From IMG/VR virus record IMGVR_UViG_3300016476_001599, positions 1-64,000 of that record: a DNA stretch of 64,000 nucleotides; one strand, given 5' to 3'. Positions within the stretch are counted from its first letter, which is position 1. Every line of letters begins with the position of its first letter. A program made the position numbers and the translations under genes. A model generated the notes under the pieces. The model was given only the letters and a program-made list of their open reading frames with translations. It did no database searches and was not told the origin of the DNA. This stretch comes from a virus. Of this stretch, positions 1-64,000 are shown one piece after another.

Positions 1-1
1 C

Positions 2-544
2 AAGTACGACCCTAAAAGATCCAGGCTGCGGTCGCACATCGTTACAAATATGCAGGGACTCAGGCGAATATCTCGCCAACAAAACCAGATTGTAAACGCT
101 CCCGAGCGTATTGTGCTTGAAAACCAAAAGCTTCGGTCGGCTACGCAAGAGCTTGCCGACGAGTTGGGGCGGGAACCAACGGATGCGGAGCTTTCCGACT
201 TCATGCGGGTTTCGATTCCGCGTATCGCCAAGATAAGGAAGTACCAGCCGGGATTCAGCACGGGTCAAGCCGAAAGTCCGGAATCAAATTTTGAAAGCAT
301 GGCCAGCAAGCTTCCTGGCGACACCGGTGCCTCAGACCTCTGGCTACAGGTGGTGCATCAAGATTTGGATCCGATTGACCAGCAAATTTTAGAAATGACT
401 CTTGGCATGAATAACAGGCGTAAGTTTTCCAACCTAGAGATTGCAAAAGCGCTGAACCGAACGCCAGCTGCCATTACGCAGCGTAAAGAAAAAATCCAAC
501 GGCTTTTAGACCAAGAACAAGCTCTTTCACCTTTTATCTCGTAA
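2..544 (+). CDS. Sigma-70-family RNA polymerase sigma factor (5'-truncated by window)
   Basis: Frame open from window start (KYDPKRSRLRSH, region 2.3-like); region 3 motif ELADELGREPTDAELS; region 4 HTH FSNLEIAKALNRTPAAITQR. Confidence 0.8.
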   Translation, partial: KYDPKRSRLRSHIVTNMQGLRRISRQQNQIVNAPERIVLENQKLRSATQELADELGREPTDAELSDFMRVSIPRIAKIRKYQPGFSTGQAESPESNFESMASKLPGDTGASDLWLQVVHQDLDPIDQQILEMTLGMNNRRKFSNLEIAKALNRTPAAITQRKEKIQRLLDQEQALSPFIS

Positions 545-548
545 CAGC

Positions 549-1013
549 ATGGCACAACAAAGTCTTATCGACCCGAACTTGAGCAAGGTCTTGGTTCAGC
601 TCGCAAATCTTAAAAAGAAAGCCGCGCAAGCTCGGCGACAGAACAAGCCTGTGGGCTGGTTACGGCCTGCCGTGGACATCGCGAACATTGACATCACTAC
701 GCTGAACGGCTTAAAAGGCCTCAGGGCCGTTTTCAACACAGACAAAGCGGAAGAAGCGTTAATAAAGGCGGCTACGCCCGGTAGTATCGGCAATTCATCG
801 GATATGATCGTTTTACCTTCCCAAATAGATTACATGCAGCAGTTGGAACGGGCATACCGTGCCCGGTACCAGACTTTTCCTCGAGCGGTTGCGCACTTGG
901 CGGGAAGAGAGCTCGGCCACGGTAGTGACAACGGCGTCATCGCGGGGCTGCCTATCCGTTACTTTACCGACTTGATTTCCCAGGGTGCGACAGGCGACGG
1001 AGGTGCCGTATAA
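549..1013 (+). CDS. Hypothetical protein
   Basis: 154-aa ORF, stop overlaps next start. Confidence 0.6.
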   Translation: MAQQSLIDPNLSKVLVQLANLKKKAAQARRQNKPVGWLRPAVDIANIDITTLNGLKGLRAVFNTDKAEEALIKAATPGSIGNSSDMIVLPSQIDYMQQLERAYRARYQTFPRAVAHLAGRELGHGSDNGVIAGLPIRYFTDLISQGATGDGGAV

Positions 1014-1501
1014 TGTATTTTTCTGGAAGTGTTCAAAAATACAGAGGGAAAACGGTCGATTTTCTCATGTACGACGGGGCGAAACCTTCTGGTGACACGC
1101 AAGTCTTACCTGCGCTTGTGCAGGAAGGTCAAAGCGGGGCGTTGATAGCTGGACCGGCTAAGTTAGCTCAACGATTTTTACTCGAGCTGCTCACGGATAA
1201 GGGTTCGCTGCAGTACGACATTAATCGCGGCACTTTTTTCATGACGCAGATCCGAAGCGGGTTGGCCCGAACTTCTGCTGACCTGTTTCAGATTTTCGCC
1301 GCTAGCGAGTTGGACTTGCGAAACAATTTACGCCTAGAAGACAGCATCTCTTTTCCAGACGACGAGCGGTATGCTTCTTCGGAGCTGTTGGATGCCTCTT
1401 TCGTAGGGGACGCGATTTACCTTAGAATACAGCTCAACAGCGTGGCTGGCGAGTCGCGAGAAGTCCTATTTCCATTACGAATCCCAGCGGTGCAGCTATG
1501 A
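1013..1501 (+). CDS. Putative baseplate wedge protein (gp25-like)
   Basis: KLAQRFLLELLTDKGS...RGTFF motif; directly upstream of baseplate J-like gene. Confidence 0.5.
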   Translation: MYFSGSVQKYRGKTVDFLMYDGAKPSGDTQVLPALVQEGQSGALIAGPAKLAQRFLLELLTDKGSLQYDINRGTFFMTQIRSGLARTSADLFQIFAASELDLRNNLRLEDSISFPDDERYASSELLDASFVGDAIYLRIQLNSVAGESREVLFPLRIPAVQL

Positions 1502-3165
1502 CCCTGACCTATTCCGACTTTGAAATCTCCGATCTTTCGCAATTAGATGCAGCCGATGTTCAACAGACGCTGTTGCGGACTATTGCGCAGCTGCAAGCGT
1601 TAAATCCAACGTTGGATTTACGCCGAGGGGCTTTCCGCGACACCATCGCTTACTTGCAGTCCGTCTTGGGTACTGCCGCTCGCGTAAACTTGGAGAGGTA
1701 CCAGTCTGCAAGGAGTCTACAACGCATTCAAGAGGATCCAACGCTCGCCGACGAAACTGTGGTCAGCGAAGTGCTTTCCAACTGGGGTATTGTGCGAAAA
1801 ACCGGCACCAAGGCAATCGGGCCGGTCACGATCGAACTTTCAGCACTTCGACCATTAACGATACCTCAAAACAGTGTGTTCGAAGCTAACGGATTTCAAT
1901 ATTTAGCCACGGCGACTTTCATCGGAAGAATATCGGCGGCTCAAATACTGGGGAGCAACGATCGTCTGCTGGTCCCACTTAGCAACGGCAACTACGCTTT
2001 CACGATTGAGGTAGAAGCTGTGGATATCGGCGCCGACAGAAAGCTGAATGCGGGCGACTTGATAGTTCCTAACCGTGCGGTCGTTAACTACGTCACAAGC
2101 TACGCCACGTCTTCGTTTGAAGACGGAACCAACACTGAGACAAACGAAGAGCTTATTAACGAGTTGCAGTTAGGTGTCGCCGCAAAAACGCTCTCGAACC
2201 GTACGAACATGCGTGCGTACCTACGAAGTCTTCCACAGTTTGAGTCGATCACAAACCAGTCCATCGTCGGTTGCGGGGATCCCGAAATGTTGCGGGACAA
2301 ACACACTATCTTCCCGACGCTTACCGGCGGCAGGGTAGACTGGTACATACGCGGGCAATCTGCGTTGCAACGAAAAACGATTGCAGTCGTGGCCACCTGT
2401 ATGTCGGTATCAACGCTTACAGGGACAAGTGAGTGGCAGTTTGCCGTTCCGTCGGCAACTCTTCCTGGATTTTACGAGGTGGACAAGATACGCAAGGCAA
2501 CCGACTCTGCTGTCGTGTCAGGCTTTGGCATCGTATCGGACACTCGTTATACCGCGTTACCTGCAAGCGGTTTCTCCCCGGACATCGCAACAGCGGAGGA
2601 GAGCGCGTATTCCGCTTTTCAATCTGCAATCATCCGTTTCACGGATACAGTCACCTCGGTTGCAGATTTAGCCGTCGGTCAGACCGCAGAGTACGTTTAC
2701 GAGATAACTGGCACGCCGCATATTCGCGAACTGCAAGATCTTGTTTCAAGCCGAGATGTCCGGCATTACGGCGCCGATGCCTTGATCAAAGCACCTGTCC
2801 CGTGCTTTGTCAGCGTTACTCTTACGATAAACAAGGCTGCTGACGATGTTTCCCCGTCGCTGGAGCCTATTCGATCTGCTATTGTGACGGCGATTAACTC
2901 CGTCGACTTCCAAGGTGTGCTACCTGGCTCTTTGATCGTGGATACCGTGCACAACTACCTGCAAGGCCGATTGAACGTCACGGAACTGGATCTTTTGGGT
3001 CGAATCCGCATGCCGGACGGTACCGTCAAGTATTTACGCAGCGATGACGCCTTGATAATACCGGAACTTCCTGGAAAAATGGTAACTTCCAAGACAGTTC
3101 AGTTTTTTGCTGAAGCGATAGACGTAAACTTGAACGTAAGCTCCTCAATACCGGTTGCAGCCTAA
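1498..3165 (+). CDS. Baseplate J/gp6-like wedge protein
   Basis: NWGIVRKTGTKAIG, VEAVDIG, GTNTETNEEL, GGRVDWYI motifs typical of baseplate J family. Confidence 0.75.
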   Translation: MTLTYSDFEISDLSQLDAADVQQTLLRTIAQLQALNPTLDLRRGAFRDTIAYLQSVLGTAARVNLERYQSARSLQRIQEDPTLADETVVSEVLSNWGIVRKTGTKAIGPVTIELSALRPLTIPQNSVFEANGFQYLATATFIGRISAAQILGSNDRLLVPLSNGNYAFTIEVEAVDIGADRKLNAGDLIVPNRAVVNYVTSYATSSFEDGTNTETNEELINELQLGVAAKTLSNRTNMRAYLRSLPQFESITNQSIVGCGDPEMLRDKHTIFPTLTGGRVDWYIRGQSALQRKTIAVVATCMSVSTLTGTSEWQFAVPSATLPGFYEVDKIRKATDSAVVSGFGIVSDTRYTALPASGFSPDIATAEESAYSAFQSAIIRFTDTVTSVADLAVGQTAEYVYEITGTPHIRELQDLVSSRDVRHYGADALIKAPVPCFVSVTLTINKAADDVSPSLEPIRSAIVTAINSVDFQGVLPGSLIVDTVHNYLQGRLNVTELDLLGRIRMPDGTVKYLRSDDALIIPELPGKMVTSKTVQFFAEAIDVNLNVSSSIPVAA

Positions 3166-3166
3166 A

Positions 3167-4090
3167 ATGCCAAAGAAAGTCAGCGGTAAGTCGGAAGTCG
3201 TCAGAATTTTAACGAAATCCGACATGGCGACGTCAAAAACGCGACAAAACAAGCAAGCTATCACGTTTGCCACTGATTACCTGGTTTTTTTCGGCTATTT
3301 GACCGTCGAACTGCTGAAAAGCGTGAGTATGGACGATATTCACGCCGGAATTAAGGTTTTTCAGCGATATTTTGGCATAAAAGCAGACGGAATGCTCACC
3401 GAGGAGACACTTCGTGCCATGCAGGTTCCTCGCTGCGGCTGTCCGGACAAGTTAGACAAATCCAATGGAAAGCATGTGGAATTCTTGCGTGCCGCCGAAG
3501 TTGCAGCTGAAAGACGTGATCGATGGAACAAAACAGGTTTGACTTACTTTGTTGCAGACTACGTTGGAGGCAAAATACCTAAATCCGAGCAACGCCGCAT
3601 TTTCCAGGAAGCTTTCAAGGCTTGGGACGACGTGTGCGGTTTGGATATTTCTGAAAGTAAGGACGTTGAAACCACGGACATCGTAATCACCACAGGGAAA
3701 GGTCTTCAACATCAGTTTGACGGAAAAGGTGGGACGCTTGCTTGGGCTTACATGCCTAGGGGTGACAACGAAAAACTGCTGATGCGTTTCGACTTGGAAG
3801 AAACCTGGGTGGCAAACAAAGGCGAGCGGGGTATACTGTTGTCTAACGTTGCATGTCACGAGTTCGGCCATCTTCTAGGTTTACTTCACTCGGAGAAGAA
3901 TCAAGCCTTAATGGCACCGTATTACAACCCGTTCGTCGGAACGCCCCAGCCGATCGACGATGTATCTCGAATACAGAAGCTTTACGGACCTAACAGAAAT
4001 CCGGAAAAGCTTAGGTCAAACATCGTTCAAACCAAAAATACCATCGAGGTAAAGTTACAACCGGGTCAGAAGTTAATCGTTACCAATTGA
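3167..4090 (+). CDS. Matrixin (M10A, MMP-like) zinc metalloprotease with PG-binding-like prodomain
   Basis: FQRYFGIKADG prodomain, PRCGCPD cysteine switch, FDGKGGTLAWAY, HEFGHLLGLLHS zinc motif, ALMAP Met-turn. Confidence 0.9.
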   Translation: MPKKVSGKSEVVRILTKSDMATSKTRQNKQAITFATDYLVFFGYLTVELLKSVSMDDIHAGIKVFQRYFGIKADGMLTEETLRAMQVPRCGCPDKLDKSNGKHVEFLRAAEVAAERRDRWNKTGLTYFVADYVGGKIPKSEQRRIFQEAFKAWDDVCGLDISESKDVETTDIVITTGKGLQHQFDGKGGTLAWAYMPRGDNEKLLMRFDLEETWVANKGERGILLSNVACHEFGHLLGLLHSEKNQALMAPYYNPFVGTPQPIDDVSRIQKLYGPNRNPEKLRSNIVQTKNTIEVKLQPGQKLIVTN

Positions 4091-4100
4091 AAGGAAGTTT

Positions 4101-4442
4101 ATGCTTGCTGAACTTACGCTGGATTTAGAGACGCTGGTCAACACTGTAAAGGCTGTCGCAGCTGTCGGTCTTTTAGGTACCGCAGCTTTTTTCAGCTACC
4201 GGCATTTTGCGCCTAAGCGCAAAGTAGGTGCAATCTCGTTTCGTGAAGAATACAAACGGAAGGACTCCGGTCGCAGCAGCGATGCGCCGCCTCCGGTAGG
4301 TTTTGCGGAACATTTGCAGATCATAGAAAACACGGCTCCAAATGCGGGGCCGGAAGTTTGGTGGAGCTACGCAAAGGGCGAGCTTACCGAAGCCGAAGTC
4401 GCGATAGCCGAGGCCAAGCTGGCCACACACAACAAACAATAA
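4101..4442 (+). CDS. Small membrane-anchored protein
   Basis: RBS aagga; N-terminal hydrophobic segment VAAVGLLGTAAFF. Confidence 0.6.
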   Translation: MLAELTLDLETLVNTVKAVAAVGLLGTAAFFSYRHFAPKRKVGAISFREEYKRKDSGRSSDAPPPVGFAEHLQIIENTAPNAGPEVWWSYAKGELTEAEVAIAEAKLATHNKQ

Positions 4443-4453
4443 GGGCAATCTTG

Positions 4454-4840
4454 ATGAATACTGCACGGATCGCAGGCGAAGAAAACACACCCAGCTTCCC
4501 GTGGGCCATTTTGGTTTGCGGCTTGCTGGGTGTTTTGTTATTGGTTCCAACCAGTTGGTTTTCGTCAAGCCAAAAAACGCTAAATGCGGATTTAGCGAGT
4601 GAAGCTTTCGAAACCTACGAAAGGCTTTGGCGAATTCACCAAGGCAAAACTGCCGATAGGTTAAGCACAGGCGAACTGCAAACCGAGCAAGAAGTCTGGG
4701 AGTTTCAAGCCGCCGGCCAAGAACCTGCCCGCAAGCTTGCTTTTGAAAAACTGGCTCGGGCTGAGGCCGACTATTTTAAAAGCAAAGGCGGCTGGTCCAA
4801 AGAATCGCACGAGTCACTACTACGGAGCTACGCAAAATAA
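4454..4840 (+). CDS. Membrane-anchored protein
   Basis: ATG at 4454; TM segment WAILVCGLLGVLLLV. Confidence 0.6.
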   Translation: MNTARIAGEENTPSFPWAILVCGLLGVLLLVPTSWFSSSQKTLNADLASEAFETYERLWRIHQGKTADRLSTGELQTEQEVWEFQAAGQEPARKLAFEKLARAEADYFKSKGGWSKESHESLLRSYAK

Positions 4841-5772
4841 TGATTTTTACGAGTTACAATTTTGAGCGAGAAGATCGAAAGTACTTAAAGTCGCTACCGG
4901 TTTTACCGATGCAAAGCAGCGTGTGGCGGGCTTTCAAACGGCCTTCCGAAGTGACTATCGACTGGCACCGCGACGAAAATCAGTTTCAGATCGGAAGTTG
5001 CCAAGGCAACGCGCTTTCATCGGTGCTAGAACGCTGCGCTTTCGTGGCCGGAAAGAAGGTGCAGCTCTCAAGGATATTTGCGTATTTGGCAACGCAAAAA
5101 ATTGACGGGCTTCTTGGATCTGACAACGGTTCAACCGTTTCCGGCGGGGTTAAGCTGGCACTAGAAACCGGATGCCCACTAGAGAGCCTAACTGGTTACC
5201 CTCGGTCTTATCCTGGCCGAGCTGAACGCAACGAAATTTTGAGTGACGCAAACTACAAGGCAGGCGCCGAGTACAAGGCAAAATCAGCATGGCAGGTGTC
5301 CCCTGACCACGACGAACTGCTGGACTTTATCGGCGGTGGCGGCGCTATTAACTTTGGTATTCGTTACGGCAGCTCAACGATACCTTCCGACCGCGTGATT
5401 CGCCGTTTCGTGCCGGGCAGAGGTGGTCACGCCATGTGTATCTTAGGCTACACCCGTGACGGCGACCTTCGTGCAATGAACTCGCACGGAGACGGTCAAT
5501 ATTTGATTACGCCGGGTGCCTGGAAGTCCATGCTTGCTGACAGCTGGACTACTGCGATCGGCCTTATGGGATCCAAGGAGCCTGTGCCTGTAGATTGGTA
5601 CAGTAATTCGCCATACTTCAAGCTGACGGAAAAGCCTGACGAAGTCGAAGCGGAAGAAGAGCGATCGCATCTGCTCGAGTTACTCCATGAAGCCGAAGCT
5701 GAAAGGCAAGAAGAACCGACGAACGAGGCAGATGACTACGAGGAGTTTGATGATGAAGAAATCGGTAGCTAG
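4840..5772 (+). CDS. Papain-like cysteine protease (C1A)
   Basis: QFQIGSCQGNA (oxyanion Q, catalytic C), GGHAMCILGY (H), MNSHG (N); acidic tail. Confidence 0.85.
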   Translation: MIFTSYNFEREDRKYLKSLPVLPMQSSVWRAFKRPSEVTIDWHRDENQFQIGSCQGNALSSVLERCAFVAGKKVQLSRIFAYLATQKIDGLLGSDNGSTVSGGVKLALETGCPLESLTGYPRSYPGRAERNEILSDANYKAGAEYKAKSAWQVSPDHDELLDFIGGGGAINFGIRYGSSTIPSDRVIRRFVPGRGGHAMCILGYTRDGDLRAMNSHGDGQYLITPGAWKSMLADSWTTAIGLMGSKEPVPVDWYSNSPYFKLTEKPDEVEAEEERSHLLELLHEAEAERQEEPTNEADDYEEFDDEEIGS

Positions 5773-6358
5773 TTTTTTTACCGCCGCTTTACTGTTTTTG
5801 ACAGGGTGCTCGCCTTCAACGCAACCGTTGAAAGACGATCTCGTTGACCGTTTCAATGCTGCGGTCACGGAATCCATCCAGCAGTCGCACAGTGAGACAA
5901 TGTCGGAGTTGCAAAGTTACCGTTCGACACTGGAACGTATCGAACAAGCCGTAAACGATCTTCAAGCGAAGTCGAAAGAGCCGCAAGCGAATGCAGTGCT
6001 TGCAAAACCTGTGCAAGCGACTAACGTACGCGTTGACGCTCCGACGTTTGCAAACGAGAGCGTAACACGCATGCCGGGCTCAAACTGGAACGTAGAAGGC
6101 GACTGGAACTACACACTCGTCGAGCTTGCAGATCACCTTAGGCAAGTTCACGGTTTGAACGTAGACGGAAAAACTATGACCGAGCTGCAAGCCATGCACG
6201 ATAATTTGCATAACGGCTACTCGGCTTACGGCTCGCAAGCGCGATCCTTGAACGTCGCTCCTGCGACTCAATACTACGCAACGAACCGAGCCACGACAGT
6301 TTTTCGAAGAAATCGTACCTACAGCACATGCCCGCAAGGGCAACCGTGTCCCCAATAA
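5750..6358 (+). CDS. Lipoprotein with coiled coil
   Basis: RBS aggag at 5741; MMKK + hydrophobic + LTGC lipobox; coiled coil; C-terminal CPQGQPCP. Confidence 0.7.
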   Translation: MMKKSVASFFTAALLFLTGCSPSTQPLKDDLVDRFNAAVTESIQQSHSETMSELQSYRSTLERIEQAVNDLQAKSKEPQANAVLAKPVQATNVRVDAPTFANESVTRMPGSNWNVEGDWNYTLVELADHLRQVHGLNVDGKTMTELQAMHDNLHNGYSAYGSQARSLNVAPATQYYATNRATTVFRRNRTYSTCPQGQPCPQ

Positions 6359-6645
6359 TGCTAAACTACCCGATCGGCATACCTGAGAAGCTGCATTCCA
6401 CCCTGTCGCAATTGTTGCAAACAGGGTGCGTAGATTTCAACGGCGGTACGGCGGATTTTTCCGGTCTGCAGGAAGTAACTTTGCGGGCAGGGGTCCTTCG
6501 CTTCAATCCTCCCGTGAAGGTGCGAGTGAAAGTCGGCCCGATAATGGTAAAGACGACGATCTCCAGTGTAAAAAACGTCGGAGGCGGCCTTAAGGTCGAA
6601 ATCGATAACTCGCCCATCGACGTGCTTTTGAAAGCAGAGGATTAG
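6358..6645 (+). CDS. Hypothetical protein
   Basis: Stop/start overlap with upstream gene. Confidence 0.55.
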   Translation: MLNYPIGIPEKLHSTLSQLLQTGCVDFNGGTADFSGLQEVTLRAGVLRFNPPVKVRVKVGPIMVKTTISSVKNVGGGLKVEIDNSPIDVLLKAED

Positions 6646-6646
6646 T

Positions 6647-7000
6647 ATGGACTGGGAAAAGACGACGGCGGCGTTCTATGCTTTGCGTAACCTTGATGAT
6701 TTAACCTACATGCAAGCCGTAGGCAAAAATCGTAGACGAGAAATACTTCGCATTGAAAAAGAGAGGGCAGACGTTCGCAGGGCAATGGACGCGGTCAAAC
6801 AAGCCTGGGAGGAAAACCCAAAAGCTAATCGCGATCAACTTGAAAAGAAAGCCTACAAGTTCATCACGGGCGGCGTCATTTTAACGCTATTACTGCAAGT
6901 TCTGCTGTCGGCTACAATGAAGCTTGCTATCGATTACTTTCTAGACAAGCTATTCCAAGAAAAAGCCGATGCCGCAACTTTACAAGTATCCTCAGAATGA
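6647..7000 (+). CDS. Small protein with C-terminal TM segment
   Basis: RBS gagga; GGVILTLLLQVLL hydrophobic segment. Confidence 0.55.
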   Translation: MDWEKTTAAFYALRNLDDLTYMQAVGKNRRREILRIEKERADVRRAMDAVKQAWEENPKANRDQLEKKAYKFITGGVILTLLLQVLLSATMKLAIDYFLDKLFQEKADAATLQVSSE

Positions 7001-8528
7001 CTTCGATAGACCTAGCTCGCTGCTGGGCGTACTAGGTAGCTTTTGGGCTTCGCTTTACCAAGGTAACGGCCTGGTTTCGGATATCAGTAATGTTGTCGGG
7101 CAGCTATACCAGCAAGTCAACACGCAATTCCTTGAGCTCGTAAACAGCGTTTCACGCAAAAACGTGCCTGTGTACCATCAAGACGATTGGTACGCCGTTC
7201 AGGTGAGACGCTCAGAGCTCAACACCGACACAAGTTTGCTTGCGCGTTATCTCGCGGGAACAGCCTACAAGTACAAAAGTCAAGCTGAGCTTTTCTACGG
7301 TCAAATACCGACTTCTAGTTATTACGCGGTCAGTAAGCCTCGCGAGCTTGTAGAGTGCTCCGTCGTATTTGAACAGGTAACGCGGCCTACGGTGCAGATG
7401 CTTAACGGCATCGACTTCTGGCTGGAAGAAGACACAGTTGTATTTGTCACTAACCCGTTCGACAATCCGAGCATCCCGAAGAAAGAGATATTGAACGCGG
7501 TTGGGGAGATCGTTGACACTGAAATTACTTTGTGGTTTTATCGCTCCAAGTGGGACTGGAATTACATTTACGACCAGTTCGGTTACGCTCTGAATTTGCC
7601 GATGCGATCCAGTGCAGGTTACAAGACTCTAGTGAACGCTGTACTTGAAAGCTTTAACGAAGGGACCAGCGCTCGTTCGCAGCAACAAGCTTTGGCCGCT
7701 GTCTTTGGCATACCGCTAGTGCTCGATGCAACGGAAGTTGTCGAAGCCATTGCAACTGACGCAACAGGTTTGAAAGTGATAACGAACTCGAACGTGTATG
7801 CGTATCCTTCTACGGCAACGCCTGTCGTTTCCGTCGGGCAGACGGTTTATGCGGGCCAGTCGCTTACTGACACGTTTGAAATCATTGAGCTTAATCGGGG
7901 ATTCGACGTTAATTGCGGCGTCGACAGTTTAACGATGGACACCAGTATGCTGGCGAAAGGATATCACGACGGCATCGTTTTTTCGAACGCAAACGTCCCG
8001 GTACAAACAGAACTCGATGTTGACGGCTATACCAAGGTCACCTGGGATTTGGGCGGCTTTCCGCGAGACGTTTCAAAGTTTTGGGAGGATGTACACGCAA
8101 ACGGTATAGCTAAGAACGAAACATTAGCGATGCTGCTGGATGTGCGAGAGAACCCTGTCGGCCAACCGACGGCTGCCTCTTTGCCTGCCGAAATCAACCC
8201 GCTGAAATTCCTGATAGACAACCTGCTCCGGTTCAACGTTTTCATCGTGAAAGTTAAACCTGGAAGCAAACTGCAGAATAGGCTAGAATTTGTGCCTGTG
8301 TCGCAGCTTCGAAAGGTGATGCCACCGCACACGTTGATGATCTTGCTGGTGGACTTAGTGTATGCCGACAACCCTATCAGCATGGAAGGTTACGGCACAC
8401 CGGAGTCGCCGGGGTACACTGAAAGCTTTGAAAACTTCCAGTGTTTAACCGTTTCCGAGTCGCTTGGATACGAAGCATACGTAACTGAAGAGTCAAAAAT
8501 AAAATCAATCAGTGGAAGGTGCGTTTAA
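6969..8528 (+). CDS. Putative baseplate/tail structural protein
   Basis: 519-aa ORF in structural operon; terminal RKVMPPHT resembles baseplate wedge PAH motif. Confidence 0.5.
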   Translation: MPQLYKYPQNDFDRPSSLLGVLGSFWASLYQGNGLVSDISNVVGQLYQQVNTQFLELVNSVSRKNVPVYHQDDWYAVQVRRSELNTDTSLLARYLAGTAYKYKSQAELFYGQIPTSSYYAVSKPRELVECSVVFEQVTRPTVQMLNGIDFWLEEDTVVFVTNPFDNPSIPKKEILNAVGEIVDTEITLWFYRSKWDWNYIYDQFGYALNLPMRSSAGYKTLVNAVLESFNEGTSARSQQQALAAVFGIPLVLDATEVVEAIATDATGLKVITNSNVYAYPSTATPVVSVGQTVYAGQSLTDTFEIIELNRGFDVNCGVDSLTMDTSMLAKGYHDGIVFSNANVPVQTELDVDGYTKVTWDLGGFPRDVSKFWEDVHANGIAKNETLAMLLDVRENPVGQPTAASLPAEINPLKFLIDNLLRFNVFIVKVKPGSKLQNRLEFVPVSQLRKVMPPHTLMILLVDLVYADNPISMEGYGTPESPGYTESFENFQCLTVSESLGYEAYVTEESKIKSISGRCV

Positions 8529-9121
8529 TGACTGCCAAGTTTTGTACGGGCGTGGCTGGACGAGTTCGAGCTTACACGGTTGAAGATTTAACGCTGCCTC
8601 CGTTTAAGTGGACTCCGACAACGGACTTTAAGCCTAACTTGATTCTTTACCAGTGGGCAACTATTGCAGCAAAGCTGTTGACGAGCGGAGATAGCCGGTA
8701 CCGGATTAGCGGCATGTACTTAGAGTTTGAAAACACGGACAATCCTGGCGACCCGGTAAGTCCGCCTACCTTCGATCGCACGCGAGATGTCAGCTACTAC
8801 AACGGTCTCTCGCTTAGCTCGAACCGCGACTATCTGCGTATTCCGGTCATCTCGGCGGAGCTCAGCTCGGACGGCGAAGGGCTTACGGATAATCGGATGT
8901 CCTATTTCGCAAGAAGCAGCGGCTCGGTCGGCGTGCACGGGAAACCTTTTTCTGCCGCAGCAAACTCGGTCGTGTTCGGTGGGAGCCTTGTGGCACTTGT
9001 TGACGCCACGGATTTTACGCAAGACTTGCTTTACAGCAGTTGGTATTACACCACGGCGGATCAGCAACAAAAATTGCCTTCCAGCCAGATCGGAATCGAA
9101 TGGCAAACCACTTTGAGCTAG
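8528..9121 (+). CDS. Putative tail/baseplate protein
   Basis: Coupled ORF in structural operon. Confidence 0.5.
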   Translation: MTAKFCTGVAGRVRAYTVEDLTLPPFKWTPTTDFKPNLILYQWATIAAKLLTSGDSRYRISGMYLEFENTDNPGDPVSPPTFDRTRDVSYYNGLSLSSNRDYLRIPVISAELSSDGEGLTDNRMSYFARSSGSVGVHGKPFSAAANSVVFGGSLVALVDATDFTQDLLYSSWYYTTADQQQKLPSSQIGIEWQTTLS

Positions 9122-9131
9122 GGAGCAGCAA

Positions 9132-10949
9132 ATGGGATTAAATCGTTTCATTCAGTACATAAAAGAGAACGAGCCCGTCGCACCGGGAACTGCCAACCGG
9201 CCCATGAGCCAGCTGGACCAAAATCTCAAGTACATGATAGGCCTGCTCGAGGCCGCCAACATCGGATCAACCGTTTACGCTAGATCGCAAAACGTTGTTT
9301 CCACGATTCAAGTTGGACAGCCTGTGTTCTTTAACCCTGCAACATCAAGGTTCGAGCCCGCTTTCGCTACAAGCGAGTCCGACTCTGCTACAGGGTACCT
9401 TGTCGTACCGAACCAATCCCAAGTGTGGGGCGTGGTCGCAGAGAAGCTTAACTCGACGCTGGCCGACATCTTGCTTTTCGGCTACGCGAAAATCGACATA
9501 ACGGCTGCGGTCGGAACTGACCTGGACAACGACGGGAATGTCCCGCCTGGATTGTGGTACCTTTCTGGCGTTAGCGCCGGGAAGTTAACCCGTCAGTCGC
9601 CGCCTTTGTCGATACCGGTCTGCAAGACAGATAACGCCGGTAACGTGTACGTTAATCCTTCTTTCGTTGATTTTCTGGAAAACCACAGGCATTACGTCTT
9701 CGACTTGACTGCGATGCCTGCCGGGCAGGTTACGCCTCCCGCCGCTGGCGATCCGCACGTGATCACTTCTGCAGACTCGGACTTGCCCGGGTGGTTGCCG
9801 GCTAACGATGTCGTGTTTGAAGGGAAAGCACCGACCGGAGCTAAGTTCGGCTATAACTTGGCCGCCGATGCAGCACTGCAGAGCGTGTTTCCACCTGTTC
9901 CCCTGCAGTCTGCTTCGGTAATTATGCAGCGACCCAGCATCTACGACACGCTTGCGGAGCGTAAGTGGTACGGGCAGCAACTGCTTTCAGATCTCGTTGT
10001 TGTCAACCGCGACGGTATCTGGTGGATGAGTGATTGCTACGATGAAGTTCCATGGGCAACGGATCTCGACACGACTGTCTCAATGAGCAGTGTTTATACC
10101 GAGTGCGACCCTGCCTCCAAGCCTATAAGCGTCAAACTTTACTTTACTCGAGTAGGCTTTGCCACTGACAACAGCTCGGTAACGAGCCTGCGATCGCTGG
10201 ATCCTCGGATAAAAGTTCTTTGCGCAGGTAAAACCGATGTCGCTTTCTCCGGCGATCTTGACATTGACTTGGATTTGTCGCTGATGAACGGTCCTGCGAA
10301 CGTGGCCGGTTACTCGGTATTGAAAACGTTTAATCCTGTCACCAACGAGTTTAGCAGCGGAAAAATTGTTGAAGGTGTGTATGCCACGTCTGCGAACGTC
10401 TTGCTCAGTGGCGACACTAGCTTTATCGCCGGCGGTAAAACGTATTACCAGGGAAAGATTGGGGTTGGGGTGCTCAGTCAGCCCTCGCGAGAGTTGTCGA
10501 GTCAGCTGGTTCGGTTGGAGGGTGTTACGGAAGAAAGTTACCCGGTTTTGTATCTCGGTATGCCGAACGACACGGCGACAAGCTACGTCGTCAAGTTCGA
10601 GGTACCCGGCGACGCACCGGCTAACTCGCAGCTCCGTTTTCGGCCTCGGATACTGGGCAAGGCAGCGGGCACACTGCCGCAGCTTGCGGTCAGCTACTTT
10701 AAGACAGGCAGACCCGTGGACGGCTTAAACATACCGATCACGGTGGTCCAAGCCTATACTTCGTTAGCCGTTGTTACCGTGGCCACGGTAACGGCAAACC
10801 AAGCCGTTGAAGCGCTAAGCAGCGCCGTCGAGGTGGATCCGGGAGACATTGTGTACCTTCGCGTGACACGCAACCCGAGCGACCCGAGCGACAACTACGC
10901 TGGCGAAGTCGGCATCATGCAGCAGATCGGAGTCTTAACTTCTTCCTAA
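9132..10949 (+). CDS. Putative virion structural protein (tail-fibre base-like)
   Basis: 605 aa; EPVAPGTANRPMSQL..N N-terminus resembles tail-fibre attachment motifs; WYLS...AGKLT motif. Confidence 0.55.
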   Translation: MGLNRFIQYIKENEPVAPGTANRPMSQLDQNLKYMIGLLEAANIGSTVYARSQNVVSTIQVGQPVFFNPATSRFEPAFATSESDSATGYLVVPNQSQVWGVVAEKLNSTLADILLFGYAKIDITAAVGTDLDNDGNVPPGLWYLSGVSAGKLTRQSPPLSIPVCKTDNAGNVYVNPSFVDFLENHRHYVFDLTAMPAGQVTPPAAGDPHVITSADSDLPGWLPANDVVFEGKAPTGAKFGYNLAADAALQSVFPPVPLQSASVIMQRPSIYDTLAERKWYGQQLLSDLVVVNRDGIWWMSDCYDEVPWATDLDTTVSMSSVYTECDPASKPISVKLYFTRVGFATDNSSVTSLRSLDPRIKVLCAGKTDVAFSGDLDIDLDLSLMNGPANVAGYSVLKTFNPVTNEFSSGKIVEGVYATSANVLLSGDTSFIAGGKTYYQGKIGVGVLSQPSRELSSQLVRLEGVTEESYPVLYLGMPNDTATSYVVKFEVPGDAPANSQLRFRPRILGKAAGTLPQLAVSYFKTGRPVDGLNIPITVVQAYTSLAVVTVATVTANQAVEALSSAVEVDPGDIVYLRVTRNPSDPSDNYAGEVGIMQQIGVLTSS

Positions 10950-10961
10950 GAGGTTCACAGG

Positions 10962-11918
10962 ATGCCTACAGCCAATTGGAACTTGGAGTTCCTGAATCAC
11001 AATTCGCAAAGAAGCTATCCGTTAGCCGCCGAGGCGACTAAGACGGACACCAGCGGTGCGTTTATTCTACCCGACGATTTCTTGGTGGGGCTCGATCTAC
11101 CGATCTCGCCTGCAATGGACATGTCCACCGGGACTTTCTTTATTCGGCAGGTAGGTTTGTTCGCGTCCGGCGTTCAGCTCATTCTTGCGTACGATTCTGG
11201 CATCGGTATAGTTGACGTAGCTTCGACGCTGATCCCGGCTTACCAATTCACTCGGAACAAGGTTTTCACGCTCGGTGGGATTGATCCGTTCGACGACGTA
11301 ACGGGAAAGGTCGTGATCGGCAGGCTGGAGTCTATTCAGCTGCAGCCTACAGGCCTTTTCAATTTCGAGCTGGAAGCCACAAGGATAGAGCCGCAAGCAA
11401 TTCGACCCATGATACGCGGAATATCCGCGATCCGCGTCGCCAGCTCCAACGGTGTACTAGGCGATAGGTTGTACGGGGATATCGAACTTGTTGCAGGTCG
11501 AAACATACAGTTGACAACTGTCAACACACTCACTGACACCAAAGTCGTCATCAGTGCAATTAGTGGCGAAGGAACCATCTCAGATTGTACGTGCACAGGA
11601 GAAGCGTCCAGTGCTCCTTGTATCAAGACAATCAACGGAATAGCTCCAACGCCCGATGGCAATTTCAACCTGATCGGTGACGACTGTCTGACTTTTGAAG
11701 AAATCGCCAGCGGCTTAAAGCTGACGGATTCTTGCTGTGCCCCGTGCTGCGGTTGTGCTGAGCTCGAGTCGATAACGCAGAACTTGGAGTTGTTCAACGC
11801 ACAACGCGCCGCATTAGACCAGTTCGTAAACAGGCTCGCGGCAGAAAATGCAGCCTTCTCGGCTACCGTGTTGGGTGCCCGTTTAGGCGACAAACGTTGC
11901 ATCAATTGCGAGGAATAG
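10962..11918 (+). CDS. Cys-rich tail/baseplate protein, paralog 1
   Basis: NSQRSYPL start; IKTINGIAP..DGNF; CCAPCCGC; C-terminal coiled coil. Confidence 0.55.
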   Translation: MPTANWNLEFLNHNSQRSYPLAAEATKTDTSGAFILPDDFLVGLDLPISPAMDMSTGTFFIRQVGLFASGVQLILAYDSGIGIVDVASTLIPAYQFTRNKVFTLGGIDPFDDVTGKVVIGRLESIQLQPTGLFNFELEATRIEPQAIRPMIRGISAIRVASSNGVLGDRLYGDIELVAGRNIQLTTVNTLTDTKVVISAISGEGTISDCTCTGEASSAPCIKTINGIAPTPDGNFNLIGDDCLTFEEIASGLKLTDSCCAPCCGCAELESITQNLELFNAQRAALDQFVNRLAAENAAFSATVLGARLGDKRCINCEE

Positions 11919-11919
11919 C

Positions 11920-13566
11920 ATGACTCACCCACGCGGCAGGCAGGCCATAGGCTTAAATCAGCCGCCAAACAGCGGTAACCTTTATCCTTTCGTTAATCCT
12001 TCGTCGGACATACAGCAGCTTTTTTCCGACTTCTTTGTGTCTTTTGAAAATAGCTCTGGAGCTGTCAAGTACCCTCTCAAAGTAGCCTGGCTTTACGGCT
12101 TCGGTTCCAACAGTGTTTTACCGTTCTCCGGAAGACCTACGCCGTCACACGCTTACGACCTGGTCGTGGAAGACGCGAACGGGGAGATCGTTTTTGACTC
12201 GACCGCGGCTTCCAGCTACAAAACGACGGACTGGGATTCTCGGCTGCGAGTCATCGAGTGGGAAAGCGGCATAGCCGTTTGTCGTTGTGTGATCCACACG
12301 CAGTGGACACAGGAAGATGTCACAGACGGCTTAGCAATAACGTACGACGACAACATAGAGCCGGAAAACGGGGAGCTTTACGCCGAGTGTGGTTACGAGT
12401 TGCCGCGTCGCGTGAAAGCTATCAAGATTGGAAACGAAATAGTGACCGCAAAAGCCTTGACGCTGCAAAGCGGCTACAATTTTGGTATGGAAACTGTTCT
12501 GCCAATCGAAGTTGAGTCTCCGGCTATTGATCTTTTCGGGGAAATTGGGCTTATTGAAGGTAGCCGCAGGGCAACGAAGATCCAGCTCAGCGCGGAACCC
12601 GGCTCGGGGCTTGGCGTTTTCCCCGGGTGCGTGGACACTGCGACTGTCCTGCGTACCTTGAACAAAATAAGGTCGGACAGTCACAACAACTTTACGTTGG
12701 ACAGCGAGGGTTGCATTCGGCAACATCGACCATTGGCCTTGTCCTCTGCCACCCCTAGGGTTTTCAGCTACTCCGCAAGTGCGATGTCGACATCGCAAGC
12801 AGCGTCCACCATCAAGCTGAGTAACGACTGTCGCAACTGCTGTGATTGCGAGTACTACGCAAGGACGTATCAAGGACTAAAGCGGCAATGGTCGCTTTAC
12901 AAGGACATAGCGCACACCGCCGAAGAGGCAAGAGACTTTTACAAGGCCAACAAAGACAGATGGCTTGTCGAAAAAGCTATGCGCGAAAAGGATTTCATTC
13001 GCGTCAGCGTTGCAACCGATGCAGATTGTAAGGTGCGATGGGGCGTGGCGGTATGTAATCCAACAAACTGCTGCCTGATCAATTTGAAAATACAAGTGTT
13101 TTTTCTGCCTTACGTCTTTGGCGGCTTGTCTTACGGAGCCAACGCTTTTCACTGCCCTGACACCTACCTGGAAGGTTCTTCGACGTGCCAAGTGCCTGTG
13201 GCAGTGTCGCCAGAGATATTGGACTCCGAGAATCATGTGCACTTGTACACTGTAGATTACGCCGACCCTCAGTCCATGACGCTTCTCTACGGAAAACAAT
13301 GCTTACCAAGCTGTTACGACGAACCGGGAAACACCAGTGTGGCAATAGCCGTGGTAGCTTACTGGGAAAACCAGGCACCGGTCGGCAGCCAATGCAAACC
13401 GGTGACTAATATTGCAACGGACCTTGTGGGTGATATAGTTTCATTCTGCGGTCTTGCTTCAATTCCGGTTCCCACGGAAGTTTACGGGCAAGCTTTGTCG
13501 CAGAAGCGAGAAATGCTCGGAAGCACCAGTAGCTGCTTGTCCTGCAACTGCCAGCCAGAGATATAG
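11920..13566 (+). CDS. Cys-rich tail/baseplate protein, paralog 2
   Basis: NLYPF; LRTLNKI..NNFTL; CRNCCDC. Confidence 0.55.
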   Translation: MTHPRGRQAIGLNQPPNSGNLYPFVNPSSDIQQLFSDFFVSFENSSGAVKYPLKVAWLYGFGSNSVLPFSGRPTPSHAYDLVVEDANGEIVFDSTAASSYKTTDWDSRLRVIEWESGIAVCRCVIHTQWTQEDVTDGLAITYDDNIEPENGELYAECGYELPRRVKAIKIGNEIVTAKALTLQSGYNFGMETVLPIEVESPAIDLFGEIGLIEGSRRATKIQLSAEPGSGLGVFPGCVDTATVLRTLNKIRSDSHNNFTLDSEGCIRQHRPLALSSATPRVFSYSASAMSTSQAASTIKLSNDCRNCCDCEYYARTYQGLKRQWSLYKDIAHTAEEARDFYKANKDRWLVEKAMREKDFIRVSVATDADCKVRWGVAVCNPTNCCLINLKIQVFFLPYVFGGLSYGANAFHCPDTYLEGSSTCQVPVAVSPEILDSENHVHLYTVDYADPQSMTLLYGKQCLPSCYDEPGNTSVAIAVVAYWENQAPVGSQCKPVTNIATDLVGDIVSFCGLASIPVPTEVYGQALSQKREMLGSTSSCLSCNCQPEI

Positions 13567-13568
13567 GC

Positions 13569-15257
13569 GTGATACGAAACAACCATTGGTACAATCTCAA
13601 CGAGCAAAATGCCTACCCTGTCGACGACACGGCCTCGTGTCTATCAAACGACGGGCTGAGGTTGCCATCGGCTATCGTCGCAGACTTGCAGCTGCGTTGG
13701 CCTCGTGAGCTCGGTAAATACGCTTTTATAAGCGCTGTCACATGCAGCGAAGAAATAGTCACGCTGCTGATTGAGGCCACAGAGCAGCTTGACAACTCCG
13801 GCGGTCAAAGCCGGTTAATTGCAGGAATATCGCTTGGGCGATCGGAGCTCACGGCTTACCGCACGTACAGGTTGGATGTCTTCGAGAAGGGTGTTGCAGG
13901 TTTTATTGCTTTCGGTGCCGGCACTTCAGAGTTTTTTCGCGGTGTCTTCGGTTCTCCGTTGCAGTCTCTGCTGACTGCAAGGGCCGCTCGTCCGATTCGC
14001 AAGCCACCTGTCGAAACGCTTGGAATAGCAAACGTCGAAAGCGTTTTAGCCGGTGTCGTCAGCCTGGCCGCCGAGCAGCCGCTGGAAATCGTACGCGAAC
14101 CTCGACTAATCAACGGTGTTACACACGATAACGTGATTGTTTTTCGGCTGCGAGAACCGCCTTCCGACACAACCGTTCAAAACGTACAGTCTGTTTTTTC
14201 GCAGTTCGCTGGGCCTTGTGGCCGTCGCGTCGGATCGAGATCTTGCGTCGACCCGCAACCGATCGAAACTATAAATGGACTTGCTCCGGATTGCGATGGA
14301 ATTTTCACCTTGGATTTCCAAGGCTGTGCCGTAGTGGGTAAAAACACAGCGGACTGCGGCGTAGTCGTAGACTGTCAACGCGGTCTGTCTGACACGTGCG
14401 CACCTCCGTTTTTGCCTGATCTGGTAACAGGTAAGCTGCCGTCTGAGGTGCCACCGGTTGTTATTCCTCCGCCTCAGCCTCCCGAGCCGCCAATACCGCC
14501 GGACACTAGCATTAGCGACTCCATGAGCACCTTGTTGTCGCTGCCTTACTGCGATACGTTTGATGACGGTTTTGCTTACAGCTTCGCACCTATGGATTCG
14601 TCCACTTGGGGCATGAGCAACGACGATAGTCCGGGTGAGGCGTATTGCTGCGTCGGACCGCCGCCTAATTTCACAGCTTATGGCTGCGACTCGTCGTTAA
14701 GCGCAAGTCAGTCTTTCTCGGTCGGTCTTTCGTCTTACAGCTACGGCACAGCCAATCTTCCAAGCTTGTCGAAAACAAACCTATCGCTTTTCACGTTAGA
14801 CGTTCAGTCTCTGTATCGGCGTTACACGACAGACTTCAAAGTAATCGCATTGAGCCCGACAGGTCAGCTCAATGCGGGCATTGTTGTCAATTACAGGATA
14901 AACAGTGCGGACTTGCGAACATACGTCTTCGCAGCCTTAGACGTAACTAACAAAACGTTCGGAGTATATTTCTTCAACGGAATCAACGCAGTTCCGCTGT
15001 CGACTGTTTCCGTCCCTTTGGCTTCCGTCGACGAATGGTACCGCTTGGAATTTACAGTCGTCCCGAACGAGTTAACGCGTACGAGCGTCAATCTGCAAGC
15101 GGTGCTAAAAGGTATTACAAATCCGGCTGTCGACGTTGCTATTTCAACCAGTTTGTCCGGTACGCTCTGGGAACAAGATGCCGGCAACGCAGGATTTTAC
15201 ACGCGACGTTCCGCAAGCTATTTCTCCTATTGGCGAGTTGACGAGGCTATTCCGTGA
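13569..15257 (+). CDS. Cys-rich tail protein, paralog 3, with Pro-rich linker and beta-rich C-terminal domain
   Basis: NEQNAYPV; IETINGLAPDCDGIF; PPPQPPEPP linker. Confidence 0.55.
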   Translation: MIRNNHWYNLNEQNAYPVDDTASCLSNDGLRLPSAIVADLQLRWPRELGKYAFISAVTCSEEIVTLLIEATEQLDNSGGQSRLIAGISLGRSELTAYRTYRLDVFEKGVAGFIAFGAGTSEFFRGVFGSPLQSLLTARAARPIRKPPVETLGIANVESVLAGVVSLAAEQPLEIVREPRLINGVTHDNVIVFRLREPPSDTTVQNVQSVFSQFAGPCGRRVGSRSCVDPQPIETINGLAPDCDGIFTLDFQGCAVVGKNTADCGVVVDCQRGLSDTCAPPFLPDLVTGKLPSEVPPVVIPPPQPPEPPIPPDTSISDSMSTLLSLPYCDTFDDGFAYSFAPMDSSTWGMSNDDSPGEAYCCVGPPPNFTAYGCDSSLSASQSFSVGLSSYSYGTANLPSLSKTNLSLFTLDVQSLYRRYTTDFKVIALSPTGQLNAGIVVNYRINSADLRTYVFAALDVTNKTFGVYFFNGINAVPLSTVSVPLASVDEWYRLEFTVVPNELTRTSVNLQAVLKGITNPAVDVAISTSLSGTLWEQDAGNAGFYTRRSASYFSYWRVDEAIP

Positions 15258-16057
15258 CAGACATTAGGCACACAGAACTAATTCGTTCGCTGCGAGAAAC
15301 CAAGTACCCGTTCGTACCGACCGCGAGTTTGAGCAACGAGAGTGTTTTTTTTGTTGAAGATACTTTCTTAGACGCTCACATTTACTCCGTCGAGGGAGCG
15401 GGGCGTTACTACGTTTCGCAGGTTACCGTTCAGTCAGATAAGTTCGTGCTGTACGTCGGCGACACAGCTTTTCCGTTGCGGTTAAAGGGCGAAGTTAATC
15501 TTCCCATTTCAACAGGTTATATTCGCCTCACGGACGAGCACGGAAGACCGGCGGGTTTGTTGGTCTCGACTCCCGACAGACTGGCTTTGATCTCCGCCTG
15601 GGGAATTCGAACGCACGTCTTCGAGCAGGGTCAAACAGAGTTTTGCGTCACGTGTCAGGTACCAGCGGCTTACCCGGGCGTCACTGGCATGCAAACGCCT
15701 GACGGGCAACTTTCAACAGGCAAAGTCTGGCTTGTGGGTGAGGACGGTGTGGTTCTTCGCACGGATAGCTACATCAACAAACGAGGTGAAGACGTTCCGG
15801 TGGTTCGCGTCGACGTCGTAGGTGATCCTTTGAACTTGCAGCGGTTGTGCAACCCGGCAGACTTGTTTGTTCCAGTTAACCCGATACGTGTTATACGTGT
15901 CGTTAATGGAGATTACACCTACGATTGCTACCCAGACGAACAAGGTAACTTCAACATTCAGATGAACGATGATTTGGCCCCGGATCCTGCGTTAAGAATC
16001 CGCACTACAGCCGCAGGCATAGTCTTTTCCGTGGAAGGCTCGGTGATCAACAAATAA
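15254..16057 (+). CDS. Tail/baseplate protein, paralog 4
   Basis: ETKYPF; IRVVNG...PDEQGNFNI. Confidence 0.55.
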   Translation: MTDIRHTELIRSLRETKYPFVPTASLSNESVFFVEDTFLDAHIYSVEGAGRYYVSQVTVQSDKFVLYVGDTAFPLRLKGEVNLPISTGYIRLTDEHGRPAGLLVSTPDRLALISAWGIRTHVFEQGQTEFCVTCQVPAAYPGVTGMQTPDGQLSTGKVWLVGEDGVVLRTDSYINKRGEDVPVVRVDVVGDPLNLQRLCNPADLFVPVNPIRVIRVVNGDYTYDCYPDEQGNFNIQMNDDLAPDPALRIRTTAAGIVFSVEGSVINK

Positions 16058-16058
16058 A

Positions 16059-17093
16059 ATGCCACGTCCTAACTTTTTCAATGACAACCTGAACCGCGTC
16101 TATCCTTTCAAAGAAGGAAGCTCGGGCGTTAGCACGCCTGATTCCGGGCTTTTTGACTTTTACGCTTTGCCGGACAACGTGATAGTTGATTTTGGCGCCA
16201 TCATGGGCCCCGAGTCCGGCTTTGACGCCGAGATCGACGAGGTCTTTCTGTATCGCATCACACGAGTAAACGCATCGGTATTCGAGTTTGAATTTCGTTG
16301 CACTGCGAGCAATTTAATGCACGCACCGCTTATCTTTACCCGTTCTACCACCGCAGAATTATTTGAAACGGAGTTTGTAGAAAGCTTCACTCTCGACGAG
16401 GCGGCAATAAGCCTTTCAATGTCCGGTCAGCTGCCTGTGTCGACTTCCGACTCCGGTGTCGCGGAAGAATGCGGAGAGCCTCTTTGGTCCGGATTCATGG
16501 TGTCGGGCGACATGCAAAGCCTTGCTGCTCGAATACCAGCAGGCACAAGCCTTACACGGGAAGACGTATACTCGGCAATCGTTGAACCGTGCCTGATACA
16601 GAACTTGTATCTGAATCAAGTTGTGTCTGTCAACATCGCAAATTCAGACAGGACGCGAGCTCTTCGCCCGGAGACTTGCCCGCAGAACCAGTGGGACTTC
16701 GACGTCGGGCAGACTTACGTGTACGAAACGTGCTTGACCGGCAATATCAAGTTTAAAGCCGGTTTCAATATGTCCATAAGCCAAGACGTTGCCAGCTCTA
16801 CACTGGTTTTTGCGCCTACGCTAGGTGCGGGAGACGGGCAGCCTTGCGAGGAAATCGCGATCTTCCCTGGCGAAACTCCACCTGCCGGGTCCGATAACGG
16901 CTTGCTTGCCGGTGACTTTTATTGTAACGAAGCCTTGCGTTCAATTAACGGTTTGCAAGGCCCGACTTTGACATTCTTCGGTGAGTCAGGTGTTTCTATA
17001 ATAACGGACGTTGTAAACAAAAAATTAGTCATAGACATCAATTTGTCCGACCTGGCTGTCTGCGATTTTTCATTCAACTCCGTATCACTATAA
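16059..17093 (+). CDS. Tail/baseplate protein, paralog 5
   Basis: NLNRVYPF; LRSINGLQG. Confidence 0.55.
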   Translation: MPRPNFFNDNLNRVYPFKEGSSGVSTPDSGLFDFYALPDNVIVDFGAIMGPESGFDAEIDEVFLYRITRVNASVFEFEFRCTASNLMHAPLIFTRSTTAELFETEFVESFTLDEAAISLSMSGQLPVSTSDSGVAEECGEPLWSGFMVSGDMQSLAARIPAGTSLTREDVYSAIVEPCLIQNLYLNQVVSVNIANSDRTRALRPETCPQNQWDFDVGQTYVYETCLTGNIKFKAGFNMSISQDVASSTLVFAPTLGAGDGQPCEEIAIFPGETPPAGSDNGLLAGDFYCNEALRSINGLQGPTLTFFGESGVSIITDVVNKKLVIDINLSDLAVCDFSFNSVSL

Positions 17094-17103
17094 GGCATAG
17101 GAC

Positions 17104-19890
17104 ATGGCGCCTACGACGCAGTGCCCCCAGGGACCGCAGTCACCCGTGTTTGATATCGTCAAATGCGACGTGCCTTGCATTTTTCCTATCCCAGGTGGAA
17201 ACTGGCTGATAAACCCACAGGTTCCTCAAGCCCCGGCGGATATCTTTGATTGCCCGTCGCTGCCTGTTCCTCTGCTCGACCCGGATCCAATCTGTCCGAT
17301 TCTTTCCGCCCAAGACGACATCACCACCAACGTGGTACCGATCGGAAGCGAAAGAGTTGTTTTTACTGTTACAAAAGGTCAGTGTTGCGATTATGTATTG
17401 AACTTGCAAGTAGATTTCCCTTGCCCCGAAATCACGGGACAGGCCAACGTAACTACCGTGGGTCCGGGCGGGGCGCCATTTGCCAATTTGAACGTCAACA
17501 AATCTGGCGATTGTTCGTTTGATATCCAGTTAAACATAGGCTTGCCTAGCCCGCAGCTGGGGCCGCAAGGACCACAAGGGCCGCAAGGTGCAGAAGGGCC
17601 GCAAGGTGCAGTCGGGCCGCAAGGAGCAGTCGGACCGCAAGGGGCAGTAGGGCCGCAAGGGCCGCAAGGACCTGCTGGACCACAGGGTTTAATCGGTCCT
17701 CAAGGTTTAATCGGGCCGCAAGGATTGGTCGGACCGCAGGGGGCGGCGGGTCCGCAGGGCGCGGCTGGTCCGCAGGGTACACCTGGACCGCAAGGCCCGA
17801 TTGGTCCCGACGGTAATCCGGGCCCTGACGGCAATCCTGGACCGGACGGCAATCCTGGGCCAGACGGTAATCCTGGGCCAGACGGCAATCCCGGGGACCA
17901 AGGGCCACAAGGAGACCGTGGTCCACAGGGTCATCGTGGGCCGCAAGGGTACCCTGGTTACACGGGAGCCACCGGATATCGCGGACCTCAGGGGTACCGC
18001 GGACCGCAAGGTTATCGCGGCCCACAAGGTTATCGCGGACCTCAAGGGTACCGTGGACCGCAAGGTTATCGTGGACCGCAAGGCTACGAGGGCCCACAGG
18101 GTCCCCAGGGAAAACGCGGACCGCAAGGTTATCGCGGACCGCAGGGCCACCGCGGGCCTCAGGGTTATCGCGGGGCAGAAGGACCGCAGGGTCCTTGTTG
18201 CGAAGGGTCAACAGGTCCTACGGGGCCAACCGGCCCTACGGGTCCAACCGGTCCTACGGGTCCAACCGGCCCAACTACACCTACTTACGAGCTGCTTATC
18301 AGTTGGGAGTTTAACGATCAGCTAACTCCTGAAATTGACCCGCCAGCTCCTTTAAAGTATGCCGGAGACTCCGACGTATTTTACGCTGACCCCGACGCGG
18401 AAGCGGCAAGGCAACAGGCTTTCTCGCTGCACGGCCAGATCTACTTCAACAACGCTTCGCTGGCTGCGGTCACGCACATCTATGTTGAGAAATCGAACTA
18501 CAACAGCGTAGACATATCCGCGTTGCTCGCTACAGCTAAGCCCACCGACACGTTAAAAACTCGCGTGATGTCCGACGTTAACAAGTTCGGCATTTACCGC
18601 GTCTTGGCCGTCACAGAAGAAACAACGCTTTTCGACTACACAGTTGAAGCGATAACAACTAACGGCGCTTACACGTTGCTGGACCAGGTTGTCCTTGAGA
18701 TTCAACCCACCGGTGCCCAAGGTGCAACGGGTGCGACCGGGCCGACAGGTGCAACCGGTCCAATCGGTATCGGCGTGCCGACAGGCGGGTTAACCGGACA
18801 GGTTCTGGCGAAAAACACGGACACCAATTACGACACGGTTTGGATAGACAACTACGCCAAGGAACTACGCGTCACTGTAAAGAACATGTCGGGTGGTGCT
18901 ATTAATAAAGGTCAAGCCGTCATGGCTGTCGGAGCGACAGGGGACACAATTGAAGTCGCTCTAGCAAACGCGGACGGTACCGTTCTGCCGCGTTACATGC
19001 TCGGAATAGCCTCTGAAAACATAGCCAGCGAGGCCTCCGGTTACGTCACCTTGATTGGCGACATGCAGCACCTAAATACCCTCAGTTACACTGTAGGTAC
19101 CGTGTTGTGGCTGGATCCGCTTACGCCTGGCGGATTAACCGCTACCGAGCCGGTAACAAGCACTATACGCATGCCGGTGGCTATTGTTACGCGGCAACAC
19201 GCTGTGAGCGGTCGTCTCTACGTTCGAATGTACGCGCAGCAGACGGCTTTGCATGAACTTTTTGATGTTAAGCTCAACAGCCTTCAAAATGGTAATTACC
19301 TTCGCTATGATAGCACGCTCGCGGCCTGGAAGAATGACGCAACCAGTCCTACAGGCCCGACGGGCGCCACAGGCCCGACGGGCGCCACAGGCCCGACGGG
19401 TGCCACAGGCCCGGGCACGGTAGTAAATGCGACTGCGACAAGCACCAACGCTACGTTCTATCCCGTGTTCGTCGCAGCTGCTGGAAGTAATCAGACACCG
19501 AGTGTCGACACTACGGCACCGGCGCTGAGCTACAACCCGAGCACCGATCTGCTTAACGTTGGCGGTTTAACAGCAAACAAGTACGCAACAGGTACCGGAA
19601 TAGTTTCGGTGGTAACGGGTACAACTCGATCACTGAGCAGTGCAGACAACGGCATTGTCTTGGAATGCAGTAATAGTTTAGCCGTGACAATAACCGTTCC
19701 GACAGGCCTTCCAGTAGGTTTTACGCTCACAGTCATTCAAACCGGGACAGGGCAGATATCGTTTAGCGCGTCTGGGACCACGATAAACAACCGTCAAAGC
19801 CACACCAAGACTGCCGGGCGATGGGCCGTGGTATCCTTGATTCAGCATAGTACTAACAACTTCATTTTGGCCGGGGACACCGCCGCATAA
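17104..19890 (+). CDS. Collagen-like (Gly-X-Y) fibre protein
   Basis: Long GPQ/GPD-GNP/GYR triplet run, GPT blocks, [18 protein letters not shown] fibre motif, C-terminal [11 protein letters not shown]...LAGD domain. Confidence 0.85.
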
Positions 19891-20309
19891 TGATTCCCTT
19901 TTCTGGCTTCTTTAACTCGCATCCGTCGCCGACCGCTGGGCCTGCCGTCACAGACTGGGCCAATTTGACTTACAGCTACGGAACAGCGAGCAGCAACATA
20001 ACCAGTCAGCAACTGGCTTCGGCGATCACGCTTAAGGTTGTCAATCTTACAAACCCGTCGGCCATCCAACTTTTCTACAGCATCTCAGCAACCGAAGTCA
20101 CTGGCAGCCAGTTCGGTTTACCATTCTCTCCCCCGTGGGATCCAGTTGCGGCCAGTCCTGGAAGCACTTTCGCCGTTTCTGCAGGACAATGGGTTAGCTT
20201 CACTTGTTACAGCGATTCGATTGCAACAATAGCACCGCAAACCGTCGAAGTCCGAAACAATGCAGACAACGCGCTTATCGACACTTTCACCATCCAAGTA
20301 ACGGCTTAA
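19890..20309 (+). CDS. Putative fibre-associated protein
   Basis: Stop/start overlap with fibre gene. Confidence 0.5.
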   Translation: MIPFSGFFNSHPSPTAGPAVTDWANLTYSYGTASSNITSQQLASAITLKVVNLTNPSAIQLFYSISATEVTGSQFGLPFSPPWDPVAASPGSTFAVSAGQWVSFTCYSDSIATIAPQTVEVRNNADNALIDTFTIQVTA

Positions 20310-20319
20310 AGCCGGTCAC

Positions 20320-20347
20320 TTGCAACGGCGATTGCGTCTGCTACAGT
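20320..20347 (+). promoter_or_regulatory. Possible sigma70-type promoter
   Basis: TTGCAA-16 nt-TACAGT with extended TG, upstream of RBS aggag. Confidence 0.3.
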
Positions 20348-20370
20348 GAATCTTTTCACAGGAGTTCTAC

Positions 20371-20709
20371 ATGTTAGATCTAGTGTTAGAAGTGGATCTT
20401 CGCGATCCGACAGAAGTCGATGACGTTAAAGCGCATTGCGTGCTTACGGAAATCAGCATTAAACTGGATACGCAAGACGTTTGTTGCATCTTCACCTGCT
20501 GGAAAAGCCTGGAAGCGAGAACGCACAACTGTAAACCTTTTGCGGTTTTACCTGTTGTAGTCGAACAGGATGCGGTTCTCCGTGCAGTATTCGACCGTCA
20601 CTTTGAAGGCCTGTCGGCGATGTGCGGTGAACTAGTGCAGGCTTTAAAAAGCCCAGAAAAGAAAGCAAGGATAGAGCAGAATGCCAGAAAAAATACCGCT
20701 GGTTCTTAA
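20371..20709 (+). CDS. Hypothetical protein
   Basis: Good RBS; 112 aa. Confidence 0.55.
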   Translation: MLDLVLEVDLRDPTEVDDVKAHCVLTEISIKLDTQDVCCIFTCWKSLEARTHNCKPFAVLPVVVEQDAVLRAVFDRHFEGLSAMCGELVQALKSPEKKARIEQNARKNTAGS

Positions 20710-22663
20710 GCACGGCCACCCGCACGCCATGGGCGATACGGTTCTTTTCACTGCCATTGTGCGTGATCTGCACGCTGCCTACCCCGGAAAATACGTGACT
20801 GAGGTTGTTACAAATTTTACAAACGTGTGGTGGAACAATCCGCACGTTGTAAAGCTTTCCGCTTCGCAACGATCTTTAGCCCGAATTGTCACGATGGACT
20901 GGGGAAAAGCAATCAAGCAACATGCGATCGATGAAAAGGGAAACAAGCGACACATACTTTCCTGGTACCACCACAACTTCGAGGAGAAGACCGGTATAAA
21001 GGTTCCCGTCACAAAACCTAAAGCGGATTTGTATCTGTCGGATGACGAAAAGCCACGCCGTTTAGCCGGCAGGTACTGGGTGGTCGTATCGGGCGGTAAA
21101 CTTGACGCCACGGTAAAGCACTGGCACGCTCACCGCATGCAAGAAGTCGTCGACAGGCTTAAAGCTGAAGGGATAAACTGCGTGCAAGTGGGCGCAACAC
21201 AAACCAACCATGTTCACCCACCACTGGAGCGAACGCTCAATCTCATCGGGCAGACGGATAATGTCCGGGACTTGTGGAACATCATATTGCATTCAGACGG
21301 CGTGATATGCGGCATCACAGGGGCGATGCACATAGCCGCCGCGTTTGACAAGCCTTGCGTGGTGTACGCGGGAGGAAGGGAGGATCCTTGGTTTGAGGCC
21401 TACACGAACGAATACAAAGCTTTCGGTCCGGAAGCTGCGGCAGTCAGTGTGCCACATCGTTACCTTCACACCATGGGCAAGCTACCGTGCTGCGAAACGT
21501 ACGGGTGCTGGCGAAACAGGGTAGTTCCGCTAGACCCTACCGACAGGAACCGAAAGGTACATTTGCTTTGTCAAAATCCCGTGAAACCGATTGAAACGCA
21601 TCCTGTAGCCGGCTGCCAGGACTTGATATCAGCTGCCGACGTGGTTTCGGCTGTGCTGTCTTACTATTCCGCCGGTACGATTCCGGCGATCGACAAGTCT
21701 TCTGTTGTAAGCCGGAGCATTCAAGTACCGGTTGTTGAGTTGGTGGAGTACAAGGAATCCACTGTGCAGCTTATACGTGAGCCGTCGCGGCCCGAGGTAA
21801 CGCAGAAACCGCACCAGATGTCGCACCCCTTGGAACTCAAAGCGAATCAGACGGGGCGAATCACAAAGACAATTCAAGGCATAGATGATCCGGTAATCGG
21901 CGGAAAGGTCACGATCTTTGTCCTGTGCTACGGTCCGTACACGTCCCTTGCAACGCGTTGCATTGACGGCATACTTCGAACGGTGCCTGCCGACAAGCTG
22001 GACCTTCGCGTCGCCACTAATCAAGTACCTAAGTCCACTTTGAATTATTTGAAAACGACACCTGCTACGAAAATCTACGAGCACAATGCTAACGATTTCA
22101 AATATCCGGTAATGCGGCAAATGTTTTACGATGAATCGCACCCGATTAAGACCGAGTACATGGTCTGGTTTGACGACGATACGTGGATTGTTAACCCTGC
22201 CTGGCTCAGCGACCTGTGCACGACCATCGTCGCAAACCATAAAAACGGCTTTAGACTTTATGGTAACATGATGTTTCACGATCTTGGCATTTACGCAAAC
22301 GCCGGCTACCGACCCGACAGCTGGTTCAAAGCGGCGACCTGGCATAAAGGCAAGCCGCTTAGATCGAAAACCGGCGGCGAGGACGCTTCGAACGGCTCTG
22401 TAATCGATTTCGCGGTTGGATGGTGCTGGGCACTGCACACGCAGACTATGCAGCAGGCAGACATTCCCGACTGTCGTTTGCTTCACAATGGAGGCGACAT
22501 TGCAATCGGAGAGCAGCTGCACCAGGCCGGATATGGTATAAAGCAGTGGAACAAAAACAAAAGTCTTATTGCTTGCCCGTCAAGAGAGCAAGGAGGAAGA
22601 CGAGGGGCAAGTCAGCGTTTTCCGTGGGACCCTAAATTCGAGATGTCACAAATTAGGCGATAA
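20681..22663 (+). CDS. Two-domain glycosyltransferase: GT9 (heptosyltransferase-like) plus GT-A-like domain
   Basis: HAMGDTV, KHW, TGAMHIAAAFDKPCVV (GT9-like); C-terminal KVTIFVLCY and WFDDDTW DxD motif. Confidence 0.8.
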   Translation: MPEKIPLVLKHGHPHAMGDTVLFTAIVRDLHAAYPGKYVTEVVTNFTNVWWNNPHVVKLSASQRSLARIVTMDWGKAIKQHAIDEKGNKRHILSWYHHNFEEKTGIKVPVTKPKADLYLSDDEKPRRLAGRYWVVVSGGKLDATVKHWHAHRMQEVVDRLKAEGINCVQVGATQTNHVHPPLERTLNLIGQTDNVRDLWNIILHSDGVICGITGAMHIAAAFDKPCVVYAGGREDPWFEAYTNEYKAFGPEAAAVSVPHRYLHTMGKLPCCETYGCWRNRVVPLDPTDRNRKVHLLCQNPVKPIETHPVAGCQDLISAADVVSAVLSYYSAGTIPAIDKSSVVSRSIQVPVVELVEYKESTVQLIREPSRPEVTQKPHQMSHPLELKANQTGRITKTIQGIDDPVIGGKVTIFVLCYGPYTSLATRCIDGILRTVPADKLDLRVATNQVPKSTLNYLKTTPATKIYEHNANDFKYPVMRQMFYDESHPIKTEYMVWFDDDTWIVNPAWLSDLCTTIVANHKNGFRLYGNMMFHDLGIYANAGYRPDSWFKAATWHKGKPLRSKTGGEDASNGSVIDFAVGWCWALHTQTMQQADIPDCRLLHNGGDIAIGEQLHQAGYGIKQWNKNKSLIACPSREQGGRRGASQRFPWDPKFEMSQIRR

Positions 22664-22665
22664 AC

Positions 22666-23280
22666 ATGAAAAAAGTTTTTACGTATTACGAGCCAGTTAG
22701 CCAGCTTGAACATCAACTGGAACAGATTGACATCTGCAGGCAATCCTGGGAAAGAAACGGTTGGCAGTTGGAAGTGATTGGAGAATCTGTTGCAAGAAGA
22801 TCCGCTTTTTACACTCAATATGTTGAAGCCATAGCCGGGCTTCCAACCGTAAATCCTGGCAAATACGACTACCATTGTTACATGCGTTGGTTGGCCATGT
22901 CCGAGACCGGTGGCGGCATCATGATAGATTACGATGTCGTGAATATCTCTCTGATGCAGCCAGATGTCTTCGAAGCTTCAGCGATCGCAGTGCACTGCGG
23001 TCACGTACCTTGCACTGTGTCCGGCTCTGCCGCCAATTACCTGCGAGTTTGTCGGGAATTTTGCGACATGGCGAAACGACCTTCGCATTTTATTGAAATT
23101 TTCGGCAAACCCCACACTTCTGACATGGTTATGCTGGCCACCGGGCTTATCCAGTTCGACGAAAAATACACCGTAACGGAATACCCAGTGCCCGGGCAAC
23201 TTGTACACTGCAAGACAGACGCCTGCAATCTTGCAAAAAAACCAAAATTAGAGATAATGAAATCGTTGCTTGGCCCGTAA
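22666..23280 (+). CDS. Putative GT-A glycosyltransferase
   Basis: SWERNGW; CYMRWLAM..GGGIMIDYDV DxD motif. Confidence 0.6.
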   Translation: MKKVFTYYEPVSQLEHQLEQIDICRQSWERNGWQLEVIGESVARRSAFYTQYVEAIAGLPTVNPGKYDYHCYMRWLAMSETGGGIMIDYDVVNISLMQPDVFEASAIAVHCGHVPCTVSGSAANYLRVCREFCDMAKRPSHFIEIFGKPHTSDMVMLATGLIQFDEKYTVTEYPVPGQLVHCKTDACNLAKKPKLEIMKSLLGP

Positions 23281-23295
23281 TTTGAGGCAAAATAG

Positions 23296-23733
23296 ATGGC
23301 TAGAAGGATCCAGCTTACAAAGTCAGAAACCGGAACTGTCGTATTTCCAAACTACGGTGCTTACCGCTTACGTGTCGACGTGACGGATTTCGAGGGAAAC
23401 GACATAGACGGTAACGTGTTCATTTACCGTCGAAACCCACCTAGCCCACACACGGATCTTAGTACGGATATATTTGAAGCGGTTGCAGGACCGCCACAAC
23501 TTGCAGACATACCTGCGGGTGCTCCGGATCCGGATCAAAGCTGGCCTTACTATCGCTTGAGCTACGTAGAGCTCGACGTTGCCTCGACGGCTCAAGCGAC
23601 GGCTATTTGGGATGAAATACAGCACGAAGTCGGAGTGCTTGTCGCGGCAATGAACCGGCTGGACACACTGCAGCCAACGCAAGTCGTTTGGATACCCGAC
23701 GCACCTGAAACCTCCACATCGAGTTCCATCTAA
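23296..23733 (+). CDS. Hypothetical protein
   Basis: 145-aa ORF with RBS gagg. Confidence 0.6.
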   Translation: MARRIQLTKSETGTVVFPNYGAYRLRVDVTDFEGNDIDGNVFIYRRNPPSPHTDLSTDIFEAVAGPPQLADIPAGAPDPDQSWPYYRLSYVELDVASTAQATAIWDEIQHEVGVLVAAMNRLDTLQPTQVVWIPDAPETSTSSSI

Positions 23734-23734
23734 C

Positions 23735-24031
23735 ATGGCAACACACAAACTGCTGGTACTCGAGGACACAGTTCTCCTTACACTCGCGACCAACCCGAAT
23801 TTCGTGCGGGAATTTCCGTTCCTTGCGAGCGGAGCTGTTCCCACGGCAAAGAAAAGCTGCAAGCCCTGCAACCGGGCGGCGTCCAAACGCGTGCAGGCAA
23901 TGCAAACCATAAAGCAGTCTATTGTCAACATGGGCGTCGAGAAGAAGAAACGGCTGAAAGAGATGCTTAGCGCGGAGAAGCTGCGGCTTCGTGTTGCTCA
24001 AAACGGTAAGGTCGTAGAGTACACTTTTTAG
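23735..24031 (+). CDS. Basic protein with CxxC
   Basis: KSCKPC; Lys/Arg-rich. Confidence 0.6.
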   Translation: MATHKLLVLEDTVLLTLATNPNFVREFPFLASGAVPTAKKSCKPCNRAASKRVQAMQTIKQSIVNMGVEKKKRLKEMLSAEKLRLRVAQNGKVVEYTF

Positions 24032-24059
24032 ACCTTAATTTAGGGTAAAAACGTGTCAG

Positions 24060-24870
24060 AATAATATGCAGACGACTTATCGTTTGCAGGTCGGTCGAAG
24101 TACAAAGGCAAACGTACTTTCACTGGCTAAAGTCGAGTATCGCAAAAACCGCACTCGCTTGATTTAAAATCAAGACGAGGGTAACAGCGTCTTTTGTCTT
24201 TGCGATATTTGCGGGCGGCTAGCACTTGTGTCGTCCATACCGAGATCTTCTCTATACGGGTCTCGTGAAGCATTACTGTGTGGCGTGTAAAGGTACACGT
24301 GGCACGGTTTCAGGGTTGAACTAAAAGTCTGAAAAGACATCCCCTAGTTAGTGAAAAACTGTTCCGACAATTAGTCCTAAATTTCTCTGGGCTTCTTTGT
24401 TGGCGTCTTATCGTATCTTTTTACGCAAGGCGAAGCCAAAAAGCAGTGAACGTTCCGAGAACATACCTTCTCGTTAAAACATAGGTAACGTGGTTACTAG
24501 CTCCACTAAAAGAAGGCTAGCAGATGTTTTGATCAAAAACGATTAAAGCACCCAGTGCGAGGCTGGCGTTTTGTCCAACGTAAAACGATACGCAAAGCTA
24601 CCGCGAAGGGGCCATTAATAATCCGGGGAAGTTCTGGATCGCTTAGCAAGCGGCAACAGCTCGTACCCTTAGGCTAACAACCTAAGCTAGCCTTGGCATA
24701 CAGGTAAAAATGCAGAGCTCACTCTCTTAGGGGTCCTAGTTACAGGACTCGATTACCGCAAGCATAAAGACTGGTGAGAGTCTTTATTGAGTAAGCGGTA
24801 TATGGCACCACGAATCAGCCTCTACGTGGCGGTGCTAGATAACCAACCGATGATTCATTCCGCGTGTTTT
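24060..24870 (+). ncRNA. Candidate large structured non-coding RNA (~800 nt); strand inferred from flanking genes
   Basis: No ORF >=60 aa in any frame across 24032-24948; many consecutive stem-loops with G-U pairs and at least one longer-range helix. Confidence 0.65.
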
Positions 24871-24874
24871 ACCT

Positions 24875-24907
24875 CGCAAGCCCTACCGCATTCAGTGAAT
24901 GCTGCGG
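24875..24907 (+). repeat. 33-bp hairpin repeat, copy 1
   Basis: cgcaagccctaccgcattcagtgaatgctgcgg; one mismatch to 25587-25619. Confidence 0.85.
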
Positions 24908-24948
24908 CGAGGTTTATTGGTATCGCATTCACATTTGAACAGTGAAAA

Positions 24949-25272
24949 ATGGAAATGGAAAAGGTTCACGGACACTATTTAGAAGACTTCGGCAATTTTC
25001 GCGCTCTCTTCTGTCTGCGAGAGGGTGCCGGATCCGAAGAGGTGTGCAACGCATTTCTGCGTCGCGCAGCTTTGGACTTAACCGTCGAGTCGATGGTCAA
25101 TAAGTCGTTTGTCGCCGTTGCGACAAACTTCTCCAATGTCATGGTCTTGTATGTCCATGACCGCACCTACATTTTCGCAGCGGTCGAGTTCGACCAATAC
25201 GAAAAGAAACTCCAATCGCGACATCCTAAGTGGAATGTCGCAGGATTTCTTGCAAGTTTACCTTGGTTTTGA
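24949..25272 (+). CDS. Hypothetical protein
   Basis: 107-aa ORF. Confidence 0.5.
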   Translation: MEMEKVHGHYLEDFGNFRALFCLREGAGSEEVCNAFLRRAALDLTVESMVNKSFVAVATNFSNVMVLYVHDRTYIFAAVEFDQYEKKLQSRHPKWNVAGFLASLPWF

Positions 25273-25292
25273 CAAAGAAAAGAATAACTGTT

Positions 25293-25574
25293 ATGAAAAG
25301 TTTGAGATCCATTATTTGTGTCGCGGTTCTTGTTATTAATGCGATGGTTATTCTAGAAGGACGTGAGACCTTGCCAAAAGATGTACCGTCATTTTCGAAC
25401 GTAGCCTACCGTGAGGACATAAGCCTCCGGCAGAGAACCGTGTTTGGGCTGGCAATGGTGGCAGCCAAATGGGAGGTGGAAGACTATTACGTTTTCAAAA
25501 TCGCACGCCTCCGCGAAAAAAGAGACATTTGGCCAGTTTCGACAATTTTCAGCGAAGGAAAATGGCACAAGTAA
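25293..25574 (+). CDS. Small exported or membrane protein
   Basis: MKSLRSIICVAVLVINAMVIL N-terminus. Confidence 0.5.
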   Translation: MKSLRSIICVAVLVINAMVILEGRETLPKDVPSFSNVAYREDISLRQRTVFGLAMVAAKWEVEDYYVFKIARLREKRDIWPVSTIFSEGKWHK

Positions 25575-25586
25575 TTGTGCCTAGCA

Positions 25587-25630
25587 CGCAAGCCCTACCG
25601 CATTCAGTGGATGCTGCGGTGGGGCTTTTT
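25587..25630 (+). terminator. 33-bp hairpin repeat copy 2; intrinsic terminator-like
   Basis: aagccctaccgca...tgcggtggggctt stem followed by T-run. Confidence 0.7.
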
Positions 25631-25656
25631 ACTTTTGCATCCACAAGGATAAAACT

Positions 25657-26025
25657 ATGCGCACAATTGCTTTGATCGTTTTCACTTTTTCGATGTTGTT
25701 TTCCCTTTCGGTCATGCAAGGAGATGAAGGCAAGCTTCCCGCCAAAAAGCGGGAGCAGATGGAAGCACAAGTTACACGGGAGTTTCAAAATTCTTTCTGG
25801 ATGGGTTTTGTCATTCAACGCGGAGAACTGGGCCCGATTTTCAGGCGTTCAATGGACAAGGTTCTCGCGAAAAAAATTCACGAGTTAACGGATGACGAGC
25901 TTGTCATTCTTAACAAGAGGATGGCGGATCTGACCGAAGAAGAGACAGAGGTTGTGCGAGCTTTTACGGCTCGGACAACGTGGAATGTGATGTTTACCAT
26001 CGTTTTTATGGACGCGAACAGATAA
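25657..26025 (+). CDS. Signal-peptide protein
   Basis: RBS aagga; hydrophobic N-terminus. Confidence 0.55.
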   Translation: MRTIALIVFTFSMLFSLSVMQGDEGKLPAKKREQMEAQVTREFQNSFWMGFVIQRGELGPIFRRSMDKVLAKKIHELTDDELVILNKRMADLTEEETEVVRAFTARTTWNVMFTIVFMDANR

Positions 26026-26039
26026 AGTCAAGGTGACAC

Positions 26040-26774
26040 ATGAAACCTAAAGAACTAAAGACGATTTTGGACGATCACGACAAGTGGTTACGTGGCGAGC
26101 AAGGCAAGCGGGCCAGCTTAAGCGGGGCCGACCTTGCCGGGGCCAGCCTTCACCGGGCCAACCTTCGCGGGGCAGACCTGAGCGGGGCTGACGTGAGCGG
26201 AGCCAACCTGAACGAAACCAACCTTCTCGGGGCCAACCTTCGCGGGGCCAACCTAAGTAGGGCCAGCCTAAGCGAGGCCAACCTGAGAGAGGCCGACCTA
26301 AACGGGGCCAACCTACGCTTGGCCGACCTAAGCAAGGCCAACCTTCTCTGGGCCGACCTTCGCTGGACCAACCTAAGCAAGGCCAACCTAAGCGGTGCCA
26401 ACCTACGCGGGGCCTACCTAAGCGGGGCCAACCTGTGCGAGGCCGATCTAAGCGGGGCCGACCTAGGCGGGGCCAACCTGAGCGGGGCCAACCTTCGCGA
26501 GGCCAACCTTCGCGGGGCCAACCTTCGCGGGGCCAGAGTTGACGCTGCAGTATGCCGGATGGATTTTGGAGGTTGGTCGGTCTGCGTTTACGCTGACAAA
26601 ACCTCTATCGGCTGCCGGCAGCACATTAACGAGGAATGGTTAGCGTGGACCCCGGAAAGTAAGGAAATCAAAGAGATGCACTCCGATGCATCTGCTTGGT
26701 GGGCGACGCACGGGGAGGCAATTAAAGGCGTAATCCGATGCGTAATGGCTAAAGCGAAAGGCGGTGAAGCGTGA
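26040..26774 (+). CDS. Pentapeptide-repeat protein (paralog A)
   Basis: A(N/D)LxG repeats; N-cap ILDDHDKWL; C-terminal IGC domain. Confidence 0.9.
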   Translation: MKPKELKTILDDHDKWLRGEQGKRASLSGADLAGASLHRANLRGADLSGADVSGANLNETNLLGANLRGANLSRASLSEANLREADLNGANLRLADLSKANLLWADLRWTNLSKANLSGANLRGAYLSGANLCEADLSGADLGGANLSGANLREANLRGANLRGARVDAAVCRMDFGGWSVCVYADKTSIGCRQHINEEWLAWTPESKEIKEMHSDASAWWATHGEAIKGVIRCVMAKAKGGEA

Positions 26775-27283
26775 GGACGGCAGACTTAATGTCCGGGCTG
26801 ACGCCTGGAACGTGCCTTTGGCGGGATTTCTCCGTCAACAAAAACCACGAAGTTAAATTATCTAGCGTCCCGTTCACGCGAACCGACAAAGGTAATTTTA
26901 CCGCCCGTTTGCTGTTCTACGGTACCTGGCTTTTTGAGCCTACGGTGTGGAACCGGTCGGTTAAACCGCACGGATTCGTGGTCTTTGTGGACGAGCTTCC
27001 ACCCGACGACTGGACGCACCTAACGGTGCAAAGGGTCGCCGGTAACCGGAAATCGCTCACAGCAAAGTACGGAGGAGCGCTACCAAGCCTGGAAGAGTAC
27101 TTAGTATTCTGCCAACAGTCCTTCAAGTTGAAGCAGGAAACCTTGAATGACACGCTGCAAAAGAAAATTCAAGCCGGTCTTTCGCTGAAGGTTTCACTTC
27201 CGAAGGAACAGCACCGCATGGTTGTCGATCATCACTTCGATGGATCGGATTTAGTCCCGACTTTTCAATATGTCGAAAGGTAA
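26771..27283 (+). CDS. Hypothetical protein
   Basis: GTGA overlap with upstream gene. Confidence 0.55.
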   Translation: MRTADLMSGLTPGTCLWRDFSVNKNHEVKLSSVPFTRTDKGNFTARLLFYGTWLFEPTVWNRSVKPHGFVVFVDELPPDDWTHLTVQRVAGNRKSLTAKYGGALPSLEEYLVFCQQSFKLKQETLNDTLQKKIQAGLSLKVSLPKEQHRMVVDHHFDGSDLVPTFQYVER

Positions 27284-27286
27284 GAA

Positions 27287-27511
27287 ATGTCAGAAATTGA
27301 CGCGATCGCACTCGACGCAGTAATGAACAGCCTGAAACGCGCAGGTCTTTCTTGGCCGCACGGCGACCGAGAAACGCTTAAAGGTTTGATCCGAATTTAC
27401 TTCGGGGATATTTCAACTCGGCTAATTGCCGAGCTGGAAAAAATCGACAAGCAATGTCAGGCGGCACAACGTGCTGTTGACAACCTCCAGGTTGCTTGGA
27501 AAAAAAGATAA
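27287..27511 (+). CDS. Hypothetical protein
   Basis: 74-aa ORF. Confidence 0.5.
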   Translation: MSEIDAIALDAVMNSLKRAGLSWPHGDRETLKGLIRIYFGDISTRLIAELEKIDKQCQAAQRAVDNLQVAWKKR

Positions 27512-27542
27512 GAATCGAAAGAGAGTCTTTTGATTCAGTGCG

Positions 27543-27616
27543 GTGACCGTAGCTCAACAGGTTAGAGCAGGAGACTCATAATCTCTCGGTTCCCGGTTCA
27601 AGTCCGGGCGGTCACA
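27543..27616 (+). tRNA. tRNA with CAT anticodon (probably tRNA-Ile2, otherwise elongator Met); CCA not encoded
   Basis: GTGACCG/CGGTCAC acceptor, GCTC/GAGC D-arm, GGAGA-CTCATAA-TCTCT anticodon arm, CCCGG-TTCAAGT-CCGGG T-arm. Confidence 0.92.
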
Positions 27617-27679
27617 CTGTTGACATCTGCCATGTGGCAGCTGTTACCTTGTTTGTTAGACCTTTTCACAGGAGTTGAT

Positions 27680-27931
27680 ATGGTAGGTTTAATGAAGAAG
27701 AAGAACCGCAAGGAGTGGTTCGATAAAATTGCGAGAGAGGTGCACAAGCTGGACAGCCATGCTGTAAGCTATTACCCGTTTCGAAAAGGCGGGGCCTCGA
27801 AAGAGGAAATCACATGGGAGCTCAAGCAGCGAGGCTTGCAGTCGGTGCAGTTCTACCCCACCTTTTTCGAGGTGTTTACTCCGGTTAAACCCGCGGAAAA
27901 CGAGCAACCATCGGCAAAAGCTTGTCTCTAA
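27680..27931 (+). CDS. Hypothetical protein
   Basis: RBS aggag before ATG 27680. Confidence 0.55.
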   Translation: MVGLMKKKNRKEWFDKIAREVHKLDSHAVSYYPFRKGGASKEEITWELKQRGLQSVQFYPTFFEVFTPVKPAENEQPSAKACL

Positions 27932-27953
27932 CGCAAGACTTCAGGGAGGAAGT

Positions 27954-28115
27954 ATGCTCAGACTGGTTTTAATTCTTACGTTTCTGGCAGGCGGTTGCGC
28001 CGCCCCCAGGCAACAAACCTTAAGGGTGGACGTCTACGCACGTAATGTAGATGTCCTTGACGCTAAACTTTCAGGGAACGGCGATGTTGCGGTTTCCTAT
28101 TCATCCGTTTGGTAA
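27954..28115 (+). CDS. Small lipoprotein (53 aa, below ORF-track cutoff)
   Basis: RBS ggagga; MLRLVLILTFLAGGC lipobox. Confidence 0.6.
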   Translation: MLRLVLILTFLAGGCAAPRQQTLRVDVYARNVDVLDAKLSGNGDVAVSYSSVW

Positions 28116-28128
28116 GAAAGACAGAATC

Positions 28129-28362
28129 ATGGTTTCCGCAATTAAGAAATCCCGTAACGCTTTCGTGGCGGCTAGAAGTGTGATTGTCGTGAAGCGTAAA
28201 AGCCTCAAGGCTTTCCAGGCCGAACCGCAAGATCCGTGGAAGGTCGGTTTAGAAAGTACGACCGACCAACTGTCGCCAGAAGAGCTGGTTTCCTGGTTTC
28301 GCCAGGGTTACTCGCCCGCTGATATCAACAAGACGAAACCTTCACGTCTTACCTTCGAGTAA
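28129..28362 (+). CDS. Hypothetical protein
   Basis: ATG at 28129 in the track ORF. Confidence 0.45.
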   Translation: MVSAIKKSRNAFVAARSVIVVKRKSLKAFQAEPQDPWKVGLESTTDQLSPEELVSWFRQGYSPADINKTKPSRLTFE

Positions 28363-28395
28363 CAAAAGAACCTGAGAAAGGCTTTTAATTTGTCG

Positions 28396-28764
28396 ATGTC
28401 AAATACAAAGTTATCGATTACACGCCGAGTCTGCAATCAGCCGAATCCGCCAGATGATAGCTGCTTCCTACTAGGCGAGACGGAGTTTCAAGTGCGAGCT
28501 TCGTCGCAAAATACCGCGCAAGTCTGCGTCGTACCACCGGGCGGAAAGCCGAGCTACCTGCGTTTTCTTGCTAAAGACAAGCCGTTGAAGCACGGGAAGT
28601 GCTTGATCGAACTTGTCGAAGGCGGGTCAAACATCAGGCTCCGGTTCACCGCGCCGCAGTCAGTGGCGATCGACCGAAAGGAAGTTCGGCGAGCGAAGTT
28701 GGAGTCGGCTAACCGCCAACGGGCCACTGCGAAAACCGTAGACACGGTCGTCGCAAGCAAGTAA
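28396..28764 (+). CDS. CsrA/RsmA-like RNA-binding protein, about twice normal length
   Basis: N-terminal LSITRR and C-terminal NIRLRFTAPQSVAIDRKEV match CsrA beta1 and beta4-beta5-helix motifs. Confidence 0.65.
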   Translation: MSNTKLSITRRVCNQPNPPDDSCFLLGETEFQVRASSQNTAQVCVVPPGGKPSYLRFLAKDKPLKHGKCLIELVEGGSNIRLRFTAPQSVAIDRKEVRRAKLESANRQRATAKTVDTVVASK

Positions 28765-28813
28765 AATCCCGAAAAGTCTTGAGGTTTCATTTCTCTGTTT
28801 ATTAGAGGTCGAC

Positions 28814-29140
28814 ATGATCGAAGTAGTGCAGTGCCAGTTGTCTAGCGATAACACGAGGGCCATCGTGGCAGTCCGAAGTGATAAAAAATCGTTTCCGGAA
28901 CAAATCGAGGAACTAAGCACGGCGGAAGCCAGAAACACAGCTTTGAAAGCCGCGAGTTCCGCCGGCATCAAAGGGTCGCCTGGAATTTCCGGGACGTCGC
29001 AAGCGGTGCACCCTCGCAATAAGCAGGGAAAGGCCTTAGATGACCTTCGCGACAGTGACGGGAAACCGTTGGACTTCGCTCATCCGGACATGCAGCCAGC
29101 ATACTACCAGGCTGCTTTTGAGGTTACGGCAAAGGTATAA
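28814..29140 (+). CDS. Hypothetical protein
   Basis: RBS gaggt; 108 aa. Confidence 0.6.
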   Translation: MIEVVQCQLSSDNTRAIVAVRSDKKSFPEQIEELSTAEARNTALKAASSAGIKGSPGISGTSQAVHPRNKQGKALDDLRDSDGKPLDFAHPDMQPAYYQAAFEVTAKV

Positions 29141-29424
29141 GCTCAAGTTTTAATCCGGCGTTGCCAGCAAATCGCTAGCCGCTTCGGCGGCTAGCTAACG
29201 CACGGCGGCAACGGCCTAACGTTGCACTGACAAACAAGCCGACCGGGTGCGAACAAGTTCCGACAGACGGTCAGGTAAAAAAGCACCCTGACGCCCGCTA
29301 GGCCATCATGAACAAGCGAATCGGATAGCAAAGCATAAGGAGAAAAGCCATGAAGCGATAATGACTATAAGATGAGCCGAATTCGGAGGCAAAACCGATA
29401 AGGCGGCAACAGCCTGAGTTGCAA

Positions 29425-29494
29425 GGATCGGCGGCGTAAGGTGCTTTATACAAGGTGATGCTGCGTCTTGGCGGGTGAAAACCTTGCACGATCC
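29425..29494 (+). ncRNA. tRNA-like element 1 (degenerate)
   Basis: GGATCGG-CGGCGT...GCGGG-TGAAAAC-CTTGC-ACGATCC followed by T-run. Confidence 0.55.
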
Positions 29495-29533
29495 TTTTTT
29501 TGTTTGTTTAGTTTCTGTTTTGAAAGGGTTGAT

Positions 29534-30220
29534 ATGTACAAGTTCTGTTTTTCGGTATTGGTTGCTCTAACTTCATGTGTGACCGCAGCGGCACAAACTC
29601 CGTTTCCTGTGCGATACGTTGACGTGGGGCAAACGGCGCGTGTGCCTGCCGGTGAGTACGTCTTGAGTCGCGAGACGGTGGTTCGAGGGGGAACCCTGAT
29701 CTTGGAAGCTGGCGTAAAAATCAAAGTACAATCGGTCGGTCGCCCCTTGCAAATGGCAGGCGGGGTCTTGGAGATTCAAGGCACAGAAAGCAATCCTGTA
29801 GTGATTGAACCCGACGCAGGCCACACCTGCGGTCAAATTCTGTGCTACTTTGGAAATGGCTCGCGCCCAAAGCTAAGCGTAAGCCATCTCGACTACAGCA
29901 CCACCAAGGCGTCGGCTGGCACATGCTTCGTGCTTAGTGCCACCGATTTTAGTTTCTTCGACAGTGCGATCTACAGTGCATCGGCAGGATCGCCGAGGCG
30001 AGGTTGCATTCAAGCCGGAAACGATTCGCAAGGCATCGTTTCAAATTGCATTTTGGAATGCCTCAAGGAGCCGAACGTAGTAACTTCTGGCTTGATTATC
30101 GGCAACGGCACAAGCCAAACCGATAAAGTGGTGGCAAATAACATAATCGCTATCAATTGCTCAAATCCCATTAACATCAACAATAGAAACGCAGTGGGAT
30201 TCAGCGTAACGATTGAGTAG
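29534..30220 (+). CDS. Secreted protein, probable right-handed beta-helix
   Basis: Signal peptide ending AAA-Q; GTLILEAGVKI and GVLEIQGTESNPVVI motifs; lies inside the tRNA-like array. Confidence 0.7.
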   Translation: MYKFCFSVLVALTSCVTAAAQTPFPVRYVDVGQTARVPAGEYVLSRETVVRGGTLILEAGVKIKVQSVGRPLQMAGGVLEIQGTESNPVVIEPDAGHTCGQILCYFGNGSRPKLSVSHLDYSTTKASAGTCFVLSATDFSFFDSAIYSASAGSPRRGCIQAGNDSQGIVSNCILECLKEPNVVTSGLIIGNGTSQTDKVVANNIIAINCSNPININNRNAVGFSVTIE

Positions 30221-30251
30221 CCTGAAACGGCGGCAACGGCCTAAGTTGCTA

Positions 30252-30375
30252 GGATCGGCGGCGTGGACAACGACACGCGGAAAGCTATGCAAAGCCGAAA
30301 CGCATAGACGCAACGGATTCGGAACAGATCGAATACCGCCAAGTATAGATAGCAGGTGTAATTCCTGCCCGATCC
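30252..30375 (+). ncRNA. tRNA-like element 2
   Basis: GGATCGG acceptor, GCGTG/CACGC D-like arm, variable interior, GCAGG-TGTAATT-CCTGC, CCGATCC, TTTT. Confidence 0.7.
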
Positions 30376-30443
30376 TTTTACGGCGAAGGCCGTGACGCGC
30401 GACACCTGCCTGTTGAGTGGTGTGGATGCCAGAGCACTGGCGA

Positions 30444-30552
30444 GGATCGGCGGCGTGGTTACACGCTCGACGGAGGAGGAGGGAACCGGCTGAGGCCGAC
30501 CGATACGCGAAAGCTGGTAGTGCGTTCCGCAGGTGAAAATCCTGCCCGATCC
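30444..30552 (+). ncRNA. tRNA-like element 3
   Basis: GGATCGG, GCGTG-GTTA-CACGC, variable interior, GCAGG-TGAAAAT-CCTGC, CCGATCC. Confidence 0.7.
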
Positions 30553-30671
30553 TTTGGGCCTTGTCAGCCTAGGTTGCTCTCCCCGAATTGGAGAGAAGAT
30601 CGCGGTCAAGCGTCAGTGACTAGACGCAAGATCAGGAATGCGATCAATGCTGAGAATGCCAATCTCAGCGA

Positions 30672-30769
30672 GGGTCGGCGGCGCGATCTACCGCACTGGG
30701 AACCAGGGCCGGAAGGTTACATTCTCAGGAACGTAGACAACCCAAGCAGGTGCGAATCCTGCCCGATCC
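30672..30769 (+). ncRNA. tRNA-like element 4
   Basis: GGGTCGG (G-U compatible)...GCAGG-TGCGAAT-CCTGC-CCGATCC. Confidence 0.7.
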
Positions 30770-30850
30770 TTTTCGGAGCGGTACGAAAGAAAGATAGTGA
30801 AAGGTGAGAAATGACGCCAGATAAGCAACCGCTTGTGAGGCTGGTAAACT

Positions 30851-30962
30851 GGATCGGCGGCGTGGATAGTGAACACGCGGAGCGATAGGCGGTGTCTGAG
30901 TGCGATTTGAAGCCTGCCGTGCTAACGCTTGCCCAATAGCAGGTGCGAATCCTGCCCGATCC
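30851..30962 (+). ncRNA. tRNA-like element 5
   Basis: GGATCGG, GCGTG-GATAGTGAA-CACGC, variable interior, GCAGG-TGCGAAT-CCTGC-CCGATCC. Confidence 0.7.
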
Positions 30963-31113
30963 TTTCACGCAACATTAGAAGCGGGGACTAGCCGCGAGTT
31001 GCGGAAAGCTAGTCGAGGTGCGAGTCGTCCCTCTACAACCAAACGATAATTGCCTAACCCACAGGGACCAAAACCTGAAGGCGCAAGAAAGGGTACAGCC
31101 GGAGAGACGGCGA

Positions 31114-31196
31114 GGATCGGCGGCGCGGGACCACTGAAAAGTAATCCGCGATGGTGCTCGAAGAGAGGTCTAACATGTTCGAATCATGGCCGGTCC
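31114..31196 (+). ncRNA. tRNA-like element 6
   Basis: GGATCGG...CATG-TTCGAAT-CATG-G-CCGGTCC; canonical T-loop on a different stem sequence. Confidence 0.6.
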
Positions 31197-31260
31197 GCTT
31201 AGTTATTAAGGCGTGCTTAATAACTGGATGTTTATTGGTTTGTTTTGAAGGACTTTGGTT

Positions 31261-31410
31261 ATGCGTTTTGTTTGTTTTTTGGTGTTAGCCTTAGCAAGTC
31301 CTTTGGCTTCGGCGCAGACACCGCTACCGGTTCGATTTGTTGCGGGCGGTCAACCCGCGACGGTTCCCGCTGGCAACTACCTGCAGACGCAAGAAGTCAG
31401 CGTCCGCTAG
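31261..31410 (+). pseudogene. Truncated paralog of the 29534-30220 secreted protein
   Basis: Translates MRFVCFLVLALASPLASAQTPLPVRFVAGGQPATVPAGNYLQTQEVSVR*, versus AQTPFPVRYVDVGQTARVPAGEYVLSRETVVR. Confidence 0.8.
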
Positions 31411-31536
31411 TCGTGAATAGGCGGTAATAATTGTCGCAGGAGCGACTTGTTTATCTAAAACATAAACAAGTTTCTCCTGCAGCTTCTTTTCTTTTCCAAC
31501 GTCGCAATTCCCACGACTTTTTTTTAGCTATTGGCC

Positions 31537-31938
31537 ATGGATTATAACAAAATCAAACGTTTAGACCGCGCAACGGGCTCGTGCCACGACCACGTGGTTT
31601 GGTTTATGCTGTGGCTCGAACACTTGAATATGTTCTCCGAGTCGCAAGTTTACGATATAATTAAATTCGTAGGTACGGGCACTTTGGTCGCAATCGAAGC
31701 ACCTTGGCTTCCGTCGCACGCGACTTGCGTTTTCAACGTCGTCGTTTGCGACAGTCGCTGGGTCACTTTCTCCGGCAACGTTTCCTTCTGGGATACGGAG
31801 ACCGCCGAAGAAATTAAAACTCTGCCGCAGCCTGCAATCACGCATGTTACTTGTGACTTTACCGCCTTACTGCAGCGAAGAAAAAATGGATCAAAGAGCA
31901 ACATCGACGTTACTTCAGACGCTCATCAAGCAAGCTAA
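31537..31938 (+). CDS. Hypothetical protein
   Basis: ORF track; ATG at 31537. Confidence 0.5.
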   Translation: MDYNKIKRLDRATGSCHDHVVWFMLWLEHLNMFSESQVYDIIKFVGTGTLVAIEAPWLPSHATCVFNVVVCDSRWVTFSGNVSFWDTETAEEIKTLPQPAITHVTCDFTALLQRRKNGSKSNIDVTSDAHQAS

Positions 31939-32656
31939 TAGTTCGACAAGCCAGCCGCAAGTCGCCAAGCTGGCTCAGCGAACTTTGCTTGCGGCAGAGG
32001 AAGCCTACGCCACGCCTTTGATCCTGCTTGTGCTAGATAAATACGACACGGACGCCCTTTCCTGGTCCCCTGCAACCATAAGAATGGAGTTAGAGCAGGA
32101 CTTTCAGTTGAAGTTGCCGAAGATCACGCTAGATAAAATCATGGCGGCGGTGACAATTTTGACTACGAATTACTTCTACAAAGACGTAACGCGATTTGTC
32201 GAAATCTGCAATATACTGTCCGGTGACGATTTTCAACCGAACGAGTTTGAACCGGCTGACGCCGGTGAGATGTTGGTCGGAATTACGGAAGCTCTGCTGC
32301 TGTATCCCCCCAACGACGATCCCGAAGACACCGAGTTTTCGGCTGAGATTCAGGAGTACATCAAACAAGTACTCCGCGAAGAGGGTATTTTGAAACCCTT
32401 TGACGTCCTGAGGTTTGCGATGAGTGACGACAGCGCAAGCAAAGTAGACGCAGACTACGCTGACGACCCGGAAATGTATTCGGCTATCTACAAAATGCAA
32501 CAGGGCAAGACAGGAGATCTGCGTACGATTTACCTGGAAAATATGCGGGGCTTGATGGATCAACTGCGTATGTTACCATTGAGCAACGGTTCAACAGAAG
32601 TTGTAGTACGTCAGCTGCAACAAATAGTATCCTTATCGGGAGCAGAAGAAGAATGA
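31886..32656 (+). CDS. Acidic helical hypothetical protein
   Basis: 256-aa ORF from ATG 31886. Confidence 0.65.
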   Translation: MDQRATSTLLQTLIKQANSSTSQPQVAKLAQRTLLAAEEAYATPLILLVLDKYDTDALSWSPATIRMELEQDFQLKLPKITLDKIMAAVTILTTNYFYKDVTRFVEICNILSGDDFQPNEFEPADAGEMLVGITEALLLYPPNDDPEDTEFSAEIQEYIKQVLREEGILKPFDVLRFAMSDDSASKVDADYADDPEMYSAIYKMQQGKTGDLRTIYLENMRGLMDQLRMLPLSNGSTEVVVRQLQQIVSLSGAEEE

Positions 32657-32940
32657 AGATGCACACTCTTTTAAAGTTTGCGGTTTTAGTCGTTATCGGT
32701 ACCGGTTTCGCGAAAGCTCAAGACTGCAACAACGGTACCTGCCGTCAACCTGTTCGAAACACGGTTACCGCTGTGGCAACGCCAGCATTCGAAGTGGTTG
32801 AGACCGCCGCGCACGCTGTCGAACACGTTGCACAAACCACAGTGCAAGTCGCAACATGTGCTACGCAAAAGACGATTGCGGTCGCAACCCGCCCAGCGAG
32901 ACGAGTATTGACGACACGGCGAGCTCGTTGCTGCCGTTAG
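32653..32940 (+). CDS. Small Cys-containing signal-peptide protein
   Basis: AKA-QDCNNGTCRQPVRN, a style common in planctomycete secreted peptides. Confidence 0.6.
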   Translation: MKMHTLLKFAVLVVIGTGFAKAQDCNNGTCRQPVRNTVTAVATPAFEVVETAAHAVEHVAQTTVQVATCATQKTIAVATRPARRVLTTRRARCCR

Positions 32941-32961
32941 TCTAACATCCTTCAACGCGTG

Positions 32962-32997
32962 ACCACCCGGCTGGATTTCTAGCCGGGTGGTTTTTTT
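32962..32997 (+). terminator. Intrinsic terminator
   Basis: accacccggct...agccgggtggt stem followed by T-run. Confidence 0.85.
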
Positions 32998-33008
32998 ATG
33001 GAGTCAAT

Positions 33009-33707
33009 ATGAGCCATTTAGTGAACGGTTTTTGTGTTAAAGATATCACGGCATTGAGCCAAGTGGTCAAAGAGCAGTGTCCGAGCCTTGAGATGGTTCA
33101 AGGTACAACTTATCGCACGTGGATAACCGACAACGGCAGACTGGTCGGGGATCATCCGCTGCCTGGATTCTACCAGCTCATCCTGGCAAAGGATCTCGAG
33201 AAAAGTGGAGTCGACCTTGCAGCCATTGCAAGCAAGATGGGCGTAAAGCTGCCGGCCAATCTTTCTGAACTGGAAAACAAACCTTGGAATCTATCCGCAC
33301 AGCAAAAGCTTCTGCGGGACGATGCAGTGTTGAAAGCGTACAACGACATTGTCCAAAATCGAATGAGTAAGGATTGTCAGTACGTTATCCGCTACAAGCC
33401 TAACGAAGGAAAGAAGAACGCTTACGAGATCGGCGTTGTTCCTCATCCGTTTCGCAAGGGCGAATTCGTCCTGATGACGGACTTTTTCCAGCAAGGCAAA
33501 GGACTGCTGGAGGCCGAGGGTCTTGGTAGGTATGAATCGATAGCGGGCGTGGATAACTGGGCAAACCAGCTCAAGCAAGGTTACGCCGCGAGAGCCACCG
33601 AGAGAGTCATACAACAACAAATGGCCATGGGCAATCCTGCCTATGGTCAAGTCACGCGTGTCGCGATGCCTGACGGCAGGTTAGTTTATCAAGTGAAAGG
33701 CCGCTAA
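33009..33707 (+). CDS. DUF1257-like protein with an internal expansion
   Basis: MSH..KD..AL start, YEIGV, LKQGYA, PDG end; next to DUF2997-like gene. Confidence 0.55.
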   Translation: MSHLVNGFCVKDITALSQVVKEQCPSLEMVQGTTYRTWITDNGRLVGDHPLPGFYQLILAKDLEKSGVDLAAIASKMGVKLPANLSELENKPWNLSAQQKLLRDDAVLKAYNDIVQNRMSKDCQYVIRYKPNEGKKNAYEIGVVPHPFRKGEFVLMTDFFQQGKGLLEAEGLGRYESIAGVDNWANQLKQGYAARATERVIQQQMAMGNPAYGQVTRVAMPDGRLVYQVKGR

Positions 33708-33709
33708 GC

Positions 33710-33907
33710 ATGGAAAAGACGATTACAATCACCATCCAACCGGACGGTCAAACAAGCATCGAGGCGAGCGGGTTTACCGGAGGAAGTTGCGTGAAGGCCA
33801 CGCAGCCGCTCAAGGAAACGCTTATCGGCGAAGCTCCGGCGACTCAAGTTTTGAAACCTGAGTATCACATACCTCAACCTCATATCGCCGAAAGAATGAG
33901 ACAGTGA
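33710..33907 (+). CDS. DUF2997-like protein
   Basis: ITITIQPDGQTSIEASGFTGGSCVKAT...KPEY. Confidence 0.75.
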   Translation: MEKTITITIQPDGQTSIEASGFTGGSCVKATQPLKETLIGEAPATQVLKPEYHIPQPHIAERMRQ

Positions 33908-34326
33908 TGTCGGACTGGTTTAAAAAGCTGCAAGAACGCATGAAAAAAGATAACAAAGACGGGGCAGTCGATAAACAACAGTTTGTCGACTGCCCCATTC
34001 GTCAAAAAATGCTCAACGGATTGCCAGCAATACGAAAAAGGCTTATGGAGGACAAACGATTTCGGTTGGTGGCCGAGGTCAATCACGTAGATAACTTCGT
34101 GCTAGTCGCTCGCCACAGGTTAATCGAAGATTTAATGTCGCTGATAATCGACGACCTATGCGAATCGTCTTCGAAAAATGACAAGGATTGGTGGCACTCG
34201 GGTTTTTCGAACAGCGAGGTAACCTCGTCCAGGACGCCTGATCACCGCGAAATCTACGCAATAGCCGGAGATACTGCGACCTCTGTTTACTACGAATTAA
34301 ATGGAAGGCGACAAAGTGGAAGCTGA
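33904..34326 (+). CDS. Hypothetical protein
   Basis: Coupled ORF. Confidence 0.5.
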   Translation: MMSDWFKKLQERMKKDNKDGAVDKQQFVDCPIRQKMLNGLPAIRKRLMEDKRFRLVAEVNHVDNFVLVARHRLIEDLMSLIIDDLCESSSKNDKDWWHSGFSNSEVTSSRTPDHREIYAIAGDTATSVYYELNGRRQSGS

Positions 34327-34636
34327 AAAAGTAGAAAGCTGTAAGCCGCAGCGTCCATCGTGCGAAAGCTGCGTATTTGCTGCGCAGTTCAAACATCCCG
34401 GGGAGCAGCCTGCGTCGCCCCCTACGATCGTTACCCGCAGGTTCCTTTGGTTCAAGTGGCAATCCCGCGTTGACTGGGACATTGCGCTGATCGCCGACGT
34501 GCGGCTTGAACGCTGGAAAGCGGAGCTGGAAAAGCACAACAATCGTGTGCTTTGCTGCCGCTATCCTGCACAGATTGAAAAACGTAAAAACTCTCTTTGT
34601 GGTGAATACATACGGGAAGAAGAAAAACATGCTTAA
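34301..34636 (+). CDS. Cys-motif hypothetical protein
   Basis: CESCVF...CCRYP...CGEY. Confidence 0.55.
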   Translation: MEGDKVEAEKVESCKPQRPSCESCVFAAQFKHPGEQPASPPTIVTRRFLWFKWQSRVDWDIALIADVRLERWKAELEKHNNRVLCCRYPAQIEKRKNSLCGEYIREEEKHA

Positions 34637-36428
34637 AACGATTTTGAAGTATTTGGCGTCCGGTCAGGCAGGAATTTGCGTAACCTCGGTTGAACCGGAG
34701 GACGTGCACAACGAACTACTGGGCTACGCCCTTGAACACGCTCAGGTCGCTGGACCCGAAGGCATTATTCTGCTTAGCTGGGATGCTGTCGACGGTTTGA
34801 CGGACATTCAAGGTCGCGAAGTAAAAATCGAAGAGGGTCTTACGCTTGGAAAGACATCGCTATACAGTTCGCTCGACTACGCGATCAAAAATGCTCGCAG
34901 TCGTATTTCGCTTGAACAAGAAGGTATTGCCGCGGAAAACATGGCGGACGACATGGTGAAAAAGCTTGTCCTCGTTGTGCGCAATTACGACAGACACTTG
35001 TTCCCCAGCGGCGCGGCCAGTGGTCAAGTCGACCCGCTTATTTTGGCTCAAACGCAAAAGCTGATCGCCGAAGGGCAAAACGCTCGAGTTTTCTTGATTG
35101 CTCAAACGACGCCCGGGTTCGAGCTACCCTACGAGTTGGTAGAACATTTCGAGGTTTTGCAGCACAACTTGCCTGACGAAGACGAAAGGGAAGACTTGTT
35201 GCACGCACTTGACGCCGAGTCCAAGGTGGAAGCGACGACGATTGAAGCCATTGCAGGTTTGTCTCGAGCCAAGATCCAACAGTACGGCGCTGAGTCGCTT
35301 GCCGAAAAGGGCGTCTTTGATCCGCCTTTCCTTTTTCACAAAAAGGCGATGCACTTGAGTCGCAGCTCGAAGCTGGACGTGTGGTCTCCGTCGTTTCAAC
35401 AGGCCATCAAGCTGTGGCCGGAGGAAACCGTTGAGGAACTTCGCGATGCCGTGGACGTCACGCTACTAGCCGAAGAGTATCCGTCGCAACAAGAAATACG
35501 CGCACGTATCAGCTTTACGCAAGGAGGCAAGAAGTCTGAGCATTGGCTGGACCCGATGCTCGTGACGGACTTCAACAAGCTTTACCGTCCCGAGAGGAAC
35601 TTCTACACCTTTGACTCGATTATCGGGCTGACGGGTTTGAAGTCGTACCTTAAAAACGGCTTTAGCCCGGAGGTTCCCGATCGCTCCAAACTGCGACACG
35701 TTCTCATGCTCGGTGTTCCAGGTACCGGCAAATCGATGACCATGAAGTGCTGTTCCGGCGAATTTCATTTACCTTTGTCCTCGATGCAAGCTAGCAACTT
35801 GTATTCGAAGTGGGTTGGCGACACCGACAAAATCCTGGCGAACATGCTTCGAACGGTGGAAGAGATCGGCGGTATATTGGCTATCGACGAATTTCAAAGA
35901 TTTCTTCCGCAAGGTGGAAGTTCTGGCGAAGCCGGAGGATTGGAAAACCGCATGTTGGGAACGCTGCTGACCTGGTTTAACGACCAGAACAGTACGGTTA
36001 TCCTTTCGGCGGCAAACAACATCGCGCATCTTCCCGACGAGATCACGCGGTCCGGTCGCGTCGATGCCCTGTTTTTCGTCGGCTTCCCCGGAAGCGAGGC
36101 GAAGAACCACGCGTGGGAAATGTACATGGCAAGGCACGATCTTCAACCACAAGAACTTCCGAAGGATCAATTCTGGACACCGGCAGACATCGCAGCGTGC
36201 TGTCGGCTAGCTGAAATGCAACGCGTACCTGTTGCAACCGCCGCTAAGTGGGTAACACCCTCTTACGAGAAGAACAAAGAACAAATGGATAACTTGTTGG
36301 GATGGGCCGAGGCCGCCGGCTGCATCTGTGCTGAGACGGGCGAACGCTTCCAGAAAAAGGCAGCGATGGACGCAGTAAATTGCGTGAAGCAACGCGTCGT
36401 ACGAAAAGTAACACGAGCAAAGGAATAA
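34629..36428 (+). CDS. Ycf46-like AAA+ ATPase
   Basis: Walker A GVPGTGKS, YSKWVGDT pore loop, Walker B LAIDE, LPDEITRSGRVD Arg finger. Confidence 0.85.
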   Translation: MLKTILKYLASGQAGICVTSVEPEDVHNELLGYALEHAQVAGPEGIILLSWDAVDGLTDIQGREVKIEEGLTLGKTSLYSSLDYAIKNARSRISLEQEGIAAENMADDMVKKLVLVVRNYDRHLFPSGAASGQVDPLILAQTQKLIAEGQNARVFLIAQTTPGFELPYELVEHFEVLQHNLPDEDEREDLLHALDAESKVEATTIEAIAGLSRAKIQQYGAESLAEKGVFDPPFLFHKKAMHLSRSSKLDVWSPSFQQAIKLWPEETVEELRDAVDVTLLAEEYPSQQEIRARISFTQGGKKSEHWLDPMLVTDFNKLYRPERNFYTFDSIIGLTGLKSYLKNGFSPEVPDRSKLRHVLMLGVPGTGKSMTMKCCSGEFHLPLSSMQASNLYSKWVGDTDKILANMLRTVEEIGGILAIDEFQRFLPQGGSSGEAGGLENRMLGTLLTWFNDQNSTVILSAANNIAHLPDEITRSGRVDALFFVGFPGSEAKNHAWEMYMARHDLQPQELPKDQFWTPADIAACCRLAEMQRVPVATAAKWVTPSYEKNKEQMDNLLGWAEAAGCICAETGERFQKKAAMDAVNCVKQRVVRKVTRAKE

Positions 36429-36432
36429 TCCA

Positions 36433-37659
36433 GTGGAAAACCAAGTCACATATCTTACCATCAAATACACGGTCGGCTGGCTACCTTCGTCACTCGGTCT
36501 TACCGAGCAGGCAAAGGCCGTACTGGCCCGCGAACAGAACGTCGACTCCAAGGTGTTGCGAGGATCTTATGCGATCCTCGGTGCTTCTAACGACGAGCTC
36601 ATCAAGGAAGGAGCAAGTTTACGCCGACTTCTCAACATCATCCGGGACGAATACACCATTCCGGAGTACACCTTGGTCGGAACTGCCGCAGACACGGAAA
36701 ATCTGAAACCAGAAAAGGTTCCGGGCTCTTACCTGATCGAGGCGGCGAGGTTGGACGATTTTCTTTCACGATTCAACGCCATGCGGGACCAGTACCTTGC
36801 GTGGGGTAAGCGTGTTGCTTCGCCAGAGAATTACGAAAAGATTCGGGAAAGCGACCGCATAAAACTCGGTAAGGACTGGGCGGTTGTCGAACGCAAATAC
36901 CCGACTGCCGAGGAAATCGCGGACGCGATCACTTGCGACGTGCCGCGAATTGAGCAGTACAATGCGACAATAACCGTGGACAGTCTGGCACCTGCGACAA
37001 GCGAAAAGCTCCGCGTACAGGCCGAACAAAGGTTGCAAGCTTCGGTCAACGGTGCGGTCGGCGAGCTCGTCTTTGAGCTTAAAGAAATGGTTGCAACCGT
37101 TGCTCGCAACTGCGGGAAACGCATTCGACTGTCGCCCCCGATCGACGGCCAGTACGCTAGTTTGCGTGACGCCGAGGTTCGCGAGATCCTACGGAACAGC
37201 GATAACTCGGAGATACCGCCAGGATACGTGCAAGTTATTGTGCAGCAATGCGTGCAGAACGGCAAAGGCGGTTTCAAGCAGACAGGCAAAGAACAAAGTG
37301 TTTTGCTTACCGAGCAAGAATACTTGGCTTTGAAGCCTTACGAGACCGACGAGCACCGGACCCTGACGCAAAGCGGTTTCAGCAATTTGCAATGGCTTGC
37401 GGATAAAATCTCCTCCGTCAAGAACATGCTGGGCGAGGAAGGCAAACCTGTTATCGATCTCGCCAAAGAAATCCAAGACACACTCTCCGGCATGGGCAGC
37501 TCCGCAGACAGCGTCACCCGAAACATTCGGGACAACAGCTATGCTCGAGCTACGGCGAAACAAACCTTCACCTCGCTTCTTAATCGAATTACCGAAAAGG
37601 AAATCGAGATAAGAAAAGTGCAAAAGGTCGGACGAAAGATTGATCGAGCATGCGCATAA
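36433..37659 (+). CDS. DUF3150-like protein
   Basis: Helical protein following the AAA gene; KYPTAEEI motif; cluster context. Confidence 0.45.
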   Translation: MENQVTYLTIKYTVGWLPSSLGLTEQAKAVLAREQNVDSKVLRGSYAILGASNDELIKEGASLRRLLNIIRDEYTIPEYTLVGTAADTENLKPEKVPGSYLIEAARLDDFLSRFNAMRDQYLAWGKRVASPENYEKIRESDRIKLGKDWAVVERKYPTAEEIADAITCDVPRIEQYNATITVDSLAPATSEKLRVQAEQRLQASVNGAVGELVFELKEMVATVARNCGKRIRLSPPIDGQYASLRDAEVREILRNSDNSEIPPGYVQVIVQQCVQNGKGGFKQTGKEQSVLLTEQEYLALKPYETDEHRTLTQSGFSNLQWLADKISSVKNMLGEEGKPVIDLAKEIQDTLSGMGSSADSVTRNIRDNSYARATAKQTFTSLLNRITEKEIEIRKVQKVGRKIDRACA

Positions 37660-38048
37660 TCATCCATCCTGACGGGAAAATCGAGAGCTTGGAAAACGAG
37701 ATAACGCAGGCTCTCGGTTTGACGGATCGAAAGCGAGTCAGCCACGTCGAACCTGCAAACCGGTTTCTTCGCTTTGCATTCCGGATGCTACGAAACCGCG
37801 TCCGCGACGATTCAAAAATAGCTTGTTGGACTAGAACTTGGCGCTGCCGCTGGCAAGCCAACATTTTTGACGGCCCCACGCTAGGACCGTACGCTCGGCG
37901 GCAAGATGCTATTGCCGCTGAGATTGAATTCATCGAAGAACGATTACTTGGAGAAACACATGGGTTTAACGCCGTCGGATGCGACCATAACGCTAGCGGA
38001 TCTGGTTGCTACGATCAAACTGCTGGAAAAGTTGAAGGAAGATTTTGA
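37650..38048 (+). CDS. Hypothetical protein of the DUF1257/AAA cluster
   Basis: IIIHPDG..RVSHVEP..GPTLGPY.RR.DAIAAEI. Confidence 0.6.
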   Translation: MRIIIHPDGKIESLENEITQALGLTDRKRVSHVEPANRFLRFAFRMLRNRVRDDSKIACWTRTWRCRWQANIFDGPTLGPYARRQDAIAAEIEFIEERLLGETHGFNAVGCDHNASGSGCYDQTAGKVEGRF

Positions 38049-38475
38049 AAAGAGGGAATTGAAGTTGCCGCCGCAAGCCGTAAGCGGCAAGATCGTCCTT
38101 GGTGTCGACTACCATCTAGTCAAGGCCGAGCCCGGTTCCGCGTGCCCGCCATTTAAGCTTGACCAACACCTCGCCCCGACGATTTTGCTTTACGCGCAGT
38201 CGCTGGACAGCGGTAGCAAACCTCGCGAGAGTCTTGAGTGGCTAAGTAACCTCTTCGGTGACAGCGGTGTTATGGGTACACTGATAAAGGCAAGCAATCC
38301 AGTACCTGTCAACCCGCTGATCGAAGCACACTTTAAGGCGGAGGTTGAGAAGTGCAAGGTAAGCTTCCAGACAAAAAGCGGTAAGCAGCCGAAAGAAGGC
38401 AACACCACAGTGAGCGGAACCGTGCGGTATTTGGAAATGGCGGATCCGGCTAACGCTGGCACCAGAAAGAGGTAA
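37960..38475 (+). CDS. Hypothetical protein
   Basis: RBS ggag before ATG 37960. Confidence 0.55.
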   Translation: MGLTPSDATITLADLVATIKLLEKLKEDFEKRELKLPPQAVSGKIVLGVDYHLVKAEPGSACPPFKLDQHLAPTILLYAQSLDSGSKPRESLEWLSNLFGDSGVMGTLIKASNPVPVNPLIEAHFKAEVEKCKVSFQTKSGKQPKEGNTTVSGTVRYLEMADPANAGTRKR

Positions 38476-38680
38476 TTGAAAATGGAAGGTAGCGAATTGT
38501 GCTCCGGTATTAGTTGCGGTTTTAGAGAACATTGCAAACGGTACCAGCCGAAAGCAAAAGGTCAAAAGGGATTAAAACCGCCAGGGTCGCTACCTGTGTC
38601 TTGTTCAAACTTTGTGCCAAGGACAAGTTACGGTAGCTGCTCACCTGGTACTGGTGAGCAGCTCTTTTGTGAAAAGAAAA

Positions 38681-38983
38681 ATGAAAAATCTTAGTTTTGA
38701 GGAATTTGCTGCCAAGTACTGCGAGACGCAGCAATCGACTCCGGAAAGCCTGGCAGCAGTTCTCGAGTCCCAGGTCAATAAGTTTCAGCCGACAGGTTGG
38801 TTCTTGAGTCAATGCGAAGACATGTGTTCGTGTAATTTTGGAAACCAGGTAATCCTTCCGTACGGCCCGTCCAACACTTTCAAAGAGATACCCGCGAACA
38901 GGTTAGTTAGACCGCACACAGGATCCGGCTGTACGTATTCCGTTGTAGCCAATTTACCCGTAGGAGAGTTCAATGCAAGGTAA
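38681..38983 (+). CDS. Hypothetical protein
   Basis: ATG 38681 in the track ORF. Confidence 0.5.
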   Translation: MKNLSFEEFAAKYCETQQSTPESLAAVLESQVNKFQPTGWFLSQCEDMCSCNFGNQVILPYGPSNTFKEIPANRLVRPHTGSGCTYSVVANLPVGEFNAR

Positions 38984-39197
38984 AGAACATGTGCGACTGG
39001 AAGGCACAGTAAAGCGAATGACGCACAAAGCCGTGCTTGTGGCCTTGACGTCGCCAAAGGTCAAAGAGATCTGGATCCCGTCAAGTCAGTTGAAAGACAC
39101 GGACTGCCTGGCGGAAGGGGACGAGGGCTACTTCGTTATTCCGCAGTGGCTGGCTGAAAAGAACGATCTTTTGGAAGACGAGGAAGACGACGAGTGA
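38973..39197 (+). CDS. Small beta-barrel phage protein
   Basis: THKAVLV...WIPSSQL...IPQWLA motif. Confidence 0.6.
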   Translation: MQGKEHVRLEGTVKRMTHKAVLVALTSPKVKEIWIPSSQLKDTDCLAEGDEGYFVIPQWLAEKNDLLEDEEDDE

Positions 39198-40096
39198 AAC
39201 AAGGAAACACGAAACTTGGTAAATCGATTTGGCAGTGGAGCTTAATCGCCGGCCTGGAGACTATCTGTATTGGTGCTACGTCCGCCTGCCTGAAAGTTTG
39301 CTACGCCATGCGAAACCACTACAGGTACGAACCGGTTCAAGACAGCCTCTACAAAAATTATGAGCTGTCGCTAACCGACTTCTTTGTCGGTTTCATACTG
39401 GGTTGTTTGTTTCTATTCAAAATTCGAACCGTCCGCATACATGCTTCTGGGGATTTCTACAGTCCGGAGTATGTCAGAAAGTGGACGGAGATCGCACAGT
39501 GTAGGCCTGACGTTACATTTTACGCCTACACTCGCAGCTGGCGAAACCGAGACGGCAGTTTAAACGATCCGATGTTGCAAGCGTTCACCACTTTAGCCGC
39601 GTTACCAAACGTCCGGCTGTGGTACTCTTGCGACAAGGACACCGGAGAACCGCCATTGACTTCGCATGTTATGCGATGCTACCTGCAGGGCAACGACGAG
39701 GACACCCCGAGCTACGATGTCGATCTCTTTTTCCGCAATTTGCGAAAGAGTATCGTCAAACGGATTAAGGGTAAGATAGTCTGCCCTGTGGAAAACGGTG
39801 CTACGTCGACAACATGTAGCGCTTGTAAGTTGTGTTACACTCCGGTCTTGTTACACCGGATAAACGCAAAAGTTGTCAAAAGTAACTCGGATATCGGTTC
39901 AAGCGGTTTAATCGATTCCGTCTTTTCAAACGACCGCAAATGTAAACAGGAATTTAAACAGGAAGAAATTGAGAATGAAAACTGCATATCCGACAAACAA
40001 CAAGCCCGCAAATCGCCCAAGCCGAAAAGCCGTCGGCAACACGGAAAACCAAAGTCCGCGAAATCCAGGTGTCCGCGTCTATTCGCTGGACGGTAA
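39194..40096 (+). CDS. Gp88-like Cys-cluster (radical-SAM-like) phage protein
   Basis: CIGATSACLKVCYA, VRIHASGDF, FYAYTRS, CP...CSACKLC. Confidence 0.7.
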   Translation: MKQGNTKLGKSIWQWSLIAGLETICIGATSACLKVCYAMRNHYRYEPVQDSLYKNYELSLTDFFVGFILGCLFLFKIRTVRIHASGDFYSPEYVRKWTEIAQCRPDVTFYAYTRSWRNRDGSLNDPMLQAFTTLAALPNVRLWYSCDKDTGEPPLTSHVMRCYLQGNDEDTPSYDVDLFFRNLRKSIVKRIKGKIVCPVENGATSTTCSACKLCYTPVLLHRINAKVVKSNSDIGSSGLIDSVFSNDRKCKQEFKQEEIENENCISDKQQARKSPKPKSRRQHGKPKSAKSRCPRLFAGR

Positions 40097-40502
40097 GCTG
40101 ATTGCCGTGTACGGTCAGGCTAACCACTGGTGGGCGGAAGAGGTTCGCGCAAAATACTACGACGAGAACGGTAGACTCGGCACAATGGCCGCGGCTGAGC
40201 TCGCACGCTGGAAGTACATGGCAGAACTTGTTGACCTGCCCCGTCGTACGACTTCACACGAGGCCGAGCCGCAAGATTCGCAAATCCCTTATGCTATTCG
40301 ACTGCTCTGGGGCATCCGCAACTCCGAAGATTTGAAAAAGGCCCTCTCAAGTCATCGTTGCGGGCAGTGCGAAGATTGCCGAAAATTCGGCGACAAGGGT
40401 AGCAACTGCGAAGACCGTAGACTTCTACGGACGGTAGCGATCGAGCACGGCTTCAAGCCCGCAGGTGTCCGTGCTCGACCCAAGTCGCTCATTCGCCGCT
40501 AG
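39975..40502 (+). CDS. Hypothetical protein with Cys cluster
   Basis: HRCGQCEDC...C. Confidence 0.5.
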   Translation: MKTAYPTNNKPANRPSRKAVGNTENQSPRNPGVRVYSLDGKLIAVYGQANHWWAEEVRAKYYDENGRLGTMAAAELARWKYMAELVDLPRRTTSHEAEPQDSQIPYAIRLLWGIRNSEDLKKALSSHRCGQCEDCRKFGDKGSNCEDRRLLRTVAIEHGFKPAGVRARPKSLIRR

Positions 40503-41662
40503 TAAGCGGCGGCTGCTTTCTCTAAATCCACATCCGCCAAAGGACTGCTTGCGACTTTCGACCGGGCGGGAAATTGCCCGGCTGATTTCAAAAGCTTTTC
40601 AAGCAGTTCTGCGTCGGGTTTGGGTAACGTGTGAGCAATAGCCGCCAGTTTTTCAGGATCAACTTCCAAGCCGACGCATGACTCTTTTGCGAATTCATCG
40701 CCCAAGAATTCCACAAGGTCTTGCCTTGCCAGTTTTGCAAGTTGATCCTTTCCGTAAACATTTCCGGTCTGCAGCTCGCACATATCGTCGCAAGCTGCAG
40801 CCGCCTTGGAGAACGAGACTGCGAAAACGATATCCTCTGGACGAGGTATTGCTTCCGTGTACTTTCCCTTCAACCCGATGGCGTAATCCATCTCGTCGAT
40901 AGTTGCCGCCAGTTTTAACGCTGTGTCCCGGTCGAGAAACACCTCGGGTCGCTCATTGATTACCTCCGCTAACTTTTCAATGCTGTCACGGTGTGTTTCG
41001 CTCTTAGCGAGCAGCGCGCGTGCGTACAAGGCGCTTTGCACTTTCGACAAATCTGGAAGACCGTAACCGGCTTGCTTTTCAAGTTGGTCTGCTACAGCAT
41101 TCCCGAGATCGACTCCGCAAGCCGCAGCTTTAGATAAAATCTTTCCCGCAACGACGCAACGGTCTTCGAAAATAAAATTGTCCTTGTTTTCATCGAGCCA
41201 GGCTGCTGCGGCTTTGATCTCGTCCGCGTCGGTCAACGGGTAATGCCTTTCAACGATGAAGTCCTGTCCCTGCTTTGTTTTGTAAACGTATGCGTAGTCG
41301 CTGTCGTCCAGCGACGGCGACGCAACTTCTTTGCTGAGAACTTTGTCGCAAGCAGCTTTAACCCCATGGTATTCAGCCGCCTTCCGCAGGTTTTCTTCGA
41401 TCCTTTTCTGCTCATTAAGACTGAATGAAGCACGCTTAATCTGAAAATAAGCCGAGGAAAGCCAAGTTGCAGCCGCCGTGTGACAAGGGTACCTTAAACT
41501 ATGTGGGTAATCCGCATACGCAGTTTTCGCTATGTATGCAGTGTTCGCCACCGTGTCCATTTCCGCTGTCTTGACGAAGTCCGGAAGTTCGAAAGTTTCT
41601 GCGACCTTGATCAAGCCAGATTTGTTTTTATCGTTGGTAGGGTCAAGTACAGGGTAAGTCAT
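40499..41662 (-). CDS. Ala/Lys-rich hypothetical protein, possibly head-associated
   Basis: Long minus-strand ORF; HYPLTDADEIKAA; recurrent EKxA motifs. Confidence 0.65.
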   Translation of the reverse strand: MTYPVLDPTNDKNKSGLIKVAETFELPDFVKTAEMDTVANTAYIAKTAYADYPHSLRYPCHTAAATWLSSAYFQIKRASFSLNEQKRIEENLRKAAEYHGVKAACDKVLSKEVASPSLDDSDYAYVYKTKQGQDFIVERHYPLTDADEIKAAAAWLDENKDNFIFEDRCVVAGKILSKAAACGVDLGNAVADQLEKQAGYGLPDLSKVQSALYARALLAKSETHRDSIEKLAEVINERPEVFLDRDTALKLAATIDEMDYAIGLKGKYTEAIPRPEDIVFAVSFSKAAAACDDMCELQTGNVYGKDQLAKLARQDLVEFLGDEFAKESCVGLEVDPEKLAAIAHTLPKPDAELLEKLLKSAGQFPARSKVASSPLADVDLEKAAAAY

Positions 41663-41663
41663 C

Positions 41664-43898
41664 GTGTCTAGTCTCCTCGACATTCACTCCAGTTTAACGT
41701 ATTCCGTGATAGCCCCCTACATAGGGCTAGAGCCTTTTGACATATACACGGCTGCGGGAAAGTGCCCGTATTGCGGTGAAAACTCTTGGAACATCTACCA
41801 AGATAGCAGATATCTGGAAGAATCGCACTACTGTTCTGATTGCAAAAAAGCCGGGACCGTGCTGGGTCTTGCGGCTTCGCGGCTTAAAATGTCTCAAGTC
41901 GAGACGATTAAATATCTGTACACCAAGCTTGAGTACCAAGTGCCGGAGAAATTCGTAACCGATTTTGATCGCGTGCAGAACCGGCAAGATCGGGTTAACA
42001 CCATCTGGCAAACAGCCCAGAATGAAATGATGAAGCCGACTTCTCCCGGCCTAGAACTGCTGCATTACTACGGTTTGCGACCGGATCGCATGAGTCGCGA
42101 AAGATTTTTATCCGGTCCAGGTTCGCTTTTCGGCACGATCACCGGCAGCGAAATACGAAAACTTTTTCTGGAACCACAATTTAGGACGCACAAACGTGCA
42201 ATACTCGTCGTTCCGTGCTACCGAAACCCTAAAGACATTGGCTATGTAACGCTTACAACGCAAGACGGCGAAATTGCGCCGGGCGTCAAACTTTGCATCA
42301 GTGACATAGCGTTTTCTGGGCTTCAGCTGTTGCATCGCTTCCAAGCACCATTCGTGATTGTAACATCGATGATGACAAATTATTTGCAGTTACAAAACAT
42401 GAACTTCACAACTAGCGACGTGCCTTTACCGATGTTCGGTTGGACAAAACCTGCAAGGTCCTTTTGCAAGTCACAATGGTGCATCGCTGAGGGTAAATTA
42501 CCTATCTTTTGGGAAAAGTATCCTACCCCCATAATCCTGCACCAGGCGATGATGCTCGGGGCTAAGCTGTCTTTTGTCGGTCCGGAACCGCTTCGAAGGC
42601 AGAACGGGCAGGTGTCTCGCGAGAATTGGAACAGTTGGCTGCGGCACGATCCGCCTGCAGATATAGTGCGACGAATCGCCAACAACGCCAAACCCTATGA
42701 AAAAGCCTTGTCGGACTGGCTTAAAACCGCATCACACGACAAAAAAGCTCAGTTGATGGCCGACTGCGATAACTACGGTGAAAGCGTTTCAAAGCTAGTT
42801 CGATCGCACCTGGACCCGAACTTCAAGTCCTCTTTCTCTCGTCGCGTGAACGTCCCAACGCGGCACGGCGCCGGTAACCGGTTTACGCACGGACACACCG
42901 TTGTCGTCGAGCGTGACGGCAAGTGGTTCAACTTGCAGAATGTTGTTAAGTTTCCAGGGACACTTCGCGTAAGCCACGTGGTAGTGCGACCAGACGGCGA
43001 GAAGGAACACGTCGGAGTTTTCAGGATAAACAGGACTGAAATACCTTTTCGCGTCGAAGAAAAGAAAGGAACTCTTCGGTATTTCGTTGAGCTGGCACTT
43101 TCCAACGAGATACCTGTTTTCCTGCCGCACGAGGCACCCCTTTGGACGATGAGAGCTTGCGAAAGCTTTGAACCTTTAGCCGTAGCTTGTCGAATTGAGG
43201 AGCCGCAGATAGTGAAAGGTTTGGACCGCATTGGGTGGGATCCGGAAGGCTTTCAACTATACGGTACAAAAGTCGTCAAGGGCGTTTTCAAGACGACGCC
43301 GCCTTATACCTTCTCGGACGCGGTTCCTGGCCCGCGCCAGAGTTATTGCAAACTGACGGAAGACGTACAAGAGTCACTGCAGAAACCAGGGCCTGAAATG
43401 GAAATAGTCTGGGCGACAGCGATAGCAATGTGTGCGCAGATTACGGCCAGCGTTGGCAAGAAGACTCCGCACGGTGTCGCCATTACGCGAACGGAATACG
43501 ACTCGTTTCTGCACCAGCTGTTTGTTCGTTTCGACTTGCGAGAAGGACCCTTGGGACCGTGGAAACACCATTGGCCGCGTAAAGTAGAGAAACTAAGCGT
43601 GGCGGTTAAAAAGTGTGCCGACAACTATTTTGTGGCTTTTAATGACAAGCCCGGGGCGTCAGAAGTTGTCGAGGTTTATGCCGAAGACGAGAACCTTGAA
43701 GCTCGCCTATTGTCGCACAGTGCGGACAAGATAGCGATAAATTACTTGAAGCACTTTACACGGCAAGAGCTTCCCAAGGGTGTTCGGATGTACAAAGGCT
43801 GGTTAGATCTTACACGCAAGCTTTTCGGCGAGTTGTTCGACTTCGTACCTTGCGAAATGTTGGACAAGGCTTATTGCAGGTTGAAAGTCAATTCCTAG
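41664..43898 (+). CDS. Large protein with N-terminal Zn finger (primase-like)
   Basis: CPYC...YCSDCKKAG resembles the primase Zn-binding domain; catalytic motifs not clearly recognised. Confidence 0.45.
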   Translation: MSSLLDIHSSLTYSVIAPYIGLEPFDIYTAAGKCPYCGENSWNIYQDSRYLEESHYCSDCKKAGTVLGLAASRLKMSQVETIKYLYTKLEYQVPEKFVTDFDRVQNRQDRVNTIWQTAQNEMMKPTSPGLELLHYYGLRPDRMSRERFLSGPGSLFGTITGSEIRKLFLEPQFRTHKRAILVVPCYRNPKDIGYVTLTTQDGEIAPGVKLCISDIAFSGLQLLHRFQAPFVIVTSMMTNYLQLQNMNFTTSDVPLPMFGWTKPARSFCKSQWCIAEGKLPIFWEKYPTPIILHQAMMLGAKLSFVGPEPLRRQNGQVSRENWNSWLRHDPPADIVRRIANNAKPYEKALSDWLKTASHDKKAQLMADCDNYGESVSKLVRSHLDPNFKSSFSRRVNVPTRHGAGNRFTHGHTVVVERDGKWFNLQNVVKFPGTLRVSHVVVRPDGEKEHVGVFRINRTEIPFRVEEKKGTLRYFVELALSNEIPVFLPHEAPLWTMRACESFEPLAVACRIEEPQIVKGLDRIGWDPEGFQLYGTKVVKGVFKTTPPYTFSDAVPGPRQSYCKLTEDVQESLQKPGPEMEIVWATAIAMCAQITASVGKKTPHGVAITRTEYDSFLHQLFVRFDLREGPLGPWKHHWPRKVEKLSVAVKKCADNYFVAFNDKPGASEVVEVYAEDENLEARLLSHSADKIAINYLKHFTRQELPKGVRMYKGWLDLTRKLFGELFDFVPCEMLDKAYCRLKVNS

Positions 43899-43937
43899 CT
43901 GCGTGATAATTAGATAAGCTGCAAACGCACATATCGC

Positions 43938-45905
43938 TCAGTACCAGTCCATGTCGCGAACACCCTGCGTCGAGGCTACCACATCCTCGCTTAGGGATAT
44001 GTCCTTGTAGGCGGAAAGGTCCGGAAATCTTCCGGCCATTTGGAACAACATCATGGAACCCATCGTGACGGCTTGCGCGAAATCGTCGGGACCGGCAGGG
44101 TCGCGTAGAATCTTATAAGTGTCGCGACCAGAGGCCGACTCGCTTTTGTCTTCTATAAGATTCAAAAAGTCGTGAAGCAGGCCAACGTCGTCCGAACCTC
44201 GGTAATCGTATTCAAAGAACCGCAACACCCCGCTTTTCACAAACTGGCAGCAGTAGTTTAACGCTCTGTTCCGGTCCATCGCGTAATGCGCACGCGGATG
44301 CTTTTCGGTTGCGGGCTTGAAAACGATCAAACCGCCCTTAGCCGGTCCGGTATATGCCACAGGTAAAATGCGGTCACGGGGTAGCCCTTCTTGAACGAGC
44401 AGCGTCTCGCGGACGGTACCTGCCCCGGTGTAATCGTGCACAACGTGCGAGCAGCGGAAAGCCGACATGATGTTCAGAATCAAGCGAGCCTCCCTCTCGT
44501 GTTCGTGTGGATGCAGACTGCGGTAACCGTAGATAATGTCGACTCGTCCGTCCGGGCAAAGCCCGCACACGGCTATCGAGGTATAAGACTGCAGCGCAAG
44601 GTCGCTCTTACCGTTGCTTACGCCGCCCCCACCCCAGTCGACCGAAACAAAACGATACAGGTAGCTGTCGATGTTCGTCTTCGCCGTTTCAAGCGAGTTT
44701 CTCCAAGGTAAGCAGGCGGCACGCTTTAGGTCCGTGATGGTAACAAGCTTACTGCCACTGTCCCACGACTCGCCGCACACCTCGTTGTAAAAAACGTGAA
44801 TGGGCGTGTTTCCTTTACCGTCCCGCTTGTCAACTAGCGTTTGCCACTTTTCGCGGTTCGCGTAGTGCATTGGCATGATGATCTGCGGCACGTGGTAGCC
44901 TGCAAAGCTCCATCGTTTGTCCCCGTAGCGGTGCAGCCATCGGCCCGTTCCGCCTTGATAGGCAGGTCTAGGATTGATAGGTTTTGTGCATTTAGCACAA
45001 CTGACGCCAGGAGACGTTTCGCTAATATCATCCCGGACGGGACCTATCATCTTAAGTAAGTCGTACTCAAGCGACGGTATGTTCCAGTGGCCGCAACCCC
45101 CGTGCGGGCACTTTATAATCCACTCGGCCATGGAGCTATCGATCCAAAGCCTTTCGATCGTGTTGTCAAGCGTCTTTGGCGTTCCCGCGTACTGTTTGAT
45201 ACCCCAGCTACGCGAAGCGGAAATGGTTTCGTGGATGATCGGTAAAAACGAAATATCCATGTCCTGGATTTCATCGATACAATTCTTGTCGGCAGAGATA
45301 CCCCGTGTTCTTTCAGCGTCAAGGTAGGCGAAAGAGAAAAGCATTTGCGACCGGTTTTTAAACGATCGTTGCAGCACGTTGTTTACCGTTTTCTCGTCAG
45401 TGAACAACTTGCCAACGGGGCTGGTTTCAATGAACGGGGCAACGTAGTTCTGTGAAAAACGCCGGATCATTTCGAACAACGGCGTAAGAAAAAGCGTGCT
45501 AAAATACGGAATACAGTTTGAGAAGAGGACGCCTTGCGCCGCAAGAGACGTGCTTTTTGACACTTGTCGACCTGTCTTTAGCAGCGTCGTCCTCGCCATT
45601 CTAGTTCTAAAGAAAGGAGCAAAAGGAAAGTGATCGTGTAAATGATAAGGTTTGCCACGGATGGAAAGCAGTAGTGGTAGCAAGGGCTGAAGCGTCGGAT
45701 AACCTGACGACCTCAGCATAAATGCCGCCAAGTGAAGTCTACGATCCAGCTGGTTTTTTAACGCCGGTGATCTGTAGCCCATCTCCCGTGCGACGGCTGT
45801 CAGCTTGTTTTCGCTGATTATGTACGGGTCGTGTGCCTGTTCTTCCGCCAAAACCTGGCTGGAAGTTTTTCTGGCGTTTTTGATTTGATCGTAGGAGGAT
45901 GTCAT
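43938..45905 (-). CDS. terL: Terminase large subunit (GpA-like)
   Basis: KTGRQVSKST Walker A, RTRGISAD..CIDEIQD Walker B, GTPKT, Cys pairs, FYNEVCG, VDWG nuclease Asp, PDDFAQA; start taken at MTSSY. Confidence 0.85.
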   Translation of the reverse strand: MTSSYDQIKNARKTSSQVLAEEQAHDPYIISENKLTAVAREMGYRSPALKNQLDRRLHLAAFMLRSSGYPTLQPLLPLLLSIRGKPYHLHDHFPFAPFFRTRMARTTLLKTGRQVSKSTSLAAQGVLFSNCIPYFSTLFLTPLFEMIRRFSQNYVAPFIETSPVGKLFTDEKTVNNVLQRSFKNRSQMLFSFAYLDAERTRGISADKNCIDEIQDMDISFLPIIHETISASRSWGIKQYAGTPKTLDNTIERLWIDSSMAEWIIKCPHGGCGHWNIPSLEYDLLKMIGPVRDDISETSPGVSCAKCTKPINPRPAYQGGTGRWLHRYGDKRWSFAGYHVPQIIMPMHYANREKWQTLVDKRDGKGNTPIHVFYNEVCGESWDSGSKLVTITDLKRAACLPWRNSLETAKTNIDSYLYRFVSVDWGGGGVSNGKSDLALQSYTSIAVCGLCPDGRVDIIYGYRSLHPHEHEREARLILNIMSAFRCSHVVHDYTGAGTVRETLLVQEGLPRDRILPVAYTGPAKGGLIVFKPATEKHPRAHYAMDRNRALNYCCQFVKSGVLRFFEYDYRGSDDVGLLHDFLNLIEDKSESASGRDTYKILRDPAGPDDFAQAVTMGSMMLFQMAGRFPDLSAYKDISLSEDVVASTQGVRDMDWY

Positions 45906-46450
45906 CTTGAAGTTAAGCGATACTGTGTTTGACTTACTGTCCCTCACAGCCAAGAGTATAATCGGAGTAGCGGCCCTAACCGCCAAGTTGGTGATTCTTA
46001 TTGGCGGCGGCTTATTAGCTGTCGTGATGAGAATCAATGATATGGTTTTCAGTTCGACGGACAAAGAGTAACTAGCAGCGGGGGAGGCCACATGCCTACC
46101 AGAAGTTCTTTCGCCTACAGCCGGAGAAAACAATTGCGACCGTTAAATTGGCCGTCGCCTAGATTGGCTCCAAAACAGTTGCTGATCAATCAAACCGAGG
46201 TCCCGAGCGGTAAACCTTTGGAGGAATTGATAGCAGGCGAAGGGGCGCCCCCCTCTGATCGAGTTAGATTAAATAGTTGGTCTCCTCCGATCCCTTCGGA
46301 GGAAGATGGTAATGAATAAAACGATAGCGGTTTGGTTTCTCGGTTTACTGTGCACCGGTTGTTACCTGTGTGCTACGGGTGACATCGGTCTAGGCATCAT
46401 GGCCTTTTTGATGCTTTTCGGTTCGTTAAAAATAGTAAACGGGTAAACCC

Positions 46451-46798
46451 ATGGAATTGATCGTTGCAGCCTTGGCTACGTGGCAAATAATAGAGATATG
46501 GCATCACTCCTTACTGTTCGCCGGAAGGCGGGCCGTCGTGGAGACCTGGACAGGCAAACTCGGGGAACTCCTGGTTTGTTGTTTTTGCTTATCTCCCTGG
46601 GTCGCACTTTTGTGCGTCTTTATCTTGCAAATTCAAGGCACCGGGTTGGCCGTTTGGTTCGCTAAAGCCGTAATTATGGCTCTAGCAGCAGCCAGACTGG
46701 CCAATCTGGGCAACGATTATTTCTACACCGTCTGTCGTACTCCCAAATTTAGTATCGACGACTTGAACCTCGAAGAAAAAGGTCAAAAAGATGAGTGA
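46451..46798 (+). CDS. DUF1360-like membrane protein
   Basis: LATWQI...KLGELLVCCFCLSPWVA. Confidence 0.65.
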   Translation: MELIVAALATWQIIEIWHHSLLFAGRRAVVETWTGKLGELLVCCFCLSPWVALLCVFILQIQGTGLAVWFAKAVIMALAAARLANLGNDYFYTVCRTPKFSIDDLNLEEKGQKDE

Positions 46799-47105
46799 CA
46801 ACAAGGCAACGCTAGCAAGAAATTTTAAACTGCAATCAGCGATGGCTGCCGCGGCGATGCTTGGTTACGGCGGCGAACTTATGCGCAGCGTTGGATCGCG
46901 TAGCGAACCAGCAACGCCTTCTCGCCCGTGCGTGAACTGCGGCAAAGAAAAGCAACACAACAACGCGTACTGCAGCAGAGATTGCTGTCGCAAACACAGG
47001 GCTAAGAAGAATTTTAGGTTTGCGTTGGCGTACGGCGTAGGTAGAACCGATTTCTACGTCGCAGAAGACGCCCAAACGGACTTGTACGATAGCCCGAGAA
47101 AGTAG
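46791..47105 (+). CDS. Small Zn-finger protein
   Basis: CVNC...YCSRDC. Confidence 0.55.
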   Translation: MSDNKATLARNFKLQSAMAAAAMLGYGGELMRSVGSRSEPATPSRPCVNCGKEKQHNNAYCSRDCCRKHRAKKNFRFALAYGVGRTDFYVAEDAQTDLYDSPRK

Positions 47106-47114
47106 CGGGTCGAA

Positions 47115-47606
47115 ATGTCTGAAGAAAACAAATACTACGTTCATCCGCAAGAAACGTGGAGCAAAGCAGAGTGCGAAAAAAGGGCTAAACATTACGCCCG
47201 CGATGGTCTCGGGACCAAATACCCGTTTCCAGGTTATTTGGGTTCCTCTGCTTTCTCTCGCTCGCAATTCGGACGCACACGTTACAACGGCGGTTGCGTC
47301 ATAGACGGGGAATGGTATGTGGGCGAGGAAATACCTTTTCCAGTAATTCACGCGGATTACGAGATAGTCGTTGTCCGCACATGGGGTTGGCGAATTAGAA
47401 GGAAAGAAAAAAATCGATGCCTAGCCCGTACAAACTGTGCAAAGAACGCTGGAGTAAGTGCATTCAGCATTTACCAAGCGTCAAGGAAAAAACCAAGCAA
47501 GCCAAACGTAAGTTTAGACAGCTCGAAAGAGACGCTTTGCGAAAAGGGAAAGAGCCTCCGGTTAGCATTTCAGCCGGGGAACGCTACTAGCGAACGCAAA
47601 GTCTAG
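47115..47606 (+). CDS. Hypothetical protein
   Basis: ORF track. Confidence 0.45.
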   Translation: MSEENKYYVHPQETWSKAECEKRAKHYARDGLGTKYPFPGYLGSSAFSRSQFGRTRYNGGCVIDGEWYVGEEIPFPVIHADYEIVVVRTWGWRIRRKEKNRCLARTNCAKNAGVSAFSIYQASRKKPSKPNVSLDSSKETLCEKGKSLRLAFQPGNATSERKV

Positions 47607-47890
47607 CGTATTAATTTCTCGACCAATAACACGAGTTGAAACATGCGAATACCGGATGAAATAAAACAAAACATTTTGCAGCGACTAGGCTACAAGCGAG
47701 AGAAAAGCAGTGCCAACGCAAACCGTGAGCTGGTGGAGCGTTGGCGACACCGGGACTGTCGGCGGAACACCAAAAGCTCGTCGCTTCTGTCTGTTTGGAG
47801 ACACATCGTTCGACACCGATTTGTAAAAGCCGATCGGAGATCCCGCAGTATTCGGTTTTGGTTGGACGAAGATTAAAAGAAAGAAGTTAA

Positions 47891-48151
47891 ATGGTGATTC
47901 ACATTGCAGCGAAAGACATCCGTGTTGGCGACGAGGTCTACAATAAACACGCTAAGCACCCTGCTTTCCAGTGGACAAGGGTGCGGGAAATCAAGCCGAC
48001 ACAAGTAGCCGTAACACTTGAAGGCGGAAGTGTTAAAGAAGTGGAAGGCTTCGAGTTCAACTGCGGAGCTTATACTTTCACGTTGACTGCCCGGGAAGGT
48101 TTTTCTGTCCGAAGACTCCCGGACGTTTCTTCATCTGTTTGTAATTATTGA
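47891..48151 (+). CDS. Hypothetical protein
   Basis: AKDIRVGD motif. Confidence 0.5.
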   Translation: MVIHIAAKDIRVGDEVYNKHAKHPAFQWTRVREIKPTQVAVTLEGGSVKEVEGFEFNCGAYTFTLTAREGFSVRRLPDVSSSVCNY

Positions 48152-48163
48152 AAGGTTAAACCT

Positions 48164-48574
48164 ATGGGCTTGAGCATGATGTTTGCGGTTGCACCGCTGT
48201 GCGAGCTGACGGACGAAAGAAAGAACGCTTTGAAAGAGATTATTAAGACTCTTGACGCTGAAGACTTCGAAGATTGCGCCGCTTTTCTTTACGACGCTAA
48301 CGTCGACGAAAAACGTGAACAACTTTTTGAATACGTTGTGGAGGTCTGCGAAAACCACGAACAGCCGGCGAAAGACGTGGGTTGGCTTCGCATAGATCCC
48401 ATGAATTACCTTTTGGGTATCACAGGCGCCCCGTCGCACGGGGACTCGCCTACCGACTCGTACGACGCTTTTAACGCTGTTAGCTGCATCGAACAGGTTT
48501 TCGATCAGCTTATAACGTGGGCGATCGAAGATTTTAAGCGGTCTAGCGATCGGTCGAGTGAAGCCTCTGATTGA
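48164..48574 (+). CDS. Acidic hypothetical protein
   Basis: 136 aa; ITGAPSHGDSP. Confidence 0.6.
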   Translation: MGLSMMFAVAPLCELTDERKNALKEIIKTLDAEDFEDCAAFLYDANVDEKREQLFEYVVEVCENHEQPAKDVGWLRIDPMNYLLGITGAPSHGDSPTDSYDAFNAVSCIEQVFDQLITWAIEDFKRSSDRSSEASD

Positions 48575-48911
48575 GCTAGCGAGACGTAATCTTAGACCAT
48601 TGCGTGTTATCACAAGTACATAGTTGAAAGGAAACTGCGACGTGTCGCGACCGAAAGAGTACGACCCTCAGCAAGGGTATAAATATCAAATTTTTACTCG
48701 CCAAGCTTCTGGCGGCGAGAGAAGGTGGGAGCATTGCGACTACGCTGCAGACGTCAAAGAGCTCCGATACATTGTGCGAGAGCAGCGTACAGCTTATGGC
48801 CCGGATTTCAGGTTCCACTTTGTCAGACTTCCAAAAAAGTACTGGCCGCAGAAAAAACCTGCTTAACAACTTTTTGTTGCAAAACAGCACAACCTTTTAA
48901 AGAATTACACG

Positions 48912-49430
48912 ATGTCAAAGTTTAAAGACTTGTCAGAGCTCCTAGCCCATTTTCAAATTGAAAAGTGGGATATTTTGCTCATTGGAGATGGTTCGGGATC
49001 GGCGACAGGGCCTTGCGGCTGGGGCTGTATTTCGATTGAAAAAGAAGGCTTAAAGCGTTCAACGTGGAGTGGAAACTTGAGCGAGGGCACTGTAAATGTT
49101 GCCGAGTACATGGCTTACATTCAACCGCTCATTCACTTCTCGCGGCAGCAAACAAAAGCTGCCAGCTGCAAGTACGTTCACATCTTCACCGATAGTCAGG
49201 TGGTTGCAACCGCCAGTCCCAGTTTTGTCTGCGGCAAGTTCTTGACCAACTTCCTGGCGTTCGGTCTTATCGTTAAAACGCATTGGTTGCCACGCGAAAC
49301 GCTGCAAGGAAACAAGCTGGTCGACAAGATCAGTAAGTACGCTCGCGCCGACGCTAAAGGTGCTCGGTACGTTGAAAACGCCCTTTCCATAATGGGCAAG
49401 AAAGACATTTATGAAATCGAGCCTTCATGA
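48912..49430 (+). CDS. Ribonuclease HI-like protein
   Basis: IGDGS..GWG, TVNVAE, IFTDSQ, NKLVD: all four acidic catalytic positions. Confidence 0.75.
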   Translation: MSKFKDLSELLAHFQIEKWDILLIGDGSGSATGPCGWGCISIEKEGLKRSTWSGNLSEGTVNVAEYMAYIQPLIHFSRQQTKAASCKYVHIFTDSQVVATASPSFVCGKFLTNFLAFGLIVKTHWLPRETLQGNKLVDKISKYARADAKGARYVENALSIMGKKDIYEIEPS

Positions 49431-49669
49431 ACATTGAGGATCTTCTCGCGGAGTTAGAAAACCCCGGGAGCAAAAAAGAAGTTCAAGCCGCCACCAAGCA
49501 AGAAGCAGTACCTGAGGCATTCGGCCCGGTTTTAAAAACGCTACCGTCGCGATCCAAAGACACAGTCTGCGGTATATGTCGCAGAAAGCTGACACCCGGA
49601 GATAAAAACTGGTGCCAAACGACTGAAACAACCAACTACTGGTGGTGCTGTTCTTGCGTTAAATCTTAG
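49427..49669 (+). CDS. Small Zn-finger protein
   Basis: CGIC...CCSC. Confidence 0.5.
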   Translation: MNIEDLLAELENPGSKKEVQAATKQEAVPEAFGPVLKTLPSRSKDTVCGICRRKLTPGDKNWCQTTETTNYWWCCSCVKS

Positions 49670-49703
49670 ATAGTGGCGGCAACAAACCCTTGAAAAATAA
49701 ACA

Positions 49704-49952
49704 ATGAAAGAAAATCAAAAAAAATTCGAATTATCGCTCACGGTTCAGTTCGATGTTGTTGATTCCAGCAAAACTGCCGATGAACGTGAAATTTTTATCA
49801 TAAGATTGATAAGAAAAATTGAAACCACAATACGAAATTCAATCGCAAATCCGGCCCGTGAAGACGAAGGTGTTACAGCTGTAAGGTCAGTCCAGATCAC
49901 GGGACTTCCTGAGTTGGTTCAAGACATAATGAAACTCGACGACGGGGAATAG
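49704..49952 (+). CDS. Hypothetical protein
   Basis: ORF track. Confidence 0.5.
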   Translation: MKENQKKFELSLTVQFDVVDSSKTADEREIFIIRLIRKIETTIRNSIANPAREDEGVTAVRSVQITGLPELVQDIMKLDDGE

Positions 49953-49954
49953 AA

Positions 49955-50155
49955 ATGACTTATCAAGATTTGCTTAATGCATTGAGCAAAATGACACCAG
50001 AACAACTGCAGTGTGACCTCACGGTTGAGGTTCCTGTTGATCACGGTTCTGTCGCCGCTTGGGGAAACGAGTGTTATCCTGCCGAATTGAAAATTTGCGA
50101 AGTGAACCACGGTGTATTGGACGAAGACCATCCCGTAATCCTTGTTAACAACTAA
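49955..50155 (+). CDS. Hypothetical protein
   Basis: MTYQDLL..MTPEQL phage-type small ORF. Confidence 0.55.
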   Translation: MTYQDLLNALSKMTPEQLQCDLTVEVPVDHGSVAAWGNECYPAELKICEVNHGVLDEDHPVILVNN

Positions 50156-50179
50156 GAACCTTTTAGGTGTAGGAGCGAC

Positions 50180-50395
50180 ATGCTACCCAGATTCATTGTC
50201 ACGTCCGAAGGTAATGACGTAACTACCTCCGTACGCATAACAAAAATTCAAAACGGCTTTATCCTTCGCACTGGCGGAAAGCCAATACACTATCCTGAAA
50301 TTGGTGCCTTGGCGGACGCGGTTCGCGAAGGCATAATGGCTATTGATTGGGAGGAGGCAAAAGATGAACGAAGCGATCGAAAGCCTAAGAAATAG
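50180..50395 (+). CDS. Hypothetical protein
   Basis: RBS aggag. Confidence 0.55.
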   Translation: MLPRFIVTSEGNDVTTSVRITKIQNGFILRTGGKPIHYPEIGALADAVREGIMAIDWEEAKDERSDRKPKK

Positions 50396-50479
50396 TCCGC
50401 ACGCGTTAATCGTTTTTGCTTTTTTCGTTGCCGCAATATCGGCTCTAACGCTGGCCGCAGTGGAAAGAAAGGCGGACTG

Positions 50480-50534
50480 ATGCTGCCGATCGAAGAATTT
50501 TATCCGTGAAAACACAAAACCTAACTTCGAGGAG
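50480..50534 (+). pseudogene. Internally deleted remnant of the 51375-type gene
   Basis: MLPIEEF start joined directly to sequence encoding IRENTKPNFEE. Confidence 0.55.
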
Positions 50535-50539
50535 TTCTC

Positions 50540-51103
50540 GTGATTTTAGCCAAAAGTGCAATTGAAAACGCGATCGAAAGCGGCGATATCAGCATAACAC
50601 CGTACTGCAAAAAGCAGCTTGGACCGAACTCGTACGATCTTCGGTTGAGCAAATACATTGCTACAAGTACCAGACCTTTACTTGATGCCAGGGCAAAACC
50701 TGTTTTCGAAACCGAAACAATCTCGGAAGAGGGTTACTTGCTTTTACCGGGCCAGCTTTATCTCATGGCTACGCAAGAAGTAACACACACTTCCAAGTAC
50801 GTTCCTTGCATCGAAGGCCGCTCCTCTATAGGCCGACTCGGAATTAACGTGCACGCCACAGCCGGTTTCGGGGACATCGGCTTCTATGGCACATGGACGC
50901 TGGAAGTCTCCTGCGTGATCCCTGTTCGAATCTACGCCGGAATGCGAATATGCCAAATTTACTTTTTCGAACCGCGTTTCTACGGTACAGCGCCAAGCCT
51001 TTACGACGGAAAATACGTTGCGCAGCAACTACCGCGTACAAGTGACGTGTATCTGGAGCAAGACGAGTGGTGCACCGTCGAATCAGCGAATATTGGAGGT
51101 TAA
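50540..51103 (+). CDS. dcd: dCTP deaminase
   Basis: LGPNSYDLRL, EGRSSIGRLG, TAGFGDIGF.G.WTLE, GMRICQ. Confidence 0.92.
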   Translation: MILAKSAIENAIESGDISITPYCKKQLGPNSYDLRLSKYIATSTRPLLDARAKPVFETETISEEGYLLLPGQLYLMATQEVTHTSKYVPCIEGRSSIGRLGINVHATAGFGDIGFYGTWTLEVSCVIPVRIYAGMRICQIYFFEPRFYGTAPSLYDGKYVAQQLPRTSDVYLEQDEWCTVESANIGG

Positions 51104-51104
51104 A

Positions 51105-51323
51105 GTGGTACACAAATGGCAACCCGGCGACAGGGTAACGCGAAACGTTTACATGGATGACGGGACTTTTAGTCGTGAAGGCGACAAGTGTTTACCGTTC
51201 AGCCCGAAATATCACGGTAAAGTGGTAAGACGCTCGCTGCACCGAGACGACGAGGTAGTTGTTGTTTTTGACGGAACAACTCGCGAGAAATGGTTTCTCG
51301 ATCATGGTTTACAGGCCGAATAA
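51105..51323 (+). CDS. Small SH3-like protein
   Basis: WQPGDRV...GKVV...VVVVFD. Confidence 0.5.
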   Translation: MVHKWQPGDRVTRNVYMDDGTFSREGDKCLPFSPKYHGKVVRRSLHRDDEVVVVFDGTTREKWFLDHGLQAE

Positions 51324-51338
51324 ATCTTAGCTACACCG

Positions 51339-51363
51339 AACCCGCCGCAAGGCGGGTTTTTTT
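51339..51363 (+). terminator. Intrinsic terminator
   Basis: aacccgcc-gcaa-ggcgggtt followed by T-run. Confidence 0.85.
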
Positions 51364-51374
51364 ATGGGGTTCTT

Positions 51375-51974
51375 ATGCTTTCGATTGAAAATTTTTGTGC
51401 TCTCAACAACGCATGCGAGGAAGGCCGTGAATGGGCCTTAGCGAATTGCACAGACATGCAGGACGTTTGGAACAAGTTGGACGACGATGAATGGTTCCTT
51501 TGGGTTGCTTGCCAGCCAGGTGTTTTAAGCGACAAAGAATTGCAGCTGTTTGCAGTTTACTGTATGGGGCAGGTTAAGCACATCTTAAGCGATCCGCGAC
51601 TCAAGGATGGCGTTGAAACCGCTGAAGGAATCCTGACTGGCGAAGCTGCGGTGGATGATTTATTTAGCTACGAAGCTTTCTTGCTTAACTTCTCTTTGCC
51701 AATTGATTTTCGCGAATTCCACGTGAACAGAGCCGCGCGGGGTGTTATGCGAATCATGCTTCCGAAGAACCGTTACAAGTCGAAGGATGCCGACGAGATT
51801 GCCTGGTCGTCGGCTTGGGCTGTTGCACGCGAAGCCGAGAGCCGCGAAGCCGAAAGCCAAAATTTTCGAAAAAGAAAAAACCCTCTTCGGGCGCGAGAAA
51901 AAGCCATGGCCGCCAATTTAAAAGACAAAGTCAAATGGCTTCGGGAAAACACAAAACCAAACTTTGAGGAGTAA
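51375..51974 (+). CDS. Helical phage protein (Imm5-like), paralog 1
   Basis: ACEEGREWA, QPGVLSDKELQLFAVYC, WLRENTKPNF shared with 52842. Confidence 0.6.
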   Translation: MLSIENFCALNNACEEGREWALANCTDMQDVWNKLDDDEWFLWVACQPGVLSDKELQLFAVYCMGQVKHILSDPRLKDGVETAEGILTGEAAVDDLFSYEAFLLNFSLPIDFREFHVNRAARGVMRIMLPKNRYKSKDADEIAWSSAWAVAREAESREAESQNFRKRKNPLRAREKAMAANLKDKVKWLRENTKPNFEE

Positions 51975-51976
51975 AC

Positions 51977-52714
51977 ATGTTAACGAAAGAAACAGTCGAT
52001 ATAACCCTCGATTTCAAACTGAGCCAGGATTACACCGTGTTCAACGCAGAGAGTTTTAAAGCTTTATGCGAAGAACATCTGCCGTGGACAAAAGACCTGC
52101 CCGAGGGCTCGCCGAACAGGCCACCTGAAAACGCCATTAATCTCGGCGATTTTCGCTTTTTCAATGCTGTTTATCCGTTTGAATCGCCCGTCGGAATCCT
52201 GGCAGAGCGTCCAATGATGCGTCGCAACTGGCTTGAAGTTGAGCCAAAAAGCCGAAAAAGGATAGGGTTTTCCGCGAACGTCTTAATACCGCTTTTACAG
52301 GATTCGCGAGGCATGCCTTGGATGAGTTTTACTCCCATGGAAATACGCACCCAGCGATCGCAAATTGCAAAAACAAAAGGCAAGACTGTAATCGCAGGAA
52401 TAGGTCTAGGTTGGTTTGCGTACCAGGTCTTACGGCGTTCTAAAGTGACCGAAGTAGTTATTATCGACCGGAACCAAGACGTCTTGAACTACTTCGGCGA
52501 AAAGCTGAAAGCCGTTTCCGACAAGCCGATAACCCTGGTGCACGAAAACGCGTACGACTTCGATTGGAAGAACGCCAATCTTGACACTGCGGTTTGGGAC
52601 ATCTGGCCTACGTACACGTGTGCTGGATGTGACAGGAAATACCTTAAAATCCGCTCGGAGCTATTGGCTGCGGGTAAAACCTGTACTCAATGGGGGACAT
52701 TGTCGCGTGAATAA
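51977..52714 (+). CDS. Class I SAM-dependent methyltransferase / spermidine-synthase-like protein
   Basis: GKTVIAGIGLG, VVIIDRNQDV, ENAY, WDIW. Confidence 0.7.
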   Translation: MLTKETVDITLDFKLSQDYTVFNAESFKALCEEHLPWTKDLPEGSPNRPPENAINLGDFRFFNAVYPFESPVGILAERPMMRRNWLEVEPKSRKRIGFSANVLIPLLQDSRGMPWMSFTPMEIRTQRSQIAKTKGKTVIAGIGLGWFAYQVLRRSKVTEVVIIDRNQDVLNYFGEKLKAVSDKPITLVHENAYDFDWKNANLDTAVWDIWPTYTCAGCDRKYLKIRSELLAAGKTCTQWGTLSRE

Positions 52715-52841
52715 AGAATCGGGAGTCATTGTGTTTTTGTTTATTTTTGCCTTCGTGTTAATGCAAGTCGAAGCTTGTAGCGACAAAAATCGAAGAATTG
52801 AACGTGTCAGACAACATCAAAAGGCAAGATAGGGTGATTCA

Positions 52842-53558
52842 ATGGTGCGAAATGTTGTTTTTGTTGAAGACGCTGCGGGATGGGTCGGCGTGTACCTTGA
52901 CGGGATAATCGAGGACGTGGCTTTAGAGTGGGACCCGCAAGGTATTGCCGACCTATTGAACGGTGAACCGTGTACGCTTTCGTTTGACCGAGACGATTCG
53001 GAATACGGAAGTCTCTTGGCAAACTGGCCAAGCCGTCACGCATTCCCGGTGGCGGTCAAAACGTTTGTTGAGCGTTACGCTGACCTTGCCTTTATGCGAC
53101 ATTGGGCGGAAGAAAATTGTACGGAAATGCAAGACGCTTGGGGCAAGCTAAAACCCGAGTGGCTAATCCAGGTTGCCCTTCAACCAGGCGTTTTAAGCGA
53201 CAAAGAACTGCGTCTTTTCGCGGTTCACTGTGCAAGATCGGTTGAGCCTCGTTTTAAGGATGAAAGAACAACAGAAGCTATTAACGTTGCCGAGCGTTTT
53301 GCCAACGATAGCGCCACAGAGAAAGAATTAACCGAAGCCCGGAAGGGTGCTCGGCTTGCGCACGCCGAGACGCGTCGCCCGCCACTTTTTGACGCTGCCT
53401 GGGCTTCGTGCGCGGCGGAGGCTCGTGCCGCGGCAAGAGCAGCCTCGTCCGCAGCTGCGTATAACGCTGAAAGCGGCAGCGACAACATAGCAGCGCAGGC
53501 CAATTGGCTTCGCGAGAACACGCAACCCAACTTTGAAAGGCCGAACAACCACAAATGA
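52842..53558 (+). CDS. Helical phage protein (Imm5-like), paralog 2 with extra N-terminal domain
   Basis: QPGVLSDKELRLFAVHCAR, EAINVAERFA, WLRENTQPNF. Confidence 0.65.
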   Translation: MVRNVVFVEDAAGWVGVYLDGIIEDVALEWDPQGIADLLNGEPCTLSFDRDDSEYGSLLANWPSRHAFPVAVKTFVERYADLAFMRHWAEENCTEMQDAWGKLKPEWLIQVALQPGVLSDKELRLFAVHCARSVEPRFKDERTTEAINVAERFANDSATEKELTEARKGARLAHAETRRPPLFDAAWASCAAEARAAARAASSAAAYNAESGSDNIAAQANWLRENTQPNFERPNNHK

Positions 53559-53905
53559 TATCCAGAGAAGACTATATCGAAGGTAAGGCAACCCACCAAG
53601 CTTATTACGGACAGTTTGTAAACGCTGGGTACAAGTCGCGTGTTTTAAGCCGAATTGGGCTTAGTCAGCTGGTGGCGTCACGCGATCCACACTTCAACGA
53701 CATCCCCCTTGCCGAGTGGGAAAAGATAGCTTCCTGGGGTGGGCTTGCTTCAACAACGTCGAAAATGGAGCAGTGCGGTGATTATTTGACCATTGCTGGC
53801 CACATTTGCATTCTAAAAGAAGCCGCAAGGCAACTTGTCGAAGCGGATACAACCAATCGTCAGACAGCTGAAACGATCGAAACAAGCGACAATTTAGAAG
53901 GGTAA
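53555..53905 (+). CDS. Hypothetical protein
   Basis: THQAYYGQF..DPHFNDIPL..W..CILKEAARQ. Confidence 0.6.
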   Translation: MISREDYIEGKATHQAYYGQFVNAGYKSRVLSRIGLSQLVASRDPHFNDIPLAEWEKIASWGGLASTTSKMEQCGDYLTIAGHICILKEAARQLVEADTTNRQTAETIETSDNLEG

Positions 53906-53909
53906 ACCA

Positions 53910-55379
53910 ATGACTGAATCAAGATTTGTAAAGATTGGTCCGGAGTTTTTTGCGAAAGAACTTCGCGAATACGCGAATTGGCGGTGGGCTTTTGTCCGTG
54001 AGGCGTTGCAAAACTGCATCGACGCACCAAGGTGCAAAAACGCGTGGTTCAATGTCACCGAAGAAGACGGTTACACGACCGTTACCTGGGGTAACGACGG
54101 CAAGCCGATGGACCTTGAAACGATCGAAAACAAGCTTTTTGCCTTGGGAGGTACCGGAAAAGGGTTCGAGGGAACAGTTGGCGGTTTCGGTAAGGCCAAA
54201 ACGCTGCTGTACTTCGCCCAAGAAAGCTACGAGATCGTGACGGGAAACTTGCGTATCAAAGGCAGCGGCGGCGACTACACCGTAACGACAACTTCCGACG
54301 CGGCAGACACTGTTTCAAAAGTTCGAATCAAGGGACTTTTCGCAGATGCCTTGCGGCTTCACGCCGAACGTTTTGTAGCACTAGCGCAGTGGGCAGGTAC
54401 CGTTCGCGTCCAAGGGGTTGCAAGCCAACCGGCTTTGCGCAAAGGAAAACATCGCAGAAGTTTTTCATTCGGCGACGTCTACACGAACAACCAAGAAAGG
54501 AACCTGCTGGTGGTCCGCATAAACGGTATCCCCATGTTCACTCGACAAATTCAACTGGATCGCTGCGTTGTTCTCGAGCTAACCGGATCGAGCGTAGACC
54601 GGCTGACAAGCAACCGCGACAGCTTGCTTGGCAAGTTCTCGGCGGAGCTCGATTCTTTCCTGACGGAGCTTGCCGTAGACAGAAGAAGTGCGCTGTCGCC
54701 TAACAGCGAAACGCGAGAGTTTTTCGGTGACACGCGAATCGCTTGCCTGTTTGAACCGCAGCCTGCGAAAGAGGAAAGTGTTACCGACGCAAGCGGCAGC
54801 GACGAGACGCTGCAGGCGGCTGCAACGCCTTTACGGCACGTCTTGTCTGGTAGTCCTGAGAACTTGGGTGCGTTGTCAACCTTCGCCAATTCGGGGCGAG
54901 GCGTCGGAGAAATGCGGTTTGTTATTTATAACAAAATGAACCGCAAAATTCCGAAACGTTTTCTCCCAGGAAGAAACATGCAGCCGCACGCCAGGAAACT
55001 TGCAGACACTTGGCGTAAAATCATGATCGAGCTACATCGTATCGCGAAAGTATCGGCAAGTTTTTCGATCGGTTTTGTTTTCGACGACGCGACTGACGAC
55101 GCGACCTTGGCGCAGCACGAGCGACACGAAAACGAAAGCATCTACTATATCAATCCAGTGTTGCCGAATTTTAAGAAACGTTTTTCGGCAAAAGACAAGG
55201 ATTTACTGATTCTAGTGGCCGCGCACGAATTTGTGCACGGGCAATACGGGCTTCGTTTTCACGATGAAGACTTTGCTTCACGTTTAACTTTTTTTGCGGC
55301 GGAAGTGATGCGCAACCGAAAGTGTTTTAACCACTGCTTCCGGGACTCAACTAATAACCAAGAAAGAGCATTGGCGTAA
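53910..55379 (+). CDS. GHKL (HSP90/MutL-like) ATPase with C-terminal HExxH domain
   Basis: REALQNCIDA (N box), NDGKPMD (G1), GGFGKAK (G2); AAHEFVH...HDEDF zincin-like motif. Confidence 0.75.
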   Translation: MTESRFVKIGPEFFAKELREYANWRWAFVREALQNCIDAPRCKNAWFNVTEEDGYTTVTWGNDGKPMDLETIENKLFALGGTGKGFEGTVGGFGKAKTLLYFAQESYEIVTGNLRIKGSGGDYTVTTTSDAADTVSKVRIKGLFADALRLHAERFVALAQWAGTVRVQGVASQPALRKGKHRRSFSFGDVYTNNQERNLLVVRINGIPMFTRQIQLDRCVVLELTGSSVDRLTSNRDSLLGKFSAELDSFLTELAVDRRSALSPNSETREFFGDTRIACLFEPQPAKEESVTDASGSDETLQAAATPLRHVLSGSPENLGALSTFANSGRGVGEMRFVIYNKMNRKIPKRFLPGRNMQPHARKLADTWRKIMIELHRIAKVSASFSIGFVFDDATDDATLAQHERHENESIYYINPVLPNFKKRFSAKDKDLLILVAAHEFVHGQYGLRFHDEDFASRLTFFAAEVMRNRKCFNHCFRDSTNNQERALA

Positions 55380-55603
55380 TGAGTAAACCGAAACCCGAGG
55401 AAATGTTGAAGCTGCTGCTACGGCAGCAGCTTTCGGCAACCGAAGAGCAGGCCGAAACAATCTGGTCTTCTTTTGAAAGTTTTTGCCAACGTCGGCTTCG
55501 CGAGGACTACCCAGACAGCGGCTATGCCGCAATCGTTCTAGATGGCGAAGGCGGCGAGATCATTGGTGTAGACCTATATGACGACAGGGACGGTTCCGAT
55601 TGA
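55379..55603 (+). CDS. Hypothetical protein
   Basis: Coupled ORF. Confidence 0.5.
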   Translation: MSKPKPEEMLKLLLRQQLSATEEQAETIWSSFESFCQRRLREDYPDSGYAAIVLDGEGGEIIGVDLYDDRDGSD

Positions 55604-55818
55604 AAAAAATAAAACAAGGCGACGAATTTATTTTAAAACAGTCCGACGGATCCAAGCTTAAATTTCGGCGCGAAAATAATGATCCTCAACCTGTATGGCC
55701 ATCCGAAATGCTGCGTGTCACTCACTTAAGTCACAGCATGGTCCCTAATTTTAAGCCGTACACTTTTAACACTTGCCAAGAGTGGTTTAGACAAAGAGAT
55801 CTATTTGCCGAAGAGTAA
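55600..55818 (+). CDS. Hypothetical protein
   Basis: Coupled ORF. Confidence 0.4.
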   Translation: MKKIKQGDEFILKQSDGSKLKFRRENNDPQPVWPSEMLRVTHLSHSMVPNFKPYTFNTCQEWFRQRDLFAEE

Positions 55819-55881
55819 GCCAGTTTTGGTGGCATACTTTGCAGGGCAAAATCCCGCGTTCCAATAAGAAAATGGTGAAGC

Positions 55882-56916
55882 ATGAAACCTGAAGAACTAA
55901 AGACAATTTTGGACGATCACGATAAGTGGTTGCGTGGCGAAGGCGGAAAACAGGCCAACCTTCGCGCGGCCAACCTTCGCGGGGCCGACCTTTACTTGGC
56001 CAACCTAAACGAGGCCAACCTTTGCAGGGCCAACCTTGCCGGGGCCAGCCTAAGCAAGGCCAACCTAAGCGGGGCCAATCTTCAAAGGGCCAACCTAAGC
56101 AGGGCCAACCTAAGCGGGGCCAACCTAAGCGAGGCCGACCTAAGCGAGGCCGACCTTCGCGAGGCCAACCTTCGCGGGGCCAACCTAAGCTGGGCCGACC
56201 TAAGCGGGGCCAACCTTGCCGGGGCTGACCTAAGCGGGGCCAACCTTGCCTGGGCCAGCCTAAGCAAGGCCAACCTAAGCGGGGCCAATCTTCAAAGGTC
56301 CGACCTAAGCGGGGACGACCTTCGCGAGGCCAACCTAAGCGAGGCCGACCTTCGCGAGGCCAACCTGAGCGGGGTCAACCTTCGCGGGGCCAACCTTGGC
56401 GAGGTCAGCCTAAGCGAGGCCATCCTAAACGGGGCCGACCTTAGCGAGGCCAACCTTTGCTGGGCCAACCTTCGCGCGGCCAACCTAAGCGGGGCCAGCC
56501 TACGCGAGGCCAACCTAAGCAAGGCCAACCTAAGCATGGCCAACCTAAGTGAGGCCAACCTAAGCATGGCCAACCTAAGCATGGCCAACCTAAGCGGGGC
56601 CGACCTAAGCATGGCCAACCTACGCAGGGCCGACCTAAGCGGGGCCAACCTAAGCGAGGCCAACCTAAGCGGGGCCAGAGTTGACGCCGCAGTGTGCAGG
56701 ATGGACTTCGGCGGTTGGTCGATCTGCGTTTACGCTGACAAAACCTCTATCGGGTGCAAAACGCACGCGAACGAGAACTGGTTATCGTGGACCCCGGAAA
56801 GCGAAGAAATCAAGACGATGCACTCCGATGCGGCTTCTTGGTGGGCGACGCACGGAGGAATGGTTAAGGCGGTGATACGGGGTGTGATGGCTAAAGCGAA
56901 AGGCGGTGAAGCGTGA
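55882..56916 (+). CDS. Pentapeptide-repeat protein (paralog B)
   Basis: Same caps as 26040 gene, 100 aa longer repeat tract. Confidence 0.9.
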
Positions 56917-56998
56917 GCGATTTAATAAGCTGCTTCGGTACCTTGGATTCAATGTCGATCGCGGCGTGTACCGCAACGATAAGAGGAAACACTAGGAA

Positions 56999-57307
56999 AT
57001 GAGCGAAAAACGAAAACCTGAATTGTCTTTCGATGCCTGGTTTTGGGGCAAGAGCGGAAAGAAGAAGGTCGTTAGGATCGAGCTGTACCCTGCGAATCTA
57101 TGGCCGATGGGCGAGTCCAAAGTAAGGCTTGGATTGCGAGAAACTAAATCGGACGTGTACAGGCTCAGAGTCAATGGTAAATGGTGGCAATCGCAAAAGA
57201 CGTTTACGCTGTCTCAGTTTTTCGCGATCTTTCGCCGAACCTCGATCTCAATTCGCAAAAATATGCGAAGAAAACAAAACTTGAAACAGGAAGGCGGTGA
57301 CGCGTGA
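56999..57307 (+). CDS. Basic hypothetical protein
   Basis: Ends GGDA at junction repeat. Confidence 0.55.
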   Translation: MSEKRKPELSFDAWFWGKSGKKKVVRIELYPANLWPMGESKVRLGLRETKSDVYRLRVNGKWWQSQKTFTLSQFFAIFRRTSISIRKNMRRKQNLKQEGGDA

Positions 57308-57702
57308 GCACAAAAGCAAAGTTCGGGCCAGGAAGTTACAAGACTAGATGCGGTGAAGACGTTGAGATTGTCGCAGTAGTTGGCAAAGTTGCGATTGGGT
57401 ATTCTAACAACAACCCGAAGGCCGCCAACACATGGAGCGCCCATACGGGGCGATTCCACTTTGGATTGAGCTACGAGAGCAAGTACGACCTCATCGACGC
57501 GAACGCGAATCAGCCGGAGAGCGAAGGTTTAAAGATTGGCCTTCGCGACTGGTTCGCGGGGCAAGCAAGCGATAGCGACGTTAAGCGATGGAAGGAGATT
57601 TATTCGCACAACGGCACTTCAATCACTGAAGAAGAGGCTAAGTACGTATACGCTGATGCCATGATTGCAGCGAGGGGAAAGCAGGAAGGCGGTGAAGCGT
57701 GA
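57304..57702 (+). CDS. Two-module hypothetical protein
   Basis: YKTRCGEDVEIVAV module (similar to 58543) plus LRDWFAGQA...YADAMIAAR module. Confidence 0.6.
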   Translation: MSTKAKFGPGSYKTRCGEDVEIVAVVGKVAIGYSNNNPKAANTWSAHTGRFHFGLSYESKYDLIDANANQPESEGLKIGLRDWFAGQASDSDVKRWKEIYSHNGTSITEEEAKYVYADAMIAARGKQEGGEA

Positions 57703-58022
57703 GCGAGCAGAAACAAGTCTGGATCGATGTACACTGCCCAATTCAACCAAGCGATCCACTACCGCCAGAGCGAAAGGTGGTGTTGATTTGGCTCGCAGGG
57801 TTCGCTCTTCCGTTTTGCGGATATGTTCGATATGCGGCAGGTGATGAAAAGCGCCCTTATTTTGTTGCCTATCACGGAAACTTGAATAAGGGGGCGGAGG
57901 TGATTGCTTGGTGCGATTGCCTGCCGGATCAGGGGCCGAATCGAAACGAAGCCAGCATGTACAACGCCGAGCAAAAAAAACGGAAGAGGCTATCCTGCAA
58001 GGCGAGCAGCGAAAGGCGGTGA
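57699..58022 (+). CDS. DUF551-like hypothetical protein; possible 3' frameshift
   Basis: WID...LPP...VL...VIAW..LP; A8 tract at 57973-57980. Confidence 0.55.
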   Translation: MSEQKQVWIDVHCPIQPSDPLPPERKVVLIWLAGFALPFCGYVRYAAGDEKRPYFVAYHGNLNKGAEVIAWCDCLPDQGPNRNEASMYNAEQKKRKRLSCKASSERR

Positions 58023-58025
58023 AGC

Positions 58026-58292
58026 GTGAGTGAAGCAACTTGTCCGTACTGCAAGGAAGAATTCGAGCCTGACGATCACTACAAATCAGGTCCATACGAG
58101 TGCCCGGAGTGTTCGGAGGTGCTTTGGCTGGAGGTGGAGTATGATATTTCGTTCGATGCAAGCTGCATGAAAGGCGCGCACCTTTTCGTAAAAAACGAAG
58201 CCGCGAGCTTTAAGCACAACCAAACTGTGCTTATCTGCGAACGTTGTGGCGCTTGTGACTTGCCGGACACGCGAAAAGGAGGCGAGGCGTGA
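58026..58292 (+). CDS. Zn-ribbon protein
   Basis: CPYC, CPEC, CERC. Confidence 0.6.
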   Translation: MSEATCPYCKEEFEPDDHYKSGPYECPECSEVLWLEVEYDISFDASCMKGAHLFVKNEAASFKHNQTVLICERCGACDLPDTRKGGEA

Positions 58293-58495
58293 GCGTACCC
58301 AAACTGGAAGAGTTATTTGAGAAGTTTCGAAAGCTAAATTCTTTAGCGCAACGCGACGCGTTTGAGCAACACTTTCGTTCAATTGCGAGCGGGCAAGCGG
58401 AACCCGAACTTCGTAAAGAAAGCGCGGTATTCGCCGCTCAGTGCGTGGTCATTCTATTTGAACACACCAAGGTGATGGAAGCCGGTGAAACCTAA
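58289..58495 (+). CDS. Hypothetical protein
   Basis: GTGA overlap. Confidence 0.5.
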   Translation: MSVPKLEELFEKFRKLNSLAQRDAFEQHFRSIASGQAEPELRKESAVFAAQCVVILFEHTKVMEAGET

Positions 58496-58542
58496 CCGCC
58501 ACACTGCTGACTAAATTTTCAAAATCGAAAGGAAATAAAACG

Positions 58543-58899
58543 ATGCTTACAGTAGGGAATTACAAGATGAGAGACGGACGCGACGTGAAGATCGTTGCGG
58601 TGGTTGACGGATTCGCTGTTGGTTATCGCGCAGATGACGGGCCGATAGGCTCAACTACATGGGATGCCAGCAATGGACGGTATTTTAATGATGGAAGCGA
58701 AGATAGCTGGGACATCATTGACGACAAACCGCGAATCAAGCGAGAGGCTTGGTTGACAATTTACGACGAGAGAGATGACGGCATTGTTGCAGGAGGAGGC
58801 TACGCAACGAAAGAACAGGCGATGGCGAACAGGTCGGAAGCTTGCATCGCCATCGCTCGTGTGCCTATCGATTTCGTAAGAGGAGAGAACCTTACGTAA
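58543..58899 (+). CDS. Hypothetical protein
   Basis: YKMRDGRDVKIVAV module. Confidence 0.6.
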   Translation: MLTVGNYKMRDGRDVKIVAVVDGFAVGYRADDGPIGSTTWDASNGRYFNDGSEDSWDIIDDKPRIKREAWLTIYDERDDGIVAGGGYATKEQAMANRSEACIAIARVPIDFVRGENLT

Positions 58900-58978
58900 C
58901 TCGGCGACGAAGAGTTTAATGTAACGCTAAAGTGTGTGAAATGACATTTTTTGAAATTTATGTTACCAGGAGAAGATT

Positions 58979-59506
58979 ATGCGATTCAAGAAAGCGTTGA
59001 TTGAGATCACTCACGATGAGGGATATGCGGATGATTTGATAATGCACATCAACCACGCCCTCAGCGGTAAAGACATGCGAGCTGAAAGAGTTGTGAAGCA
59101 AGTCGAAACAAACAGCAAGGCTGAAGGAATCCCAGATGGCTGGGAATTTGTGAGAGTTGGCAAGTGCTATCCTGGAGATGTGAGGGTTAACACCGGCGGC
59201 AAGCCTGCCGAGTGGGACTGGACTGCAAGCACAAGTGTCAACCACGTCGTCATTCGCAAGATCGAGAAGCCCAAGCAGTATCGACCGTTTTCGAATGCGG
59301 CGGAAGCTGGAGAACTCTGGAATGCGGTGCTGAAGCTTAAATATCCAACAGAAGGAGAAGAGGCTTCGAGGTTTAGAGTGGTTCGGATTACGGAAAAATC
59401 GGTTACCGTCGGTGCCAACAGTTACACTTACCCAAAGGCTTTCGAGCTTTTTGAGTGCGTCGACGGCATCCCGTTCGGCGTTGAAATAACAAAGATTCAG
59501 GCATAA
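58979..59506 (+). CDS. Hypothetical protein
   Basis: IPDGWE...IRKIE module, YRPF...DGIPFG. Confidence 0.6.
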   Translation: MRFKKALIEITHDEGYADDLIMHINHALSGKDMRAERVVKQVETNSKAEGIPDGWEFVRVGKCYPGDVRVNTGGKPAEWDWTASTSVNHVVIRKIEKPKQYRPFSNAAEAGELWNAVLKLKYPTEGEEASRFRVVRITEKSVTVGANSYTYPKAFELFECVDGIPFGVEITKIQA

Positions 59507-59554
59507 GTCGTGCTGCATCCGCAATTTATTTGAACTTAACTGAAAGAGCAAAAC

Positions 59555-59947
59555 ATGGGAATGGGATACGCCGCCTGCCAGGCCGAAGCTTTTGAATACG
59601 CAACCGTTAAAACGCTTTGCCCGCAAGAAATAGCTGCGATTGAAAGTCACGCTGAATTTGAAAGCTGGGGCAAACTCGCTGAAAGCCTGTTTGACGAAAC
59701 CGCGGAAAAGCAAATAAGCCTTCTTGTCGGAAACCTGCTTGCAGCCTTTAACAAAGCTACCGAAGTCGACGGTAAAGGGCTTACGTTGTCTTTCACCCAC
59801 TACAGCAAAGATAACGGCGACCGTTACGATACGACTTGCTCACACGAAGGCTGCATTTTTGAAGTTCACGGCACAATGCAGCTAACACCTGCCGGAGAAA
59901 AATTCAAAGACAAAACACAAAACGTTTCGTACGTTGTGTTTATGTAA
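59555..59947 (+). CDS. Hypothetical protein
   Basis: 130-aa ORF. Confidence 0.55.
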   Translation: MGMGYAACQAEAFEYATVKTLCPQEIAAIESHAEFESWGKLAESLFDETAEKQISLLVGNLLAAFNKATEVDGKGLTLSFTHYSKDNGDRYDTTCSHEGCIFEVHGTMQLTPAGEKFKDKTQNVSYVVFM

Positions 59948-59967
59948 TTTCTATCCTAGGGACAAAG

Positions 59968-60264
59968 ATGAAACACGAAAAAATTATACGACGCGACGAC
60001 GGAAGTCACGTCAAAATAGAAGTGCACTTGAATCTCGCTTTTTATTCCGACAACGTGGAATGGCGTTTTGCAACTTACAAGCGTGAAAAAGGCAAAAGAA
60101 CTTGGCAAACAGCTGCCGATCCGTTTGCGTACGATCTACGCGGTCTCGCAGCTAAAGACAAAAAGGCTCGCGAGCTTCACTTGAAATTACAGCTGGCAAC
60201 CAAAGAAGAAGTTGAGGCTGTGATGCTCGAGCTGTTGGCTAAAATCAAACCAGTAGTATCCTAG
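59968..60264 (+). CDS. Hypothetical protein
   Basis: 98-aa ORF. Confidence 0.55.
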   Translation: MKHEKIIRRDDGSHVKIEVHLNLAFYSDNVEWRFATYKREKGKRTWQTAADPFAYDLRGLAAKDKKARELHLKLQLATKEEVEAVMLELLAKIKPVVS

Positions 60265-60272
60265 GAGCAAAA

Positions 60273-60518
60273 ATGAATAGCTTTTTCAAAGATCTTGGAG
60301 TGCAGATTATCCTCACGGGCTGTTTTCTTGCGGTAATGGCGTTCGGCTTCGGCTTTTGGGTCAGTTTTAAAAACAACGAAAGGTGGACGGTCTATGCTGA
60401 CGGCCAAACCTTTGAATCGCTCAAGCAAGTCACATTAACCTCCAACTACGTCGAATACGTTACACCTGATAACAAACGCATTATTTTTCACGGATCATTC
60501 ACTGCGGTAAGCGAGTGA
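60273..60518 (+). CDS. Small membrane protein
   Basis: RBS aggag; N-terminal TM. Confidence 0.55.
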   Translation: MNSFFKDLGVQIILTGCFLAVMAFGFGFWVSFKNNERWTVYADGQTFESLKQVTLTSNYVEYVTPDNKRIIFHGSFTAVSE

Positions 60519-60548
60519 TCGAGTTCAAAAAGACAGCAAGGGACACAC

Positions 60549-60896
60549 ATGAAAGTAAAAGGCGGGCCTGCTTCCCGTAAAAAGCAATCGCAACAGGTCC
60601 AGGTTCCGGATGTGCTCGATAGCTCTTTGGCTAACACGCAGCTGACATTGCGAACACAGAACACGCTAGAGAAACACGGTATATGCACTATTCGCGATCT
60701 GACCGCAAAAACGGTCGCGGACCTGATGAGCATTCCCAACTTGGGGCAAATCACGATTCAGACCTTGCGAGTGTTTTTAGACAGCCTACGCGTTGCGCAC
60801 CGGTTGAACGAAAGCGACGAGGTTCAAATACAGACCGCTAAAAAGCGATTAGACGCACAGAAGCGGAAAACCGCCCCGGTGCAGACCAAGCAGTAA
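60549..60896 (+). CDS. Stand-alone RNA polymerase alpha-CTD-like protein
   Basis: LTLRTQNTLEKHGICTIRDL...DLMSIPNLG matches the alpha-CTD consensus LSVRxxNxL...I.DL...L..PNLG. Confidence 0.8.
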   Translation: MKVKGGPASRKKQSQQVQVPDVLDSSLANTQLTLRTQNTLEKHGICTIRDLTAKTVADLMSIPNLGQITIQTLRVFLDSLRVAHRLNESDEVQIQTAKKRLDAQKRKTAPVQTKQ

Positions 60897-60938
60897 AAAC
60901 GCTTCCAGCGGGCTCTCAGGGGCCCGGAAAGGTACGTC

Positions 60939-61238
60939 ATGAGGGTCAATGACGAGGTAAAGCAGATGGTAATTCAATCCCGTAAAAAGGGACATCTGCC
61001 ATCGATGTTCAGGCCGGACTACTACGTCAACGATTTAGAGTTCAAGTTTGAGCGGTGGCTATACAGCCAAGGGTTCCGCCCTGGCGACGAGCACATGCTA
61101 GGAAGAACCGTAAAGGTGCCTTTGTTATCGCCGCAGTTGGTAAATCAATACGTAAGCCATGTCAGCAACGAGGACTGGCCGCAGATCTGCGTGTTCGCCA
61201 GCCGATTAGTGAATCTTCAAAGGCTAGAGCAGAATTAA
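60939..61238 (+). CDS. Hypothetical protein
   Basis: 99-aa ORF. Confidence 0.5.
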   Translation: MRVNDEVKQMVIQSRKKGHLPSMFRPDYYVNDLEFKFERWLYSQGFRPGDEHMLGRTVKVPLLSPQLVNQYVSHVSNEDWPQICVFASRLVNLQRLEQN

Positions 61239-61251
61239 CGCAGCTTTTTCG

Positions 61252-61547
61252 GCAATGTGCGCTTATCCATATTTTCATTATCCTAACGGATAAATGAAAA
61301 CCGCGATTGCATTCATATAGGCGTTCTGCTGTGTCGTGCTGTCGTTTAAGCAACAGCCGCAGCTTCTACCATGGTCAATAAAGAACGCTACCGCCTGTAA
61401 AGCCTATTTGGGCTAAAGGCAGCTACTTAAAGATGTGTTTCTTATGCCACAAGAAAGGATATAAATAATAATAATAATCGGAACTACTCGGTTTTTTGGT
61501 TTCTATTATCCGTTAGGATAATGGAAATATGGATAAAAGTACATTGC
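61252..61547. repeat. 42-bp imperfect inverted repeat (61252-61293 / 61506-61547) around an AT-rich core; candidate origin
   Basis: 38/42 identity by manual alignment; multiple TTATCC motifs; (AAT)n tract. Confidence 0.8.
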
Positions 61548-61600
61548 AGGATTCGTCCTGCTAATTCCGGAGGGAGGTCAGCATTAAAGCTACTGGAAAG

Positions 61601-62503
61601 TTGCCCGGTTATTGCAAAACAATCAAATACCAACCGTCTAGGTCTTGTTTACCCTACCGGTTGCTTTCTTCTTGTGTGCTGCACTTGAATCGAAATCGAA
61701 AAGCTTTTCACCGCGTTCTAATGCTTCAGTACCGTTATCGATTGCAGCTTAAGTCTTACGTTGCTGCGTTGAACGGTCGTCGCAAGCATGTTCAGCGTAA
61801 AGCCGATGAACTGGGTGTAGTGCTGTCTTCGATTGACTCCACGGATTTCAACGGTGAGTTTCTTAAACTGGTGCGGCAGTGCAATTGCCCTGCTCCTGGT
61901 TGCAGCTACACACCTTCGCCGCTGTTTCACTGCGGAAACCCTAAAACTTGCCCGTTTTGTTTTGTTCGACTGCGATTAATCCCAGTTTACGAGGGTGTTA
62001 TGTCGCTCGGCGAATCTGTTTTAGCTAATTCGATGCTGATCGGCTGGTCGCGTAAGTGTTCCTTCAAAGATGGCTTACCGTTCTTTTCCCGTAGAACGGG
62101 TCCGCACGGGTGGACGAAAGCCGCTTTTAGTGTGCAAGTTGCAGTGCCTTTTTACGAACGCAAACTGCTGGCGGAACCCGAGGAGGTTCGCGGTCGGATT
62201 AAAAGGTTTGAGTACCTTCCGGTGATTTTCCACGTTGGACTGCACGTGGTTCCGGCGGATGGTAATGGGCTGGATGTCTTCCGTAAAAAGCGGGAGGCGT
62301 TAAAACTAACGTCGGTGCCTTACGCTTCGTTGGTTGGTTTGAGTCCGGAAGAGCGTGAGGCCCGTTTGCTCTCCGTTATGCAACAGCTTTTTGCGTTCCG
62401 CTGGGAACCGTTTTTCACTCCGGACGCGAAGCTTGTTTTTCGGACGGTTCACGATTGTTTTAGGGAGCAGAATTTAATTCGTTTTCAAAAGAGGAAAGAC
62501 TGA
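61601..62503 (+). CDS. Cys-cluster protein; true start probably internal
   Basis: CNCP..C...HCGNPKTCPFC. Confidence 0.55.
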   Translation: MPGYCKTIKYQPSRSCLPYRLLSSCVLHLNRNRKAFHRVLMLQYRYRLQLKSYVAALNGRRKHVQRKADELGVVLSSIDSTDFNGEFLKLVRQCNCPAPGCSYTPSPLFHCGNPKTCPFCFVRLRLIPVYEGVMSLGESVLANSMLIGWSRKCSFKDGLPFFSRRTGPHGWTKAAFSVQVAVPFYERKLLAEPEEVRGRIKRFEYLPVIFHVGLHVVPADGNGLDVFRKKREALKLTSVPYASLVGLSPEEREARLLSVMQQLFAFRWEPFFTPDAKLVFRTVHDCFREQNLIRFQKRKD

Positions 62504-64000
62504 TGTCAGAAAGAAACCGTAAAATTGCTGAGCATTTAAAAGCTCTCGCTTTGCTAATTGAAAGCGATTCCGTGTCGCAAACCTGTGCGCAATCGCTTCC
62601 AATCCCTGAAGGGTGGCGAGAGCTAAAGCCGTACGAAGTGCCCGAGGCAACCGATATGTTTGAGAGACTGGGCGGTTGGCATGCGAAAAAATATGTCGGC
62701 AGTTCCGAATACAAATGGTACGGCGTTCGCCACATTCGAAAGATCAAAACTGCCAACCCTTCGGAAACTCCGAATAGCCCGAAGTGGATTCCCAAGGTGG
62801 GCGATAAGGTGCGGGTGAACAAGCCAAGCAGGAGAGTTCACGGTAAGGTCGGTGTCGTTGTCAAGGACGATTCTCGCGAGTATGCGGTTAGGATTGACGG
62901 CGAAGATTTCACATCGTATAGCCTAGAAGCCCAATACCTTGAACTCATCGCGGCGGCACCACCCGCCGACCATATTGCCGACGCCGACAAAATGGTACCG
63001 CCAACGGGTTACCGGTTGCTCGACAAGTCGGCAAAGGTCGAACCGCGAAAAGCTGGAGATTTGTTTTGGTCTTTAACGCTCGGGGACTGGAAAATCTTGT
63101 CTGACGAGGGCGAACAGGACGCAAACCGAGACGACTGGCCAGCATGTCGAAAGATCGAAACTGCCAACCCTCCGGAAACTCCGGACAGTTCGATCCCTGA
63201 TCCTGGGCCGGGCTATCGATTGTTGAGCAAAGATCCGCCGGAGCGGGTTGTTAAGGGTGATGAGTTTTTTGATGGTTGCAAGTGGCTCGGGTCTGGAGTC
63301 TGGGTGCATGAAGGCGGGCCACAAGGGTCGTTCTACTACCGCCGCAAGATCGAGGAGCCAGCCAAGGAGCAAGAAACTCAGTACCGAGAGCCGACATACG
63401 CTGACCTTGCAAACGGGCCGATTGAGGTTGAGGTATGCGATAACAAAACAAACGAATTGAACTGGGTCAAAAGAGCACTGTACGCAGTGCTCCCAAGCAA
63501 GTGCAGATTTCGTTACGTTGTCGGTTCTTCCAGAGGTGATGGATTCACGGAACACTACAAGTACGCTCGCATCGAGGTAGAGACTGCCAACTCTTCGGAA
63601 ACTTCGAATAGTTCGCTGCCGTTTGCCGAACTGGTAAAGGGTTTGTCGCAAGCAATGCAGCGAGATCAGGATCTCGCATGGACTTGGCATTGCAACATAG
63701 CGACGGCATCGTGCGACGAAGGTGCTTGCCCTTCTGCGGCAAATCTTGCCGCCGCACGATTTATGCGTATTGCGTTCGGCGTCGATGTAACAACCTTTGA
63801 CCAATGGAAGTCGGCTGAATGGCTGAGTTCGCAGCCGCTTGCTATACCGGATGGGTGGAGGGAGTTGGAGCCGCACGATTTCCCAAGGCGAAGCGATATG
63901 CGTGAAGTTGACGGTTCTTGGGAGTACAACAACACTGATTCGGATGCAGAGTACAAGTATTGGAAAATTCGCGTAATTCGCAAGATCGAACAGTGGCCGG
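62503..64000 (+). CDS. Mosaic multi-module protein (3'-truncated; absent from ORF track)
   Basis: ATG overlapping upstream TGA; manually translated open to window end; repeated TAN(P/S)xET linkers and IPxGW..RKI modules. Confidence 0.85.
   Translation, partial: MSERNRKIAEHLKALALLIESDSVSQTCAQSLPIPEGWRELKPYEVPEATDMFERLGGWHAKKYVGSSEYKWYGVRHIRKIKTANPSETPNSPKWIPKVGDKVRVNKPSRRVHGKVGVVVKDDSREYAVRIDGEDFTSYSLEAQYLELIAAAPPADHIADADKMVPPTGYRLLDKSAKVEPRKAGDLFWSLTLGDWKILSDEGEQDANRDDWPACRKIETANPPETPDSSIPDPGPGYRLLSKDPPERVVKGDEFFDGCKWLGSGVWVHEGGPQGSFYYRRKIEEPAKEQETQYREPTYADLANGPIEVEVCDNKTNELNWVKRALYAVLPSKCRFRYVVGSSRGDGFTEHYKYARIEVETANSSETSNSSLPFAELVKGLSQAMQRDQDLAWTWHCNIATASCDEGACPSAANLAAARFMRIAFGVDVTTFDQWKSAEWLSSQPLAIPDGWRELEPHDFPRRSDMREVDGSWEYNNTDSDAEYKYWKIRVIRKIEQWP

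Follow-up and report, generated by a model that had tools for sequence, protein, structure and literature searches.

A large structured RNA, probably of an uncatalogued family and with a predicted ribozyme-set 3' end, in a freshwater giant phage

What does a giant phage keep in a long stretch of its genome that is free of ORFs? The stretch lies in the 64,000-nt window analysed here, which belongs to a 118,846-nt virus record from a freshwater giant phage. An earlier note on this DNA had seen there an ORF-free, densely base-paired region of ~800 nt and had proposed a giant structured non-coding RNA, either a divergent or permuted member of the GOLLD or ROOL class or a new one. By a crude ORF cover of the whole record, which leaves 39 gaps of at least 40 nt, the longest ORF-free stretch is 24032-24948 (917 nt), followed by 30808-31530; it is bounded by the stop codon of ORF 23735-24031 and the ATG of ORF 24949-25272. 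TAA, TAG and TGA are present in all six of its frames, where no open stretch exceeds 60 codons, and any single stop reassignment leaves all six closed. The gap is non-coding, and its description as ORF-free is borne out. A small protein of 33 aa from 24066-24167, the sole ATG ORF of the conserved part, was considered and rejected, as an in-frame TAA interrupts it in a sister phage (L004, alignment by eye). The RNA is present as a single copy in the record and its neighbours all lie on its own strand, the + strand; the sole tRNA of the window, a tRNA-Met at 27543-27617, follows 2.6 kb downstream. Repeats, iterons or a toxin-antitoxin-type tandem RNA were also rejected as explanations, given that the search returned just five short two-copy families at a chance-like level.

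Folding energies were compared with shuffled controls, a check suggested by the earlier note, and the + strand of the gap proves far better than its controls (-299.3 kcal/mol, z -6.18, matched by 0 of 20 shuffles), against -268.5 kcal/mol, z -3.05 and 1 of 20 for the - strand. In 300-nt windows with 60 shuffles each, the + strand of 24032-24331 reaches z -5.84 (-103.7 kcal/mol) and the - strand z -2.12 (-72.6 kcal/mol); the + strand is better by 31 kcal/mol because G-U pairs become A-C mismatches on the - strand. The next window, 24332-24631, gives z -2.97 (+) and -0.58 (-), and the last third of the gap, 24632-24931, is not significant against shuffles on either strand (z -1.03 and -1.73). 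For comparison, + strand z values of coding DNA (21 windows, 15032-21331) lie between +1.3 and -3.2. The structure is therefore strand-specific, on the + strand. The use of G-U pairs as an argument for RNA-level structure on this strand holds for the first two thirds of the gap and fails for the last third, because 24632-24931 folds no better than shuffles. All stems listed earlier are present in the sequence and recur in the predicted folds (Table 1), which are mainly a chain of local hairpins.

The RNA is conserved in two sister phage types, L003 and L004. Between the window and L004, identity is 88-94% over the first 300 nt of the gap, against 70-77% for the nucleotides of the neighbour genes and 38-54% at their codon position 3; over the 3' part of the RNA it is 51-81%. 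This conservation is far above neutral. The helices also show compensatory changes above controls. In a 222-pair model of 24060-24803, derived from the same alignment that was used for counting, 96.8% of cells are paired and 21 pairs carry changes in both partners, where shuffles have 9.4 +/- 2.2 (0/500) and slid controls 0-4; further pair types show no excess over shuffles (35/500), and long-range helices no covariation. For a structure predicted from the window only, and hence blind to covariation, L004 shows double compensation at 15 pairs, against 5.3 +/- 2.2 (0/2000), and breaks 52 pairs, against 62 +/- 5 (50/2000); L003 alone, with 1 double change against 0.55 expected (886/2000), is uninformative. 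The proposed covariation check thus gave an excess of doubly compensated pairs over shuffles, in an alignment of just three distinct sequences (window, L003 type and L004 type) that has little power for covariation. Contigs of four other samples differ at 16 positions, eight of them unpaired, seven with a standard pair kept or created and one with a pair broken; one G-C to A-U double change lies at 24157/24176.

How far does this RNA extend beyond the sister phages? Neither blastn of the gap nor megablast of 20000-30000 against 50,697 phage records gave a match. Two exact 20-nt patterns retrieved from IMG/VR only the same three contigs, and one 24-nt pattern retrieved from the JGI metagenomes one contig that scores the same as L004. 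Searches with neighbour proteins led to 12 loci, 6 loci and 1 genome contig, among which, by blastn and nhmmer, the L003 and L004 types alone carry the RNA; the protein of ORF 23735-24031 has relatives at 78-81% identity (P0003-P0005, protein search). Matches of a covariance model built on 24066-24236 (R1) are confined to the RNA of the window and its two sister loci, with no match in 5 distantly related records (where a 33-nt piece at E 0.18 came closest) or in a Gemmataceae genome and the L024 record; its run against 151 genomes of Gemmataceae returned an empty answer that is non-informative by the search tool's own warning. At the same place, the gaps of distant relatives carry short repeated elements common among themselves, without this RNA. 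Metagenomes from freshwater and other aquatic sources, belonging to 17 studies, contain the RNA (contigs examined from 4 runs), which, given this occurrence, is not a one-off. As weak evidence of expression, one 212-nt metatranscriptome contig lies on 24076-24286; it comes from one small RNA library that may hold DNA, and its start at 24076 is not readable as a transcript start. Contigs of the four runs do not cover 24786-24948 or the flanking genes evenly and are uninformative there.

Table 1. Positions of the RNA, its parts and its flanks in the window
Feature	Position	Strand	Remarks
Weakly conserved intergenic element, putatively promoter-like	24030-24067	+	Directly behind the stop of ORF 23735-24031
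5' domain	24067-24345	+	Seven or eight consecutive hairpins; stems and loops almost invariant
Stem confirmed	24067-75/24080-88
Stem confirmed	24098-24104/24115-21
Stem confirmed	24137-46/24199-208		Encloses 24158-63/24169-75
Further stems confirmed			cgagatc; gcgtgta/actgtg; tgttttgatc; atccgggg; cttagg; gggtcct; ataaagact within taccgc
Variable middle and 3' domain	24346-24753	+	Hairpin chain, some hairpins gained or lost whole
Terminal long hairpin	24754-24800	+	Last helix common to all three variants; 17 pairs, 4 changed on both sides in L004
Candidate minimal (P4-less) HDV-like self-cleaving ribozyme	24804-24856	+	Predicted cut 24803/24804; threading by eye and own descriptor
Terminator-like hairpin with T-run	24871-24918	+	Read from sequence; conserved in L003 and L004
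59-nt direct repeat, copy 1	24875-24933	+	Terminator and lead-in to next start codon; 83% identical to copy 2
Inserted accessory cassette	24949-25574	+	Two ORFs (107 and 114 aa); outside the RNA
59-nt direct repeat, copy 2	25587-25645	+	Closes the inserted cassette; just two copies in the record

The single ~800-nt structured RNA of the earlier note stands as a large structured + strand locus and does not stand as a uniform one, since an almost invariant ~280-nt 5' domain is joined to a modular 3' domain. The 5' domain has many invariant G-U pairs along with compensatory pairs such as 24100/24117 and 24242/24264, positions worked out by hand from alignment columns. In the 3' domain, L004 is without 24 nt that make up one whole hairpin (about 24567-24590) and without a further 10 nt (about 24678-24687), and compensatory changes are seen in 24497-502/24515-20, 24525-34/24541-50, 24552-56/24562-66 and 24641-48/24711-18. 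Upstream, 24030-24067 aligns with a ~45-nt element that stands behind the homologue of the same ORF in distant relatives and recurs ahead of their downstream small-gene cassettes. A profile of three copies from L007 matches L025, L024, L008 and L022 at E 5e-15 to 1e-3, and its best match in the 118.8-kb record is 24032-24067 (+), a weak one (6.0 bits, E 2.1). A consensus promoter scan found no sigma-70-like promoter on the + strand, and enriched 8-mers in intergenic regions yielded no promoter motif. A model of the 98-aa protein encoded upstream (pLDDT 72) matches no PDB fold at E up to 0.001.

The RNA body does not include the last 145 nt of the gap, which comprise the ribozyme candidate, the terminator-like hairpin, left uncalled by a simple terminator scan, and the next gene's ribosome-binding region. 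The extreme 3' part of the gap is a terminator-like repeat that it has in common with the next gene cassette. At E 1e-4, tblastn matches neither of the two cassette ORFs in L003 or L004, and the ORFs belong to no Pfam or PHROG family.

A candidate self-cleaving ribozyme at the 3' end of the gap had been missed by the earlier note. By our own loose descriptor, 24804-24856 fits the nested double-pseudoknot layout of a minimal HDV-like ribozyme. P1 (24804-09/24831-36, 6 bp) starts with a G-U wobble, as P1 of HDV-like ribozymes does; P2 (24812-17/24851-56) also has 6 bp, P3 (24818-20/24828-30) has 3 bp and closes an L3 of 7 nt, and P1.1 (24837-38/24822-23) has 2 bp. P4 is absent, with only 12 nt (24839-24850) between P1.1 and the 3' strand of P2, and C at 24847/24848, 3-4 nt before this strand in either P2 register, is a candidate for the catalytic C. 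In HDV-like ribozymes the catalytic cytosine is the first position of J4/2, and minimal forms without the P4 domain are described (PMC10879173). The descriptor has two matches on the + strand of the record and one on the - strand, against a mean of 1.0 per shuffled strand; among 8 related loci it matches only L003, at the orthologous position 14125, and none of the other 7. Among the HDV-type models of Rfam there is only a 15-nt partial match of P3/L3 to HDV-F-prausnitzii, at chance level (10.4 bits, E 6, gathering 44); covariance models cannot score pseudoknots, and the HDV-F-prausnitzii model has P4.

L004 carries a ribozyme of another type at this position. A Type-P1 twister (RF03160) matches at 14084-14143 on the RNA's strand with 55.8 bits (E 1.4e-11; 5.3e-13 in the whole record), full-length over model positions 1-68 and with the conserved core letters present, at a score below the Rfam gathering cut-off of 67.2 bits. 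The 118.8-kb record of the window has no twister-P1 match at E up to 10, and L003 is likewise without a match. The idea that the window ribozyme is a decayed twister was rejected for this reason and because the two segments align no better than shuffles (score 27 against 28.0 +/- 4.3). The predicted cuts of the HDV-like ribozyme in the window and of the twister in L004 both fall 3 nt after the shared last helix. Judging from these sequences, the tail end of the RNA is probably cut by a small built-in self-cleaving ribozyme, in the window the putatively active HDV-like candidate. Unrelated ribozymes stand at the same position; therefore, selection seems to favour a precise 3' end and not a kind of ribozyme.

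No Rfam family matches the RNA, so the covariance-model check that had been proposed leaves its class uncatalogued. There is no match to GOLLD, ROOL (which we take to be RF01998 and RF03087), OLE, RNase P, tmRNA or intron models at gathering score in the 64-kb window or in permissive scans of the window and its parts at E up to 10, and none in either sister locus at E up to 1. The proposal of a divergent or permuted GOLLD or ROOL thus finds no model match in the window or its sister loci, and the other branch of that proposal, a new class, agrees with what is found, a large conserved structured + strand RNA locus that matches no catalogued class. A CsrB-like sponge was also rejected: the RNA has only 3 GGA, and the CsrA match of a CsrA-like protein is below cut-off (18.4 against 27 bits). 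As far as the accessible text of PMC12286853 goes, the RNA resembles GOLLD and ROOL in being several hundred nt long, phage-encoded and densely structured with no known protein partner or function, in having one conserved and one variable half, and in where it occurs, namely aquatic metagenomes and a genome region that holds tRNA and tRNA-like genes. GOLLD and ROOL, with multi-stem junctions and pseudoknots, are described there as self-assembling RNA particles that form an RNA-only homo-oligomeric cage; the present RNA is known from its sequence and a predicted fold of mostly serial hairpins. A ribozyme-set 3' end is predicted here, and none is described for GOLLD or ROOL in that text.

The ribozyme candidate is closest in design to the theta and minimal HDV-like phage ribozymes (Kienbeck et al. 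2024, PMC10879173), with which it shares a P4-less nested double pseudoknot and a predicted cut at G1. Like theta ribozymes, it belongs to the genome of a tailed phage, has the orientation of its neighbours and immediately follows a structured RNA, the 3' end of which it would generate. In the accessible part of that paper, 526 minimal HDV-like matches in phages lie away from tRNAs, 493 of them in non-coding regions and most of these >200 nt from an ORF, with function unknown; the long non-coding region here resembles these examples. Unlike in theta ribozymes, the upstream RNA is ~740 nt long and not a tRNA, and membership is judged here by our own descriptor and not by that of PMC10879173. 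The theta subgroup cleaves at most 5 nt from a tRNA 3' end, whereas here the predicted cut follows the last helix of a large RNA; the phages of PMC10879173 are gut phages of Bacteroidota or Bacillota and this one is a freshwater giant phage. Our literature search turned up neither this RNA nor any other large phage RNA that ends at a ribozyme, and the supplementary hit lists of PMC10879173 may contain this ribozyme.

Could the conserved structure serve a neighbouring message instead of an RNA gene? It might act in cis and stabilise a message, either as a long structured 3' untranslated region behind the virion genes or as a leader of the accessory genes, with the ribozyme separating upstream from downstream messages; the shared strand of all neighbours would fit, as would the lack of a terminator between ORF 23735-24031 and the RNA and of a sigma-70-like promoter. 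However, generic stabilising hairpins need no sequence conservation, and here identity is 88-94% in the loops of the 5' domain as well as in its stems, against a background of saturated synonymous sites. Nor is the RNA the leader of a particular gene, because the gene downstream is different in each of the three phages (in L004, a homologue of ORF 25657-26025 is directly behind the locus) and a terminator-like hairpin intervenes. Distant relatives, moreover, keep the upstream gene without the RNA. We regard a cis-acting part of an mRNA as improbable. Hairpins acting in DNA, as a replication origin, packaging site or recombination hotspot, would account for the dense inverted repeats and for the adjoining slot where accessory cassettes come and go. 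Such an element is hard to reconcile with the + strand advantage in the 5' 300 nt, where G-U pairs would be A-C mismatches on the other strand, and with the same-strand twister of L004. The locus also has no iterons or tandem repeats, cumulative GC skew makes no turn at it, and in a complete sister genome (204,794 bp, with terminal repeats) the RNA is at 166,058, ~39 kb from the nearest terminal repeat. A role at the DNA level is therefore very unlikely.

It is just as doubtful that a very divergent GOLLD or ROOL escaped the Rfam models, for all that the size, phage origin, freshwater source and nearby tRNA-Met gene are suggestive and that GOLLD, too, has one conserved and one variable half (PMC12286853). 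Permissive scans of the window (E up to 10) and of both sister loci (E up to 1) gave no match to either model; in addition, in the accessible text on GOLLD the 3' region is universally conserved and the 5' region less so, whereas the conserved half is 5' here, and the predicted fold is mainly a chain of local hairpins. For a decayed protein gene, or junk DNA of another kind in which hairpins arose by chance, one can cite small ORFs at the same position in distant relatives, but either has next to no probability: conservation is far above that of synonymous sites, substitutions preserve pairing, stops occur in every frame of all variants, and the folding z is -5.8. Decay would also require a very recent transfer, which the flanking divergence contradicts.

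Taken together, we consider it probable that the gap holds one gene, present as a single copy, whose product is a large and highly structured non-coding RNA; this RNA would belong to an uncatalogued family and have its 3' end set by a ribozyme. The RNA body would run on the + strand from ~24067, an approximate 5' end, to 24803 (~740 nt), with an almost invariant 5' domain of ~280 nt and then a modular, faster-evolving 3' domain. Transcription may start from the upstream conserved element or arise by read-through from the virion genes. Behind the last helix, the P4-less HDV-like ribozyme would cleave at its first nucleotide, so that the RNA ends in a tail of three bases with a 2',3'-cyclic phosphate, and the terminator-like hairpin would follow downstream of the ribozyme; in L004, an unrelated twister in the same position would cut at the equivalent base. 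With low certainty, we suggest that a stable RNA is released from the transcript and acts in trans via its invariant 5' domain, perhaps as a platform that binds a protein or nucleic acid, as a decoy for one, or by assembling into a particle like GOLLD and ROOL. A bolder and rather unlikely version is that this is a new giant phage RNA class whose working form needs an exact 3' end with cyclic phosphate, made at the same base by two unrelated ribozymes; the released 740-nt RNA would be produced late with the virion genes and act alone, possibly as an RNA particle or as a decoy for a host defence or translation factor.

To our knowledge, few large structured phage RNAs have been described, and none has an assigned function. 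A new class would offer a fresh handle on what large phage RNAs do, and this one is short enough for transcription and for tests of cleavage, oligomer state and structure. It would also suggest a concrete job for minimal HDV-like phage ribozymes that are not linked to tRNAs, namely the trimming of a large RNA, a role left open in the accessible part of PMC10879173. Two unrelated ribozyme types at the same base amount to a natural experiment, in which it is seemingly the end that matters and not the enzyme.

The window covers the start (64 kb) of a 118,846-nt IMG/VR virus record, whose completeness CheckV puts at 55%. The record's closest relatives, contigs of 175-205 kb that include a complete one of 204,794 bp with direct terminal repeats, mark its source as a giant tailed phage. 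A contig of one distant relative, encoding a homologue of the 98-aa protein upstream of the gap (L025, 5001-5291; 49% identity), is binned in a Gemmataceae genome (MAG), which is at most a hint of a planctomycete host, or a binning artefact. Elsewhere in the window, a 124-aa protein (28390-28764) matches Pfam CsrA below the cut-off (18.4 versus 27 bits, residues 79-102).

All genes around the gap lie on the + strand, with tail-fibre-like genes upstream. Between the stop of ORF 23735-24031, encoding the 98-aa protein, and the start of ORF 24949-25272, 917 nt carry no plausible gene. This is the longest of 39 gaps of at least 40 nt across the whole record; TAA, TAG and TGA are all present in each frame and no frame is opened by a single stop reassignment, confirming the ORF-free region described in the earlier note. 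The whole gap folds to -299.3 kcal/mol on the + strand (z -6.18, 20 shuffles) and to -268.5 kcal/mol on the - strand (z -3.05, 20 shuffles). By 300-nt windows, the signal is strongest in nt 1-300 (+ z -5.84, - z -2.12, strands 31 kcal/mol apart), weaker in the second 300 nt (+ z -2.97, - z -0.58) and not above shuffles in the third (+ z -1.03, - z -1.73); for comparison, 21 upstream coding windows range from z +1.3 to -3.2. All stems previously listed are found in the sequence, and the earlier observation stands with one limit: by energy, the last third is unexceptional. The strand asymmetry arises because the 5' domain (24067-24345) contains many invariant G-U pairs, which argue for an RNA read from the + strand, as had been proposed. 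The tetranucleotide CTAG is enriched in 24032-24948 (7 seen versus 1.5 expected from genome frequencies), its copies being mostly not kept in L004, a locus of one sister phage type.

Among everything searchable, homologues of the gap occur only in two sister phage types, one represented by L003/L005 (95% identical over 903 nt) and the other by L004, L016, L018 and L021 (about 80% over 765 nt). The first 300 alignment columns are 88-94% identical between the gap and L004, whereas four neighbour genes show 70-77% nucleotide identity and 38-54% at third codon positions; after column 300, identity per 100 columns is 75, 81, 61, 65, 55 and 51%. Better preserved than the surrounding genes, the non-coding gap is selected directly at the nucleotide level. 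The sole ATG ORF of the conserved part (33 codons) is interrupted by TAA in L004. More distant relatives (~55% protein identity in a 660-aa neighbour) keep the flanking genes, but the gap position is taken up by small ORFs and by short elements that recur; in five records of these relatives a covariance model of 24066-24236 gave no significant hit.

RNAalifold folds the three variant sequences into a series of local hairpins; long-range pairs are few. A model of the RNA body (24060-24803; 222 pairs, 29 helices), fitted to the alignment on which pairs were counted, has standard pairs in 96.8% of cells and double-sided changes at 21 pairs, versus 9.4 +/- 2.2 in column shuffles (0/500) and 0-4 after shifting partners by 1-3 columns; further pair types are not above shuffles (35/500). 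To avoid this circularity, a blind test was made, in which the window was folded alone (294 pairs) and L004 substitutions were mapped onto it and permuted within 100-column blocks. It yielded 15 doubly compensated pairs versus 5.3 +/- 2.2 (0/2000) and 52 broken pairs versus 62 +/- 5 (50/2000); L003 is too close in sequence to be informative here. A further 16 variant positions come from contigs of four other samples. Eight of these lie outside pairs, one breaks a loop-closing G-U, and at the remaining seven a standard pair is kept or created (three repairing window mismatches; 24157/24176 changing from G-C to A-U). Long-range helices (e.g., 24350-54 with 24719-23) never vary among the three sequences and gain no covariation support. 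The structural evidence, drawn from three sequences, is good but not conclusive. By eye, the first hairpin's 3' arm (24081-24087) is fully complementary to the loop of the second (24108-24114), both segments being invariant; transcription starting inside the first hairpin would, if it occurred, give a 5' pseudoknot instead.

At the 3' end, L004 carries a type-P1 twister ribozyme (14084-14143, same strand as the RNA) that starts right after the last helix common to all three variants. It covers the full model, conserved core included; its score of 55.8 bits (E 1.4e-11) falls short of the curated cut-off of 67.2 bits. No twister is found in the window or L003. In the window, 24804-24856 can be threaded onto the P4-less HDV-like fold and is a candidate ribozyme of this type.

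Elements of the candidate HDV-like ribozyme in the window
Feature	Position	Strand	Remark
Candidate P4-less HDV-like ribozyme	24804-24856	+	threading onto fold
P1	24804-09 with 24831-36	+	opens with G-U wobble
P2	24812-17 with 24851-56	+	
P3	24818-20 with 24828-30	+	encloses 7-nt L3
P1.1	24837-38 with 24822-23	+	
C before P2 3' strand	24847/48	+	

In the record, a loose descriptor of this HDV-like layout has two + strand matches (24804 and 31564) and one on the - strand. Since 20 dinucleotide shuffles give 1.0 match per strand, a match somewhere in the record is meaningless, and the second one (31564-31618) may mean nothing. By our estimate, the chance of a match starting at this particular base is ~1e-4 (1 per 118.8 kb, 10-nt target), and among eight related loci only L003 matches, at the orthologous base. 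P3 and L3 agree with the consensus of Rfam HDV-F-prausnitzii, at just 10.4 bits (E 6). Twister ribozymes cleave at their U-A step, and the predicted cuts (window, 24803|24804; L004, 14088|14089) each fall three bases past the shared terminal helix. The HDV-like and twister segments align no better than shuffled sequence (score 27 versus 28.0 +/- 4.3), so one ribozyme type appears to have replaced the other. In the distant relative L007 (= G001), an intergenic gap has a weak hit to part of the twister-P1 model (positions 14-53; 17.1 bits, E 0.06) at 9535-9571 (+).

A hairpin with a T-run lies 3' of the ribozyme in all three variants (24871-24918 in the window); a simple terminator scan did not call it. 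This terminator-like hairpin is part of a 59-nt direct repeat (24875-24933 and 25587-25645) bracketing two small ORFs (cassette 24949-25574). L003 has other DNA in this slot; L004 has nothing there, the next conserved gene following directly. The RNA therefore adjoins a site of accessory-cassette exchange. Upstream, 24030-24067 resembles a ~45-nt element found 3' of the ORF 23735-24031 homologue in all distant relatives, where it recurs before downstream cassettes; at 6.0 bits (E 2.1 genome-wide) the match is weak, but no other in the record scores higher and its position is the orthologous one. The element may be a promoter or a processing signal. In the distant relatives this element precedes successive small-gene cassettes (L007 8369-8412, 9449-9492 and 10081-10124; also L008, L022, L024 and L025) and resembles a standard module serving as promoter or junction.

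Among the 23 runs listed, 20 contained part of the stretch; they come from 17 studies, most of them on freshwater or aquatic samples, and include a single RNA library. Contigs were compared with the stretch for 4 of the 23. The RNA library contained one 212-nt contig on the conserved domain (24076-24286, 95% identical) and nothing on its flanks, a weak hint only of transcription.

Taken together, the region is probably transcribed from the + strand into an RNA that folds. The candidate ribozyme would then free this RNA from downstream sequence and give it a cyclic phosphate at its new end, three bases beyond the final helix. The 5' domain's loops hardly vary, which suggests that they specifically recognise either a partner or further copies of the RNA; the modular 3' domain resembles a scaffold that tolerates change. 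That the freed RNA acts in trans as a decoy or self-assembles into a particle, its exact 3' end being essential in either case, is a tentative and rather unlikely proposal. Among the rivals of the main reading, a cis-acting element of a message is unlikely.

Other readings fare worse. An element acting at the DNA level is very improbable, the invariant G-U pairs pointing to RNA. The earlier note had suggested a divergent GOLLD or ROOL, or a new class. In size, setting and lack of assigned role this RNA does resemble these large ornate phage RNAs, but it fails their family models, and a hidden member is scarcely to be expected; what stands is an uncatalogued large structured RNA. At gathering score, Rfam 15 reports only tRNA-Met (27543-27616) in the window, and four permissive scans of the gap or its parts (E up to 10), covering GOLLD, ROOL, OLE, RNase P, tmRNA and introns as the note had advised, matched none of these and returned chance-level rows only (microRNA, snoRNA, plant-virus leader, DUF805). 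The gap has no tandem or dispersed repeats and only three GGA motifs, the genome holds no second copy of the RNA, and a listing-level literature search found no publication describing it. Junk is the least credible reading, countered by the gap being better kept than its neighbour genes.

Theta ribozymes trim phage tRNAs, and hundreds of such ribozymes are reported from long non-coding regions, where they have no assigned role (PMC10879173). The candidate ribozyme tail described here would work alike, a giant RNA taking the tRNA's place.
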